The notes below the pieces were generated by a model. The model saw only the letters and a program-made list of their open reading frames with translations, made no database searches and was not told the DNA's origin. A DNA stretch of 49,231 nucleotides from an uncultured Candidatus Saccharibacteria bacterium. GTDB taxonomy: Bacteria; Patescibacteriota; Minisyncoccia; 1-14-0-10-42-19. Positions 1 to 49,231 of this stretch are shown here, one piece after another. Both the position numbers and the translations under genes were made by a program. The stretch lies in NCBI GenBank assembly GCA_964362625.1, contig CAYIFA010000002.1, forward strand, positions 1 to 49,231. Direction: 5' to 3'. How positions within the stretch are numbered: the first letter of the stretch is position 1; every line of letters starts with the position of its first letter.

Positions 1-356
1 GAGCCGATGGTGATGTCGGCATTTTTTTCATGCAGGCATTTCATTAGGTTGGGAATTTCTTCCGGTTGGTGGTTTAAGTCGGCATCCATAGTCAGAATTA
101 AATCGGCGCGGGGGAGAACGTTGGCAAAGCCAACCAGCAGTGATTTGGTAATGCCAAGCCGTTTCGGATTATAGAGATAACGGATTCGGGGATGGCTTAA
201 ATTATCCAAAAATTCCCGAGATCCATCGTCCCCTTCAATTGCATATAAAATTTCGTATTCCAACCCTAGGCCATCCAGGGTTTTGATAAGTCTGGGAGTC
301 AGCTCTTTTAGATTTTCTCGTTCCAAATAAGCCGGTATAACAGCGGAAAGAAACAT
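1..356 (-). CDS. Glycosyltransferase family 2 (Dpm1-like), N-terminal part; the gene runs off the window start
   Basis: My own reverse-strand translation from the ATG at 354-356 reads MFLSAVIPAYLERENLKELTPRLIKTLDGLGLEYEILYAIEGDDGSREFL...LILTMDADLNHQPEE. This is a GT2 Rossmann start with a DAD (DxD) motif. The ORF is absent from the supplied track because it is truncated. Confidence 0.8.
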   Translation of the reverse strand, partial: MFLSAVIPAYLERENLKELTPRLIKTLDGLGLEYEILYAIEGDDGSREFLDNLSHPRIRYLYNPKRLGITKSLLVGFANVLPRADLILTMDADLNHQPEEIPNLMKCLHEKNADITIG

Positions 357-374
357 GGTAATATCTTATATAAT

Positions 375-1490
375 ATGAATGATAAGGGCAAACTCTGTTT
401 CATAATACCGGAATATGACCGCGAAACCCCGACGCACTTCAGCTATCTTTATGATTTTATTGAAAAAATCTCGGAAGGATTTGATATTTTTTTAATAGCA
501 GAAAGAGGGAGGGGCAATCCGCCAAAAGGAGTGAATCGTTTTTATATTCAAAAATTTCAGCATCCAGTTTTGCGGGTTTTAGAAAATGAAATCATGATTG
601 AACGCGCGCGCCTGGCCGGATATAAAACTTTTTATGTCCACTACTCTTTTCTATCGGCTTACCACGCTTCAATAATCACACGTTTTTGGGGCGGTGAGGT
701 TTTTTATTGGAACTGCGGCGAGCCGTGGAAATATAAACGCGGCTTAATCCGCAATTTATTTGAGCGCGCGGTTTATAAATTGGTCCACTTTCTTGTTACC
801 GGCACCGAAGGACTGAAAAAGAAATACGCCGAGTATTATGGATTGTCGTCTGAAAAGATCAAAGTAATGTCGAATTGGATCGATGTTTCTAAAATCTTTC
901 GTTCGGCTACCGACGTCAGAATAGATTTAAAAATATCATTAGATATTCCGGCTACTTCAAAAGTCATTCTTTTTGTCCATCGTCTTTCCAAGCGCAAGGG
1001 CGCGCATTATTTGCCAGAGATTTTAAATGAATTAAAAGATGAAAATGCCGTTATGGTTATAATCGGAGATGGCCCCGAACGAAAAGACATTGAATCAAGA
1101 GTCAAGAATTATGAATTATGGAGCAGGGCGCGATTTTGCGGATGGGTGCCGCAAAAAGATCTTGCCCGGTATTTTTCTATTGCCGATGTTTTTATTATGC
1201 CGTCCGACGAAGAAGGATTTCCGCACGTTTTACTCGAGGCCATGGCTTATGGAGTGCCGTTTGCGGCGTTTGACGTCGGGGGTGTGCGAGAGATAATCCC
1301 TGATCAAGCCTTGGAATATGTTACGCCGAGCGGGGACGTTAAATTGTTCGCTAAAAAAGCCATATTCTTTTTATCCATGCCGCCTGAAAGCAGAACCAAT
1401 CTAAAGGAAGTTTTAAAAAAACACGTTTTAAACTATGACATAAATCTAGTTGTCCGTCATTTTCAAGTTATGACAAATAGTTTGGTATAG
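375..1490 (+). CDS. Glycosyltransferase family 4 (group 1)
   Basis: C-terminal EX7E motif EEGFPHVLLEAMAYGVPFAAFDVGGVREII, with GT-B length and architecture. Confidence 0.85.
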   Translation: MNDKGKLCFIIPEYDRETPTHFSYLYDFIEKISEGFDIFLIAERGRGNPPKGVNRFYIQKFQHPVLRVLENEIMIERARLAGYKTFYVHYSFLSAYHASIITRFWGGEVFYWNCGEPWKYKRGLIRNLFERAVYKLVHFLVTGTEGLKKKYAEYYGLSSEKIKVMSNWIDVSKIFRSATDVRIDLKISLDIPATSKVILFVHRLSKRKGAHYLPEILNELKDENAVMVIIGDGPERKDIESRVKNYELWSRARFCGWVPQKDLARYFSIADVFIMPSDEEGFPHVLLEAMAYGVPFAAFDVGGVREIIPDQALEYVTPSGDVKLFAKKAIFFLSMPPESRTNLKEVLKKHVLNYDINLVVRHFQVMTNSLV

Positions 1491-1543
1491 TATACGGAGC
1501 ACCCGCTGGTCATTGATACGAAAATAAAAAGCGAGAAGCCACA

Positions 1544-3217
1544 ATGGATAACGGCATGGTAGCGGTTATTGCTACTGAAATAGCAGTCCATCAGGAATTG
1601 CCTAAATACGGCGGAGGTATGGGTTTTTTGATCGGTGATGAAGCCCGCTCAGCGAAGAAGCTGGGGATTGACGCGGCGTTTTTTGTTCCGTTTTGGCGTC
1701 ATGGTTATTATACTCAATTGATAGAAAATAGGCAGATGAAGGCCGGCTATGAAGCTCGCGACTACTCGGGCGTACTTGAAAAAACCGATATTCGATTCGC
1801 GATACCCATCAATAGTTCGCAGTGCTGGATCGAAGTTTGGAAGCTTCCGGAGGAGCGTTGCAATACATCGCCGGTTTATTTTCTTAACGCCGATGTTGAA
1901 GGTAATGATTATCTTACACGTCTGAACAACCATGCATTATACGCGGAAGGGAATAATCCCGAGCGGCGAATCGCCGTTTCACAAATTCTCGGGGTCGGAG
2001 CGTTTGAGGCAATAAAGCATCTCGGGATTACTGTTAAGAAGTTTCATTTGCAGGAATCCCATTCCGCGTTTACTGCGGTTGAATTGTTTCTCAATAATTA
2101 CCGCGCGAACGAAGATGATTTTGAAGCCGCTCTGGCCGATACCAGATCGAAGGTGGTTTTTACAACCCACACGCCGGTGGCGGCCGGGAATCCGGTGTAT
2201 GATATGAATACGGTGATAAAACTTTGCGGTTATTCCGCGAGGGTTGATCGCTCGGTGATAGAAAAGATAGGACAAGACCCAAAGCATCCGCACCTGTTTA
2301 ACATGGCCGCGGCGTGTCTCTACCTATCCGGCAAGACTAACGCAGTATCAAGGGAGCACTGCGAGGTCGCCACAAAGATGTGGAGTGGTATGGATATGGC
2401 CAGTCCGATATTTCCAATTACCAACGGCGTTTCTCAGGATTTCTGGCAGCCGGTTGAGTATCGTCAGGCGCGTACTCCTCAACAGCTGGAGAAGGCCAAA
2501 TTGGGGGATATTCGGAGCGGCATCGAATATGTGGCCAAACATACCGAATATCGCGGTGGAGTTCATTTCAGCGAAAACGTCCCAACTTTGGTTTTAGCCC
2601 GTCGGGTGGCAGAATATAAGCGGCATAAATTGCTTTTCAGAAATATCGAATGGTTGTCCGGACTGCTGAAGACGAATAAACTGCAAATTGTTGTAGCCGG
2701 CAAGCCGCATCCTGATGACGGCCGGATGATCAGCGCGTTTAACGAAATTCTCAGTATTTCATATGAATTACCTAATCTGGTGGTTCTCGCCGGGTATGAG
2801 ATTGAAATGTCATATTTCTTAAAAGGCTTAGCCCGCATTTGGTTAAATATTCCGCGTTCTCCCTTTGAAGCATCCGGCACATCCGGTATGAGCGCGGCTT
2901 TGCGCGGAGCCATTCATATGTCAACGCCGGTAGGGTGGGCTCGTGAAATGAATCCGGAAAACTGTTTCATTTTTGGAGCCGCCTGGCCTACGGATTCTGA
3001 TATTGATCTGGAATCGGACAGAGCCAAGCAATTTAGGGAATGGCAGGATGCCTATGATGCCCAGGAACTGCAAAAAATTCTGCCAGCCGCTCTGCAGTTG
3101 TTTGAAGATCGTGATGCCTGGAACCGCAAAGCATTGGCCGGTATGCGCGAAGTCGAAAAAGAATTTACGAGCGATCGTGTAATGCTGGAAACCGCAGAAA
3201 AGCTTTACGCGAACTAA
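1544..3217 (+). CDS. Alpha-glucan phosphorylase family homolog (GT35-like), atypical active site
   Basis: N-terminal KYGGGMGFLIGDEARSAKKLGID matches the GGLGxLAGD motif. The C-terminal EASGTSGMSAALRG matches the EASGTSGMKAAxNG block but has Ser where the PLP-binding Lys is expected. Confidence 0.75.
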   Translation: MDNGMVAVIATEIAVHQELPKYGGGMGFLIGDEARSAKKLGIDAAFFVPFWRHGYYTQLIENRQMKAGYEARDYSGVLEKTDIRFAIPINSSQCWIEVWKLPEERCNTSPVYFLNADVEGNDYLTRLNNHALYAEGNNPERRIAVSQILGVGAFEAIKHLGITVKKFHLQESHSAFTAVELFLNNYRANEDDFEAALADTRSKVVFTTHTPVAAGNPVYDMNTVIKLCGYSARVDRSVIEKIGQDPKHPHLFNMAAACLYLSGKTNAVSREHCEVATKMWSGMDMASPIFPITNGVSQDFWQPVEYRQARTPQQLEKAKLGDIRSGIEYVAKHTEYRGGVHFSENVPTLVLARRVAEYKRHKLLFRNIEWLSGLLKTNKLQIVVAGKPHPDDGRMISAFNEILSISYELPNLVVLAGYEIEMSYFLKGLARIWLNIPRSPFEASGTSGMSAALRGAIHMSTPVGWAREMNPENCFIFGAAWPTDSDIDLESDRAKQFREWQDAYDAQELQKILPAALQLFEDRDAWNRKALAGMREVEKEFTSDRVMLETAEKLYAN

Positions 3218-3252
3218 AAAAAGCCATTTCACTTTTTGTGAAATGGCTTTTT
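3218..3252. terminator. Bidirectional rho-independent terminator between convergent genes
   Basis: Perfect 15-bp stem AAAAAGCCATTTCAC / GTGAAATGGCTTTTT with a TTTTT loop. Each strand gets a U-tract. It lies between the stop at 3217 (+) and the stop at 3264 (-). Confidence 0.85.
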
Positions 3253-3263
3253 ATATTCAAAAA

Positions 3264-4418
3264 TTATTTAACCAACTGCTTTAACTGCCAGATTATTTGA
3301 TAAAGTTCCCGGTCGTTATTCAGTAGATGCGCAATGCGTTCAAAATGCGGAATGCACCACCCGGCAACTTCTTTGTTGCCATGGGCAAATTGCCATGGAG
3401 GACAGCTATAAAAGGACTTTCTCATCAGCTCCGCTAGTTCGGCGCTGTAATTTGGGGCTAACTCAGTTCGATGGTGGGCGAGTCGGGCAAAGCCGTTCCA
3501 TAGTCGGTGAAACGGATTAGCCGGATGGTCCCAAAGCGGATAAGGTATGCCTTGATCCAAATGCTCTTTTTCGGTTGACCAGGAAGCCGGGATGAAAATG
3601 TCTGTTTTATCGATTTTCGGAAACTTCTCATGAATTTCGTTAAGCGGAGTGGTCCGCACGGTGTCTTTATGCTCCAGAAGTTTGGCTAAAAACGGCGTTA
3701 TAAAATTAGTCACGCCATCTTTCTGATGGTGGCCGAAGGTTTCGAGGTCCATAGCAAGTATCAGGTATGAGTCTTTGGCAATTTGAGCGCGAGCCCGCCA
3801 GTCATTGTGGCCGTCCAGAAGCTCATTAAATATTTGCTCAGCGGATTCGTGATGCTGGCGAAAAGCAATGCGTTTTGACCAGTAACCCGATCGCAGCAGC
3901 ACCCCCGCCGCTCCGCATTGCGCAATCCAGTTGAGCGGCGCTTGTTCATGTTCCGGCAGGTGCAGGCGTTTGTATGTAAATGAATGGTCCTCGGCCAGGC
4001 ACCACGAAAAATTATAAACTTCAGCATCACAGGCCATATCCGGCGAAAATGCCAGTTCCGGTAAAAATAATCCCGGCAGAGCATTGCCTCCGACGAATTT
4101 TTCTCTGTAGAATTTTCTATTAAGCAGCAGCTGCTCTTGTATTACAGATTTGTCGAAAAGCGGCAGAAGATAATGATACGCGGCGGTATTGAGGAGCTCT
4201 ATTTTTTTGCGCAGGTAAGCATCTCGAATTAATTCCAAAAACCAATCCGGTAGGTGTTCACCAAGACTAAGCGTTATATCCATCGAAAACGCAAAAGACG
4301 GATAAGAATTGGCAAGAGCCAGAAGCGGCCAATAAGATTCAAAAAAAATTCTGCGTCTGGTATTATCAGATTGAGTCCATGGTTGATGGGCATGTAACAG
4401 GAATCCCAGGTGGATCAT
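3264..4418 (-). CDS. Glycoside hydrolase family 57-like alpha-glucan-active enzyme
   Basis: N-terminal HLGFLLHAHQPW (HxHQP signature), LFLPELAFSP (nucleophile Glu context) and AMDLETFGHH (acid/base region). Confidence 0.8.
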   Translation of the reverse strand: MIHLGFLLHAHQPWTQSDNTRRRIFFESYWPLLALANSYPSFAFSMDITLSLGEHLPDWFLELIRDAYLRKKIELLNTAAYHYLLPLFDKSVIQEQLLLNRKFYREKFVGGNALPGLFLPELAFSPDMACDAEVYNFSWCLAEDHSFTYKRLHLPEHEQAPLNWIAQCGAAGVLLRSGYWSKRIAFRQHHESAEQIFNELLDGHNDWRARAQIAKDSYLILAMDLETFGHHQKDGVTNFITPFLAKLLEHKDTVRTTPLNEIHEKFPKIDKTDIFIPASWSTEKEHLDQGIPYPLWDHPANPFHRLWNGFARLAHHRTELAPNYSAELAELMRKSFYSCPPWQFAHGNKEVAGWCIPHFERIAHLLNNDRELYQIIWQLKQLVK

Positions 4419-4534
4419 CAGTGTCTCGCTTTCAAGGGTCTCTAATCCGGCCGCAGGGTTCTTTTAACATTATAACTCTGTTTATTGGCTAATTCATCGC
4501 GCATGGTTGCCTGCAAACCCCGGACGCGTTATTA

Positions 4535-5140
4535 TTGGCGCTATACTGTGTGAATGAATTGAAGTTAAAATCTGGCCGGGCCCTGGTAATTGTCGCTCAT
4601 CCCGATGACGAAACGATCTGGATGGGTGGGGCTATTTTAAAAAATCCGCAAATAACTTGGACGATTTTTGCGCTTTGCCGGGCCGCTGATAAGGATCGCG
4701 CTCCTAAATTCCGCGAAGTTTGCAAATATTATGGCGCTCACCCGATAATAACCGACCTGGAAGACGAAGATATCATGGATATCCGCGAAAGTATCCAGAA
4801 AATCCGGCGACTTATAAAACAAAAAATCGGCAGGCAAAAATTCGATTATATTTTTACTCATGGCTCGAACGGAGAATATGGGCACCCGCGGCATACCGGG
4901 GTAAGTCGGGCAGTAAAAAGTATGATTAAAAATGGAGAGATGCGGTCCGGCCAATTACTAAATTTCGCTTACACTACCGATGGCAAGAATAGTATTTTAG
5001 AGGATAAATCCGCAAAATTTTTTATCCGGTTAAGCCGAAGGGAACTAGCAAGTAAAAGAAATATTATCAAAAAGCTTTATGGTTTCAGCCAATATTCTTT
5101 TGAAAATCTAAGCTGCCTGCCGCTTGAAACTTTTAAGTAG
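4535..5140 (+). CDS. PIG-L/LmbE family N-acetylglucosaminyl deacetylase
   Basis: VIVAHPDDETIWMGG and YGHPRHTG, the AHPDDE and HPxH zinc motifs. The track start is TTG, and an in-frame GTG at 4550 is an alternative. Confidence 0.85.
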   Translation: MALYCVNELKLKSGRALVIVAHPDDETIWMGGAILKNPQITWTIFALCRAADKDRAPKFREVCKYYGAHPIITDLEDEDIMDIRESIQKIRRLIKQKIGRQKFDYIFTHGSNGEYGHPRHTGVSRAVKSMIKNGEMRSGQLLNFAYTTDGKNSILEDKSAKFFIRLSRRELASKRNIIKKLYGFSQYSFENLSCLPLETFK

Positions 5141-6307
5141 ATGGCTAAGAATATTAAAAAATTGAAGTACGCCATTTTATATGCTTATCCGCCCGAGCCG
5201 GATGGTTTGAGTTTGCAGGGGCATATGCTCTATCTAGGACTTCGTGAAAACAAGGAAGATGTAATGCCTTGTAATTTATCATCAGAATTTCAGAAAGAGT
5301 GGATGTACAAATATTTTAAGCCGGATGTCGCAATCGGGGTCGGATACTGGAATTACACGCCCGATATAATTACACACCCCAAGCAATTCGGTGTGATCCC
5401 GGTCCCGTGGCTGGTGGCCGACGGTTGGGTGGCTAATTATCACAGCATTATCGGTTCATTGCCGCTGGTGCTTACCACTAGTGACTGGGTTAAAAAGACC
5501 TACGCCCGAGACGGCGTAAAGACAAAAAATTTCGTGCCGGTGCCGATCGGAATAGATACCCATCAGTTCCGGCCGATACCGTCTAGCGATTCGGGAGTCA
5601 GGATCATCAGGAAAAGCTTGGGAGTTAAAGAAAACGAACTAATGATCCTCACTGCCGGAGGGGATGTTACATCAAAAGGCGCGCAGGAAGTTTTGCAGGC
5701 GTTAAAAATTGTTGACAAGAAATTCAAAAACTGGAAATACATTTGTAAGGTGTACGGCGGCCCGAGCGCCGATCAGCATTACGAAAATGAGGCGCGTTTA
5801 ATAAACGAACTCGGCGCATCAAAGGCAAAGGTGAGGTATTTGGAAGGACCGCTTTCTCCGGATTTCATGCCTTATCTTTTGAATGCCGCCGATATTTATG
5901 CAGCACCCAGTCGATTGGAGGGTTTTGGCATGGTCCAGGTGGAGGCCCAGGCCTGCGGCACGCCGGTCATATCTATCAATGAAATGGGGCCGAAGGAAAC
6001 AGTTAAGCACAACGAAACTGGTTTTTTGGCGAAGGTTGCCAAGACCGTTGATTTAACGGAAGAATGGGCTTATACCCATATGGGGTTCAAAGAAGATCAG
6101 AAAGTAAAATTTAGTAAACCTAAAACATTTGAGTATCGCGCAGATCCGGTGGAGCTTGCGGATTATATTTTAAAGCTAGCCACCGACAAATCGCTCCGGA
6201 CTAAAATGGGCCAAGCCGCCCGCCGGCATGCCATAAAAAGTTTTGAATATCATCATATTGCTTCTACTATCACGGATTTAATCCGCGAGAAGTTGAGTCT
6301 GGGTTAA
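5141..6307 (+). CDS. Glycosyltransferase family 4
   Basis: LEGFGMVQVEAQACGTPVISINEMGPKETVKHNETGFL (EX7E). The ATG directly follows the stop of the PIG-L gene. Confidence 0.85.
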   Translation: MAKNIKKLKYAILYAYPPEPDGLSLQGHMLYLGLRENKEDVMPCNLSSEFQKEWMYKYFKPDVAIGVGYWNYTPDIITHPKQFGVIPVPWLVADGWVANYHSIIGSLPLVLTTSDWVKKTYARDGVKTKNFVPVPIGIDTHQFRPIPSSDSGVRIIRKSLGVKENELMILTAGGDVTSKGAQEVLQALKIVDKKFKNWKYICKVYGGPSADQHYENEARLINELGASKAKVRYLEGPLSPDFMPYLLNAADIYAAPSRLEGFGMVQVEAQACGTPVISINEMGPKETVKHNETGFLAKVAKTVDLTEEWAYTHMGFKEDQKVKFSKPKTFEYRADPVELADYILKLATDKSLRTKMGQAARRHAIKSFEYHHIASTITDLIREKLSLG

Positions 6308-6320
6308 ATTAAAAAATCGC

Positions 6321-7487
6321 ATGCAAACTCGGCTGAATGATTTTCAGAGAATAGTCATAATGAACACTCTGTCGGGTATTGGCACGGGCTTCGTTGGAAT
6401 ATTCATTCCAATTTATTTATTAGAGCTGAACTATTCTTTTTTTACCGTTGTTGCCTGGCTTGCTATACATCATCTTTCTCTTATGGGCGGAGCATTTTTG
6501 GCAGTTCGTGTTTCTAATATTATCGGTCTTGTCCGGTGTTGGTATGTTCGCATCTTGTTGGTCGCCGTGCTTTTCGGAGGACTTGTATTGTTGCCTGAAT
6601 ATTCTTCATTACTGTTCTTTCTCGCGTTAATTAGCGGCACGGAGGCCGCGTTTTTTTGGATTCCATATAACATACTTACAGTCCGGAAAACCGAAGCGGC
6701 TACCATGGGTTCATCGCTGGCATTTATGTCAAATGTCGGGTCTATTTTCGGAATGGCAGTTCCAATTATCGCCGCGGTACTCATTGTTTCTTATGGCTAT
6801 GCGTTCTTGTTTGCGATTGCGTTAATGTTTATTCTCGTTTCAATCATTTCGGTCTTGCCGCTTAGAAGCGAAAAGACCGATTTTCAATTTAAAGCCCAAG
6901 AAATAGCCAAGGTTGTAAGAGTAAATCGGCATTTTATTATTCCGGAAATCATTGATAACCTTGGTCAGGATGCGCAAGTAATTTGGATCCTGTTTATCTT
7001 TATAACCGCTCTTAGTGTGGTTGATATTGGGATTCTGGGGGTGTTTGTCGGTATCGTAGGGCTCGCAATCACGCATATTACCGGCGCCCTTATAGATACG
7101 TGGGACAAAAAGACGGTCGTACGTTTGGGTGCCGCTGGTACAACAGTTATGTGGATAGCGTCATATTTAGTTGCGATCTGGGCTCCGACACCGTTATTGC
7201 TTTATTTGGTAACAGTGCTGCGCGGGTTTATATTAGGAATATTCGTTGCCGCTTACGGCGCGATTATGTTCAATCGCGCCCGCGGTGCCGATGCGCAGTT
7301 TCTTGTTTTGCGCGAAGTCCCCACTATACTTGGCCGCATAATCCTTTTTGGAACCACGCTGGTATTGATATCAATTGGGCAATTTGAACTCATCTTTCTA
7401 GTGGTTGCCATCATATCAATATACTTCTGGTTCAACAATCTCGATTCTTTGACGAAGCAATTACCGCCAGAAACTCATTGGTTTTAG
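6321..7487 (+). CDS. Polytopic membrane protein, MFS-transporter-like
   Basis: 388 aa with about 10-12 hydrophobic segments in two halves. No diagnostic motif was read, so the family call is tentative. Confidence 0.55.
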   Translation: MQTRLNDFQRIVIMNTLSGIGTGFVGIFIPIYLLELNYSFFTVVAWLAIHHLSLMGGAFLAVRVSNIIGLVRCWYVRILLVAVLFGGLVLLPEYSSLLFFLALISGTEAAFFWIPYNILTVRKTEAATMGSSLAFMSNVGSIFGMAVPIIAAVLIVSYGYAFLFAIALMFILVSIISVLPLRSEKTDFQFKAQEIAKVVRVNRHFIIPEIIDNLGQDAQVIWILFIFITALSVVDIGILGVFVGIVGLAITHITGALIDTWDKKTVVRLGAAGTTVMWIASYLVAIWAPTPLLLYLVTVLRGFILGIFVAAYGAIMFNRARGADAQFLVLREVPTILGRIILFGTTLVLISIGQFELIFLVVAIISIYFWFNNLDSLTKQLPPETHWF

Positions 7488-7520
7488 TATTTTCTACACC
7501 GTACTCGGTAGGTAATATAT

Positions 7521-7563
7521 TATAATTAATTTAACAAACCGATCGTCGTATTAAATTAATTAT
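7521..7563. repeat. 43-bp palindromic repeat, copy 1, overlapping the start codon of the next gene
   Basis: TATAATTAATTTAACAAACCGATCGTCGTATTAAATTAATTAT. The 13-bp perfect inverted arms are ATAATTAATTTAA and TTAAATTAATTAT, around a GC-containing core with CGATCG. Confidence 0.85.
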
Positions 7564-8182
7564 GGCAAGACCTAAAATAAAAATAGAAAATTCACTAACC
7601 AGGAATTCGTATTTGAAGGGGGCTGTATTAAACATCCTTGAAAATATCGGGGAGGCGGCTTTTATGTTTATTGATGAAGGATTGTTGAATCCCGCTTACT
7701 CATTTACTGGACCCGGACGCGCTTTGCTGGGTTTAAGCCAGAGGCATGATCAGGTAACTAAATATCGAAGAAAGGAGGTTAAGTTGCGTAGGAATCTTAT
7801 CGCGGTTACTATGTGGCGGCTGCAAAAAGAGGGTTTGGTTTTCAGGACCGGGGCAAAACGAAATTTTAAGTGGAAAATTATTGAATTTGGCAAAAGATAC
7901 ACTAAAGAACGCAGACTTGATAACCATAATTTTGAATTACCTCCTAGAGACGGAAAAATCAGAATTGTGAGTTTCGACATACCGGAAAAGGAAAGACAAA
8001 AGCGCGCAAGATTGCGTGAATTACTTAGCGTCTGTGATTACTCGCTTTTGCAGCGCAGCTTGTGGATTGGTCGCCGTCCGCTTCCGCAAATTGTTTTTGG
8101 GCAGATTAAAAGATGGAAACTGCGTCACTATGTGCATATTTTCGAAATTTCCGCGCGAGGGACTATTCGCGGTCTCATATAA
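7562..8182 (+). CDS. PaaX-like / Cas2-fold-like putative regulator (winged-helix N-terminus plus Cas2-like C-terminus)
   Basis: DGKIRIVSFDIPEKERQKRARLRELLSVCDYSLLQRSLWIG follows the pattern of the Cas2/PaaX C-terminal ferredoxin-like domain. The preceding LQKEGLVFRTGAKRNFKWKIIEFGKRY looks like a wHTH. Recognised from memory of a family common in CPR genomes and not verified. Confidence 0.55.
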   Translation: MARPKIKIENSLTRNSYLKGAVLNILENIGEAAFMFIDEGLLNPAYSFTGPGRALLGLSQRHDQVTKYRRKEVKLRRNLIAVTMWRLQKEGLVFRTGAKRNFKWKIIEFGKRYTKERRLDNHNFELPPRDGKIRIVSFDIPEKERQKRARLRELLSVCDYSLLQRSLWIGRRPLPQIVFGQIKRWKLRHYVHIFEISARGTIRGLI

Positions 8183-8229
8183 ATTTGTGTGGGGTGTCAG
8201 TATTCTCGTGCTTTTGCACTGCCAGAATT

Positions 8230-8271
8230 TATAATTAATTTAATAAACGATCGGCGTCTTAAATTAATTAT
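8230..8271. repeat. 42-bp palindromic repeat, copy 2, 48 nt downstream of the stop at 8182
   Basis: TATAATTAATTTAATAAACGATCGGCGTCTTAAATTAATTAT. It has the same 13-bp arms as copy 1, and the core differs at a few positions plus a 1-nt indel. Confidence 0.85.
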
Positions 8272-8321
8272 AGATTTTCCCACATTTTTATGTTAGATTT
8301 TTTTGGCCGATTTTGTTTTGC

Positions 8322-8355
8322 AGTTAAAAATCGAAGGGCATCCGTGTGGATGCCC
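8322..8355 (-). terminator. Rho-independent terminator for the minus-strand gene ending at 8366
   Basis: GGGCATCC GTGT GGATGCCC hairpin at 8336-8355. On the minus strand it is followed by TTCGATTTTTAAC. Confidence 0.7.
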
Positions 8356-8365
8356 TGTTTAGTGG

Positions 8366-9016
8366 TTATGAATAATCCTGGACGAGGATAAATTCAGTAG
8401 GTTTTTCTTGGGTACGCTTTGTGAAAGACTCTAGACGCTTTTTTAGTTTCTTGGTTCTGTCCAAAACACAAGAATTATTCATTCTCAACTCCACCTTATC
8501 AACAAGGCCGCTATCTCCAATCAAATAATCGTATGGGGATCTAACTTCTAAAGCCCAGCCGACATCCGGTATATAAATAACTATAGAACTACCTCTGACA
8601 AACGCGAGCGCTTCCGTTGCCTCGTAAATAGTAATCGAAGATCTTTTTGCACCGAATATTTCTGATAAAAACTCGAAAATCTTGGCCTCGTAGTAACCGG
8701 ATCCTTTTTGAACCTGCGTTTTTGCCATAGCCGTTGTCTCCCTCGGCTTTTCAGCCGTTTTTTTGTCCGCTTGTTCTGTGATTTCCAAAAGCCTTTTTAA
8801 GAAATCCGTTTTGGATTTGCCTCTCTTGAAGATGGCTATCCAACGAGCGGATTTCAATTCCTCGCCCGTAAGCCCCAGGGTTTCGCCAACCTTGGCAGCT
8901 TCTGACGGCGTGGAACACGCTACACCGACAGCAGTGAGGAATAAGGCCTTTGGATTGTTTATCGCATCTCCCACCATCGAAGCAACGTATGCTTCGCGGT
9001 CGCCTGCAATAGGCAT
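8366..9016 (-). CDS. Hypothetical protein (orphan), start re-assigned
   Basis: The track ORF is 8366..9040. The second ATG (9014-9016, MPIAGDRE...) is preceded by GGAAAGGAGAGCTAAA, an AGGAG about 8 nt upstream, so it is the more likely start. No family was recognised. Confidence 0.6.
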   Translation of the reverse strand: MPIAGDREAYVASMVGDAINNPKALFLTAVGVACSTPSEAAKVGETLGLTGEELKSARWIAIFKRGKSKTDFLKRLLEITEQADKKTAEKPRETTAMAKTQVQKGSGYYEAKIFEFLSEIFGAKRSSITIYEATEALAFVRGSSIVIYIPDVGWALEVRSPYDYLIGDSGLVDKVELRMNNSCVLDRTKKLKKRLESFTKRTQEKPTEFILVQDYS

Positions 9017-9107
9017 TTTAGCTCTCCTTTCCGGACGCATTGTCCAAGGAGCTCTATAGACTTTTTATATTATAGATTAATTTTTGTCAATATGTTGTAG
9101 TCGCCCA

Positions 9108-10268
9108 TTATCCGAAATAAGGCACACGTTTTTGCTTCACGCATTCATAGGCGAAAACATACATTCCGGCTGACCAGGATTGGTAGGGGTTGGAGCCGCC
9201 GATGATTTTTCCGGTGCGGCCGTCGAGCCATTCATAAAAACCGTAATCTTTAACCGGCGCGTTTTTTTTAACGAGCTTGTTGGCTTTGGCGAGCAACCCT
9301 AGTTCACTCTCCGCTTTTTTAAGTTGCCCGGTTTTAACCAACGCCGCCACATAAAATCCTCCGAGAAACGGCCAGATACCTCCATTCAAATAATGATAAG
9401 GTTCGCGCGCTTCGGCATCTTCGAAATAGTCCTTCCACTCTTTGCTCCCACGTTTTATCGGCGGATAAATCGCCTTGCAGGGATAGGGCCGGTTTATTTT
9501 TTCTTTTTCGATGTAGCGCAGAATGGAGGCCGAAATTTTAGGCGTTGCGAGCCCCGAAACAATTGCCATCAAATTTCCGAACGTGTCAAACCAATGTTCT
9601 TCTTCGCGGTATTTGTTATGCGTTTTCCAGATCCACGGCAGGTAATGGCCGTGTTTGGAGTCGTAGAGCGAAAGATATTTTTCAACTTCGCCGTTTATAA
9701 CGCGTTTAATTTTGCCTGCCTTTTTTTTCTTTCCTAAAAAATTAAGCGCGGCAAAATAAAGCGCTTCGGTTGACAGCACCCGGCCGTATTTGTGCGGGAA
9801 GGCGTCCTGCCAGTCCATAGTCGGCTGTTGGACTATTAATTTATCTTCGTTTGGGTCCTGGTAGCCAAGCCAAGCAACCGCGCGCGCAATATTTTTTTCA
9901 TGTTTTTTTTGGAGCTTTTTATTTTTGTAGGCAACGGCGTATACAAAGTGCCCGATTATATACCATAGCGTGGAATCAATCGAGTTAAATGTAATTTTGC
10001 TTTTTCGCTCAATGTTGTAATCGCCAACCGCGTTAGGGATTTGTCCGTGTTCGGATTGGTTTTTTGACAGGACCCCCAAACTTTTTCGGAATGGCTTTTC
10101 AAATTTATTTCCAATTAAAGACGCGCCAAGAGAGGCAACCATGCTATCTCTGGCCCAAGTCGCTTCGTAGCCGCCGGGTAAGCCGGATGCGAAAAATCCG
10201 GCAGGCCTTGCCGCCGTTTCCAGTACTTTTATGGCCGCCAAATATGCGCCGTCAGCTATTTTTTTCAT
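9108..10268 (-). CDS. (alpha/alpha)6-barrel glycoside hydrolase, amylo-alpha-1,6-glucosidase (GDE_C) / neutral-invertase-like
   Basis: ATWARDSMVASLGA, YHYLNGGIWPFLGGFYVAALVKTG and NPYQSWSAGMYVFAYE fit the pattern of six-hairpin glycosidases of the GDE_C type. Confidence 0.65.
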   Translation of the reverse strand: MKKIADGAYLAAIKVLETAARPAGFFASGLPGGYEATWARDSMVASLGASLIGNKFEKPFRKSLGVLSKNQSEHGQIPNAVGDYNIERKSKITFNSIDSTLWYIIGHFVYAVAYKNKKLQKKHEKNIARAVAWLGYQDPNEDKLIVQQPTMDWQDAFPHKYGRVLSTEALYFAALNFLGKKKKAGKIKRVINGEVEKYLSLYDSKHGHYLPWIWKTHNKYREEEHWFDTFGNLMAIVSGLATPKISASILRYIEKEKINRPYPCKAIYPPIKRGSKEWKDYFEDAEAREPYHYLNGGIWPFLGGFYVAALVKTGQLKKAESELGLLAKANKLVKKNAPVKDYGFYEWLDGRTGKIIGGSNPYQSWSAGMYVFAYECVKQKRVPYFG

Positions 10269-10286
10269 GATTCGATTATACTCATC

Positions 10287-10354
10287 ATGACCCTGCCGTT
10301 CGAGGCCCTGATGGGGCCCTCAGGCCATTGCAGGGAGTAATATCGAAGGGTCAT
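10287..10354. other. GC-rich imperfect long hairpin in the intergenic space between two co-oriented minus-strand genes
   Basis: ATGACCCT (10287-10294) pairs with AGGGTCAT (10347-10354). The inner pairs are CCTGC/GCAGG and GAGGCCC/GGGCCCTC. The 3-prime arm overlaps the TGA stop of the 744-aa gene, and no U-tract follows. Confidence 0.5.
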
Positions 10355-12585
10355 GACCGGAGTTTTGATTTAATTTCCGGATCCTCAAAAGTTAATCTAG
10401 CCATCAGGTAGGCAAGGGTAGATTCTGCGCCCTGATTGATGTTCAAACCGGTTTTACCAACACCGTCGTAACAACCGCCGGTATGTTCGTTGTAGACCAT
10501 TAGTCCCAAGTGGTTTTTGCCCAAAAACCATGAAAAGGCCTCAAGGGCGTCTTGGAGATGCTTTTCTTCCCCGGTGGTTTTGAAGGCGATCAGTTTTGTT
10601 TCAGCCATTGCGGCCGCGTCTTCCGGTTGTTGGTCAAAATAGGCGCGATACTTGTTTTTGGCATACCACCCGGATTCGCCGATTGGCGAGTAGTGTTTTG
10701 GCTCAAAGGTGATACTCTCTAAGAATTTCAAAGTTTTTTGAGCCACGCGCAAGTATTTGTGGTTTCTGGTTGCTAAGTACGTTAAGAAGAGCGATTCTGG
10801 CAAGCGGCTGTTGGAATAAGTCAATTGATCCTCAAACCACTGCCAATTGGTAGAAGAATTATCGCGATATAATTTGATTTGGCGGTCAGCCAATTTTTGG
10901 ATGAGCGACATTGCAGCCGGACTTCTGCTTTTCTGAAAACCGACATAGAGTCCGGCTATTGCAAAGGCAACCGAACGCGGCGAAGTTAATTTTTTTACAT
11001 TTTTAAGGGCCTGCGCTAAAAGAACCGAGGATTTAACATGGAGTTTTTTTGGTAATTTTTCGGAATTGGCCGCGGCGCTTAAAGCCAAAAACGACCGGCC
11101 GAAAACATCGCTATCCCGCGTATTGTCGCGTTTGCGTCCGGCGTTGACGATGTTGGCAAAACTTCCGTCCGGACGCGAAACAAATTTGATGAAATCCAGA
11201 TAAGTTTCGATTAAGGGGAGGAGAGATTCGTTTCCGGTAAGTTCAAAGTGCTTTACGGCCACCTGCAATGCCCGCGCGTTATCGTCGGTGCTATAACCCC
11301 AGCGGCGATGCGGTTTGTCATATGTGGCATGCTGCAAAATTCCAAACTCATCAGTCAGGCGGAACACGTGATCGAATTTTATTTCCGGCAATTTCCGTTC
11401 TTCCGGCGAAATTCCAGCGAATTTTTCATAGAGCTTGGCGTAAGAGGCCGCGACATTCGGCCAGGTCATGTGTCTGGTTTCTTCATAGGCGTTTTTATGC
11501 ATATCCATCAGCTTTTTATCATCGGCCAATAGCTTTGCGAGGGCAACAGTAACTGATTTCGAATCATTAAATTTTACTAGCATCCCGTTTTCCCCTTCTT
11601 TTATAATTTCCTTCGCGTATTCGGAGGGCGTGCTGATTGAGGCGCGTCCGCAACCCAGAGCGTAAGAAAGCGTGCCGGATACCGACTGGTTTGGGTTTAG
11701 GGCTGTAGATAAATAAATGTCGGTTGCCTTGAGGTATTTGACAATTTCATCGAGAGTCACATATCTATTGTAAAATTTAACATGGTCCTTGAGGCCGAGC
11801 CGTTCTGTTTCGTTGAGTAAGAAGTTGCGATATTCTTCGCCTTCGTCTCGGAGCACCACCGGATGAGTAGCGCCGACAATAAGATAAATGAGTTCAGGGA
11901 ACTTTTTAATTAAGGGCGGGAGCGCTCCCAAAACATACTCTATTCCTTTGTCGCGGTTAAGCATGCCGAAGGTCGAGAGTACCGTTTTATTTTCAAGGCC
12001 AAGCGCAGATTTCGCAATCTTCGCCGGCTCAAAGTTAGTTTGCGGGATGCCGTGGGGGATGAGTGAGAGTTTCGATTTCGGTATTTGATAGTCGGTTTCC
12101 AGGATCTTTTTGGACCGCGCGTTCATTACCACCAACGCGCGCGCCCGCGCCCCAATAAAGTTGACGGTATCTTTTAGACGTTCGTCGGGAGCTGGCAGGA
12201 CCGAATGCAGTGTGACGATAACCGGTTTTTTAACTGTTTGGAAAAAGGGGACTAAATAATCTCCCCAATTACCGCCAAAGATTCCGAATTCATGCTGAAT
12301 GTTAACCAGCTTTACCGAACGTTGGTTGTTGATTTTTTCGGCAAGTTCCACATAGCTCTTTAGATCATCGGCATTAATCGCGGTCGCGACTGCGCTCGGA
12401 TAATTATAATGAGCGGAGGAATTTTCGTTGAGCGCGATAACTTTGGCTTTGGTCACCGGATTATATTTTTTGTTGAAAGCCGTGATTAGATCGCGTGTAA
12501 AAGTGGCAATGCCGCATTCACGGGGCGGGTAAGTGGCCAGATGCAAGATTGAATTTTTTGTTTTAGTGGCCGCCGAAGGTTGCAT
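10351..12585 (-). CDS. Fusion protein: N-terminal GT4 glycosyltransferase plus a C-terminal (alpha/alpha)6-toroid-like domain
   Basis: The N-terminal half has GT-B/GT4 layout (ILHLATYPPRECGIATF..., HEFGIFGG). The EX7E position reads NQSVSGTLSYALGCGRA, so Q and Y replace E and E. The C-terminal half has YSTDDNARALQ, WQWFEDQLTYSNSRLPE and NQGAESTLAYLMA. Confidence 0.75.
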   Translation of the reverse strand: MQPSAATKTKNSILHLATYPPRECGIATFTRDLITAFNKKYNPVTKAKVIALNENSSAHYNYPSAVATAINADDLKSYVELAEKINNQRSVKLVNIQHEFGIFGGNWGDYLVPFFQTVKKPVIVTLHSVLPAPDERLKDTVNFIGARARALVVMNARSKKILETDYQIPKSKLSLIPHGIPQTNFEPAKIAKSALGLENKTVLSTFGMLNRDKGIEYVLGALPPLIKKFPELIYLIVGATHPVVLRDEGEEYRNFLLNETERLGLKDHVKFYNRYVTLDEIVKYLKATDIYLSTALNPNQSVSGTLSYALGCGRASISTPSEYAKEIIKEGENGMLVKFNDSKSVTVALAKLLADDKKLMDMHKNAYEETRHMTWPNVAASYAKLYEKFAGISPEERKLPEIKFDHVFRLTDEFGILQHATYDKPHRRWGYSTDDNARALQVAVKHFELTGNESLLPLIETYLDFIKFVSRPDGSFANIVNAGRKRDNTRDSDVFGRSFLALSAAANSEKLPKKLHVKSSVLLAQALKNVKKLTSPRSVAFAIAGLYVGFQKSRSPAAMSLIQKLADRQIKLYRDNSSTNWQWFEDQLTYSNSRLPESLFLTYLATRNHKYLRVAQKTLKFLESITFEPKHYSPIGESGWYAKNKYRAYFDQQPEDAAAMAETKLIAFKTTGEEKHLQDALEAFSWFLGKNHLGLMVYNEHTGGCYDGVGKTGLNINQGAESTLAYLMARLTFEDPEIKSKLRS

Positions 12586-13630
12586 GATGCGGGGATGACT
12601 TTTTTAATTCGTTGATTAGCTCGCTGATATTTACTTCGGCAACCGCCACATGAGTGTCGGCAGCTCCATAGTATATATAAAGTTTATCATCAAAAACCGC
12701 GGTTCCGGTGGGGAAAACTACATTGGATACGAAACCGGATTTTTCCCATTCTTCGGTTGGCGAAAAAAGCGGCTCATGCAGGCGGCCGGTAACCAGTTGG
12801 GGATTGTCGTAATCCAAGAGTGCGGCGCTGGCGTGATAAACCCGGCCGAAATTAGTCGCTTCCACTGCATGAAAAATCAATATCCAGCCATCTTTAGTTT
12901 TAACTGGCGGCGCTCCCCCGCCAATGTGCCTGGTTTCAAACCAGTGTTTATTTTCTAAAACCACATACACGGCAAGATTTTTAAAATGATCTGTCCAGAA
13001 ATCCCGGGAAGCAAGATCTGTAAAATCATTAAAGTAGGTTATTTGGATGTCCGGCAAAGTCCGGTGCAACAGAGCGTAACGTCCTTTTATTTTCTCCGGG
13101 AAAAGCACGACGTCTTTTTCCCATAAGAACACATCACGCCCGGCCTCTTCTTCGTAAAAAGAGGAGAAAAGACGGTAAGTGTCTTTTAGCTGAGATTCGT
13201 TAAAAATTTCCTTTATTTCATGATAGCTGATTCGCGGAGTTATGACTCCGCGTTTTTCAAAATGCTTTAGGTCGGTGCTAGTGGCATAAGCGGTGACTGC
13301 ATTTTTGCCGTCATGGGCCACGTAGGTCATATAAAATGTATCTTCAATCTTTACGATCCGTGGATCTTCTACGCCTTTGCTTTCATGATCAAGTTCGCGT
13401 TCGATAATTGGTTTAGCCCAGCGTTCCACTACTTCAGTCGGGCCTTTTAATTTGGCATAGCCTATGCAAGATTCGTGATTTTTGTTTATTGCGCGGTAAA
13501 AAACATGGACATTTTCGTCGTCCTGATACACGCCGGGGTTAAGCACCGCCAGATTTTCAAACTCGAGCTTGGTCGGTTCCAATATCGACCCCAATTTTTT
13601 TACTTCAAGCATGGTAGTATTATTATACAT
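12563..13630 (-). CDS. GH130 family glycoside phosphorylase/hydrolase (beta-mannoside-type)
   Basis: LAVLNPGVYQDDENVHVFYRA, GVEDPRIVKIEDTFYMTYVAHDG and GGGAPPVKTKDGWILIFH. Its 3-prime end overlaps the downstream gene by 23 nt. Confidence 0.85.
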   Translation of the reverse strand: MYNNTTMLEVKKLGSILEPTKLEFENLAVLNPGVYQDDENVHVFYRAINKNHESCIGYAKLKGPTEVVERWAKPIIERELDHESKGVEDPRIVKIEDTFYMTYVAHDGKNAVTAYATSTDLKHFEKRGVITPRISYHEIKEIFNESQLKDTYRLFSSFYEEEAGRDVFLWEKDVVLFPEKIKGRYALLHRTLPDIQITYFNDFTDLASRDFWTDHFKNLAVYVVLENKHWFETRHIGGGAPPVKTKDGWILIFHAVEATNFGRVYHASAALLDYDNPQLVTGRLHEPLFSPTEEWEKSGFVSNVVFPTGTAVFDDKLYIYYGAADTHVAVAEVNISELINELKKSSPHHATFGGH

Positions 13631-13644
13631 ATAACTCTGGTTTT

Positions 13645-15318
13645 ATGAAAAGAAAAATATGGCTTATATTGGCCTTCGCGCTTTTTTTGCGCCTGTGGGG
13701 CGTTGAATACGGCTTCCCGAATTTTCTGATTAGTGACGAACGGGCGCTGGTGTTTGGGGCGTTAAAAATGATTGAATTAAAGACCTTGGTTCCGGCATTT
13801 TATCCGGAAGAATTCCGGCCGCTCTATTATATGCCGTTCATGTCTTATGTTTTTTTGATCTGGCTTTTGCCGTTTTTGGCGATAAAATATGCTCTCGCCG
13901 GGTTCCCGGCACTTGCCGAATTTAAAACCAGTTTAATTTTAGATCCATCTTCTATTTGGATATGGTCGCGGGCATTGGTGGCGATACTGGGGGCTTTGAA
14001 TGTTTACATCGTCTATTTGATGTCCAAAAAAATTTTCTCAAACGAACGCGCAGCGATTTTTTCGGCGGCATTTTTGGCAGTAAGTTTTTTCCATGTCGAG
14101 CTTAGCCACATGACTCGCCATTGGCTGCCGGCGGTTACGTTGACCTATTTAGCTTGGCTATTGATTTTGCATATTCGAGATAGCGACCGACTAAAAAATT
14201 ACATTTGTGGTGGCCTCGTTGCCGGAGCGGCATTCGTCACCAACCCCAGCTCGGTCGCCGTGTTCGTGTCGCTTGCTCTAATGCAGTGGTCAAGGCGCCA
14301 ATTATTAAATAAAAATAATTTTATACTAGTTGGAATATTTTTGTTGTTCGGCGCGGCCTTTATTCTGCTGCATCCGTTCGGAATTACTTTTGCCGAGCCA
14401 ACAAAAGGCGGGCTGGACCCAGCTGGTAGTGTTTTGTGGCGGCTTAGAAACATCTTTGGCATGGGGTTCGTGGGTATTGTTACCAATCTCCAGCTATATT
14501 TCGAAACACTTGTTAAGTATGAAATTTTATTGTTTGTTCTCGCGATACTGGGATTCGGCCTCTCGTACAAATATCGGATATATCGTGTGGAAACCTGTGC
14601 GGCTTTGATCTTTGTCGCGAGCTACGTTCTCGTCATTTTTTTTATGCTCATTTCTTTTTCGCGCCCGGTGGTCATGCTTTTGCCGATTTTCGCGGTTTGG
14701 GCCGGTTTTGCGTTCAATTGGCTTTTTGAAAAGTTTTTACGTACACCAACGTTAAAATGGCTGGCCGTAATTTTAGTGTTTGGCAGTTCATTCGCCTTTA
14801 GCGCGCAATATGATTATTTGATGGGCAAGAAAGATACCCGTTTGATCGCAACCGAATGGATCAATGAAAATATTCCGGCCAATTCAAAAGTTCTGGCCTA
14901 TCTGCCGCACATGCGTCTGCCGAATTCCAAAGAGGGGATTTTAGAGATGCAAAGAATCGACCCCGGAAGCTTGCGTTCCGCCGATTTTGCCCTGCTTGGT
15001 TTAGCGGATGAAAAATATCCGTCGCCGAGCTTTAGTGTTTTGAATCTGCATTTTATTTCTACCAACTTCCGACATCGCAAGTCGGAAGATATTGAATTTT
15101 TTAACGCACTGGGGTACGAATATTTCGTTGTGGAATACGCGGAAGATGGTAAAAGTGATTTAGATAAGGAGGTCCAGGCGCTCGCGAGGCAGAGTAGCTT
15201 AATAAAATATTTCCCTGGTACCTATGATCTCCGCGACGAAATCACCGGCATCTGGCCATGGGATATTTTTAGATATGATTACTTTGGTCCGAATATTGAT
15301 GTTTACGAACTGAAATGA
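13645..15318 (+). CDS. GT-C fold membrane glycosyltransferase (GT39/GT83, PMT/ArnT-like)
   Basis: MKRKIWLILAFALFLRLWGVEYGFPNFLISDE has the first-loop DE motif. About 11 TM segments are followed by a soluble C-terminal domain. Confidence 0.7.
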   Translation: MKRKIWLILAFALFLRLWGVEYGFPNFLISDERALVFGALKMIELKTLVPAFYPEEFRPLYYMPFMSYVFLIWLLPFLAIKYALAGFPALAEFKTSLILDPSSIWIWSRALVAILGALNVYIVYLMSKKIFSNERAAIFSAAFLAVSFFHVELSHMTRHWLPAVTLTYLAWLLILHIRDSDRLKNYICGGLVAGAAFVTNPSSVAVFVSLALMQWSRRQLLNKNNFILVGIFLLFGAAFILLHPFGITFAEPTKGGLDPAGSVLWRLRNIFGMGFVGIVTNLQLYFETLVKYEILLFVLAILGFGLSYKYRIYRVETCAALIFVASYVLVIFFMLISFSRPVVMLLPIFAVWAGFAFNWLFEKFLRTPTLKWLAVILVFGSSFAFSAQYDYLMGKKDTRLIATEWINENIPANSKVLAYLPHMRLPNSKEGILEMQRIDPGSLRSADFALLGLADEKYPSPSFSVLNLHFISTNFRHRKSEDIEFFNALGYEYFVVEYAEDGKSDLDKEVQALARQSSLIKYFPGTYDLRDEITGIWPWDIFRYDYFGPNIDVYELK

Positions 15319-15330
15319 TAGGAATTAAGT

Positions 15331-16455
15331 ATGAAAATCTACTATATCGCTAACGCCCGGATGCCGACCGAAAAAGCGCATGGGATACAGCTAGCCAAGA
15401 TGTGCGAGGCGTTTGTTGCGGCCGGCGCGGATTTGGAGCTGGTGCTGCCAAATCGCAAAAACACAGAAAAATCCATTGAGGGGTTCTACGGGTTAAAACA
15501 AAAAATTCCAATAAAAAAACTTCCAGTTTTGGATGTTTATAAAATGGGCCGGTTTGGCTTTATAGCCGGAACCATTTCATTTATATTTACGGCATTTTTA
15601 TATCTTTCAAAAAAGCGGATTGGCGGAGAAAAAATGGCTCTTTACACAGTGGATATGGATAATTTTTCATATCTCTGGCTGCCGTTTTTGTTTACCCCGT
15701 TTTTTGTGGAATTACATAATGTTAAAACCAGAAATTTCAGAAATAATTTTTGCCTTAAACGCGCTAAGGGCATTATTGCCATAAACAATATTATCCGGGA
15801 GAAATTAATAAAATATTTCGGGTTTGCTCCGGGGAAAGTTATTGTACATCCGAACGGCATTGATCTTGAGAGATATGTTTCATTGCCGTCCAGAGATGAG
15901 GCAAGAAAAATTTTAAATTTACCGATCGGGCAAAAAATCGCTTTGTATGCCGGAAGGATTTATGATTGGAAGGGATTGGGGATTCTTTCTGCGCTCGCGC
16001 TTAAAAAATCCATTATGTTTTATGTCGTCGGCGGGACGAGAGACAACTTAGAAAGTGTGACCGGCGAAAAAATGTCCCACAGCGTTATTTGCGCGGGCCC
16101 CTGTGATTTTCAAAGTATTCCAACTTGGCTCGCGGCCGCCGATATATTAGTCGCTATCGGCACAAAAAATAATCCCTATTCGTATTATCACACTTCGCCG
16201 ATGAAGATTTTTGAATATATGGCTAGCCGCCGGCCGATACTCGCGGCGCGCACTCCGGCGATCGAGCAGATTATGACTGATGAAGAAACCGCTTTTTATA
16301 CGCCGGATGACGCCGGCGATCTTTCAAGCATGATTGAGACGGTGGTTGCTGATCCTGACACCGCGGCGGCTAAAACCGAAAAAGCATACGAAAAAATGAA
16401 AAAATTCTCGTGGGATAATCGGGCGCGTGATATAATGAGTTTTATTGGTTGTTGA
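15331..16455 (+). CDS. Glycosyltransferase family 4 (WbuB-like)
   Basis: YYHTSPMKIFEYMASRRPILAARTPAIEQIMTDEETAFY. Confidence 0.8.
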   Translation: MKIYYIANARMPTEKAHGIQLAKMCEAFVAAGADLELVLPNRKNTEKSIEGFYGLKQKIPIKKLPVLDVYKMGRFGFIAGTISFIFTAFLYLSKKRIGGEKMALYTVDMDNFSYLWLPFLFTPFFVELHNVKTRNFRNNFCLKRAKGIIAINNIIREKLIKYFGFAPGKVIVHPNGIDLERYVSLPSRDEARKILNLPIGQKIALYAGRIYDWKGLGILSALALKKSIMFYVVGGTRDNLESVTGEKMSHSVICAGPCDFQSIPTWLAAADILVAIGTKNNPYSYYHTSPMKIFEYMASRRPILAARTPAIEQIMTDEETAFYTPDDAGDLSSMIETVVADPDTAAAKTEKAYEKMKKFSWDNRARDIMSFIGC

Positions 16456-16490
16456 CTTCAGAGTATTTGTGAATTAGCATAATACTATCA

Positions 16491-16715
16491 ATGACTACCC
16501 AAGTTCTTGTTGAAAAACTTGATAAAGAGGTTGGAGAATTGCGAATGGACATCAATGAAATGAAGCGTTTTCTTTTCCAGCCGCTTAAGGATCCAGAAGG
16601 GGAATACAGAGAATCATTCATCCGAAAGATGTTCAAGCGGTCGTTAAGTTCGAGGCCGTTTACTAGGTTTGCAGACAAAGAATCTTTTTTAAGGCATGTC
16701 CGAAGCAAGAAATGA
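16491..16715 (+). CDS. Putative antitoxin of the adjacent RelE/ParE toxin
   Basis: A 74-aa ORF overlaps the toxin start by 20 nt, the classic TA gene coupling. No family was recognised from the sequence. Confidence 0.5.
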   Translation: MTTQVLVEKLDKEVGELRMDINEMKRFLFQPLKDPEGEYRESFIRKMFKRSLSSRPFTRFADKESFLRHVRSKK

Positions 16716-16986
16716 TGTCATATACGATAAGCATTTTTTGCATGACATCCGTAAACTCCCGGCAGAGTGCCAAGAAAAGCTAGCCGAACTCATAGATTTA
16801 TTGCAAAACGATCCATTTGATCCGCGTTTTCATACTAAGCCCTTAGGGCCGCCGCTTCAAGGGATTTTTTCTTTTCGAATTACCCGCGATTATCGTGTTG
16901 GATTTAAATTTTTGTCAGACCACGTTATCCAGCTGATCGCCGCCGATAATCGTGATAAAATTTACAAAAAATTAAGCCGAAAATAA
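16696..16986 (+). CDS. RelE/ParE-family type II toxin
   Basis: DKHFLHDIRKLPAECQEKLAELIDLLQNDPFDPRFHTKPLGPPLQGIFSFRITRDYRVGFKF...IQLIAADNRDKIY fits the RelE/ParE/YafQ-like pattern and size. Confidence 0.75.
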   Translation: MSEARNDVIYDKHFLHDIRKLPAECQEKLAELIDLLQNDPFDPRFHTKPLGPPLQGIFSFRITRDYRVGFKFLSDHVIQLIAADNRDKIYKKLSRK

Positions 16987-16989
16987 GAC

Positions 16990-17592
16990 ATGGAGAAAGA
17001 TCTGTGGACGCTCAAAATTTATACGCCCGACGGATTTGTTAAAGAAGATATTTTTAGCGGCATAAAAGTTCTGGACGTCGGGTGCGGACAGCGAAAATTG
17101 CTCGGTTCCGTTGGTATGGATATAGTTAAGAATTCATCGGCCGATATTGTCCACGACATGAATAAATCTCCGTGGCCGTTTTCGGATGGGGGGTTTGATT
17201 TGGTTTTCATGAACCACGCGCTTGAGCACGCCGATGATGTTTTGCAGATTCTCGGTGAAGCTTGGCGCGTAACCAAAAGCGGCGGCCGCCTAGTTATCCA
17301 AGTTCCGCATTTCCGGGCGGTTGACGCTTTTGTTGATCCTACCCACCAGCACTTTTTTGCTTCGTATTCAATGGATTATTTTTTGGAGGGAACAAAATTG
17401 TCAGATTACAATTATGTGAATTTTAAATTCCGCAAACTCGGCTTTTGGTACGGCTGGCCGCATCCATCTAAAAATCCGGTTCGCCAGATGATAAAAACCT
17501 TTATCCACCGCTGTCCAATTTTTTATGATCAATATCTTTCTTTACTTCTTCCTACCGAATGCGTTACCTGGGAGCTCGAAGTTGTAAAATAG
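16990..17592 (+). CDS. Class I SAM-dependent methyltransferase
   Basis: VLDVGCGQRKL (motif I), FDLVFMNHALEHADD and SGGRLVIQVPH. Confidence 0.8.
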   Translation: MEKDLWTLKIYTPDGFVKEDIFSGIKVLDVGCGQRKLLGSVGMDIVKNSSADIVHDMNKSPWPFSDGGFDLVFMNHALEHADDVLQILGEAWRVTKSGGRLVIQVPHFRAVDAFVDPTHQHFFASYSMDYFLEGTKLSDYNYVNFKFRKLGFWYGWPHPSKNPVRQMIKTFIHRCPIFYDQYLSLLLPTECVTWELEVVK

Positions 17593-17636
17593 AGATTCAG
17601 TAATAAATTCGGTGCGGGGCAAACCGGCATTGATAA

Positions 17637-19520
17637 CTAGACTTCTATCACCACTGGCAACACCATTGGTCTTCGCTCTGTCTTCGAAAACAAAAATTGG
17701 CCGAGTTTGTCTCTAAGGTTATCTTTAACCCACTCCCAATTTACCGGGTGCATGTTTGAGGTGGCATCCTCAATGATGCGTTTGGTAACTTGGCGCGCCT
17801 GGAACAATAATTCCTTTGACTCGCGAAGATAAACAAATCCGCGCGAGATAATGTCCGGGGACCCGCGCACTTTTCCGGTTTGCGAATCAACCACCGCGAT
17901 AACCACGAATATTCCGTCTCCGGCCAGCATTTGCCGGTCGCGTAAAACCACTTCTTGCACGTCGCCGACGCCCAAGCCGTCAACCATGACGTAATTCGCC
18001 GGAACAAATTCGTTGGTCTTGGCCACCCGGTCTCGGCTTGCCTCAACGATTTGGCCATTGTCGGCAATGACTATATTCTCGCGCTTCATTCCGGCATCTA
18101 GCGCAACTTTCGCGTGTATTTTCAGAAATGAGTGATTTCCTTCAATTGGCATTAAATATTTTGGCCGAACAGTTTGAATCAATAATTTAAGATCTTCTTG
18201 CTTAGCGTGTCCTCCGGCATGAATATCAAGCATGCGATAATTAATGACATCCGCGCCGTCGCGATAGAGTTTGTCCGTTAGGTATTGAACCTGCCGCTCA
18301 TTGCCGGGGATCACCGAAGAGGAAAATACTACGGTGTCGCCGGATTCGATTTTCAATACTTTGTGACGCTTGGAAACAATTCTCATCAGCACCGCGTTTT
18401 CTTCGCCTTGGGCGCCGGTAACCAGGATTATAATTTTATTTTTTGGAAAGTCCTTTACTTCGGTCGGGTCGATCATTATTGCCGGGTTTATTTTCATATA
18501 ACCTAGGCGGCTCGCGATTTCTATATTGGTTCGCATACTGCGTCCGTCAACTGCCACCCGTTTGTCGTGTTTTTCGGCCAGTTGGATGATTTCATTCAAG
18601 CGGCCAAGAAGGGAAGCGAATGTTCCGATGATCAGCCGGCCCGGGGCATTTTTTATGATATCTTCCATCTCATGCTGGATTTCGACTTCGGAAAATTGGC
18701 GTCCCGGTTCTTTGGCATTGGTGCTGTCGGACATCAGCAGCAATACACCGTCATCGCCGAGCCGTTTTAGTTTGTCCAGTTCGGTTACCCCGGCAATAGA
18801 TGAACGAATGTCAATTTTAAAGTCGCCGGTGTGGGCGAGCGTACCAATGGGAGTATGCGCGACTACTCCGAGGGATCCCGGAATGTTGTGCGACACGCCA
18901 AAAAATTCTATCTGAAAAGCGCCGAGATCCAGCTTGGTGTCATTGGAAACTTCCTGGAGGTTCAGCTCTCCATTTGATCCAGTCCTGAATTCCTCTTGGC
19001 GCTTAGCTATTATCGCAAGGGTCAGGTCAGTCCCAAAGATCGGTATTTGGTGCCCTAATTCGCGCATGAGATAAGGGATTCCGCCGATATGATCCATGTG
19101 CGCGTGAGTTATTAATATGCCGCGGATTTTTCTTTTTTTGGGGATGAGCGATTTTACGTTAGGAATAATATAGTCAATGCCCGGCATATTATCCTCCGGG
19201 AATTGCAGGCCCATATCAATTATTATTATGTCGCCATTAAACTGCGAGCCGGGGTCAATGTATTCGAGATACATCATGTTTCGGCCTACTTCTTCGAGGC
19301 CCCCTAATGGCGTTACTTTGACCCGCGCATCCCGTCCGCTGCGAGGGACGTTTAGTTTTTGCACACCCCGCGCTTTTGTTATATTGAATAATTCCGCTGT
19401 CGGCGCGTTAATCCGTCCCGAAGTTTTTCGGAATTCGGAGTGGCGGATCTGCCTTGAAGGCGGTCCAAAAGATTTTCTCGGCCGAACTGGCCGCTTTGAT
19501 CCTGAATTTGGTGTCATCAT
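17637..19520 (-). CDS. rnj: Ribonuclease J (metallo-beta-lactamase / beta-CASP) with a basic N-terminal extension
   Basis: VKVTPLGGLEEVGRNMMYLEY, ITHAHMDHIGGIPYL (HxHxDH) and the beta-CASP region. The first roughly 67 aa are rich in R, K and P. Confidence 0.9.
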   Translation of the reverse strand: MMTPNSGSKRPVRPRKSFGPPSRQIRHSEFRKTSGRINAPTAELFNITKARGVQKLNVPRSGRDARVKVTPLGGLEEVGRNMMYLEYIDPGSQFNGDIIIIDMGLQFPEDNMPGIDYIIPNVKSLIPKKRKIRGILITHAHMDHIGGIPYLMRELGHQIPIFGTDLTLAIIAKRQEEFRTGSNGELNLQEVSNDTKLDLGAFQIEFFGVSHNIPGSLGVVAHTPIGTLAHTGDFKIDIRSSIAGVTELDKLKRLGDDGVLLLMSDSTNAKEPGRQFSEVEIQHEMEDIIKNAPGRLIIGTFASLLGRLNEIIQLAEKHDKRVAVDGRSMRTNIEIASRLGYMKINPAIMIDPTEVKDFPKNKIIILVTGAQGEENAVLMRIVSKRHKVLKIESGDTVVFSSSVIPGNERQVQYLTDKLYRDGADVINYRMLDIHAGGHAKQEDLKLLIQTVRPKYLMPIEGNHSFLKIHAKVALDAGMKRENIVIADNGQIVEASRDRVAKTNEFVPANYVMVDGLGVGDVQEVVLRDRQMLAGDGIFVVIAVVDSQTGKVRGSPDIISRGFVYLRESKELLFQARQVTKRIIEDATSNMHPVNWEWVKDNLRDKLGQFLFSKTERRPMVLPVVIEV

Positions 19521-19604
19521 GAGTTTGGTGAAAAATTAATTAAATAATAATATTTTAGGCGATAGGCATTTTTACGGTGGCGTTTGCTATAGAATAGTTT
19601 AATT

Positions 19605-22508
19605 TTACGTTTTTACTAAATCCGGTCGGACTTTTTTCAATTGGTCAAGCGCAAGTCTGCCTAGTGCAAAAGTGAGGTAATTTCTAAACTCTGCGCTTGC
19701 GTCTTGCGCGCCGTCGGTGTTGTGATGAGTTTTCTCGTGAACATAGACATCAGCCGCACGGGTAAAATCTGCTAAGGTTTCTCGTAAGAGATGAATACTT
19801 GTTCTATCAGAGTAACCAGCCGCTACTTTTTGATCCACAGACTTGCGCTTGTACACTCGTATATCGGATTGGCGATTGTTCGGTAGATATTCGTCAATCG
19901 CAGTCAAAACTTCTATCAGCGCTTTTTCTTCTGCCGTCAATTCTTCATCGGGGATATGCTCAACATCAGTCATTTCTTGCAAACGCGATTCATAAGTTGG
20001 CAATCCCAATCTCTGTAAAACTCGATAGACAGAAGATGGGAAAGATACAAGTTCCAAACCAACATGCTTGTTCTGTTGCATAGCGTCGTAGTCCTCGGAG
20101 CGCATATCGCGAATTGCCGTGTCTTTGCCGAAAACCTCCTCAAAAATCTTTTTCCAGTTTTTTGCGTCTTTCGGGCTAAAGTCCATAGAAAATTCTACTT
20201 TATCTTTTCCGCCACCTTTTTGTGCTTCAAGATTTGCCTTGAACAGAAAACTTTTTATAACTTCGGGGTTTTCGGTTTGCGACCAAATTTGAGCAATAGC
20301 AGGAGAAAGTTCTTGTTGATCAACAAAACTCCTATCCCGATTTTTAATTTCCAATCTCGGCAAATGGTAAGTAAACAGCAAATTATGGTCGCCGGGAATC
20401 AGTAATTCGCGGACATATACCATCCCGCCCTCAAGCGAAAGCACATCTCCGTTTGGCGTTCGCTCAATCGGCTTAGTCTTTTCTATCGCCAAAACTTTTT
20501 TGTTGATCTGACGAAATTCTTGCAGTAATTCCGGTGTTAAGTTTGAAAATGTTGTTGAACTGCTCTGATAAAGTCCTTTATCGTCGTCTATCTCCTGTTT
20601 TTTGACAGTGTGGATTACGTCAAAAACAAGCTGGTCAATTTCATTTCCATCAATTTCTTGACGCAAAGCGCGAGGTTTAGCCGACCAATTTTGAGAGCGC
20701 AAAGTCATGTCCATGCTTTTGCGAAGCGAAGCTACGCAAAGCATTTTCAAACCCTCGCCAAATTTTCCGGTGCTTTCAGTTGCTTCTTTTGTGGAGTAGA
20801 AGAAGCCAAGCAGTCGCGAATCATAACCGCGTCCATCATCATAAATTTTTACTGATTCTATGTCTTCGTCTTTTGCGTCCGGTAATTCTGAAAATGAGTG
20901 CCACTTGCTATCTTTGGCTTTGAAACGTAAACCGATATTTGAACCACCGGAGTCGCGCGGTAAATGATTTTGCACTGCGTCAAGCAAAATTCGTTCTTCA
21001 TTCCAAATATCCTTTCCATACTCAAGCGTTAGAGAGGTCGGAATTGTTTCGTCCCAAAAATCAGGAGTCGCTTCGCGGTCAGTTTTGATACCGGCTCGCA
21101 AAAGCAGACTGGACATGCCAGACGGCAGTTTAACTTTGGTAAGCGGCTTATCTTTGAAGGCATCTGGTATTTTGAAGCCGGTATCCAAAACTGCGTCTTT
21201 CCCAAATGCTTCATAAAATCCTTCAATCCAAACGCTCGGATGTTCGGCTTCGAGATTGTAGTACGAACTTTCAACAGCATCCGGTTCCAGAATACTTTTT
21301 TGAAGCATTGTTTTGACAAGGCGTTTATCAGAAATTTCTCTAACAATCTGCGCTATTCTTCGTTCCGGTTCTTCTGAAACAATTGTATTCCGGTCTCGGT
21401 TTGTTTCTACGTCTTCAAAGTTGTAAGAAAATAAAGTTTTCTTTCCGGTTACATAAATACCTTTTACGAATAAACCGCCGGATTCGCGATCAACGATTTC
21501 TCCGGTACTTCCCACAAAAGCGGGACGATAATTTTCGCGCAAAGCCAAAACTTTCTTTTCGATCTGCATTAACTCATTAACAAATGACTCGGTTGGGTTG
21601 TGAAATGTGGTGCGAGAACCAATCATCGGCTCACCGGTCAAATGTTCAACTCGGAATGATAACTGCTGAACGGTTTGCTCTTTTTGATGGTGGGTATCAA
21701 AAATCTTTACTTCTTTTGGTGTTGGCTTTGCGCGCCAGTCTTGTGACTCCATTTCCGGCTCTAATCCCTCGCGTAAAGCGGCGGCGGCCATCATTTTCAT
21801 ACCTTCTCCAAATTGTCCGCGAGATTCTTTTTCGCCCGCCTTTGTGGAATACAAGAGAGCCAGATTTTTAACATCAAAACCAACGCCATCATCAGCAAAG
21901 CGCACGGCTTCTATTTCATCTTTCTTTTGTTTTGCTTCTGCGAGGGAAACCCATTTGCCACCGACCAAACATCTAACCCAGACATGTTCGCCCTTGGAAT
22001 CGGATGGCAAGTGGTTTTGCACTCCATCGAGACATATTCTCTCAACGCCCCAGTTTTTCTTTTCATATTCAAGGGTAAGCGAGGTATCCAATGTTTCTTC
22101 GCCTACTACTTCGGAGGGTCGTTCTTGATTCAGAATTTCTTCTTTCGAAAAACCGCTTTCCTGCTCAAGCTGAAAATCTACATGGCGGAGACCACGCAGC
22201 GAAGCTATTGTTTTCTCGGCAAGGAGGTATGAGCGGGCAGAAATATTTTCAATGGGCTTTTGGGATTTTCTTCGGCTGGGCAAAAAACGATACGCGCTTT
22301 CAAGATAACTCTTCCACTTATCCACCTTCGATGCTTCAACATCTCGTTCTGGCTGATAGCGTTCCACCAACTGCAATACACGAGTTAAACGAACACGGTC
22401 TTGCTCATCAAGAGTTTTCTGCTTCAAAAATTCGTTAATTTCCGTCCGCGAAGATTCGAGCGTCTTTTTTGTTTCTGTAAATTGCGCCTCAAAATGTGGC
22501 TTTTCCAT
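19605..22508 (-). CDS. Large uncharacterised protein: two tandem GHKL/MORC-like ATPase-like modules plus a C-terminal HExxH motif
   Basis: An internal duplication is visible by eye: TSLTLEYEKKNWGVERICLDGVQNHLPSDS / TSLTLEYGKDIWNEERILLDAVQNHLPRDS, FADDGVGFD / IYDDGRGYD, and YSTKAGEKESRGQFGEGMKM / YSTKEATESTGKFGEGLKM. HEKTH is encoded at 19725-19739. Confidence 0.6.
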   Translation of the reverse strand: MEKPHFEAQFTETKKTLESSRTEINEFLKQKTLDEQDRVRLTRVLQLVERYQPERDVEASKVDKWKSYLESAYRFLPSRRKSQKPIENISARSYLLAEKTIASLRGLRHVDFQLEQESGFSKEEILNQERPSEVVGEETLDTSLTLEYEKKNWGVERICLDGVQNHLPSDSKGEHVWVRCLVGGKWVSLAEAKQKKDEIEAVRFADDGVGFDVKNLALLYSTKAGEKESRGQFGEGMKMMAAAALREGLEPEMESQDWRAKPTPKEVKIFDTHHQKEQTVQQLSFRVEHLTGEPMIGSRTTFHNPTESFVNELMQIEKKVLALRENYRPAFVGSTGEIVDRESGGLFVKGIYVTGKKTLFSYNFEDVETNRDRNTIVSEEPERRIAQIVREISDKRLVKTMLQKSILEPDAVESSYYNLEAEHPSVWIEGFYEAFGKDAVLDTGFKIPDAFKDKPLTKVKLPSGMSSLLLRAGIKTDREATPDFWDETIPTSLTLEYGKDIWNEERILLDAVQNHLPRDSGGSNIGLRFKAKDSKWHSFSELPDAKDEDIESVKIYDDGRGYDSRLLGFFYSTKEATESTGKFGEGLKMLCVASLRKSMDMTLRSQNWSAKPRALRQEIDGNEIDQLVFDVIHTVKKQEIDDDKGLYQSSSTTFSNLTPELLQEFRQINKKVLAIEKTKPIERTPNGDVLSLEGGMVYVRELLIPGDHNLLFTYHLPRLEIKNRDRSFVDQQELSPAIAQIWSQTENPEVIKSFLFKANLEAQKGGGKDKVEFSMDFSPKDAKNWKKIFEEVFGKDTAIRDMRSEDYDAMQQNKHVGLELVSFPSSVYRVLQRLGLPTYESRLQEMTDVEHIPDEELTAEEKALIEVLTAIDEYLPNNRQSDIRVYKRKSVDQKVAAGYSDRTSIHLLRETLADFTRAADVYVHEKTHHNTDGAQDASAEFRNYLTFALGRLALDQLKKVRPDLVKT

Positions 22509-22532
22509 AGATTAAAGTTTGGTAGTTATTTA

Positions 22533-22616
22533 TGCTCGGGGCGGGAGTTGAACCCGCAAGCCCTTGCGGGCATTAGCTCCTGAAGCTAACGTGTTTGCCA
22601 GTTTCACCACCCGAGC
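22533..22616 (-). tRNA. tRNA-Leu (anticodon CAG), type II with a long variable arm, no encoded CCA
   Basis: Manual cloverleaf: acceptor GCTCGGG/CCCGAGC, D stem GTG/CAC with a GG-containing loop, and anticodon stem TTAGC/GCTAA with loop TTCAGGA. The variable arm is CCC-GCAA-GGG and the T arm is GCGGG-TTCAACT-CCCGC. Confidence 0.9.
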
Positions 22617-24362
22617 TTAATTTGCAAAATATTTAAGGACCTTTTTTGTTTTAAGGTGCCAGGAGTGGACTCTGGCGAATCTCTCCGGAGGCACCGTGAT
22701 ATTTTCAGTTTCGAATCCCTTTAATCCGTCAGTCGTGGCATAAAGATATGACGGGGAATAGAGAAAGACAGCCGGAACGTCATCGGCGATCTCTTTTTGA
22801 AATTCAATATATTTTTGTTTTCGCTCATCTTCATTTATTGTTTTGCGCGCGGTCTCGAGTAGTTTGTCTACGGTGGAATTAGCGTAAAGCGCGATATTCA
22901 ATCCGGGGTCGTTCATCTGTGAAGAGTGCCAGAATGCGAATGGGTCCGGATCACGGCCGACCACCTCTCCGAATAAAAGTGCGTCATATTCGCGCGGACG
23001 AATTACTTGCTGGTTTAAATCCGTGAATTCGAAGAGCTTGATTGTAATATTAACACCGAGTTCCGCCCACATTGATTTTAAGAGCTCGCCAGTTTCGGCC
23101 AAGTCCGGAGTATTGGCGGTAGACAACGTGAATGAAAGCGTTTTTGTTTCTTTCTTTGTTTTTTTTGTAAGAATTCCGGTTTCCGGATCTTTGACCCATC
23201 CGGCGCTTTTTAGCGTTGAATTCGCTCGGTCAATCGGCCGAGCCGCGTCATCGTTTACGAGTTTGCTGTCAGCATCTTCAGAAAAATCTCCGAATGTGCC
23301 AGGCGGAATAGGCGAATTGGCTATTTCGGCATGCCCGGCGAATACTTCGTTTACAATTCTTTTCTTATCAACGGCTAGATCAAGCGCCAAGCGGATGTTT
23401 TTTTCAGTGAAAATCGGCGCGCGGTTTTGGTTGAAAAAAACCCCAAAGATCCTTGGCAGAGTAAGCTCGTGAATTTCGATGTTGTTGCCGCCAATTTCTC
23501 CCAAGTCTTTCGCTACCGCAACGCTAATGCCGTCGATTTCTCTTTTTTGGAAATCCGCTTTAAGTATTTGTTCGGTGGGATAAAACTTGATTTCAAAGGT
23601 CGAAATATTCGGTTCTCCGCCGGCGTATTTATCAAAGGACCTAAGAACAAATTTTGTGATTATGCCGGATGAGTTCGTAGGCGTGCTGGCTATTTGATAT
23701 GGTCCGCTCCCGATTGGTTTGTGGTTGAAAGCTGAAAAGGTGAATTGTTCCGGCAGGATTCCAGACCAAATGTGCTTGGGTATGATGCCGAGCGTCGTAT
23801 TTTCGATAAACGGCGCATACGGATTCGCCAAGGTCAATTTAACGGTGCGCTCATCCGGAGAATCAATTGTTACTCCTTCCCAGTTGGCGCGTACCGGACT
23901 TTTTAGCGCCGGGTTCTTCGCGGTTTCGATGGTAAATACGATGTCTGCTGATGTTAAGGGTTGGCCATCGTGCCAGGTAAGATTATCTTTCAGGTGGAAA
24001 GTATAAGAAAGTCCGTCGTCCGAAATTTCAAAACTTTCCGCGAGATCCGGTACGAGCCCGCCATGGCCGTCAGCGCGCATTAGCCCGGAATAGATGAGCG
24101 TTGTCGTATCACGATCAGCATCAGATACTGCAAGCAATGGATTTACGAAACTCGGCGACCCCACTATTCCTTCGCGCCATTTGCCGCCATGGGCCGGAAC
24201 TACAACCGAATATTTATTATTTATAGAAATAAAAAATCCAATTACTCCCGCGAGTAAAAGAGTAAATGACGCTAAAAAAATTAAGCGCTCGGATTTTGAG
24301 AAATCACGGCTGGCTGCGCGAAATTGTTTTAGAGGCGGAAAATTAAAACGCCAAGAAAGCAT
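22617..24362 (-). CDS. Family-5 extracellular solute-binding protein (peptide/oligosaccharide-type) with an N-terminal membrane anchor
   Basis: The N-terminal TM is LIFLASFTLLLAGVIGFFISI. SBP_bac_5-like blocks include YTFHLKDNLTWHDGQPLTSADIVFT and RLALDLAVDKKRIVNEVF. No permease or ATPase genes are nearby. Confidence 0.8.
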   Translation of the reverse strand: MLSWRFNFPPLKQFRAASRDFSKSERLIFLASFTLLLAGVIGFFISINNKYSVVVPAHGGKWREGIVGSPSFVNPLLAVSDADRDTTTLIYSGLMRADGHGGLVPDLAESFEISDDGLSYTFHLKDNLTWHDGQPLTSADIVFTIETAKNPALKSPVRANWEGVTIDSPDERTVKLTLANPYAPFIENTTLGIIPKHIWSGILPEQFTFSAFNHKPIGSGPYQIASTPTNSSGIITKFVLRSFDKYAGGEPNISTFEIKFYPTEQILKADFQKREIDGISVAVAKDLGEIGGNNIEIHELTLPRIFGVFFNQNRAPIFTEKNIRLALDLAVDKKRIVNEVFAGHAEIANSPIPPGTFGDFSEDADSKLVNDDAARPIDRANSTLKSAGWVKDPETGILTKKTKKETKTLSFTLSTANTPDLAETGELLKSMWAELGVNITIKLFEFTDLNQQVIRPREYDALLFGEVVGRDPDPFAFWHSSQMNDPGLNIALYANSTVDKLLETARKTINEDERKQKYIEFQKEIADDVPAVFLYSPSYLYATTDGLKGFETENITVPPERFARVHSWHLKTKKVLKYFAN

Positions 24363-24387
24363 TAAGATAAAAATTCTTTTTATACGC

Positions 24388-24636
24388 TTAGATAACCAGA
24401 TTCAATATTGCGGTGATAAAAAACAAGGATGCCAAAACTATGGTTGAAGCAAACAATATTCGTTCAAATCCGCGTTTGGTTTGATAGATATTTCCTTCAC
24501 CGCCAAAAGCGGCGCCGAGACCGGTGCCTTTTTGCTGGAGAAGTATAGCGGCTACGAGCAGAATTGCTGCCAGCATCTGTACGTAGGGCAAGAGTACCTT
24601 TAAAACCTGCATTTTTTCTATTGTAGCATACCGCAT
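24388..24636 (-). CDS. secG: Preprotein translocase subunit SecG
   Basis: 82 aa with two TM segments and LLQQKGTGLGAAFGG. Confidence 0.85.
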   Translation of the reverse strand: MRYATIEKMQVLKVLLPYVQMLAAILLVAAILLQQKGTGLGAAFGGEGNIYQTKRGFERILFASTIVLASLFFITAILNLVI

Positions 24637-24648
24637 TTAGGAGTCAAG

Positions 24649-25956
24649 TTGTTGTATACTGTTCGTATGGGAAAACCCAAAAAATCAGTACATTTTCTGG
24701 GGGTTGCAGGTATCGGCGTAAGCGGACTGGCTTTGTGGTATAAAAACTTGGGCTGGGTTGTCACCGGATCTGATATAGCAGTATCCCCGGTAACCGAGAT
24801 GCTCAACCGGTTTGGTATCAAACCGGAAATCACCGCCGATCAATTTAAGCGCATTCCTAAAGACGCGGATTTAATAATTCATACACAGGCCATTGATCGC
24901 TCAAAAATCACTACCACACCCGGTGTGGTAGTGAAGTCTTATCCAGAAGCGCTGGGTGAACTCACCAAGGATAAATTTACCGTCGCGGTTTGCGGAACGC
25001 ACGGCAAAAGCACCACTGCCGCGATGGCCGGACTTTTAATGCTGGACGCCGGGTTAAGTCCGACGGTGCTGGTCGGCACTATGCTGCGGGAGTTTTCCAA
25101 TTCCAATTTTCACTTCGGCAGTTCCAGGTATTTAGTGATTGAGGCCGATGAATTTCGCGGAGCGTTTTTGAATTATTATCCGGACATCGCGATTTGGACC
25201 AATGTTGATAACGATCATATGGATTACTTTAAAAATCTGGACGATGCTGTCGGGCACTTTAACGCTTTTATAAAACACATCCCGGATAACGGATTTATTA
25301 TCGCAAATCGCGACGACAAAAATATAAAAAAAGTTTTGAGCGCCCAAAAAAATGTGATTTTTTATTCTTTACGCGATAAGGAGTCGGGGCGTATCCGGCG
25401 CCTGCTGAAGATTCCGGGCGAACATAATGTTGCCAACGCGCTGGCCGTGCTTAAATTAGCGCGAGTGCTCCATGTGCCGGACGAAGCGGCCTATGGCTCT
25501 ATCGCGAACTACCGCGGTTCTTGGCGAAGATTTGAATTAAAAGGCGAACTTAACGGCGCGAAAGTTTATGACGATTACGCCCACCATCCGACCGAAATTA
25601 AAGCGACGCTGGCTGCTGCTCGCGCCAAATTCAAAGGCAAAAATATTTGGTGCGTTTTTCAACCGCATCAATATGAGCGCTTAAAATTTTTATTCAACGA
25701 TTTTTCGCGGGCGTTTAAGGGGGCTGATCGGGCGTTAATTCTGCCGGTCTACGGCGTAGCCGGCCGAGAAGGTGGGAATAACGGCGTTGATTCAAAGAAG
25801 CTCGCCCGGGCAATAAAAAAGCAAAGCAAAAACGCCGACTATATGGATGGCATGAAAGACGCCGCGCTATATTTGAAAAAAAATGTTAATGAAAAAGATA
25901 TCGTAATAATAATGGGCGCCGGCAATATTTGGCAGATTTTTGAATTTCTATTTTAG
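24649..25956 (+). CDS. murC: UDP-N-acetylmuramate--L-alanine ligase
   Basis: HFLGVAGIGVSGLALWYKNLGWVVTGSD, GTHGKSTTAAM and DDYAHHPTEI. The start is either TTG at 24649 (AGGAG 5 nt upstream) or ATG at 24667. Confidence 0.9.
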   Translation: MLYTVRMGKPKKSVHFLGVAGIGVSGLALWYKNLGWVVTGSDIAVSPVTEMLNRFGIKPEITADQFKRIPKDADLIIHTQAIDRSKITTTPGVVVKSYPEALGELTKDKFTVAVCGTHGKSTTAAMAGLLMLDAGLSPTVLVGTMLREFSNSNFHFGSSRYLVIEADEFRGAFLNYYPDIAIWTNVDNDHMDYFKNLDDAVGHFNAFIKHIPDNGFIIANRDDKNIKKVLSAQKNVIFYSLRDKESGRIRRLLKIPGEHNVANALAVLKLARVLHVPDEAAYGSIANYRGSWRRFELKGELNGAKVYDDYAHHPTEIKATLAAARAKFKGKNIWCVFQPHQYERLKFLFNDFSRAFKGADRALILPVYGVAGREGGNNGVDSKKLARAIKKQSKNADYMDGMKDAALYLKKNVNEKDIVIIMGAGNIWQIFEFLF

Positions 25957-27255
25957 CAATCTCGAGCGCCTTTTTCGGTGGTAAGAAACCGCAAAGCGAT
26001 GCGCTTCGTTGCGCAAATGTTGCAGAAGATGCAAAAGCGCCGGCGGGCCTTCCTTGAGTTTCATTATTTTGCCGTCCGGCAAGTATAGTTCTTCTTCGCG
26101 CTTGGCCAGCGCAATAATTTTAATATTAAACCTCCTAGGTTTAACTATTGATAAGACGGAGTTTAATTGCGGCTTGCCGCCGTCTATTAGCATGACATCC
26201 GGCATGGGCCATTCTGTGTGGTTTAAGCGCCGCGACAGCACTTCGCGAATCATCGCGGTGTCGTTCGGACGATTTGGCATTCTAATTCGGAATTTGCGGT
26301 ATTCGTTTTTATCAGGCCGGCCATCGTCAAATACCACCATGGAGCCAACCGCGAATTTCCCTTGGATGTTTGAAATATCATAGGCCTCAACTCTCTTTGG
26401 TGTTTCTGGCAAGCCCAGTACGTTTTTCAGGTATTCCAATCCTTTGTTTTTGTAAATAACCTCATCGCGCTTAATGATGAAACGGTGTTTGAAAATATTT
26501 TCAAGCGCCTGAATTTGATCGCGTAAACTCCCGGCCTCTTCATAATTTTTGTTGTTGGCAGCCATTTTCATTCCGCGACGGGAAGTTTTTAACACGCGGG
26601 AATATTTGCCCGAGAGAACCGCTTTGATGATTTTCACGTTGTTTCTGTACTGGATTCTTCTATCTTCGAAATCGTCGTATATTTTTTTCGCTCGTTCGTT
26701 TTCTAGGCAACAAACCCCGAGACAACGTCCGATTTCGGCCTGTTGGCAGGGGCGTTTATGAGTCTCTTTACATACACAATACGGAAATGCCCGCCGCAGA
26801 CTTTTTAAAATATATCTAACCGCCCAAGCGTCCGTGAAGGGGCCGATGTATTTGGCCTCGACGCCTTTGGGTCGGGGCTCCGACCCCCGACGCGTGATGC
26901 GGTCGGGGCGTCGGAGCTGGTGAGTAAAAAATATTTTCGGGAACTTTTCTTTAGTAAAACCGACATACAAATATTGTTTGTCATCCCGCATCAGCACGTT
27001 ATATTCCGGCAGGTATTTTTTTATCAGTTCTGCTTCCAAAATCAACGCCTCGACATCCGAATCGGTTTTGCGCCACATGAGCGTATCGGCCTCACGGACC
27101 ATTTGCTGTTTTCGTTCATCCGGTTGGCGAGCAGAAAAATACGACGCAGTCCGCGATTTTAAGTTTTGCGCTTTGCCGATGTAGATAATTTTTGCGCCTT
27201 TTTTGAAAAAATATACACCAGCGTTATTTGGGATATCGGGAGGTTGCTTTTTCAC
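25948..27255 (-). CDS. uvrC: Excinuclease ABC subunit C, short form lacking the C-terminal (HhH)2 domain
   Basis: A GIY-YIG domain (GVYFFKKGAKIIYIGKAQNLKSRTASYF), a Cys-rich block and a UVR domain (YEEAGSLRDQIQALENI). The endonuclease domain (VEAYDISNIQGKFAVGSMVVF) ends at HRFAVSYHRKRRSRLLK. Confidence 0.85.
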   Translation of the reverse strand: MKKQPPDIPNNAGVYFFKKGAKIIYIGKAQNLKSRTASYFSARQPDERKQQMVREADTLMWRKTDSDVEALILEAELIKKYLPEYNVLMRDDKQYLYVGFTKEKFPKIFFTHQLRRPDRITRRGSEPRPKGVEAKYIGPFTDAWAVRYILKSLRRAFPYCVCKETHKRPCQQAEIGRCLGVCCLENERAKKIYDDFEDRRIQYRNNVKIIKAVLSGKYSRVLKTSRRGMKMAANNKNYEEAGSLRDQIQALENIFKHRFIIKRDEVIYKNKGLEYLKNVLGLPETPKRVEAYDISNIQGKFAVGSMVVFDDGRPDKNEYRKFRIRMPNRPNDTAMIREVLSRRLNHTEWPMPDVMLIDGGKPQLNSVLSIVKPRRFNIKIIALAKREEELYLPDGKIMKLKEGPPALLHLLQHLRNEAHRFAVSYHRKRRSRLLK

Positions 27256-27303
27256 GGCGATTACATAATATATTTATAGGTTGCTCATTGCAAGGAGCGA
27301 GCG

Positions 27304-27756
27304 ATGGCCATAACCAAGAAGAAGAAGAAATGGGACAGGTTCCCGTCAAGCTATGATAAATTTCTTGATGCCACATTACGCATTATGTGCGCGGTTTTGA
27401 AAAAAACTAACATAGTATACGTTGTGGATCTAAAATATCCAGAACCGGAGCGAACTAAGAGCGGCAGAGTTGTCTGGAGGCGTAAACGGGTATATGGTTC
27501 TTATGAACCTGAAACCGATACTATAAAAATAAGAATAGTTAAATCGCCGAAAGCCGGGGTACATTTCCATAACAGCGTTAAGCTGATTGTAAAGACGGCT
27601 CTGCATGAAGCAATGGAGAAGCTGAAATCGCGGACGGAATTTTCTATTCGTCACGAATTCATAGAACTGTGGGAGTATAGTCTATTTGAACGCATGAATG
27701 AAAAGCAGATTGCCTATGTTTGGTCGCTTTTGCCATCATTACCCAAAGATCAATAA
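27304..27756 (+). CDS. Hypothetical protein
   Basis: A 150-aa ORF with its own downstream terminator. No family was recognised. Confidence 0.55.
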   Translation: MAITKKKKKWDRFPSSYDKFLDATLRIMCAVLKKTNIVYVVDLKYPEPERTKSGRVVWRRKRVYGSYEPETDTIKIRIVKSPKAGVHFHNSVKLIVKTALHEAMEKLKSRTEFSIRHEFIELWEYSLFERMNEKQIAYVWSLLPSLPKDQ

Positions 27757-27792
27757 AAACCCCTCACCATGAAAAAAGTGAGGGGTTTGATT
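27757..27792 (+). terminator. Rho-independent terminator
   Basis: AAACCCCTCAC (27757-27767) pairs with GTGAGGGGTTT (27778-27788). It begins immediately after the TAA at 27754-27756 and is followed by a T-rich tract. Confidence 0.8.
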
Positions 27793-27822
27793 TGCTCGTA
27801 AGCATTAATATATGATTATTGG

Positions 27823-28446
27823 ATGATAAATAAGCTGGCTCTAGCCGCAGAAAAACCTGGGTATGCTTTTCGATATGCTTTCAATGTTTTTCGGAAATAT
27901 TTTTTGTTGAAAAAAGTCATTAAAAACGGCGAAGTGTTTCTAAGATACAAAGGCGATCTTTATCCGGGGTATCTTTTTAAGAAAAAAGCATCATCTTATA
28001 TAAGGGATAAAGCGCTCGAGTATTGTACGGGGCAGGGAATTGACATAGGCGCCGGCGCGTGGCCGCTGGATGGCGCTTACCCAATTGAAAATATTCCCGA
28101 AGAAAACGCCTATAATCTTGATAAATTTGCGGACTCAAGCTTGGATTTTATTTTTAGTTCGCATTGTCTTGAGCATTTGGATCGCTGGCCAGAAGCGTTG
28201 AAATTGTGGATCAAAAAATTAAAACCCGGCGGTATTTTATTTTTGTACCTTCCGCACGAATCCATGGTAATGTGGCGCCCCGGCGAAATATTCGGGCTTC
28301 AGCACGTATGGAGTCCGACGTGGCAAACCTTAAATCCTTTTTTTGAATCGTGTGGCATGAAGGTCGTTGACTACGACTCTAATCGCGATCGCTACTGGAG
28401 TTTTTATATAGCAGCCAAAAAAACACTACCGCATCGGGAGTGGTAG
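27823..28446 (+). CDS. Class I SAM-dependent methyltransferase
   Basis: GIDIGAGAWPLDG, LDFIFSSHCLEHLDRWPEAL and LKPGGILFLYLPH. Confidence 0.75.
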   Translation: MINKLALAAEKPGYAFRYAFNVFRKYFLLKKVIKNGEVFLRYKGDLYPGYLFKKKASSYIRDKALEYCTGQGIDIGAGAWPLDGAYPIENIPEENAYNLDKFADSSLDFIFSSHCLEHLDRWPEALKLWIKKLKPGGILFLYLPHESMVMWRPGEIFGLQHVWSPTWQTLNPFFESCGMKVVDYDSNRDRYWSFYIAAKKTLPHREW

Positions 28447-28452
28447 TACTTT

Positions 28453-29634
28453 ATGATAGTTTCTTTTTGGAAAAGATATCTTTTTCTGTTCTGTTGTCTG
28501 GTTTTTTCGCCAGTTATTTATTTTTTGATTTGGTTGAGGAAATCCAGAAACCCGGCCACCAAAGGCGAGCCTCGCCAAGGGCGGGAAACCCGACCGCCGA
28601 GAATACTGATTATTCCGCATTTGGCGACTATCGGTGATTTAGTGTGCGCTACTCCAGTTTTTCGCGCGATCAAGAGAAAGTATGCCGATTGTTTTTTGGC
28701 GGTAGTTGTTACAAAAATGACCGCGGGGATTATCCGGCAAAACCCGTATATTGATGAAATAATAATTTATCGCTCAGACGACTTGATCGGCCTAGTCCGG
28801 CAAATTCGGCGCGCGAAATTCGATTGGTCATTTTCTTTGACCGGCTCGCTTTTCGCAACACTTGTAAATTTTTCGGGATTAATTCCAAATCGCGCGGCAA
28901 CGGTTTATGCGGGGCTGAGTTTTAGTCAGCGCATCACTAATTGGTTAAACAACCATACGATCTTTTATCAACACCACACTTATTTGCCCGGGCATTACCT
29001 GAAGATGCTTAAACTGATTGGGATTCAAAATGCGGAAGATAAAAAAGAAGTTTTTACTACCGTTGAAGCTGATAGAAAAGCTGAAAAATTTTTGCAATCT
29101 CACGGCATAATTCCGGGCGATTTGCTTGTCGGGGTTAGCATAACTGCCGGAAATAAAATAAAAGAATGGGGAGATGAAAAATTTAAGGAGCTTGCCGTAA
29201 AAATTGCCGATAAATACAACGCCAAGATACTTTTTCGCGGAGCGAAAGCCGATGAAGAAAGAATTGATAAAGTCTTAGTCGGTCTTGATGCCGGGCGTTT
29301 TATAAAAGAAGTTGATTTTTCCCTGGAGGAGATGCCGTCAGTTATTAAGCGTTTAAATTTGTATGTTGCCGTAGATTCCGGGCCGATTTACGTTGCGCAT
29401 GCGCTTGGTGTTCCGGTAATAGATATTATTGGTCCGGTAGATCCCGGCGAACAACCGCCTCATGATGCTATGGCGATTCAGGTTCGCCCTCCGGCTAATA
29501 TAAAACCTTCAAGTTTTGTTTTCAAAAAACCCGGGGCCCCGCAAGAACACAAGCGAGCGGTAGATTCTATTACTGTTGATATGGCCGTGAATGCTGCTAG
29601 CAATGTGCTAGCGAAGGCCAGCTTTGATAGTTGA
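28453..29634 (+). CDS. Glycosyltransferase family 9 (heptosyltransferase-like) with an N-terminal TM extension
   Basis: ILIIPHLATIGDLVCATPVFRAIKRKY, ITAGNKIKEWGDEKF and LYVAVDSGPIYVAHALGVPVIDIIGP. Confidence 0.8.
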   Translation: MIVSFWKRYLFLFCCLVFSPVIYFLIWLRKSRNPATKGEPRQGRETRPPRILIIPHLATIGDLVCATPVFRAIKRKYADCFLAVVVTKMTAGIIRQNPYIDEIIIYRSDDLIGLVRQIRRAKFDWSFSLTGSLFATLVNFSGLIPNRAATVYAGLSFSQRITNWLNNHTIFYQHHTYLPGHYLKMLKLIGIQNAEDKKEVFTTVEADRKAEKFLQSHGIIPGDLLVGVSITAGNKIKEWGDEKFKELAVKIADKYNAKILFRGAKADEERIDKVLVGLDAGRFIKEVDFSLEEMPSVIKRLNLYVAVDSGPIYVAHALGVPVIDIIGPVDPGEQPPHDAMAIQVRPPANIKPSSFVFKKPGAPQEHKRAVDSITVDMAVNAASNVLAKASFDS

Positions 29635-29677
29635 CAGTTTATCCACAGTTGAAGCTGGTAACTTTTTCGGGGTGGGG

Positions 29678-29686
29678 TGATATAAT
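29678..29686 (+). promoter_or_regulatory. Candidate extended -10 promoter element
   Basis: TGATATAAT (TGnTATAAT) lies 48 nt upstream of the ATG at 29735. There is no experimental support. Confidence 0.3.
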
Positions 29687-29734
29687 TAATAAACGGTCAA
29701 AATTAAACAATTTTATCAGCAATATAATTTTTCT

Positions 29735-30475
29735 ATGACAAAAGAGAAAAATAAGGGCTATTATTATTTCATTTCCGGGCTTACAGCATTTTTGGTGGCG
29801 GCTATGGGGGTTTATGCGACAACCATCGGTGATAGCGTCACGGTCAGCAGTTCTTTTACTTCTAGCGGGTCGGCGACGATGAGCGGCACGCTGGCTGTAA
29901 CTGGCGCGACTACTCTAACCGGTGCCGCCACATTGAGCAGCACGCTTGATGTCACGGGCAATAGTACGTTGGCCTCTGCAGATATAGGCGGCGCTTATAG
30001 TGCCGGCGGTGGTTCGGGCGCGACAATAACAGCTGCCGGAAAAGGACAGTTTAACGGCGATTTGGAAATTAACGGGTTTGCTACAACCACCGCTGCCAGC
30101 GGCAATTTTGTTACCCAAGGGACAGTTGGTGTCGCAACAACCTCTGCTTGGGGTACACTTTCAGCAGAAATGGGCACAACTAACCCCTCATTTGTAGTCT
30201 CCAACAACGGTTCAACCACCCCAGCGTTAATAGTTGGAGGGGTAAACCAGGACGGGCGAGTTGGTATTGCTTCAACTACGCCTAGCAATACATTGGGAGT
30301 TGAAGGCAATGCTATGTTTATTTCAGCAGCTACCACGACCATAACAATTTCCTCCACCGGTTCTGTCAAAGGCGGGTGTTTGCAAATGGAAAATGGTGCT
30401 GGTACGATCATGTATCGGGCATATATTAACGGACCCGGCACCGGATGGACTGTGGAGGCTGGCACTTGCCAATAA
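29735..30475 (+). CDS. Anchored or secreted Thr/Ser/Gly-rich fibre-like repeat protein
   Basis: N-terminal hydrophobic anchor YYYFISGLTAFLVAAMGVYA and repeats of the type TLAVTGATTLTGAATLSSTLDVTGNSTL. It also has GRVGIASTTPSNTLGVEGN, a VGIGTTxP-like tail-fibre-type motif, and two C-terminal Cys residues. Confidence 0.65.
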   Translation: MTKEKNKGYYYFISGLTAFLVAAMGVYATTIGDSVTVSSSFTSSGSATMSGTLAVTGATTLTGAATLSSTLDVTGNSTLASADIGGAYSAGGGSGATITAAGKGQFNGDLEINGFATTTAASGNFVTQGTVGVATTSAWGTLSAEMGTTNPSFVVSNNGSTTPALIVGGVNQDGRVGIASTTPSNTLGVEGNAMFISAATTTITISSTGSVKGGCLQMENGAGTIMYRAYINGPGTGWTVEAGTCQ

Positions 30476-30505
30476 GATTTAATTGTTGCTTAAAAATCTT
30501 CTTAA

Positions 30506-31855
30506 ATGAAAAAAATAGCTTTGCTTTTAAGCATAGTCCTCGGTCCGCTTACAGTGTTGGCGGCGAACGAGGTCACTCACACCGGCGTTGTTACTTTAGT
30601 TTTGCCTTCAGATAGTACTGAATATACATTAGAAGGTCATTCCAAATTTGATTCATTAAAAATAAACAATGCCAATTTTGAATTCGTACTTTCTACCGGC
30701 GGAAAAATCTCTATTCTATCAGCTGGTAAAAAAAATCTGAAAAGCAGTGTGGCCGGGACATTTGTTTGCGGTGCAAGCCAGTCATCAATATATGTTGACG
30801 CACAGCCAGATAGCACTACTGTCACCATAACTCCTTCCGGTTCATGCACGACTAGCGGCGGTAGCGGTTCTACCGGCGGCGGAGGAGGAATTATTAGTTC
30901 CGGCGGCGGAGGTGGCGGCGGAGGCGGCAGTTCTGTAGTTAGCGCGCCAACAGTTGCGGCGGCAGAACCAGTAGTTACACCAATATCGCAAACTCCAGTC
31001 GTTTCTCCTCCGACGATTGTTGAGCCAGCGCAAGTTGCGCCAACAGCCCCTGCGCCCACGGCAGTTTTTGAAAAGGATCTTTTCTTAGGAGTAGAAAATA
31101 ATGATGTAACCCGCCTGCAGCTTTTATTGTCAGGCGATAAAGAAGTTTATCCAGAAGCGAAAGTAACCGGGTATTACGGTTCGCTCACTAAAAGAGCAGT
31201 GGAGCGCTTTCAGGAAAAATACGGAGTAGCCAGCGCCGGTGTTTTGGGTTTTGGCCGGTTGGGTCCTAAGACACGCGCCAAGCTAGCTGAAGTATTTGGC
31301 GGAGAAGCGCCAATCGCCATGCCTAAAGCTCCGGAAGTTGCCCAGCCATCTCCGGTGGCAACAGCAGTAAGCCCGGTGTTTGACAAGTCGCTTTATTTGG
31401 GATTGTCTAGCCCGGATGTTAAACGGCTTCAGCAACTTTTGAATTCAGATTCGGACACGTGGATCTCGGCTTCCGGAGTCGGTTCTACTGGCAATGAAAC
31501 AAATTATTTCGGCAAGCAAACCGAGAACGCGGTAAAGAAGTTTCAGGATAAATATGATTTGGCGAAGGTTGGCGATCCGGGCTACGGCTACGTTGGGCCG
31601 AAGACCCGCGCGAAATTTAACGAAGTATTCGGTGCCGCCGTAACACCGACGCCACCTCCTCCAGCCCCTGCTCCGTCCGAGACTTCGCAGGGCGCAGCGC
31701 CAGCATCTCTTCCTCCGCTACCCCCTCCACCTCCATCTCCAGCTCCAGTACCTGCACCAGCCGCAGCGCCAACCGAAGTGTCAACGCCAGGCGTACAAAC
31801 AATGTATCCGACCAATGGTCCTAGCGGTAGCATCCAATATCCGTGGGAACAGTGA
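30506..31855 (+). CDS. Secreted protein with two peptidoglycan-binding (PG_binding_1-like) repeats, a poly-Gly tract and Pro-rich linkers
   Basis: Signal peptide MKKIALLLSIVLGPLTVLAA and SGGGGGGGGGSS. The PG-binding repeats are DVTRLQLLL...YYGSLTKRAVERFQEKYGV...LGPKTRAKL and DVKRLQQLL...YFGKQTENAVKKFQDKYDL...VGPKTRAKF. The tail is PPPPAPAPS...LPPLPPPPPSPAPVPAP. Confidence 0.75.
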   Translation: MKKIALLLSIVLGPLTVLAANEVTHTGVVTLVLPSDSTEYTLEGHSKFDSLKINNANFEFVLSTGGKISILSAGKKNLKSSVAGTFVCGASQSSIYVDAQPDSTTVTITPSGSCTTSGGSGSTGGGGGIISSGGGGGGGGGSSVVSAPTVAAAEPVVTPISQTPVVSPPTIVEPAQVAPTAPAPTAVFEKDLFLGVENNDVTRLQLLLSGDKEVYPEAKVTGYYGSLTKRAVERFQEKYGVASAGVLGFGRLGPKTRAKLAEVFGGEAPIAMPKAPEVAQPSPVATAVSPVFDKSLYLGLSSPDVKRLQQLLNSDSDTWISASGVGSTGNETNYFGKQTENAVKKFQDKYDLAKVGDPGYGYVGPKTRAKFNEVFGAAVTPTPPPPAPAPSETSQGAAPASLPPLPPPPPSPAPVPAPAAAPTEVSTPGVQTMYPTNGPSGSIQYPWEQ

Positions 31856-31874
31856 TTTGATAATTTCTCTCGGC

Positions 31875-31909
31875 AAAACGGCCCGGCTAAACCCCGAGGC
31901 CGTTTTTTG
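31875..31909 (+). terminator. Rho-independent terminator
   Basis: AAAACGGCC (31875-31883) pairs with GGCCGTTTT (31898-31906), followed by TTGTTG. Confidence 0.75.
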
Positions 31910-31944
31910 TTGAAAAAATTCCACAGTCCTGTTAGTTTAAATTC

Positions 31945-32946
31945 ATGGTCAAAAACAATAAAACCGCCCTCATAACCGGCATTACCGGCCAGGACGGCTC
32001 TTACCTTGCTGAATTTCTGCTTGAAAAAGGCTACAAAGTTTTTGGGTTGGAAAGACGTATCAGCCACAAGCATTACGAGAATATCGGGCATTTGCTGGTA
32101 CCGAAAAAGAAAATAACTCTTTTGTCGGGGGATTTGCTCGACGAAGCTTCGTTGGTGCACGCCCTTCGCGAAGCAAAGCCGCGGGAAGTTTATAATCTCG
32201 CCGCCCAATCTTTTGTTGCCGACTCCTGGAAACAACCGATATTTACCGGAGACGTAACTGCCCTCGGAGCATTAAGAATGCTTGAGGCAATCCGGCAAGT
32301 TGATCCAAAAATTAAATATTATCAGGCCTCCAGTTCTGAAATGTTCGGCAAAGTCAGCGAGACCCTGCAAAACGAAAAAACCCATTTTTACCCGCGGAGC
32401 CCTTACGGCGCGGCCAAACTTTATGCGCACTGGATAACGGTTAATTACCGCGAATCATACGGGCTTTTTACCGTATCCGGGATTCTTTTTAACCATGAAA
32501 GTCCGCGCCGCGGTTTGGAATTTGTTACGAGAAAAATTACCAATGCCGCCGCTAAGATTAAATTAGGTTTAGCCAAAGATCTAAAACTCGGAAATCTTGA
32601 AGCAAGGCGCGATTGGGGGTTTGCCGGAGACTATGTGCAAGCCATGTGGCAAATGCTTCAGCAAAAAGCACCAAGGGATTATGTTATCGCCACCGGTCAG
32701 ACTCATAGCGTTCGCGAGTTTGTCGAAGAAGCATTTGGCCATTTGGGCTTGGATTGGAAAAAGTATGTAAAAACGGACAAACAGTTCTTGCGGCCAGCTG
32801 AAGTTGACAATCTCCGCGGCGATTCAACTCTCGCCAGGCGCGAACTTAGGTGGACGCCAAAAGTCGGTTTCAAAGAACTCGTGCGGATAATGGTTGATTC
32901 TGATTTGAAGCGATTATCCGAGACAAGGCAAGGTCAAATCACGTGA
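31945..32946 (+). CDS. gmd: GDP-mannose 4,6-dehydratase
   Basis: [53 protein letters not shown] and [10 protein letters not shown]. Confidence 0.9.
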
Positions 32947-34154
32947 TTAAAAGGAGAACCAAAAAAATCGGCGTCGGCGGAGCGGTGATTACTCCATACG
33001 CTAAACAGTTGGTGAATAAGGTGCTGGATTCCGGCCGGATTTCTTACGGCCCATATTTGCGAAAATTTGAGGAAGATTTTGCAAAATTGTGCCATCGTAA
33101 ATTTGCCATTTCGTCCAATAGCGGCACCAGTTCTTTGCAAGTTGCATTACATGCGCTAAAGGACTTGGATGGGTGGAAAGATGGAGATGAAGTTTTGGTG
33201 CCAAGCGTAACTTTCGTCGCTACTGCCAATGTCGTGGTGCAAAATAAGCTTGCCCCAGTGTTTGTTGACGTGGACCCAAAAACATACAATGTTAATCCGG
33301 GAATTATAGAAGAAAAAATAACTAAGCGCACACGGGCGATAATGCCGGTGCATTTGATGGGGGTATCCGCGGACATGGCGCGGATAATGAAAATAGCGAG
33401 TAAGCATAAACTTCGGGTCATAGAGGATTCATGCGAGGCAGTCGGCGTAAATTACCGCGGACGTCCGGTAGGATCGTTTGGCGATATCGCCTGCTTTTCC
33501 ACGTATATGGCGCATTTAGTTACTACCGGCGTTGGCGGATTTTCGGTTACCAATGATCCGAAACTTGCGGTTTTAATGCGCAGTTTGGTTAATCACGGCC
33601 GTGATTCGATCTATGTGGCTATGGACAATGACCACGGCCTAAGAGGGCATGCCAGATTTCACATGGCTAACGCCCGATTTTCATTTATTAACGTCGGATA
33701 TAGTTATCGGGTGACCGAATTGGAAGGAGCGCTGGGACTCGCCGAGCTCAAGAGTTTGCGGAAAAACATCGCGCTTAGGCAAAAAACCGCAGGTAGTTTG
33801 ATACGGGCGTTAGGTCCGTTTGAAAAATATCTGCAGCTGCCAAGCTGGCCGGATCACGCCGAGCATGCTTTTATGCTCTTCCCGATTGTAATCAGAGATG
33901 GCGCCGGATTTTCGCGCGATGAACTTATACGTCATTTAGAAGACTATAATGTTGAAACTCGATACCTAATGCCGCTTATTAACCAGCCAATCTATAAAAA
34001 AATGTTCGGCGATTTGGAAAAACATTATCCGGTCGCGCGCCATTTAAACCAGAACGGCTTCTACATCGGCTGCCACCCGGAAATGACTAAACGCGATTTG
34101 GAATATGTCGCCGCAGTGTTTAGAGATTTTTTCGTAAAAAGAGGTTTTGCATGA
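32943..34154 (+). CDS. DegT/DnrJ/EryC1-family sugar-modifying enzyme, His-variant; likely a ColD-like GDP-4-keto-6-deoxymannose 3-dehydratase
   Basis: The fold-type I sugar aminotransferase layout is present. The block [15 protein letters not shown] has His (codon 33513-33515, residue 191) where aminotransferases carry the PLP Lys (FSFHAIK). The GTG start overlaps the gmd stop. Confidence 0.65.
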
Positions 34155-35341
34155 AAATCGCGATTATTGTACGGCGGATGAATGTGCGAGGCGGGACACA
34201 GCGGCAGGCGTTGGGATTGGCGCGGGAATTAAAAAAACTGGGGCATCAAGTTAAGCTTTATACTTTCGTATACTCTCCGGGCGACTGCTTCCCGGAATTT
34301 TTGAGCGGGCTTGAAGTTGTTTCGTTGAATTATTACCCGCGATACTCTAATTATTTTATAAATTATTTTTCAGAAAACCGGGCTTGCCGCGCGCTCGCCG
34401 CGATGATTGACCGCGATACTGAAGTTTTGAATCCGCACGACCAGGTGGCTTATCGTGTTGCCGCGTATTTTAAAAAAGACGTTAAAAACATTCCGTCGGT
34501 TTGGATGTCAAATGATTTACCGACCAAGCAGTTTTCGTTTTGGAAAGAGAGCCAAATCAACCCAGATCATTCGGCGCCGCTCATCAAAAAAATCATATGG
34601 CGGTTGATTGACTGGTACGAAATTAACAAATTTATTAAGCCGCAAAACGCCATTACGGTTTTAGACAACATGAACAAAGATCATATGCGGAAGTTCATCG
34701 GCAAAGACGCAATGGTGGTGAGGAGCGGTATTGATTTGAACGAATTTAGTTTTGTTAAGCGATCACCGTTACAAAATAAATCCGCAAAAATTCTCGCCAC
34801 CGGGATATTTTTCCCGCACCGCCGGTTTGAAGACGCGATTTCGGCCGCAAAAATATTGCGGGATGGCGGGTATGATGTTGAATTAAATATTGTCGGCGAC
34901 CATCAAAGCGATAAATCGTACTATCAAAAATTGGCTAAACTTGTGAAAGATTGCGGTTTGGAAAGTGCCGTAAATTTCCTCGGAAAAGTTTCTGACGAGG
35001 AACTGCGCCGCCAATACGCCGCTAATGATATTTTCGTTTTTCCGAACCACATGCAAACCTGGGGTTTGGTGGTCATGGAAGCAATGGCTACCGGCCTTCC
35101 GGTGGTTGTTTCAAAAACTACTGGCGCGGCCGAAGTCCTAAAAAACGGCGAAAACGCTATTTTGGTAAATCCCAAATCGCCGGATGAAGTCGCTGACGCC
35201 ATCCGGCAACTTATTGATGACACGAACCTTTATTCGAGACTTTCCCAAAACGGCCGCAAATTTGTTGAAGAAAATATTTCGTGGTCTAAATACGCCCAAA
35301 GGATGTCAGCGGCGTTTGAGGCAGCGCGAAAATTAATATAG
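34151..35341 (+). CDS. Glycosyltransferase family 4
   Basis: NHMQTWGLVVMEAMATGLPVVVSKTTGAAEVLKNGENAILV. Its start overlaps the upstream stop by 4 nt. Confidence 0.85.
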   Translation: MKIAIIVRRMNVRGGTQRQALGLARELKKLGHQVKLYTFVYSPGDCFPEFLSGLEVVSLNYYPRYSNYFINYFSENRACRALAAMIDRDTEVLNPHDQVAYRVAAYFKKDVKNIPSVWMSNDLPTKQFSFWKESQINPDHSAPLIKKIIWRLIDWYEINKFIKPQNAITVLDNMNKDHMRKFIGKDAMVVRSGIDLNEFSFVKRSPLQNKSAKILATGIFFPHRRFEDAISAAKILRDGGYDVELNIVGDHQSDKSYYQKLAKLVKDCGLESAVNFLGKVSDEELRRQYAANDIFVFPNHMQTWGLVVMEAMATGLPVVVSKTTGAAEVLKNGENAILVNPKSPDEVADAIRQLIDDTNLYSRLSQNGRKFVEENISWSKYAQRMSAAFEAARKLI

Positions 35342-35354
35342 CATTAAGGGTATT

Positions 35355-36140
35355 ATGCAGAATAAAGACCTTAAGACCATTTATGAAAAAGTTTATAAAA
35401 AAGGGGAGGGCACTCATTATTCCAAGCTTTTATTTTCGAAAAACAAAGTTTCCATAGATAAGAAAGCGGTTCTTGGCGAGATAAACTGGAAGGGCAAAAT
35501 AGTGCTTGATGTCGGGTGCGGCACCGGCGAACTGGTTAATATTCTTGCCGGTCTCGGCGCGAAAATCGTTCTCGGAGTTGATTATTCTGCGAGCGCCATC
35601 GCCATTGCCAAGAGATTGTATTCGAGAAAAAACATTTCATTCAAATGCCTAAATGCCAATGAAGTAGAAGGAAAATATGACGTAATTACTTCGCTTGGCG
35701 CCATTGAACATTTTGATAATCCTTTCGGGGTCGTTAGAAGATTCCGGCAAATGCTCCGGCCGGGCGGTTCAATTATAATCGTGTCTCCTAACTGGTCTAA
35801 CCCGCGCGGCTACATGCTTATGACTCTCAAGCTGTTATTTGATGCCAGAATCACTTTAGCCGACCTGCATTATTTTACTCCGCTTGATTTTAAACATTGG
35901 GCAGACTTACTCGGGATGCGACTAAAGTGGCGCACTATTGATTACGATTGGGCTATGGGCCGTCGGTTAGTTAGTGATTTTAAGCGCAGGATTCCGCGCG
36001 TTATTCGTGATTCAAAATTGCCGAAGAACAAAAAAAGAATCGGTCAGTTTATCAAATGGATCGAACAAACAGTAATCAAGATTGAGCACCCGCAAAAATA
36101 CAGCGGTGCCATCGGAATATATCATTTTCGAAAACGTTGA
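35355..36140 (+). CDS. Class I SAM-dependent methyltransferase
   Basis: VLDVGCGTGELVNILAGLGAKIVLGVDYSASAIAIAK, GAIEHFDNP and LRPGGSIIIVSPN. Confidence 0.8.
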   Translation: MQNKDLKTIYEKVYKKGEGTHYSKLLFSKNKVSIDKKAVLGEINWKGKIVLDVGCGTGELVNILAGLGAKIVLGVDYSASAIAIAKRLYSRKNISFKCLNANEVEGKYDVITSLGAIEHFDNPFGVVRRFRQMLRPGGSIIIVSPNWSNPRGYMLMTLKLLFDARITLADLHYFTPLDFKHWADLLGMRLKWRTIDYDWAMGRRLVSDFKRRIPRVIRDSKLPKNKKRIGQFIKWIEQTVIKIEHPQKYSGAIGIYHFRKR

Positions 36141-38156
36141 TTATTCCGGCATTTTGTAGATTATGACGCCATTTTGATCGTATGTTTTCTCGAGAGTTCC
36201 GTCGAAAACGCTGTTTGGGTCGGCGCTTAACTTTTGCTCGCGTGGACCAAAATACAGATAATCCAGTCGGTAAGGCGGTTGGGCCAGCTTTTCGTTCAAG
36301 AAAGCGGAGTATTCGGATGACTTTTGCATTTGTGTTTCTTTCGGGATACCGAGCGGTACCTCGCTTATAAACGAACTGCCCGGTTTCGTGTTATGGTAGC
36401 GCATGTGGAACAAGTAATAAGCGGCGCTTTGGTCAAGATCTGGTTTGAAAAACGGATAAAGTTCGTTGGCGTTGGCCGCTGACTTGTTAAATCCGCCAGT
36501 ATCGCCTGATGCAATAAGTCCTCTAAATTTTTCCGGAGTAATGCCGTAAATTTTATTTATGAAAAAAAACCTGCCCCATATTTCTTCATTGGAGGCAATC
36601 GTGCTGTATCCGTTCGGCGTGAAAACTTTATTGTGAGTATAGAGTTGAATGCGACTCATGGTGCTAAATGACGAACTGCCGAGCACTGAATATTTTGGGG
36701 TGTTTTCGTTAAGCCATCGGTAGCTAGCCATCTCTCCGGAAGGTATGGTTACGTTTTTATATTCCTCTACGAATTTGTATTGAGCATAGGCCCCATTGGC
36801 CAAAACTCCGGCAATCAAAATTACGCCAAGAATGTTCCACGCCAAATGCGGGGATGCCGGCCGGTATTTTTTGTTTAAAAACATAGCCAAGGCCGTAGTT
36901 AGCATGAATAGTGCCGCGAGAATTGCAGTAAATTTTACGCTATTCGCCTCGGTAATGACTGCTTTGGTAATGAGTATGCCGGAAAGCGCCATAGCAACAA
37001 CGATTATTAAATTCGGCGCAAATAAGCGCCGGAAATTTAGGAATAGCCAATAAGCAATAGCGGCAAAAGTTAAGCAAAGAACCGGCAAAGTCGGCTTAAA
37101 CCAATGATCCGGCTGGGCGTTAAACCCGGTAATCAATTGGAGGTTATAAACTAAAAATATCGGCATGAGCAGGGATATCAGTAAGTAAGATATTTTTGGG
37201 TAAAATTTTCTGAAATAAAAAAGGATGGCAATGAGCAGGAAGTGAAGGGCGTAAGCGAAAGACGGCAGCATTTCGAAATTAACGTATCGTCCGATTTCCG
37301 GGCCATGTCTTTCAAAGATATCTTGGAAATGAGCAAGGCGTGACAGATTGATGGAATTGACCCAGTGCGGAATAGACATCAACAATCCGCCGGAAAAAAT
37401 TATAAGCATTTTTTTGAAAGACAAAAAATCTTTTTTGGCGAGAAACATTACTAAAACAAAGGCCATTGCCGCCGAAAAGTATGTCCAGTAATAGAAATAC
37501 GAATAAAAAGTCAGCCCGTAAAAAAATGCCGCGAGCCACGGCGAGATTCGGTCGTTTCTGGTTATGGAGCGGACTGTGAAATAAAGCAAGAGCAAATAAA
37601 TCGGCACAGTCACTTGCGGATCTTCTATCCGCGAAAACGCAAGCCCTTTTGTTTTGAATATAATCGTGATGATGGCGGCTTGCAAGTATTTGAGCGCCGG
37701 CGGCATAAATGAGGCGAGCCGCGGCAAGAAAATGTAAAAAACTGAGCCAACCAATGATAAAAATTTTATCCCGGTGGCTTCAAAAAGAATTAAATAAAAA
37801 ATTAAAAATATCATGGCCGGGAAAATAAAATCGCCGGTAATAAAAGCCGTTTCCATCGAACCGGTTATTTTAGCCAGCCATCCCATTACGAGCGGGCTTA
37901 AAAACGGAGTGACGTAAATTAGCCGATCTTTATATTCAAAAACATTGAAGTCACCGACTATAAACTTTCCGAGTCTTGCCGCCTCGGCTTTAGGCGCGTT
38001 AAGCAAGGCTTCGTCGCCGTTTATTAATATTGGATGATAATCCAGCCCTAGGCTCGTGAGATGCGACCATATAAAAAAATGATGGCCGCCGTAAATTACT
38101 GCCACAAGTAGCATCAAGAACAGCGCGGCTTTGTGACTTTTTACAAACTCAGGCAT
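36141..38156 (-). CDS. Large polytopic membrane protein with a C-terminal extracytoplasmic domain; possible GT-C-type transferase or polymerase
   Basis: There are at least 12 hydrophobic segments and a soluble tail of about 220 aa. The track ORF extends to 38285 but would overlap the divergent gene at 38200. I place the start at M44 (MPEFVKSHKAALFLMLLV, ATG 38154-38156). Confidence 0.55.
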   Translation of the reverse strand: MPEFVKSHKAALFLMLLVAVIYGGHHFFIWSHLTSLGLDYHPILINGDEALLNAPKAEAARLGKFIVGDFNVFEYKDRLIYVTPFLSPLVMGWLAKITGSMETAFITGDFIFPAMIFLIFYLILFEATGIKFLSLVGSVFYIFLPRLASFMPPALKYLQAAIITIIFKTKGLAFSRIEDPQVTVPIYLLLLYFTVRSITRNDRISPWLAAFFYGLTFYSYFYYWTYFSAAMAFVLVMFLAKKDFLSFKKMLIIFSGGLLMSIPHWVNSINLSRLAHFQDIFERHGPEIGRYVNFEMLPSFAYALHFLLIAILFYFRKFYPKISYLLISLLMPIFLVYNLQLITGFNAQPDHWFKPTLPVLCLTFAAIAYWLFLNFRRLFAPNLIIVVAMALSGILITKAVITEANSVKFTAILAALFMLTTALAMFLNKKYRPASPHLAWNILGVILIAGVLANGAYAQYKFVEEYKNVTIPSGEMASYRWLNENTPKYSVLGSSSFSTMSRIQLYTHNKVFTPNGYSTIASNEEIWGRFFFINKIYGITPEKFRGLIASGDTGGFNKSAANANELYPFFKPDLDQSAAYYLFHMRYHNTKPGSSFISEVPLGIPKETQMQKSSEYSAFLNEKLAQPPYRLDYLYFGPREQKLSADPNSVFDGTLEKTYDQNGVIIYKMPE

Positions 38157-38199
38157 TTTCTTGAAAATTTCGTTGATTTTTATATCATAATAAGAATAG

Positions 38200-39576
38200 A
38201 TGAAAACGCTCATGGTTCCAATAGCCAACAGCTTTTTCGTCCGTAACTTTATGCGTACGGATGTTTTTGGGGTGCTTAAAAGCAAAGAAGATCTGCGAAT
38301 AGTATTTCTCGCGCCGGAAGAAAAAATAGAATATTACAAATCCGAATTTCCCCACCCGAATGTTTTTTTCGAAAAACTTCCAGAGTTTAAAGACCTTGCT
38401 TCCGAACGATTTTTCCGATTCCTCGAAAGTTCCAGTATCCACACCAATACTGTGACTATGCTCCAGCGCTGGCAATTTTTAAGGGCAAAGCATCCGTCTT
38501 TTTTTCTGCGGCTGGTTATTTATCTGGTATCGCGCTTATTTTGGCATTTGGGCAGGTTTCACCGGTGGCGCGTCGTGATAAGAAAATCTTATTTAGCCGT
38601 TGCCAGCAGTTTTTTTGGCGGACTTTTTGATAAATGGCGGCCCGATCTGGTTTTTGCGGCCAACATGATTTATGTCGAAGACCATTTATTGCTTCGCGAG
38701 GCGAAGAAGCGCGGCATAAAGACGCTCGGCATGGCTTTGAGCTGGGATAACCTTTACAGCAAATCATTGATCCGTGTGCCGCCCGATCATTTGATGGTCC
38801 ATACTGACACCATTCGCGATCAAACAATCGCGCTTGGAGATTATCCGCCGGAAAAAATAACCGTGACCGGTATACCGCAATATGACGATTATTTTTTAAA
38901 AAACCGGCTGTTGAGCCGCGACGAATTCGTCAGGTCCATTGGTGGAGATCCGGCCAAAAAACTTATTGTCTACGCTTTTTCCGGCAAAGCCGGCTTGCAT
39001 ATCGATTTTGATATTGTCAAAATTATTCACGAATTTGTTAAGGACGGTAAAATAGCCGAGAGTGTAAATGTTTTCTTGCGGCCATATCCGCGGTATGATT
39101 TTCCGGAAGAAAAAGTAAGATGGATTTACCGCGAGTTAGGTTTTCTCGGACGCCCGCCGCTAAAGCACATCGGTTCGTCCAAGGACAGTTGGGAATTTGA
39201 CGAGGAATCGCTTGATCTTTTAGCCAATACCTTGGCTCATGCGGATTTGGTAATAACTATGTATTCCACATTCTTTATTGAGGCGGCGATATTTGACAAG
39301 CCGCTTATCGCGATTGCCTTTGACGGGTTTAAAAAGTTGGATTATTGGAATTCGGCTGAAAGATTTTTTGAATGGGATCACTTGAAGGAAATCGGCGAGC
39401 TCGGCGGCATTTGGCGCGTTAAGAGCAGGGAAGAGTTGCTGGCAGCAATTAATTTTTATCTGGCCAATCCCGGACATCTGAAAGATGGCCGGAAAAAGAT
39501 TGTTTTACGCCAAACCCAATTCAGAGATGGACAATCTGCCAAGCGGGTAGCCGATGCCATTTTAAAATTTTTATGA
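38200..39576 (+). CDS. Uncharacterised GT-B-like protein, paralog 1 of 4
   Basis: Blocks shared with the other three paralogs are PDLVFAANM...LLREAKKRGIKTLGMALSWDNLYSKSLIRV, KKLIVYAFSG and ADLVITMYSTFFIEAAIFDKPLIAIAFDG. The last block resembles the TagB/TagF xITDYSS...D..kP motif only at pattern level. Confidence 0.6.
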   Translation: MKTLMVPIANSFFVRNFMRTDVFGVLKSKEDLRIVFLAPEEKIEYYKSEFPHPNVFFEKLPEFKDLASERFFRFLESSSIHTNTVTMLQRWQFLRAKHPSFFLRLVIYLVSRLFWHLGRFHRWRVVIRKSYLAVASSFFGGLFDKWRPDLVFAANMIYVEDHLLLREAKKRGIKTLGMALSWDNLYSKSLIRVPPDHLMVHTDTIRDQTIALGDYPPEKITVTGIPQYDDYFLKNRLLSRDEFVRSIGGDPAKKLIVYAFSGKAGLHIDFDIVKIIHEFVKDGKIAESVNVFLRPYPRYDFPEEKVRWIYRELGFLGRPPLKHIGSSKDSWEFDEESLDLLANTLAHADLVITMYSTFFIEAAIFDKPLIAIAFDGFKKLDYWNSAERFFEWDHLKEIGELGGIWRVKSREELLAAINFYLANPGHLKDGRKKIVLRQTQFRDGQSAKRVADAILKFL

Positions 39577-40988
39577 GAGAAACAAAAATAAAAACCATCT
39601 TTACCCCGCTTTATTCCTTACCGGTCTTTCGGAATCTTTTTTTATTTCCCGGCTGTTTTTTTGACCAGGTTTGCGAATTGGTTCAAACCGGCGCGCCACA
39701 TCGATTTGTGTTTATCGTGCCGCAAAAAAGTTTTCAGAAATACGCTCCGATTTTTTCCGGTAAATTGAGCGATAGAATTATTTTGGAGAGCATCCCGGAT
39801 CCGGAGAAGATTGGGACCCTCGGTAAGATGTTCAGATTTTTTTATTCATATCTGATTTACACCAGCACCACAAAGTTGCTCGCGACCATGGGCACCCGGC
39901 CTGATGAAATGCCGCCGGGCAGCCGGCACTTGTGGCCGTTTAAGACTTTTATTGCTAACACCTTTGGGCGTTCACGGTTTATTAAAACCCAGATTATTCC
40001 GTTGGTTTTTAATGCGATTTTCGACAAAAATCATTTTTCGGTACTCTTTGATAAATACCATCCCGATGCCGTCTTTCTGCCGCATATGCTCGGCTGGTTT
40101 GATAATCTGCTTTTGAGAGAGGCAAAGAACCGTGGCGTAAAAACTATCGGCATGGCTGCCAACTGGGATCACATTGATAAATATTTTATTCCCCTGCAAG
40201 CTGATTTGCTTTTGGCGCAAAACGAACTGATTAAAAGCGCGGCGATCCGCGATCAGGCCTATCGGGAAAACCGAATTCGCTTAACCGGTTATCCGCATTT
40301 TGATTTTATTTGGGACAAAAAATATTTGATGGAGCGAAGCGATTTTTTGGCATCTACTCACGTCCGGCTGCCATCCGGCGCGAAATATTTTCTTTACATT
40401 TCCGGAAGCGTTTATTGTCCGGATGAGCCGGATGTAATCGAAGAAGTTCTAAATTGGATAAGCGCCGGGCGATTCGGTCCGGATGTTTATATGGTTATTC
40501 GGCCATATCTCGGGGGCCGTTTTAAGGATCGTGATTTTGATGACAATAAATTCGCCGGCTTTGCCAAGCATCCTAAGGTCCGTATGGCCAGCCGTGAATC
40601 GTGGAAAGCAGTGGAGGATACCATCCCCCTTTTAAATTTTATGGCGCATGCGAGCGTCGTAATGTCGGCTTTTTCCACCGCGGCGCTTGAGGCATCGCTT
40701 TTTGACCGGCCGCTAGTCGGCATCGGCTTTGACGGCCACCACATAAGGCCGCTCTACCGTTCAGTCCGGCGCTTTGAAAATTTCACGCATTTTCAGGATA
40801 TTTTTAAGACCGGCGCGGTTAAGGTAGTCAGAGGCTTTGATGAGCTTTACGCGGCGCTTAATGCTTATTTGGAAAATCCTGAATTGGATGCCGACAAGCG
40901 CGAGTTAATGCGTAAAACCATGTGTTATAAACTCGATGGCCAGTCCAGCCAACGGATTTTGGGTAATATACTAAACATGTTTGAATAG
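39573..40988 (+). CDS. Uncharacterised GT-B-like protein, paralog 2 of 4
   Basis: PDAVFLPHMLGWFDNLLLREAKNRGVKTIGMAANWDH and ASVVMSAFSTAALEASLFDRPLVGIGFDG. It overlaps paralog 1 by 4 nt. Confidence 0.6.
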   Translation: MRETKIKTIFTPLYSLPVFRNLFLFPGCFFDQVCELVQTGAPHRFVFIVPQKSFQKYAPIFSGKLSDRIILESIPDPEKIGTLGKMFRFFYSYLIYTSTTKLLATMGTRPDEMPPGSRHLWPFKTFIANTFGRSRFIKTQIIPLVFNAIFDKNHFSVLFDKYHPDAVFLPHMLGWFDNLLLREAKNRGVKTIGMAANWDHIDKYFIPLQADLLLAQNELIKSAAIRDQAYRENRIRLTGYPHFDFIWDKKYLMERSDFLASTHVRLPSGAKYFLYISGSVYCPDEPDVIEEVLNWISAGRFGPDVYMVIRPYLGGRFKDRDFDDNKFAGFAKHPKVRMASRESWKAVEDTIPLLNFMAHASVVMSAFSTAALEASLFDRPLVGIGFDGHHIRPLYRSVRRFENFTHFQDIFKTGAVKVVRGFDELYAALNAYLENPELDADKRELMRKTMCYKLDGQSSQRILGNILNMFE

Positions 40989-40994
40989 TTTGAT

Positions 40995-42392
40995 ATGCCG
41001 CAAAAAACGATTTTTCTTTCAATATACAACGGCATCCGGTCCAAGAATTTTTTTCACACCGACATTTACAAGACATTGGTTGCCGATAAAAATGTCCGGC
41101 TGGTCATCGTTGTGCCCTCGGTCAAACTGGATTATTACCGGAAGACTTTTGCCGAACCCAATGTTGTTTTTGAAGCGCTCGACCTAAAAGGCGAGCCGTG
41201 GTTTGGCCGGTTGCTCGCCGAACTCGGGTTTAATTTGCTTGACACCAAAACAATCCGGTTTAAACAGGAGCTGGAATACTGGCGGTACAAAAATTATCCG
41301 CGATTTTTGATCAAGCGGGCGATAAACCGCGTTTTGGGTCCTTTGCCCGGCATACGCGAGCTGGTCAGATTTTTGGATAGATTTGTCGACACGGATCAGA
41401 GAGTAAACGCGCTTCTTGATAAATATAAACCGGATTTGGTGCTGGCTCCGGATATTGTTTTTCCGCTTGACCGGATTTTTTTGCGCTCGGCCAAACGAAA
41501 GGGCATACGCACGGTTGGCTTAACTCGCTCATGGGACAATCTTACTTCCAAAGGCGTAATCCAGATTTTGCCGGATAAACTTATTTTGCACACTACCCGC
41601 ATGAAAAATCAGGCGGTGAAACTGGTTGGGATGTCCGAGAAAGATATTTTTGTTTCCGGTCCTCCGGATTACGATAAATATTTTAGGCCGTTAAAAACCA
41701 GCCGCGAAGAATTTTTAAGATCTCTTGGCATCCCAACCGACCGCAAAATCATCCTTTTCGCGCCATTTTATGATAACTATGTAGGTTCGGCAGTAATAAT
41801 GATGAATGCTTTTACCCGCGCGATAAAGGAGGGGCGTTTGCCTAAAAATGCCCATATTGTTTCCCGCTATCGGCCGGCTACCCCGGAAATCCCGGGGAAT
41901 CTTATTGAATCCAGCGATAATCTAACCATAACTAGGCCGTGTAGCTTATATTTTGAAGTAAAAGATAAGACCCTCGCGCCAACTAAGGATTGGGAATTTT
42001 CGGCGAGTGACGTAGAATTACTCGCCAACTCGTTGGCATATAGTGATGTGATTATTAATACTTATTCGACGCTCGCTATTGACGCTTCACCTTTTGATAA
42101 GCCGGTAATTGGGGTGAGGTTCGACGCTGATCCAAGTACCCCGCCGGAACATAGCGTATTGAAAATCGGCGACTTGCATGACCATTATAGGGAACTCGAA
42201 GAAATTGGCGGAGTGCGTCTGGTAAAAAACATGGACGAATTGATCGATGCCGTTAATTTTTATTTTGAACACCCCGAAGCCGACCGCGGAGGCCGAAAAC
42301 TCATCCGCGAAACCCAAATTGAATTTACCGATGGTCAAAACGGCAAACGGGCCGCCGAATTTATTTTACAGGAGTTGCGCGTACGCTCGTAA
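40995..42392 (+). CDS. Uncharacterised GT-B-like protein, paralog 3 of 4
   Basis: PDLVLAPDIVFPLDRIFLRSAKRKGIRTVGLTRSWDNLTSKGVIQI and SDVIINTYSTLAIDASPFDKPVIGVRFD. Confidence 0.6.
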   Translation: MPQKTIFLSIYNGIRSKNFFHTDIYKTLVADKNVRLVIVVPSVKLDYYRKTFAEPNVVFEALDLKGEPWFGRLLAELGFNLLDTKTIRFKQELEYWRYKNYPRFLIKRAINRVLGPLPGIRELVRFLDRFVDTDQRVNALLDKYKPDLVLAPDIVFPLDRIFLRSAKRKGIRTVGLTRSWDNLTSKGVIQILPDKLILHTTRMKNQAVKLVGMSEKDIFVSGPPDYDKYFRPLKTSREEFLRSLGIPTDRKIILFAPFYDNYVGSAVIMMNAFTRAIKEGRLPKNAHIVSRYRPATPEIPGNLIESSDNLTITRPCSLYFEVKDKTLAPTKDWEFSASDVELLANSLAYSDVIINTYSTLAIDASPFDKPVIGVRFDADPSTPPEHSVLKIGDLHDHYRELEEIGGVRLVKNMDELIDAVNFYFEHPEADRGGRKLIRETQIEFTDGQNGKRAAEFILQELRVRS

Positions 42393-42427
42393 ACGGCCAC
42401 CGAGAATAGTAAAATAGTCGTTCGCTC

Positions 42428-42455
42428 TTGATTTCTGGGAGTGAGTTTGTATACT
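42428..42455 (+). promoter_or_regulatory. Candidate sigma-70-type promoter for the orphan gene at 42492
   Basis: TTGATT (42428-42433), a 16-nt spacer and TATACT (42450-42455). A strong RBS, GAGGAGG, sits just upstream of the ATG. Confidence 0.35.
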
Positions 42456-42491
42456 AGATTTAGAGTTCTATAGAAAAATGAGGAGGTAAAG

Positions 42492-42872
42492 ATGAGGGTA
42501 TTTAAACCGACACGAAAAAATTTGCATCCAAGAATTATCCGCACGATGGAAAGAATCAAGAAATGGCACGAAGAAAATGGTTATAGTGACGATTATTCTG
42601 TTGACGATATTCTTCAAAAACAATTCGTTGCGATAAAAGCAGGCGCTTTCACAATTCTGGTTCAAGACGCTAGCGAAAAGGAATATCACGGAAACGCAAG
42701 TGTCGATGTTTATAACAGCAAAGGCGTTATTGTGGACAACAAAGTATTGTATAATCCAGTCAAGGGACATAGAGTTCCGAAAAGGGCTTTTATTGGAACG
42801 CCCATAGTTGACGGTTCAAGGCCGATGCAATACAAGCCAGTTCGCAGGAAAGATCCTATCTTTATTCCGTAG
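42492..42872 (+). CDS. Hypothetical protein (orphan) inserted in the glycan locus
   Basis: A 126-aa ORF with a strong RBS (AAATGAGGAGGTAAAGATG), its own candidate promoter and its own terminator. No family was recognised. Confidence 0.6.
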   Translation: MRVFKPTRKNLHPRIIRTMERIKKWHEENGYSDDYSVDDILQKQFVAIKAGAFTILVQDASEKEYHGNASVDVYNSKGVIVDNKVLYNPVKGHRVPKRAFIGTPIVDGSRPMQYKPVRRKDPIFIP

Positions 42873-42890
42873 ACGAGCCTAACTCCAAAG

Positions 42891-42915
42891 AGCCGACTAC
42901 ATGTCGGCTTATTGT
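42891..42915 (+). terminator. Rho-independent terminator
   Basis: AGCCGAC TACAT GTCGGCT followed by TATTGTTAT. Confidence 0.6.
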
Positions 42916-42919
42916 TATC

Positions 42920-42948
42920 TAGACAAGATTAGCGAACGGTGATAAGAT
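42920..42948 (+). promoter_or_regulatory. Candidate promoter for the HicB/HicA-like pair
   Basis: TAGACA (42920-42925), a 17-nt spacer and an extended -10 TGaTAAGAT (42940-42948). It overlaps the GTG start proposed in the ORF track, which argues for the downstream ATG. Confidence 0.35.
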
Positions 42949-43022
42949 TGCTGAAATTAACTGTGAATAACCGCCATAAACTATATAAGCGTTATTTGTT
43001 ATTATTTATAAATAATCCTTTC

Positions 43023-43346
43023 ATGTTAAATTTTTTAAGTCGCGTTTTCGGTAGCTCTCGATCCGTTAGTAGAGCTGACATTAAAACTAAATACGGCATT
43101 CCGGATACTATAAATCTATCTTTTGAGATAACTGACGGCAAATTTATAATTACTTCACCAGATCTTCCCGGTTTTATTACTCAAGCGCGAGATCAAAAAG
43201 AACTTCTGGAAATGGTGGACGATGCCGTCTTAACTTATTATGATGTTCCGGAAAACGAGGCGGTTGGGGTTTTTAACGTTATTCACATCGATGGCCACGG
43301 AACTATAATGAGCGAGAGGGCCCATCCGGTTTTGGCGACCAGATAA
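43023..43346 (+). CDS. HicB-like (UPF0150) antitoxin
   Basis: FEITDGKFIITSPDLPGFITQARDQKELLEMVDDAVLTYYDV fits the HicB N-terminal fold pattern. I prefer the ATG at 43023 (M29 of the track ORF 42939..43346). Confidence 0.6.
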   Translation: MLNFLSRVFGSSRSVSRADIKTKYGIPDTINLSFEITDGKFIITSPDLPGFITQARDQKELLEMVDDAVLTYYDVPENEAVGVFNVIHIDGHGTIMSERAHPVLATR

Positions 43347-43348
43347 TA

Positions 43349-43612
43349 ATGTCCGGAGAAATTAATTATAATTTTACTCCAAGGGAATGTGTCCGATCCT
43401 TAAATAGGATCGGATTCGTCAATAAATCAAAGCGCGGCAAGCATTTTAAATTTTATCCGCCAGAGCGTGTAAAAAATAAAATTCCTCCGGGGAGGCCGCA
43501 GTTCATTATGATCCCCAATCATAGAAATTTTTGGATTCAGCATAAAATTATAAGAGAATTACTGGAAATGGGCGGAGACGAACTTGTAAATGATTTTGTA
43601 AAAAATCTTTAG
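43349..43612 (+). CDS. HicA-like mRNA interferase toxin
   Basis: TPRECVRSLNRIGFVNKSKRGKHFKFYPP...FIMIPNHRNFWIQHKIIRELLEMGG shows the HicA/YcfA pattern, including the conserved G-x-H. It starts 2 nt after the antitoxin stop. Confidence 0.65.
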   Translation: MSGEINYNFTPRECVRSLNRIGFVNKSKRGKHFKFYPPERVKNKIPPGRPQFIMIPNHRNFWIQHKIIRELLEMGGDELVNDFVKNL

Positions 43613-43628
43613 TCACCCCATCCTTACA

Positions 43629-44996
43629 ATGGATAGCAATATTTCTTTATCCGAATCATTCGTTCGCGGAGAAGCCACCTCGCGCTTTTGGGGAATTTTC
43701 GCAAAAGCTGCCAGCATCGGCAGCGCGTTTTTGATTCTGGCCTCGCTTACTCCGTACCAATACGGCGTATGGTATTTGTTTTTATCGATTTATGAAATCT
43801 TTTCGCAAATTATATCGCTGGGTTCCGGCGTCATAAAAAACGAAGTAATGCGATTTATCGGCGAAAATGATTATGGACGGGCCAAGCGTCTTTTTGGTGA
43901 ATACCACGTTGCGCGTCTTATTTTGAGCGCGTTTTTGTGGGCGGTCTTCTTTTTCGGCGCTCCATTCTTGGCATTTCGTTATCAGCAAGATTTTATTCTA
44001 ATCATCCGTAGCGCCTCATTTTTGTTTCTTTTGGAATTTCTTGCATCCTTCGCGCAATCACTTCTAGCTATGCAATTTCGTTTTGGCGCTTCAGTCAGAG
44101 TTTCGACATACGCCAAGATAACGCAGTTCATAATTCTTCTCGGCTATTATTTTTATTCTTATATTGGCGTTAAAGAAGTCATGTTCTCGCTGGTGTTTTC
44201 ACTGGCGGCCGCCATCATCTTCATTTTGCCCACCGCAATTCACGAATGGCAACCGTGGCGCGCGCGGGTTGCCGCAGATAAAAATCTGTTTTTCAAAGTT
44301 ATGCTGGGGCCGGGTAAGTGGGACATTTCACGTTCTTTTATTTCGCACGTAGCATCCAGAGTCCAGCCGTTCATAATAAAAATATTTCTTAGCACCGAAA
44401 TGGTCGGGCTTTATGGAGTCGCGAAGTCTTTGGTTGAATTGTTGTTGAGCTTTCTTGCGGTTGATACATTAAGCACTTTAGTTCCACGCGAGATAAACGA
44501 GCGCAGCAAAATGCGTTCTATATTTGTTTTCGGTTCAAAGTATTTGGTGATTACCAGTTTAATTTTTGTTGCCGGTGGGGTAATCGGCACCTTAGTTCTT
44601 TTCAGTTTGTTTTTTGAGAATTATCTTCCGGCATTGCCGCTTTTCTATTTGCTGGTGTTGATGCTTCCGGTCCAGTCGTTTGGGCAAATGGTCGATGTTT
44701 TTTTGGTTGCGTGGCGTAAACAAAAATTTACCTTTGTTCGTTCGGTATCGAGATCCGCCTTATGGCTCTCACTGCTTCTTTTCTTGATTCCGCATTACGG
44801 CCTTTGGGGAGCAATATCGGCGGAATTGTCGGCCGTATTAATTTCGGCCATTTGGAGCTATTTTTATCTGCTTCGTCTTGAGCCGACATTTCATCTAAAC
44901 GCCAGAGAGATTTTTTCTTTCGGGGCGGAGGATCGGCTAATAAGAGATATTTTTTTCAATAATTTTTCGGCTATTTTCAGATTCATTAGGCGCTAA
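43629..44996 (+). CDS. Wzx-like oligosaccharide flippase (MOP superfamily)
   Basis: 455 aa with about 12-14 TM segments. Size and topology are typical of polysaccharide flippases, and the gene lies within the glycan locus. Confidence 0.65.
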   Translation: MDSNISLSESFVRGEATSRFWGIFAKAASIGSAFLILASLTPYQYGVWYLFLSIYEIFSQIISLGSGVIKNEVMRFIGENDYGRAKRLFGEYHVARLILSAFLWAVFFFGAPFLAFRYQQDFILIIRSASFLFLLEFLASFAQSLLAMQFRFGASVRVSTYAKITQFIILLGYYFYSYIGVKEVMFSLVFSLAAAIIFILPTAIHEWQPWRARVAADKNLFFKVMLGPGKWDISRSFISHVASRVQPFIIKIFLSTEMVGLYGVAKSLVELLLSFLAVDTLSTLVPREINERSKMRSIFVFGSKYLVITSLIFVAGGVIGTLVLFSLFFENYLPALPLFYLLVLMLPVQSFGQMVDVFLVAWRKQKFTFVRSVSRSALWLSLLLFLIPHYGLWGAISAELSAVLISAIWSYFYLLRLEPTFHLNAREIFSFGAEDRLIRDIFFNNFSAIFRFIRR

Positions 44997-44997
44997 T

Positions 44998-46374
44998 ATG
45001 AAAACGATTTTTATCGCCAGTTTTCATCCTTATATCGCAAGAAATATCCTTGCCACCCGGGCTTTCGGGCTACTTGCAGAGCAAAGCGATTTGCGGTTTG
45101 TGATTTTTTGTCTTGGTTATAAAAAAGAATATTTCGAAAAGCGTTTTGGCCGCGAGAACGTCATAATCGAAGGCGTAAATTTTGATTTTCCTTCCAAGCG
45201 CCTATCATCGTTTGCTATGAAGCGGATCGCCAAATACGGTCTTTATTCCACTTCCACTCTGCTTGAACGGGAAAGAAAAAAAGCAATGGACGGCCGACTT
45301 TTGTATTATTTGGCAACGGCCTTGCTCGCGATTGCATTGTCTCGCCTTGGCTTTGTGAGTCGGTTAAAGAGAAGAATTATGCGGATAGCTGACTACCAAT
45401 TGTCAGACAAGGATCGTTACCGCATCTATTTTGAAAAATATCGTCCCGATCTGGTATGGGTTACTGATATTCAAAGTGAACGCGATGTAGAGCTTTTGCA
45501 TAATGCTAAGTTTTTCGGGGTAAAAACTATTGCCAATGTCCGTGCTTGGGATAATCTGACTTTGCACGGTTTGATCCGGGTTCTTCCAGATTTGCTTTTT
45601 GCGCAAGCGGAAAAAATCAAAGAGCAGGCGATAAAATATGATGATATGCCTTCGGAAAAGATAAGAGTGGTTGGCGTTGCTCACTATGACCGGTATATGG
45701 CCGAGCCGCATCAATCAAAAAATGGTTTTCTAACTTCGCTCGGCTTTTCCGGTATTCAATTATCTGACGAGAAGCCTCTTATTTTGTGGACTCCGATTGG
45801 AGATAATTATCTGGATTCAAATGATACCGATCTTTACACGTGTAAAGTTCTCGGGAGTATCCGCGCAAATGTTGTAGCGCGGTTTTCACCCACTATTCCC
45901 GTTAAACAAATGGAGGACGTAAGGCCGTCTGATAATATGGTTTTTGATCGGCCCGGAGTAAATTTCAGACCAGGTATAATAGGCGATCAGGAAATTTCTG
46001 AAGGAGATGATGAACGGTTGATTGAAGAAATTTATTTTAGCAATGTGGTGGTGTGCGGGCCAACTACCGTGGCGCTGGATGCGGTTTTTATGGATAAACC
46101 GGTAATTTTAATCGGCTTTCATCCGCGGCAGTTAAGCTATCTGGGGGGGATTTTGCGCCGATATGATTATGACCATTTTAAATTCGCTATTGAATGCGGG
46201 GCGTTTACGGTTGCCAAATCCAGAGAAGAACTTTTAAAATACATTGACGAGTATGCCAGAAATCCTCAAGCTAAATCCCGCGAGCGGGAAATATTGCGTA
46301 ATGCTTACTGCGGCCCGGCTGACGGCAAATCCGGAGAAAGAATTGCTAAAGTTGTTTTAAGTATGCTGAAGTAG
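44998..46374 (+). CDS. Uncharacterised GT-B-like protein, paralog 4 of 4
   Basis: PDLVWVTDIQSERDVELLHNAKFFGVKTIANVRAWDNLTLHGLIRV and SNVVVCGPTTVALDAVFMDKPVILIGFHP. It starts 1 nt after the flippase stop. Confidence 0.6.
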   Translation: MKTIFIASFHPYIARNILATRAFGLLAEQSDLRFVIFCLGYKKEYFEKRFGRENVIIEGVNFDFPSKRLSSFAMKRIAKYGLYSTSTLLERERKKAMDGRLLYYLATALLAIALSRLGFVSRLKRRIMRIADYQLSDKDRYRIYFEKYRPDLVWVTDIQSERDVELLHNAKFFGVKTIANVRAWDNLTLHGLIRVLPDLLFAQAEKIKEQAIKYDDMPSEKIRVVGVAHYDRYMAEPHQSKNGFLTSLGFSGIQLSDEKPLILWTPIGDNYLDSNDTDLYTCKVLGSIRANVVARFSPTIPVKQMEDVRPSDNMVFDRPGVNFRPGIIGDQEISEGDDERLIEEIYFSNVVVCGPTTVALDAVFMDKPVILIGFHPRQLSYLGGILRRYDYDHFKFAIECGAFTVAKSREELLKYIDEYARNPQAKSREREILRNAYCGPADGKSGERIAKVVLSMLK

Positions 46375-46421
46375 TTTTAAGCTATATTAATTGATGAATT
46401 TTTTGTAATATAACTTCCAGC

Positions 46422-47651
46422 ATGAGCAAATTATCGATGAAGTGCAGGGTCTGTGGCGGCCGGGTAAAAACCTTTTTCGATTTGGGCCGGCAGCCGCTCG
46501 CTAATTCGTTGCTGGAAAATCCGCGGCAATCAGAAAAAAAATATCCCTTAGCGTTAAATCATTGCAGTTATTGCGGTTCGGTACAATTGAATTATACCGT
46601 GAATCCAAAAACGCTTTTTTCAAAATATGTTTGGGTAACCGGTACTTCCTCGACCGCAAGAAGTTTTTCCAATGTCTTTTATAAGGAACTGGCTAGGCGC
46701 ACTCCGGATTCGCGAAAAAATTATGTGTTGGAAGTTGCATCCAACGACGGCACTTTTTTACTGCCGTTTTCAAAGCGCGGCTACAGAGTTATCGGTCTTG
46801 ACCCGGCCGCTAACATCGCTAAAATCGCGGAGAAAAACGGAGTACCAACTAAGGTCGCATTTTGGGGCCCAAAGGCCGCAAAAAAAATTTTGAATGAGAG
46901 GGGGCCTGCTCGTATAATATTTGCGAGAAACGTGCTCGCGCATGTCGCCAACCTTCAGGATTTTGTAAAAGGATTGGCGCTATGTTTGCACGAAGACGGA
47001 GTTTTGGCTATAGAGGTTCATTATGCCGCAAAAATACTTAAGGAATTGCAGTATGACTCCATTTATCATGAACATCTGTGCTATTTTACATTCGGACCGT
47101 TAGAGCGGCTGTTAAAGCAATCCGGCTTGTTTGTTTTTGATTTATTTGAAGGGCCAATCAGCGGCGGATCACTTATTGTTTACGCCTCCAAAAATCATCG
47201 CCCGGCAACCAAGGCAGTTCAAATTTTAAGGCAGCGCGAAATGAAAGCCGGGTTATATAGTTTCAAGACCTGGCAAAATTTTGGCTTACGCGCTTTTTTG
47301 CACCGTAAAGAGTTTTTATTAATGTTAAATAAAATAAAAGAGGGTAAAGTTCCGGTGGTTGGTTGGGGCGCTTCGGCCCGCAGCTCCACTTTGCTTAATT
47401 TCTGCGGAATCGGCCCCGATTCTATTCCGGTGATTGCTGACCAAAATAAGCTTAAGCAAGGTTTGTATACCGCCGGTACGCATATGCCGATAATTTCTCC
47501 AGAAGTGGCGATGAAACTTAACCCGAAATTCATCGTGCTTTTAGGTTGGAATTTTGCCGCGGAGATAATGGAAAGCTTAAAGCGTAGATTTCACTATCGC
47601 GGCAATTGCCTTGTTCCCTTGCCAAATAGACCTAAAGTAATAAAGCTATGA
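46422..47651 (+). CDS. NDP-hexose C-methyltransferase (TylCIII-like; zinc-ribbon, SAM MTase and C-terminal domains)
   Basis: CRVCGGRVKTFFDLGRQPLANSLL plus CSYCGSVQL form the N-terminal Cys4 motif. It also has VLEVASNDGTFL and VGWGASARSSTLLNFCG. Confidence 0.75.
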   Translation: MSKLSMKCRVCGGRVKTFFDLGRQPLANSLLENPRQSEKKYPLALNHCSYCGSVQLNYTVNPKTLFSKYVWVTGTSSTARSFSNVFYKELARRTPDSRKNYVLEVASNDGTFLLPFSKRGYRVIGLDPAANIAKIAEKNGVPTKVAFWGPKAAKKILNERGPARIIFARNVLAHVANLQDFVKGLALCLHEDGVLAIEVHYAAKILKELQYDSIYHEHLCYFTFGPLERLLKQSGLFVFDLFEGPISGGSLIVYASKNHRPATKAVQILRQREMKAGLYSFKTWQNFGLRAFLHRKEFLLMLNKIKEGKVPVVGWGASARSSTLLNFCGIGPDSIPVIADQNKLKQGLYTAGTHMPIISPEVAMKLNPKFIVLLGWNFAAEIMESLKRRFHYRGNCLVPLPNRPKVIKL

Positions 47652-48205
47652 TATTTAAAGAATTAGATTTAAAAGGCGCTTTTGAAATACAGCTCGAATT
47701 CAAAGAAGACGTGCGAGGGTTTTTTATGCGGACGTACGACAATGAATTTTTTAAGAAACATGGCCTGGACCGAACCTGGGTACAGGAGAGTGAATCTTTC
47801 AGCCGCCTAAAGGGAACTATTCGCGGTTTGCATTTGCAATTGCCGCCGCATACCGAAGCAAAAATCGTGCGAGTGCTAACCGGTGAAGTTTTTTTTGCAG
47901 TGGTCGATTTAAGAAAGGACTCGCCGACTTTCGCCAAATGGGCAAGCGTAATCGTGTCTGAAGAAAACAAGAAAATGATTTATGTGCCGGAGGGTTTGGC
48001 CTTAGGGATGATGGCCTTAACCGATAATTGCCGGCTTCATTATAAAATCGACCGCGTTCATTCGCCGGAAAGCGCTTGGACCATCAAATGGGATGATTCG
48101 GATCTCGCGATTTCGTGGCCGCTTGCTAAGCCAGCGGCCATCTCCGAAAAAGACGCTAACGCCAAAAGTTTCAAGGATTTTTTGTATTCGGTATCAACAC
48201 TATAA
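47648..48205 (+). CDS. RmlC-like cupin, NDP-4-keto-6-deoxyhexose 3,5-epimerase family
   Basis: VRGFFMRTY, QESESFSRLKGTIRGLHLQ, AKIVRVLTGEVFFAVVDLRKDSPTF, YVPEGLALGM, HYKIDRVHSPE and IKWDDSDLAISWP. It overlaps the C-methyltransferase gene by 4 nt. Confidence 0.8.
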   Translation: MIFKELDLKGAFEIQLEFKEDVRGFFMRTYDNEFFKKHGLDRTWVQESESFSRLKGTIRGLHLQLPPHTEAKIVRVLTGEVFFAVVDLRKDSPTFAKWASVIVSEENKKMIYVPEGLALGMMALTDNCRLHYKIDRVHSPESAWTIKWDDSDLAISWPLAKPAAISEKDANAKSFKDFLYSVSTL

Positions 48206-49117
48206 GACGAGCCTGGTGAATAATTGAATCCATAACGCTGGCTTCGTCGACCACTCAAGAATTTCCATGATAGACGTCATATACGAATTAGCACGGAAAT
48301 TCGTGAGATGTCGAGTGCGTTCTTCACCAAGATTGAATACACGTTTCTTCCGAGAAAAGTATCTCTCAATCTCGGTTCGTTTCTTGTAAAGATCGGGATT
48401 CGCGGTTCGTTCCGCTCCGCGCAGGCGTCTATTTCTCTCGTTCCCATACGGAATGTTCCGCAAGGGAATCGCAATGTTGACTTTCTACCATTTTAAGAAA
48501 ACATCGTGCACAAAGTATTCGCTGTCATACCCTTTGTCGGCTGAAACTCCGGTGACGTTCCACCAACGAGGCGCTGCGCGTATCAACTGCGATCCCCATA
48601 CAATATCTGCTCGTGCTCCCGATGTTGCGTATTGTAAAAGAGGTAGTCGGGTATAGTAATCAATGATTTGATGAAGCTTGAAGCCGTTTTTCTCCTTGTA
48701 TCCGGAGTATGCCGAACCACGCTCATCATGCTTTGAATATGTTTCAACAAATGAAGAATCAAGAAGCAGAAGAAGCGGATTAGCGTTCTCGGCAATAGCG
48801 CGCGTAAGTGTTTTGAATATCCGGGAAAACCACATTGTGGCTATCGGTCGCTTTCTGAATTTAATGAAGGTTGAATAATCAATACCGCTTGCGCTTTCCA
48901 GATCACGGTAACTACAGCGCATCACTTGTTTGTACATGAGCCACCGAAACATGACTGTTTTGTCATATCCCTTTCTTCCTTTTGATGATGGTTTCAAGAA
49001 ACGAGTAAGCAGAACGTTCACTATTGGATGGTTGATCCATTGAAAACGAGCAAAAACCGGGATATGATGATACATACAAAGAAGATGCTTAATGGTAAAT
49101 GTTGTCGGTAACTCCAT
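48200..49117 (-). pseudogene. IS5/IS4-type DDE transposase interrupted by one in-frame TAG
   Basis: ORFs 48485..49117 and 48200..48463 are in the same frame (both start coordinates are 1 mod 3). The only stop between them is TAG (plus-strand cta, 48485-48487). The joined read is ...SADKGYDSEYFVHDVFLKW*KVNIAIPLRNIPYGNE...YKKRTEIERYFSRKKRVF, a contiguous DDE_Tnp_1 pattern. Confidence 0.75.
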
Positions 49118-49231
49118 TTTACCAAGAAGGCGTCTTTTTTGTTATTTAAAAGCATTGTTCATCAAACTCAAGACTGTGTTTTAGGCAACCACATTTGGCG
49201 GGTTATTTAGCCGGTAATTTTTCAAAAATTC
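48200..49231 (-). mobile_element. IS5-like insertion sequence, ends not defined (may continue beyond the window)
   Basis: The transposase remnant fills the region. I could not find convincing terminal inverted repeats. The element abuts and overlaps the 3-prime end of the rmlC-like gene. Confidence 0.5.

Follow-up and report, generated by a model that had tools for sequence, protein, structure and literature searches.

The window examined here, 49,231 nucleotides of contig CAYIFA010000002.1 from an uncultured Candidatus Saccharibacteria bacterium, carries at 19605..22508 (minus strand; ATG start, stop codon at 19605-19607) a gene encoding a protein of 967 amino acids. Its start codon lies 24 nt downstream of a same-strand tRNA-Leu(CAG) gene (22533..22616, minus strand), which was found by ARAGORN and is the sole match of an Rfam search (56.5 bits), confirming the placement given in the initial annotation, and the flanking genes are of the housekeeping kind that it described, encoding RNase J (rnj, 17637-19520) on one side and an SBP_bac_5 solute-binding protein (22617-24362) on the other. 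The tRNA gene forms the left edge of an insertion site, and the insertion itself, of about 3.0 kb (19532..22532, minus strand), is present in the window and absent from its closest relatives. Alignment with locus L040 pairs positions 383-5263 of the latter with window positions 27334-22544, and positions 5302-7196 with 19531-17638, the interval between the aligned blocks being 39 nt in L040 versus about 3012 nt in the window; the insert comprises the coding sequence, flanked by about 24 nt and about 70 nt. In the nearest relatives, whose RNase J is 86% and 74% identical, the gene order UvrC-MurC-SecG-SBP-tRNA-Leu-rnj is kept with about 40 nt at the site, and in L039, L040 and L041 the same tRNA-Leu directly precedes rnj and the 967-aa gene is missing. 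Occupancy of the tRNA-Leu-to-rnj interval is thus variable, as had been suspected, and the gene is not a conserved syntenic core gene of the lineage. Its absence from these relatives could also reflect loss there instead of gain in the window lineage.

The protein encoded at locus L013 is 80% identical to that of the window, the corresponding values for rnj, SBP and SecG being 43%, 42% and 45%, and the L013 copy lies at another genomic position; copies with 71-89% identity have no flanking sequence in common with the window. Of 13 independent loci in the close clade, 6 have a same-strand tRNA gene at most 700 nt upstream (binomial P ~2e-8), and these tRNAs differ from locus to locus. Neither an att-like repeat within 16500-25000, nor inverted repeats or an integrase gene around the insert, were found. 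The initial annotation had invoked the tRNA as a classic integration landmark, and a classic tRNA-integrated element was rejected for want of integrase and att repeats. Judged from these sequence comparisons, the gene is accessory, has been moved horizontally and is inserted on its own at the 3' flank of tRNA-Leu.

The 967-aa protein, modelled by AlphaFold2 with mean pLDDT 83.8, comprises an N-terminal helical domain (aa 1-133; 22110..22508, minus strand), two modules (aa 134-480, 21069..22109, and aa 481-838, 19995..21068, both on the minus strand), and a C-terminal minimal zincin domain (aa 839-967; 19608..19994, minus strand), the last identified from a stand-alone model and Foldseek; the relative placement of the two modules is not established because pTM at full length is 0.54. 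The N-terminal segment, which had been described as helical from the sequence, is modelled as four long helices (H4-28, H35-51, H61-73 and H89-116). It is kept only within the close Patescibacteria clade, and in archaeal and Clostridial relatives the match to the 967-aa query begins at about aa 125-140.

Module 1 consists of a GHKL ATP-binding domain and a family-specific beta/alpha domain with NRDR at its end, and module 2 is a second copy of it. When aa 1-480 are compared with aa 481-967 by BLASTP, aa 137-476 align with aa 486-838 at 37% identity over 362 aa (E=1e-55), an internal duplication far beyond chance that, as initially claimed, spans the whole module and extends beyond the ATP site. 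The N boxes (motif I), present as strings and placed by alignment, are ERICLDGVQNHLPSDS in module 1 (aa 156-171; 21996..22043, minus strand) and ERILLDAVQNHLPRDS in module 2 (aa 505-520; 20949..20996, minus strand). They are followed by the DxGxG boxes FADDGVGFD (aa 204-212) and IYDDGRGYD (aa 555-563) and the lid segments YSTKAGEKESRGQFGEGMKM (aa 220-239) and YSTKEATESTGKFGEGLKM (aa 571-589). Further paired blocks are SQDWRAKP/SQNWSAKP, NRDRN/NRDRS and FYEAFGKDAVL/FEEVFGKDTAI; every sequence string quoted in the initial annotation was located in the protein. In an alignment of 39 family sequences (A1), the invariant residues of module 1 are D161, N165, D170, D206, G208, G210, G231, G234, E235, G236, K238, G297, S298, K349, Y362, D372 and R373, and those of module 2 are N514, D519, G559, G561, G581, G584, E585, G586, S650, T652, Y714, D725 and R726, with D510 and D557 conserved in at least 90% of the sequences.

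Motif I is thereby present in both copies (D161/N165 and D510/N514, each invariant or at least 90% conserved in the 39 sequences), with Asp replacing the usual Glu four residues before the N-box Asn in both modules; because of this replacement ATP hydrolysis is uncertain, and ATP binding less so. Motifs II, III and IV of GHKL proteins, DxGxG, GxxGxG and G-S/T, are found as D206-G208-G210, G231-G234-G236 and G297-S298-T300 in module 1 and as D557-G559-G561, G581-G584-G586 and S650-T652 in module 2. In the window protein alone, Pfam HATPase_c matches aa 186-247 of module 1 at 23.5 bits, below its cut-off of 26.4; among the 39 family members it matches 33 and HATPase_c_3 matches 26, some above cut-off, and beyond these two models no credible Pfam family, and no S5 or Hsp90 middle or C-terminal domain, was detected in that set. 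Foldseek against the PDB returned GHKL proteins as its five best-ranked matches and as 8 of its top 15, including Hsp90-N, BCK, GRP94, MutL-N and histidine kinases (best probability 0.99, E=1.7e-3); by E-value these structural matches are weak, and the MutL-N alignment is poor (TM 0.32). Taken together, the four motifs, the HATPase_c and HATPase_c_3 matches and the Foldseek results support the Bergerat/GHKL fold that had been proposed for both modules.

All four motifs are common to both modules and the GHKL superfamily (Hsp90/HtpG, MutL, GyrB/TopoVI-B, histidine kinases, MORC). The family differs from that superfamily in having Asp for Glu at the general-base position, two modules per chain, and a post-ATPase domain, modelled by AlphaFold over aa 305-480 as four short strands and then helices, which matches no known transducer, middle or S5 domain. 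A closer affinity to MORC/paraMORC had been read from the lid, and the S-x-K ... G-Q-F/Y-G-x-G-x-K segment is indeed common to both; the affinity is not supported, the one match (MORC2 against the module profile, E=1, 11 bits) being non-significant, no S5 domain being detected, and no MORC structure appearing in the Foldseek PDB top 50. Prokaryotic MORCs have been described as mobile conflict-system genes (Iyer et al. 2008, PMC2292703), and compared with these the effector in the present family would be a peptidase fused in the same chain, with no link to restriction-modification.

The C-terminal domain carries HEKTH at aa 924-928 (nt 19725-19739), the core of a zinc site predicted from conservation as H924-E925-x-x-H928 ... 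D936 (19701..19739, minus strand). E925, H928 and D936 are invariant and H924 is present in at least 90% of the 39 sequences, the family consensus reads HExxHxxTGAxD, and (H/E)ExxH is kept in 184 of the 187 zincin domains detected in the family. Counted from the second His, the Asp is found at +7 in the majority of members; the window protein has it at +8, and the conserved third His that serves as ligand in SprT/WLM is absent from the family consensus. Modelled on its own (pLDDT 95.4, pTM 0.87), the domain shows strands at 44-49, 60-62 and 66-70, the motif helix at 77-92 and the next helix at 101-122 (domain numbering). Its Foldseek matches in the PDB include HtpX (3cqb, TM 0.50), BepA, M32 and YbeY with a best E-value of 0.48, and those in BFVD a 437-aa phage protein (E=5e-5) and several SprT-like proteins (probability 0.9-0.99). 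A minimal zincin is thus supported by a confident model, though the structural E-values are weak. From the proposal of an HExxH domain resembling SprT/WLM zincins we retain the zincin fold, along with the SprT-like viral matches; the zinc site departs from it, with Asp at +7/+8 and no third His.

With SprT/Wss1/SPRTN and M48 proteases (HtpX, BepA) the domain has in common the fold of three strands, HExxH helix and following helix, SprT-like proteins being the best structural matches in the viral library and HtpX and BepA the best in the PDB (Foldseek E-values 0.01-2); the third zinc ligand is however Asp in this family versus His in SprT/Wss1 or Glu in M48, and the window protein lacks the membrane segments of HtpX. 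NleC, AIP56 and GtgA (MEROPS M85) are secreted effectors acting on eukaryotic NF-kB, and to our knowledge none carries an ATPase. The HExxHxxTGxxD motif with Asp seven after the second His is common to them and the family, as is a minimal zincin core, whereas in the window protein the Asp stands at +8. In GtgA, zinc is bound by HExxH and by Asp-193 in the following loop (PMC6166728). The zinc motif aligns with the AIP56 string HEIVHHVTGSSD at a non-significant E=0.73 over 37 residues, and neither NleC nor GtgA structures occur among the 42 Foldseek PDB matches of the domain.

The protein had been called an orphan, wrongly: a word-indexed search recovers 101 homologues at 23-89% identity, and 742 representative clusters fall at E<=1e-3. 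The family ranges over Patescibacteria, DPANN archaea, some Clostridia, and phages (phage family phrog_6077 is matched at E=5e-34), and is concentrated in small-genome lineages. One module plus zincin is found in 55 relatives and two modules plus zincin in 126, the one-module forms having about 540 aa when encoded by cells and 437-446 aa when encoded by phages. Among the latter are the proteins of Moorella and Exiguobacterium phages, with one module and HExxH. The evolutionary and ancestral unit is one module plus zincin. Relatives of 1400-1676 aa are devoid of the HExxH zincin and have Transglut_core at the C-terminus, and one relative (P0152) bears an additional Peptidase_M3 domain. Because other peptidase folds substitute for the zincin, peptidase chemistry would be the selected function. 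Phage copies sit among helicase, SSB, ligase, exonuclease, dUTPase and dNMP-kinase genes. No significant PDB sequence match came from the single protein or from the full-length and C-terminal profiles, and the module profile reached only E ~1. Precomputed faint matches to PF25856 (MPN635_N) were not recovered by hmmscan, and no useful literature came of them; a sub-threshold Cmr2_hel_dom1 match at aa 783-820 in 2 of the 39 members was treated as chance. The family is undescribed, and literature searches on GHKL combined with zincin or transglutaminase, and on Hsp90-like proteins of Patescibacteria, found no description of it.

PADLOC (PADLOC-DB 2.0) returned 0 families at E<=10. Across 32 loci there is no conserved defence-gene neighbourhood and no recurrent link to restriction-modification or conflict genes; most genes beside the copies are of the housekeeping type, in Patescibacteria no family is a recurrent neighbour, and the single recurrent case is a small gene downstream of the family gene in Clostridia. 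Isolated genes for GmrSD and BrnT lie close to some copies. A small HTH_3 (XRE-type) gene lies 4 nt upstream of the family gene in L006 and L007, with a homologous upstream stretch in L010 as well, and in L043 a small RHH gene overlaps its start; the window copy is without an HTH partner. DNA-repair genes were not found to recur beside cellular copies. A mobile-element context in Clostridia was considered and rejected in view of the neighbours there, AdhE, UvrB, RF-1 and acetate kinase.

The reading that we favour, at somewhat less than even confidence, is that of an ATP-regulated cytoplasmic zinc metalloprotease with its modules paired within one chain and probably a role in inter-genomic conflict. 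Along the chain, the helical N-terminal domain would be followed by two tandem modules, each about 345 aa long and made up of a Bergerat-fold (GHKL) ATP-binding domain and, after it, a family-specific domain with invariant NRDR; a minimal zincin of about 130 aa containing HExxH(x7-8)D would form the C-terminus. In GHKL ATPases, activity depends on two ATP-binding domains that pair under the action of ATP; relatives with a single module would form homodimers and, we infer, the two modules of the 967-aa protein would pair intramolecularly. Closure would trap a substrate or activate the single protease domain, which would then cleave a protein substrate, serving defence or abortive infection in cells and counter-measures in phages. 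Inter-genomic conflict is suggested by the patchy, mobile distribution and the phage-encoded copies, and we lean towards such a role because of mobility, phage homologues and peptidase-domain swapping; a housekeeping role looks less likely. Phage T4 rIIA-type proteins, in which an N-terminal GHKL ATPase precedes a variable C-terminal domain, are thought to act in phage-host conflict (PMC7824862); the likeness, which lies in GHKL ATPases that phages encode and whose C-terminal fusion partner varies, is one of description only, and rIIA lacks a zincin. A bolder reading, which we hold as rather doubtful, is that of a new ATP-gated, single-protein immune or addiction module, a promoter-less one-gene cassette whose two fused GHKL domains would sense a foreign molecule, close, and fire an NleC/SprT-like protease. 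Such a cassette would spread among ultra-small Patescibacteria and DPANN cells by landing just downstream of tRNA genes and borrowing their transcription, and the single-module versions of phages would be counter-weapons.

Best structural matches to Hsp90/GRP94/HtpG N-domains for the ATPase and to HtpX and BepA, M48 quality-control proteases, for the zincin would also fit a protein-quality-control machine in which Hsp90/sacsin-like modules hold misfolded proteins and pass them to an HtpX-like zincin, a compact chaperone-protease for the reduced genomes of Patescibacteria, DPANN and small Clostridia. The mostly housekeeping neighbours and the concentration in small-genome lineages agree with this, as does the sacsin ATP-binding model of NCBIfam, which the protein matches weakly. 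We nevertheless consider it unlikely, since the gene is missing from the nearest relatives of the window organism and moves between distant lineages, phage copies lie in replication and nucleotide-metabolism regions, and Hsp90 middle and C-terminal domains were not detected. In the chaperone sacsin, three Hsp90-like modules stand in tandem (PMC3710099), and tandem GHKL-type modules within one polypeptide also occur in the window protein; the present family is however without DnaJ, HEPN and UBL domains, is prokaryotic or viral, and ends in a protease. The model NF047352 scores 18.7 bits against a cut-off of 50 and matches 3 of 39 modules at E<=0.01, and the relationship was set aside as too weak to use.

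Equally improbable, in our judgement, is a DNA-bound protease whose paired GHKL modules would clamp DNA in the manner of MORC, MutL and topoisomerase ATPases, and whose SprT-like zincin would remove DNA-stuck or cross-linked proteins or cut a repressor as ImmA/IrrE cut XRE partners. The SprT-like viral structure matches, the replication-gene setting of the phage copies, the HTH_3 and RHH genes at a few loci, and MORC2 as the best (non-significant) PDB sequence match for the ATP-lid region all point in this direction; against it stand the failure to detect a DNA-binding or S5 transducer domain, the MORC-free Foldseek top 50, the HTH-less window copy, an Asp-type zinc site unlike that of SprT/Wss1, and the lack of recurring DNA-repair neighbours. 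Lastly, the ATP and HExxH motifs might be kept for folding or ligand binding in a non-catalytic scaffold or pseudo-enzyme with a structural or regulatory function. The Asp in place of the usual catalytic Glu, the degenerate N box of some phage relatives (Moorella QE and Vibrio QG for QN) and the loss of HExxH in 3 of 187 zincin domains are consistent with this; yet the motif residues of both modules and the zinc triad are invariant or nearly so despite 30% overall identity, and it is other peptidase folds that replace the zincin, making this reading very unlikely.

Known roles of GHKL ATPases are in driving DNA clamps, chaperones and kinases. Conserved fusion with a protease would put the fold to a new use, one to which interchangeable peptidase domains (zincin, transglutaminase-like, M3) belong. 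If the metalloprotease reading is true, the family would represent a new kind of ATP-dependent protease unrelated to AAA+ proteases. Its tandem modules would amount to a natural single-chain GHKL dimer, which could ease study of dimerisation mechanics. Understanding of Patescibacteria and DPANN archaea is poor, and knowledge of their immune genes is scant. The gene is clearly moving between these two groups and, because it moves between lineages and sits at tRNA flanks, it can serve as a tractable gene-flow marker and is also a candidate for a defence function.

The minus strand of the window encodes at 19605-22508 a 967-aa protein that the initial annotation had called an orphan, a description overturned by the 101 homologues returned by a word-indexed search, whose full-length matches span 89% to about 30% identity, and by the 742 representative clusters at E<=1e-3 (140 at E<=1e-30) recovered in an exhaustive HMMER search. 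As judged from the names on matching MAGs among species-representative genomes, the family occurs in Patescibacteria (Paceibacterota, Nomurabacteria, Parcubacteria, Kerfeldbacteria, Woesebacteria), in DPANN archaea (Micrarchaeota, Woesearchaeota, Anstonellaceae) and in several gut Clostridia; it also matches phrog_6077 (E=5e-34) and, by tblastn, 17 phage records. This range is to be taken with care because several MAG labels look inconsistent with the content of their contigs: loci L010, L015 and L028 are titled 'uncultured Gammaproteobacteria', L011 'Saccharibacteria' and L026 'Methanosarcinales' despite Parcubacteria-type content, possibly the result of mis-binning or of loosely applied automatic names. 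By RNase J, the nearest relative of the window organism is Candidatus Niyogibacteria, at 74% identity. Database and literature searches yielded neither a Pfam, NCBIfam or PADLOC family for these proteins nor a paper on their architecture, which is made of known folds and joins an effector domain to a GHKL ATPase.

All the motif strings quoted in the initial annotation, including HEKTH (aa 924-928, nt 19725-19739), were found at the positions it gave, and the proposed duplication of an entire module is borne out by BLASTP of one half of the protein against the other, in which aa 137-476 and aa 486-838 align with 37% identity (E=1e-55). The only Pfam match of the window protein is a sub-threshold one to HATPase_c (23.5 bits against a cut-off of 26.4), but HATPase_c is matched by 33 of 39 family members and HATPase_c_3 by 26 of the 39, some of them over the cut-off. 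In an alignment of these 39 sequences, with a mean column identity of 34%, both modules keep each of the four Bergerat motifs with little or no variation, namely D161-x3-N165, D206xG208xG210, G231xxG234xG236xK238 and G297-S298 in module 1, and D510-x3-N514, D557xG559xG561, G581xxG584xG586xK588 and S650-T652 in module 2. The AlphaFold2 model of the full-length protein has a mean pLDDT of 83.8 but a pTM of 0.54, and its best Foldseek matches in the PDB all belong to the GHKL group: Hsp90-N (probability 0.99, E=1.7e-3), BCK, GRP94, MutL-N, HtpG-N and histidine kinases. Together, the Pfam matches, motif conservation and structural matches make the Bergerat/GHKL assignment sound at superfamily level, without fixing a sub-family. 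The GHKL part of the earlier MORC-like proposal stands, whereas its MORC part is not supported: no MORC structure appears among the top 50 Foldseek matches of the full-length model in the PDB, and the module profile matches MORC2 at E=1 only. The sacsin model, whose cut-off is 50 bits, scores 18.7 and is matched by only 3 of the 39 modules. The second half of each module (about aa 305-480) matches no known domain and features invariant K349, Y362, D372 and R373.

The C-terminal domain (aa 839-967) is predicted with high confidence when modelled alone (pLDDT 95.4, pTM 0.87) as a three-stranded sheet followed by the HExxH helix and a long helix. Its best PDB matches are all zincins, none of them significant: HtpX (TM 0.50), BepA, M32 carboxypeptidases and YbeY. 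In a viral structure library the top match is a 437-aa phage protein (E=5e-5), probably itself a family member, followed at probabilities of 0.6-0.99 by several SprT-like proteins, metalloproteases and one IrrE-like protein. E925, H928 and D936 never vary and at least 90% of sequences keep H924, the family consensus being HExxHxxTGAxD. In GtgA, the HExxH motif is complemented by Asp-193, seven residues past the second His and within the loop that follows the helix of the active site (PMC6166728), the same arrangement as in the family consensus; AIP56 HEIVHHVTGSSD aligns with the family zinc motif at a non-significant E=0.73. The structural matches and the invariant, GtgA-like Asp past HExxH argue for a predicted minimal zincin of the Asp type, so that of the SprT/WLM-like label in the initial annotation the zincin fold is retained and strict SprT/WLM membership is not.

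Module and zincin-domain HMMs, applied to 233 proteins of the family, assigned two modules plus zincin to 126 and a single module plus zincin, in about 540 aa, to 55, with (H/E)ExxH kept in 184 of 187 zincin domains. The single-module form, with HExxH...D, is also that of proteins from Moorella phage MTATph1 (446 aa) and Exiguobacterium phage vB_EalM-132 (437 aa), which align best to module 2 and the C-terminal domain and whose genes neighbour those for a helicase, SSB, dUTPase, dNMP-kinase, ligase and exonuclease. Among phage relatives, the N box is degenerate in the Moorella (LQEMFD; L035 5863-7203) and Vibrio (LQGFLD; L037 4827-5930) proteins, neither of which carries QN, and the Vibrio and Luteibacter proteins (357-367 aa) wholly lack the zincin domain. 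In a clade of 1400-1676-aa proteins (P0206, P0219, P0224, P0227) the GHKL module or modules are retained, HExxH is absent and the C-terminal end is a transglutaminase-like (papain-fold) domain of ~100 aa, and protein P0152 features an additional Peptidase_M3 domain at aa 1670-1993. The family can exchange its peptidase part, and coupling of one or more GHKL modules to a peptidase is its recurring theme.

The ATG of the window gene lies 24 nt past a tRNA-Leu(CAG) on the same strand (22533-22616), an adjacency correctly noted before; the stop codon of a SBP_bac_5 solute-binding gene abuts this tRNA, and RNase J (rnj) starts 84 nt past the stop of the ORF. The block UvrC-MurC-SecG-SBP-tRNA-Leu(CAG)-rnj is retained in three contigs, with RNase J identities to the window of 86%, 86% and 74%, but there the tRNA-to-rnj interval is about 40 nt and the family gene is missing from that site. 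In one of them, L040, DNA alignment pairs 383-5263 with window 27334-22544 and 5302-7196 with window 19531-17638, leaving a gap of 39 nt versus about 3.0 kb in the window. Presence of the gene in this interval is therefore variable. Neither of the outcomes that the initial annotation had named as fatal to its finding is seen: Bergerat and zincin folds both turn up, and the gene does not belong to a syntenic core. In the Nomurabacteria contig L013, a copy with 80% protein identity to that of the window lies across SecG from the position seen here and in the opposite orientation, while the rnj, SBP and SecG products of this contig are only 43%, 42% and 45% identical; copies at L001, L006, L008, L010 and L011 (71-89% identical) have the CDS alone in common with the window. 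Neither att-like repeats nor an integrase were found at the window insert. By these comparisons the gene is an accessory, horizontally transferred insert. About 680 nt downstream of the L013 family member, a LAGLIDADG homing-endonuclease ORF is present (9586-10077, plus strand; Pfam E=2e-10).

A same-strand tRNA lies within 700 nt upstream of the gene at 6 of 13 independent close-clade loci, an excess over the tRNA density of the same loci (binomial P about 2e-8), and differs from locus to locus: besides Leu-CAG in the window, Val-CAC in L014 (4445-4519, 31 nt upstream), Val-GAC in L008 (9831-9904, about 97 nt), Thr-GGT in L011 (5757-5832, 168 nt), Ser-GGA in L028 (5478-5567, about 400 nt) and Ser-CGA in L010 (2499-2589, about 660 nt). 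Such flanks may be safe, well-transcribed landing sites for a promoter-less cassette. At L021 and L022, the opposite strand carries a tRNA-Ser about 300-400 nt past the gene.

No neighbour family recurs across the Patescibacteria loci, and PADLOC returned no match. In the Clostridia clade, amid housekeeping genes, the family gene is in every case directly followed by a small gene (L017 8870-9223; L018 3501-3845; L019 4099-4602; L020 8874-9299; L030 7903-8199; L031 7961-8257) whose helical product of 98-167 aa shares a conserved YWC/FFC segment, matches neither Pfam (L019 copy) nor PHROG (L017 copy) and could serve as partner, adaptor or inhibitor. A 65-aa HTH_3 (XRE-type) gene (L006 9800-9997, L007 50-247) lies 4 nt upstream of copies that share 88% identity with the window protein, a region with a homologous stretch in L010. 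At L043, a single-module relative adjoining Bro-N and RNase_H_2 genes has its start overlapped by an RHH_1 gene (3501-3650). No HTH_3 or RHH partner gene accompanies the window copy. Two further single-module relatives (L004 4967-17623, L042 3360-11207) share a same-strand operon of overlapping genes, among whose products are a Ser/Thr protein kinase (about 600 aa) and a protein without Pfam match (about 980 aa); upstream, the opposite strand carries an NTP_transf_2 gene. The arrangement looks like a multi-gene system. Elsewhere in the window, synteny with the closest relatives stops exactly at the rnj stop codon (17638), so the region under 17638, with methyltransferase and glycosyltransferase genes and a 96-aa ORF (16696-16986, plus strand) weakly matching YoeB/HigB/Gp49 RelE-type toxins below threshold, is variable too. 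Adjacent minus-strand ORFs of 87 and 210 aa at 48200-49117, each matching DDE_Tnp_1, suggest an IS transposase that has been split and is probably degraded.

At the level of sequence, the window protein combines two conserved GHKL ATP sites with one conserved zincin site, and the family has one module plus zincin as its unit, substitutes its peptidase domain, varies in presence, shows discordant identities and includes copies in phages. We propose that ATP binding would pair the two modules inside the chain, where single-module relatives would have to form a homodimer instead, and that module closure would gate a protease acting on a protein substrate. The patchy, mobile distribution of the family points to a role in conflict. 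In rival explanations the protein would be a quality-control chaperone-protease, a protease clamped on DNA in the manner of SprT or ImmA, or a scaffold without catalytic activity.

Follow-up and report, generated by a model that had tools for sequence, protein, structure and literature searches.

Four diverged TagF-like paralogs beside a Wzx-type flippase gene in an ultra-small groundwater bacterium: candidate transferases of CMP-activated ulosonic acids

To our knowledge, enzymes attaching sialic-acid-like sugars to surface glycans are known from very few organisms. The closest described systems are TagB-domain proteins of T. forsythia (Tanf_01245, TFUB4_00887 and BFO_1060; family NF046086), which transfer derivatives of pseudaminic and legionaminic acid (Pse and Leg), as indicated by knockout evidence for BFO_1060 relatives (PMC5420450). 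These enzymes have a TagB-like GT-B scaffold, are encoded next to CMP-nonulosonate synthesis genes, retain an HP motif and occur as single copies per strain, without arrays; the glycan that they serve is assembled on a lipid, flipped and placed on surface proteins. SpsB of Bacillus subtilis, a 'TagB/SpsB family' protein encoded in the sps operon beside the CMP-legionaminic-acid pathway, was likewise proposed to be a transferase. Leg still reached the spore surface in an spsB deletion strain, and SpsB was thus not required for Leg transfer (PMC7439481), a result which counts against a CMP-ulosonate reading of the paralogs described here. Other relatives are the TagF, TagB, TarF, TarL and Cps3D enzymes (PF04464; PDB 3L7I, 8VA1, 8QOY). 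TagF-like enzymes have two essential histidines, TagF H444/TarL H300 and TagF H584/TarL H433 (PMC10901376).

The window analyzed, a stretch of 49,231 nucleotides, harbours four such paralogs (P1 to P4) in the following gene cluster:

31945-32946, + strand: gmd (TIGR01472, 443 bits, over the cutoff)
32943-34154, + strand: ColD/E1-type His-variant DegT enzyme (Pfam; Lys-to-His change in the alignment with perosamine synthetase)
34151-35341, + strand: GT4 glycosyltransferase (Pfam)
35355-36140, + strand: SAM methyltransferase (Pfam)
36141-38156, - strand: GT-C-like polytopic membrane protein, 671 aa from a conserved Met, ORF open to 38285, divergent from P1
38200-39576, + strand: P1, TagF-like GT-B transferase, 458 aa; orthogroup motif R-P-Y-P, W-D invariant
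39573-40988, + strand: P2, sister of P1, 471 aa; orthogroup motif R-P-Y-L
40995-42392, + strand: P3, 465 aa; orthogroup motif R-Y-R-P
42393-43628, + strand: 1.2-kb insert between P3 and the flippase gene, with three small ORFs of 126, 135 and 87 aa, the third weakly HicA-like
43629-44996, + strand: Wzx-type flippase, 455 aa (PF01943 Polysacc_synt, 40.2 bits against a cutoff of 28.2)
44998-46374, + strand: P4, 458 aa; orthogroup motif R-F-S-P
46422-47651, + strand: NDP-hexose C-methyltransferase-type gene (PF08484, PF08421)
47648-48205, + strand: RmlC-type 3,5-epimerase (PF00908; TIGR01221, 171.9 bits)

The original prediction had described four homologous ORFs arrayed with a flippase and a large membrane protein. 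Coordinates, strand and lengths of the ORFs were all verified, and both neighbours were present, the flippase above its Pfam threshold. The translationally coupled junctions were also found as claimed: the P1 and P2 genes overlap by 4 nt (ATGA), P2 and P3 are separated by 6 nt, and a single nucleotide lies between the flippase stop and the P4 start (TAA-T-ATG). In alignments spanning their whole length the paralogs are 30-36% identical, and 48 columns are invariant, among which the sequence blocks named earlier, namely the N-terminal KT...N, PDxV, AK..G..T, WD and the YST...A..D.P block, as well as a C-terminal DG...R. The occurrence of four such paralogs is far beyond chance. Other genomes hold separate orthologs of each of the four; those of P1 share 50-66% identity across Parcubacteria, and clade support is 1.0 for P2 and P3 and 0.999 for P4. 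The tree thus bears out the predicted functional divergence, the paralogs representing, as judged from their sequences, an old divergence into functionally distinct orthogroups.

The family had been regarded as unrecognised and possibly new, a claim that did not hold. PF04464 (Glyphos_transf, TagF/TagB) was matched above its cutoff of 22.1 bits by P1 (33.1 bits), P2 (31.2 bits) and P3 (51.5 bits), with P4 slightly under it (20.1 bits). In an hhalign comparison covering the whole GT-B unit, a profile of TagF, TarL, Cps3D and two plasmid TagF modules was matched with 97.9% probability (E 4e-13), so that the resemblance to TagB/TagF, first noticed at pattern level, is now backed by profiles. The GT-B fold is supported by an AF2 model of P3 (pLDDT 82.4, pTM 0.84), which has this fold and matched GT-B structures in Foldseek at E ~1e-12, generic GT-B enzymes being the best matches. 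Homologs had already been annotated automatically, by JGI and by NCBI, where the label is 'CDP-glycerol glycerophosphotransferase family'; the COG is named 'TagB/SpsB family'. The paralogs are thus assigned by sequence to a large branch of the TagF-like (PF04464, 'TagB/SpsB') GT-B superfamily, a subfamily of ~1,850 clusters which is uncharacterised, though the superfamily is recognised. Two-module tandem fusions occur in this subfamily, and each of the four paralogs is one GT-B unit retaining TagF-type nucleotide-binding motifs in its C-domain.

NF046086 was the best curated family for all four paralogs, as well as for all 18 His-type members of the subfamily. The paralogs score 34-57 bits (P1 57, P4 41) against a cutoff of 200 and are not members of it. 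The T. forsythia enzymes fit a model of ~365 positions whose alignment begins around residue 140 of the window proteins, after a helical insert of ~60 residues in the latter. This N-domain insert is basic and amphipathic, with four helices and no clear TM segment, and probably anchors each enzyme at the cytoplasmic face of the membrane; a similar monotopic association via amphipathic helices is a likely feature shared with TagF-type enzymes.

Like TagF-type enzymes, the paralogs have an Arg/Lys placed two residues ahead of the second His position, besides the shared motifs of the C-domain; unlike them, they have no extra N-terminal polymerase domain. The alignments indicate that the catalytic histidines themselves are lost in all four window copies. 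The pair W180-D181 is invariant, being present in each of the 164 locus members, with the Asp in 360/360 database domains. It lies in the loop that follows strand 5 of the N-domain, the place of the catalytic Trp-His in TagF; strand order and the pattern of motifs are the basis of this equivalence, and hhalign aligned the segment without confidence. No conserved His was found in the N-domain in alignments of the subfamily. At the position of TagF H584/TarL H433, placed by hhalign, Tyr is found in P1 and P2, Arg in P3 and Ser in P4, in agreement with the variable HP histidine remarked on earlier; further CPR orthogroups carry Pro or Gln there. The paralogs are therefore not ordinary TagF-type transferases with intact catalytic residues, the case that would have ended the claim of novelty. 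A mechanism like that of the bacterial GT-B sialyltransferases (CAZy GT38, GT52 and GT80, with D/E-D/E-G and HP motifs) may be proposed by analogy; it presumably involves an acidic base in the N-domain and a C-domain His-Pro contacting the CMP phosphate. The likeness is mechanistic, none of the searches made here having revealed sequence similarity between these families and the paralogs. His-Pro is retained in ancestral-type members of the subfamily. The absence in all four copies of the HP histidine of sialyltransferases and T. forsythia enzymes counts against transfer from CMP-ulosonates.

Gene neighbourhoods were surveyed in 83 related loci from several phyla (59 CPR and 24 non-CPR). The commonest neighbours were methyltransferase and NeuB/CMP-sugar synthetase genes, with NeuB and/or CTP_transf_3 within 10 kb in 36 CPR and 10 non-CPR loci (10 of 10 sampled calls were upheld by Pfam), and a NeuC-type epimerase was among the top neighbour clusters (24 loci). 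This linkage was present in 11 of 13 loci with arrays containing P3 or P4, in 10/12 loci of the P3 orthogroup, whose members adjoin NeuB in other genomes, and in 17 of the 19 loci with H-LP-Q arrays. In the closest syntenic relative, L004, CTP_transf_3 lies 28 nt from the P4 ortholog. Of 23 loci with P1/P2-type (FP-P1-P2) arrays, only 5 have NeuB/CTP_transf_3 nearby, and these arrays accompany SDR, GT4, GT2 and methyltransferase genes; because of this rare linkage the donor of P1 and P2 may differ from that of P3 and P4. No NeuB or CMP-sugar synthetase gene was found in the 49-kb window, nor was a TagD- or TarI/TarJ-type gene seen there. Glycan genes group into islands, and such co-location is suggestive rather than proof.

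The domain assignment itself would suggest CDP-glycerol or CDP-ribitol polyol-phosphate transferases making a teichoic-acid-like phosphodiester polymer, with Asp replacing His as base. Patescibacteria are thought to be monoderm, which makes wall polymers plausible, and besides three PF04464 matches and full-length homology with TagF, TarL and Cps3D, the paralogs have the C-terminal motifs YST/DYSS, KP and DG..R in common with TarL. Nevertheless, this is quite improbable: both histidines essential in TagB, TagF and TarL are missing, the His-type members matched no Tar/Tag equivalog model, and NeuB, CMP-synthetase and NeuC-type genes are the neighbours instead of CDP-polyol synthesis genes. Pattern screens of the ~83 loci gave two TagD-like ORFs, both doubtful for lack of the second TagD-type motif; TarI/TarJ were screened by one weak N-terminal pattern. 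The chemistry implied by the NCBI label is probably wrong.

The paralogs could also be ordinary Leloir glycosyltransferases acting on local NDP-sugars (GDP-3,6-dideoxy, C-methyl and 6-deoxy hexoses), the NeuB link in relatives reflecting nothing more than island clustering. The gmd, ColD-type, C-methyltransferase and RmlC-type genes with only one GT4 in the cluster, the generic Foldseek matches and the company kept by FP-P1-P2 arrays all fit this explanation, P1 and P2 being the most plausible cases. As an account of all four it appears unlikely, since the conserved portion is the TagF-type C-domain, which binds cytidine nucleotides in TagF and TarL, the nearest curated family uses CMP-sugars, and the NeuB/CTP_transf_3 linkage recurs in unrelated large-genome phyla. 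That some His-less copies, such as P4, are dead scaffolds or acceptor-binding subunits with an active partner might be suspected from the Ser, Pro or Gln residues and from the tandem fusions, yet W180, D181, D227, R291, T359, D446, G447 and R452 are kept in every copy of ancient, well-conserved orthogroups, making this highly improbable.

For P3 and P4 it is somewhat probable that the reaction is glycosyl transfer with a CMP-activated ulosonic acid of the nonulosonic-acid or Kdo type as donor; for P1 and P2 this is possible, though doubtful. The best overall reading, to which we give about an even chance, is that the paralogs are membrane-associated transferases building a lipid-linked glycan, P3 and P4 with CMP-ulosonic acids. 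Since the cluster of P1 to P4 also encodes a Wzx flippase and a glycosyltransferase-like membrane protein, it is sensible to suppose that a surface glycan is assembled step by step; this part of the earlier idea of a stepwise-built polymer stood, and its teichoic-acid-like variant was disfavoured by the neighbourhoods. Homology, fold, residue pattern, orthogroups and neighbourhoods are results of the analysis, whereas donor, order of action, membrane topology and acceptor belong to a scheme that we infer. In it, the four enzymes would act one after another on an undecaprenyl-phosphate-linked oligosaccharide; enzymes of the GT4 and GT9 families would also help to build this oligosaccharide, deoxy sugars derived from GDP-sugars would enter it, and methyltransferases would modify it. 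D181 would serve as base, and stabilisation of the CMP phosphate would fall to an invariant Arg together with the Tyr or Arg that replaces the lost His, the reaction not being polyol-phosphate transfer from CDP-glycerol or CDP-ribitol. Wzx would flip the completed unit across the membrane, and the GT-C-like protein would pass it to its final acceptor. If so, at least two of these old TagF-like copies would decorate a surface glycan of an ultra-small groundwater bacterium with sialic-acid-like sugars.

The putative GT-C-like protein matched no Pfam or NCBIfam family. In its first loop, D48-E49 is invariant among 12 homologs, and its AF2 model (pLDDT 63.5) gave STT3/PglB as best Foldseek match, then ArnT and DPY19. 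The 1.2-kb insert lies outside the glycan machinery. A Wzx-type flippase gene is present in 18 related loci, and in L004 the P3 gene directly overlaps it.

The four paralogs P1 to P4 were found exactly where the original prediction had placed them, as confirmed by the ORF list, beside a flippase and a large membrane protein on the minus strand.

Features of the paralog array and its flanks
36141-38285, minus strand: GT-C-like membrane protein, 671 aa from the conserved start at 38156, which lies 43 bp from the start of P1
38200-39576, plus strand: P1, 458 aa
39573-40988, plus strand: P2, 471 aa
40995-42392, plus strand: P3, 465 aa
43629-44996: Wzx-type flippase, PF01943 (Polysacc_synt) 40.2 bits, above the cutoff of 28.2
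44998-46374, plus strand: P4, 458 aa

End-to-end alignment of the paralogs showed 30-36% identity and 48 invariant columns, in agreement with the predicted full-length homology. The gene junctions are as tight as was claimed: P1 and P2 overlap in ATGA, P2 and P3 are separated by a 6-nt gap, and flippase and P4 join as TAA-T-ATG.

The view that these proteins constitute an unrecognised family did not hold. The C-terminal halves of P1, P2 and P3 match PF04464 (Glyphos_transf) with 33.1, 31.2 and 51.5 bits, exceeding the threshold of 22.1, and P4 falls slightly under this gathering threshold with 20.1 bits. Profile comparison by hhalign with a canonical profile, composed of TagF, Cps3D and TarL segments from PDB-search alignments and the two modules of an S. 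epidermidis plasmid protein, gave a probability of 97.9% with E 4e-13 for residues 3-453. When PDB sequences were searched with a single sequence or with a profile, nothing emerged beyond a weak C-terminal match to TarL. The AlphaFold (AF2) model of P3 (pLDDT 82.4, pTM 0.84) displays a GT-B fold with two Rossmann domains. Foldseek returned 356 PDB matches at E <= 0.001 for this model, with GT-B enzymes throughout the matches listed and E values of about 1e-12. Patescibacteria (Giovannoni-, Sung- and Vogelbacteria, Paceibacterota) have many homologs, which NCBI already labels as "CDP-glycerol glycerophosphotransferase family protein" and JGI as "TagB/SpsB family". The Pfam matches, the GT-B model and the hhalign result together place the P1-P4 family, as a divergent branch, within the TagF-like superfamily; it represents neither a new fold nor an unrecognised family. 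The P3 model also contains a four-helix insert (residues 69-129), which is basic and amphipathic, with no clear transmembrane segment; such an insert fits the monotopic membrane enzymes TagF and TarL. The top Foldseek matches were UDP-GlcNAc 2-epimerases, NeuC among them. A role as epimerase was nevertheless rejected because of the sequence homology to TagF, the occurrence in multi-copy arrays and the lack of a meaningful Epimerase_2 or WecB match, a single His-type relative reaching 18 bits against the wecB model (cutoff 210).

TagF-like enzymes have two invariant histidines, the first of which acts as the base in a Trp-His pair (TagF H444/TarL H300) while the second (TagF H584/TarL H433) touches the alpha-phosphate; mutation of either histidine abolished TarL activity (PMC10901376). 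At the position of the second histidine, hhalign placed Tyr in P1 and P2, Arg in P3 and Ser in P4, and an invariant Arg of the family aligns with TagF R582/TarL K431, two residues before this position. No conserved His was found in the N-domain across 22 + 18 aligned members. Instead, Trp180-Asp181 is invariant in 164/164 members from related loci, and Asp occupies the 181 position in all 360 database domains. This pair lies in the loop after strand 5 of the P3 model. When strands are matched to TagF in order (PDLV to HWVSN, IRTVGL to TYIQTW and DKLILH to WDYLIS), the family motif SWDNLxSK appears where TagF has TWHGTPLK, with the Lys six residues on retained. From this strand order we infer that the Trp-Asp pair is equivalent to the catalytic Trp-His of TagF, since the TWHGTPLK segment could not be placed with confidence by hhalign, whether local or global and whether with profiles of the full length or of the N-domain only. 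The database label of teichoic-acid glycerophosphotransferase is probably wrong on chemistry.

A full-library profile search (E <= 1e-30) collected 1,851 clusters at 50% identity, tandem two-module proteins included. Scanning of species-representative genomes identified 79 loci, mostly in Patescibacteria (CPR). Loci outside this phylum are labelled Pirellulaceae/Planctomycetota, Gemmatimonadales, Acidobacteria and Myxococcota, and one Gammaproteobacteria MAG and one Methanosarcinales MAG are also among them. The latter contig (L063, CAYYLN010000014.1), binned as a Methanosarcinales archaeon, encodes one full-length family member, which could be due to horizontal transfer or to a binning error. 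Patescibacteria loci usually carry three copies (36 loci) and non-CPR genomes carry one. In the phylogenetic tree the family falls into orthogroups, and particular residues at the second-His position mark each of them.

Orthogroups of the family and their residues at positions 291-294
P1-type: RPYP; sister to P2
P2-type: RPY[LQS]; clade support 1.0
P3-type: RYRP; clade support 1.0
P4-type: RFSP; clade support 0.999
LP: R[LM]PP; CPR only
FP: R[FY]PP; CPR only
Q: RFQP; CPR only
His-type: RxHP; every non-CPR member and one CPR clade

Among database representatives, His is the commonest residue at the second-His position (83/153). The simplest reading takes Asp and His-Pro as ancestral in the branch, with independent replacements of His during gene multiplication in Patescibacteria. 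In the window array all four copies are His-less. As to the conservation of the array, the tree shows that its orthogroups recur elsewhere. Three of the loci have four copies: the window, its closest syntenic relative L004 and locus L007. Tandem two-module proteins of about 900 aa, and fusions to a SAM methyltransferase or a polysaccharide deacetylase, are found among the database representatives (P0123, P0127, P0135, P0172, P0264). In keeping with the methyltransferase fusions, paralogs alternate one-to-one with methyltransferase genes in loci L001 and L006. The domain fusions (tandem modules, methyltransferase, deacetylase) gave no pointer to the donor.

The best NCBIfam match of P1-P4 is NF046086, "BFO_1060 family glycosyltransferase", with 57.2, 33.8, 53.4 and 41.2 bits, scores far beneath membership at the cutoff of 200 bits. 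All 18 His-type members match this model (best E 1e-23) and nine of them match TIGR04396, "surface carbohydrate biosynthesis protein"; the equivalog models of TarB, TarF, TarL and TagF were matched by none of the 18. NF046086 takes its name from BFO_1060, whose T. forsythia relatives are Tanf_01245 and TFUB4_00887. Knockout of Tanf_01245/TFUB4_00887 left the S-layer O-glycan without its terminal Pse or Leg derivative, and the T. forsythia BFO_1060-family transferases carry an HP motif in the C-terminal region (PMC5420450). This motif is missing from P1, P2, P3 and P4 and is found in other branches of the family. SpsB of B. subtilis is an equivocal precedent for a TagB-domain nonulosonate transferase, as it was dispensable for Leg transfer (PMC7439481). 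Literature searches found nothing linking Patescibacteria with nonulosonic acids, nothing joining a glycerophosphotransferase with nonulosonic acid or a sialyltransferase, and nothing on TIGR04396.

For every locus, genes were predicted and compared with profiles whose seeds came from L004, L006 and L007. Within 10 kb, 36/59 CPR and 10/24 non-CPR loci encode a NeuB-family synthase, a member of CTP_transf_3 (the cytidylyltransferase family of CMP-Kdo and CMP-nonulosonate synthetases) or both, many of the contigs being truncated; all ten sampled genes were confirmed by Pfam. The neighbours were ranked by unbiased clustering of all neighbour proteins in 83 loci.

Neighbour proteins of the family (number of loci out of 83)
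SAM methyltransferases: 58
NeuB / CTP_transf_3: 47
SDR dehydratases/epimerases: 47
GT4: 41
NeuC-type UDP-GlcNAc 2-epimerase: 24
2-hydroxyacid dehydrogenase: 21
GT9: 20
Wzx: 18
GT2: 16
DegT: 14
AsnB-type amidotransferase: 14

Linkage to NeuB or CTP_transf_3 within 10 kb differs by orthogroup: it was found for 11/13 arrays containing P3 or P4 and for 17/19 H-LP-Q trios, and rarely for FP-P1-P2 trios (5/23). In several loci, among which L013, L014 and L017, NeuB directly adjoins the P3 ortholog. The two P3/P4 loci with neither gene nearby are the window and L012. No genes for synthesis of a CMP-nonulosonate donor, such as those that accompany the BFO_1060 family and most P3/P4 orthologs, lie in the 49-kb window. 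As for CDP-polyol supply, no TagD or TarI/TarJ genes were seen in the window, and only two doubtful HxGH ORFs of the TagD type in about 83 loci, which, coming from a search by sequence patterns, is weak negative evidence. The linkage by orthogroup shows that the window array is composite, made up of a P1-P2 pair and P3/P4. Judged from their gene neighbourhoods, P3 and P4 are strong candidates for ulosonic-acid transfer; the P1-P2 pair may use another donor. In H-LP-Q loci (e.g. L019, L024, L030, L037) a D-2-hydroxyacid dehydrogenase gene, recurring in 21 loci, is located beside NeuB, NeuC-like and CTP_transf_3 genes. By analogy with Pse5Am7Gra of T. forsythia, this enzyme may be the source of an acyl group, of glyceroyl or lactyl type, on the nonulosonic acid.

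The gene order in L004 is gmd, DegT-like, GT4, methyltransferase, membrane protein, P1, P2, P3, Wzx and P4, and its P1 ortholog is 66% identical to that of the window. In L004, P4 is followed by CTP_transf_3 and an MsbA-like ABC transporter (17000-19560) and then by a C-methyltransferase; L007 likewise has both genes (16982-19556), after the last paralog and before the tailoring genes that lie downstream. In the window only 48 bp (46375-46421) separate P4 from the C-methyltransferase, so the CTP_transf_3 and transporter genes were either lost from this place or never present.

For the 671-aa membrane protein no family was found in Pfam or NCBIfam, and only 12 homologs were detected. Its model, of moderate confidence (pLDDT 63.5), predicts about 13 helices and a C-terminal mixed domain. 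Best Foldseek matches were STT3/PglB (E 5e-5 to 1e-3), followed by ArnT and DPY19. The polytopic protein has the layout of GT-C enzymes of the STT3/PglB type, with an acidic motif, the invariant D48-E49, following helix 1 in the first external loop, and with a soluble C-terminal domain. The WWDxG motif of STT3/PglB/AglB is absent, there being no WWD in the sequence; a conserved S-Y-x-W-L-x-E-N-T-P past the last helix occupies a comparable place. We read the protein as a GT-C enzyme, perhaps of an undescribed family, that would act on the lipid-linked glycan once this has been flipped. Only 5 of the loci have it together with the paralogs, and it is thus not a core partner of the family.

The original interpretation was half right: stepwise acting, functionally distinct transferases for a surface glycan are retained, but the superfamily is a known one. 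Specific to the window are its four His-less copies, the absence of donor genes from the contig, the two orthogroup classes and the adjoining OST-like GT-C protein. It may be speculated, as a rather unlikely scenario, that a TagF phosphotransferase scaffold was turned into a CMP-ulosonic-acid glycosyltransferase throughout the Trp-Asp branch, whose roughly 1,850 clusters come from Patescibacteria, Planctomycetota, Gemmatimonadota, Acidobacteriota and further groups. Asp would serve as the base, and His-Pro would have been replaced several times in Patescibacteria by Tyr, Arg and other residues during gene multiplication. With the four window enzymes working in succession, several different acidic keto-sugars would be added, and the resulting sialic-acid-like oligo-ulosonate surface coat of these ultra-small cells would be attached by the new OST-like GT-C enzyme. 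To our knowledge, only a handful of organisms have an identified transferase for nonulosonic acids apart from sialic acid, and we know of no TagB-like nonulosonate transferase studied biochemically or structurally. If the scenario is true, a large family mislabelled as teichoic-acid enzymes would provide candidates for the missing nonulosonate transfer in many uncultivated lineages, and would show how the His/His active site of a phosphotransferase can become an Asp/Arg-Tyr site for glycosyl transfer. Patescibacteria live attached to host cells, and an acidic sugar coat assembled with three or four of these enzymes would have direct relevance for their interaction with the host. Pipelines that infer "teichoic acid" from such genes are probably wrong.

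Several further features of the window were observed. A 1.2-kb insert (42393-43628) with three small ORFs of 126, 135 and 87 aa, the last weakly HicA-like (E 4e-4), separates P3 from the flippase, while in L004 the P3 gene overlaps the flippase gene directly. The insert looks like a small mobile cassette of the toxin-antitoxin type dropped into the operon. Just past the glycan cluster, at the contig end, lies a DDE transposase fragment (PF01609, DUF772; 48485-49117, minus strand). The first third of the window (375-16455) holds a second carbohydrate block with several GT4s, one of 744 aa, together with GH57, GH130, phosphorylase-like and amylo-1,6-glucosidase-like proteins, a PIG-L deacetylase, an MFS transporter and a PMT_2-type GT-C protein. 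In the DegT-family enzyme beside gmd (32943-34154), His replaces the PLP lysine of aminotransferases, as seen in the alignment with perosamine synthetase 3BN1, whose Lys-bearing segment is FGNKIITTGEGG. ColD/E1 3-dehydratases have the same His at this position, and on the strength of this residue the locus probably makes GDP-3,6-dideoxyhexose instead of perosamine.
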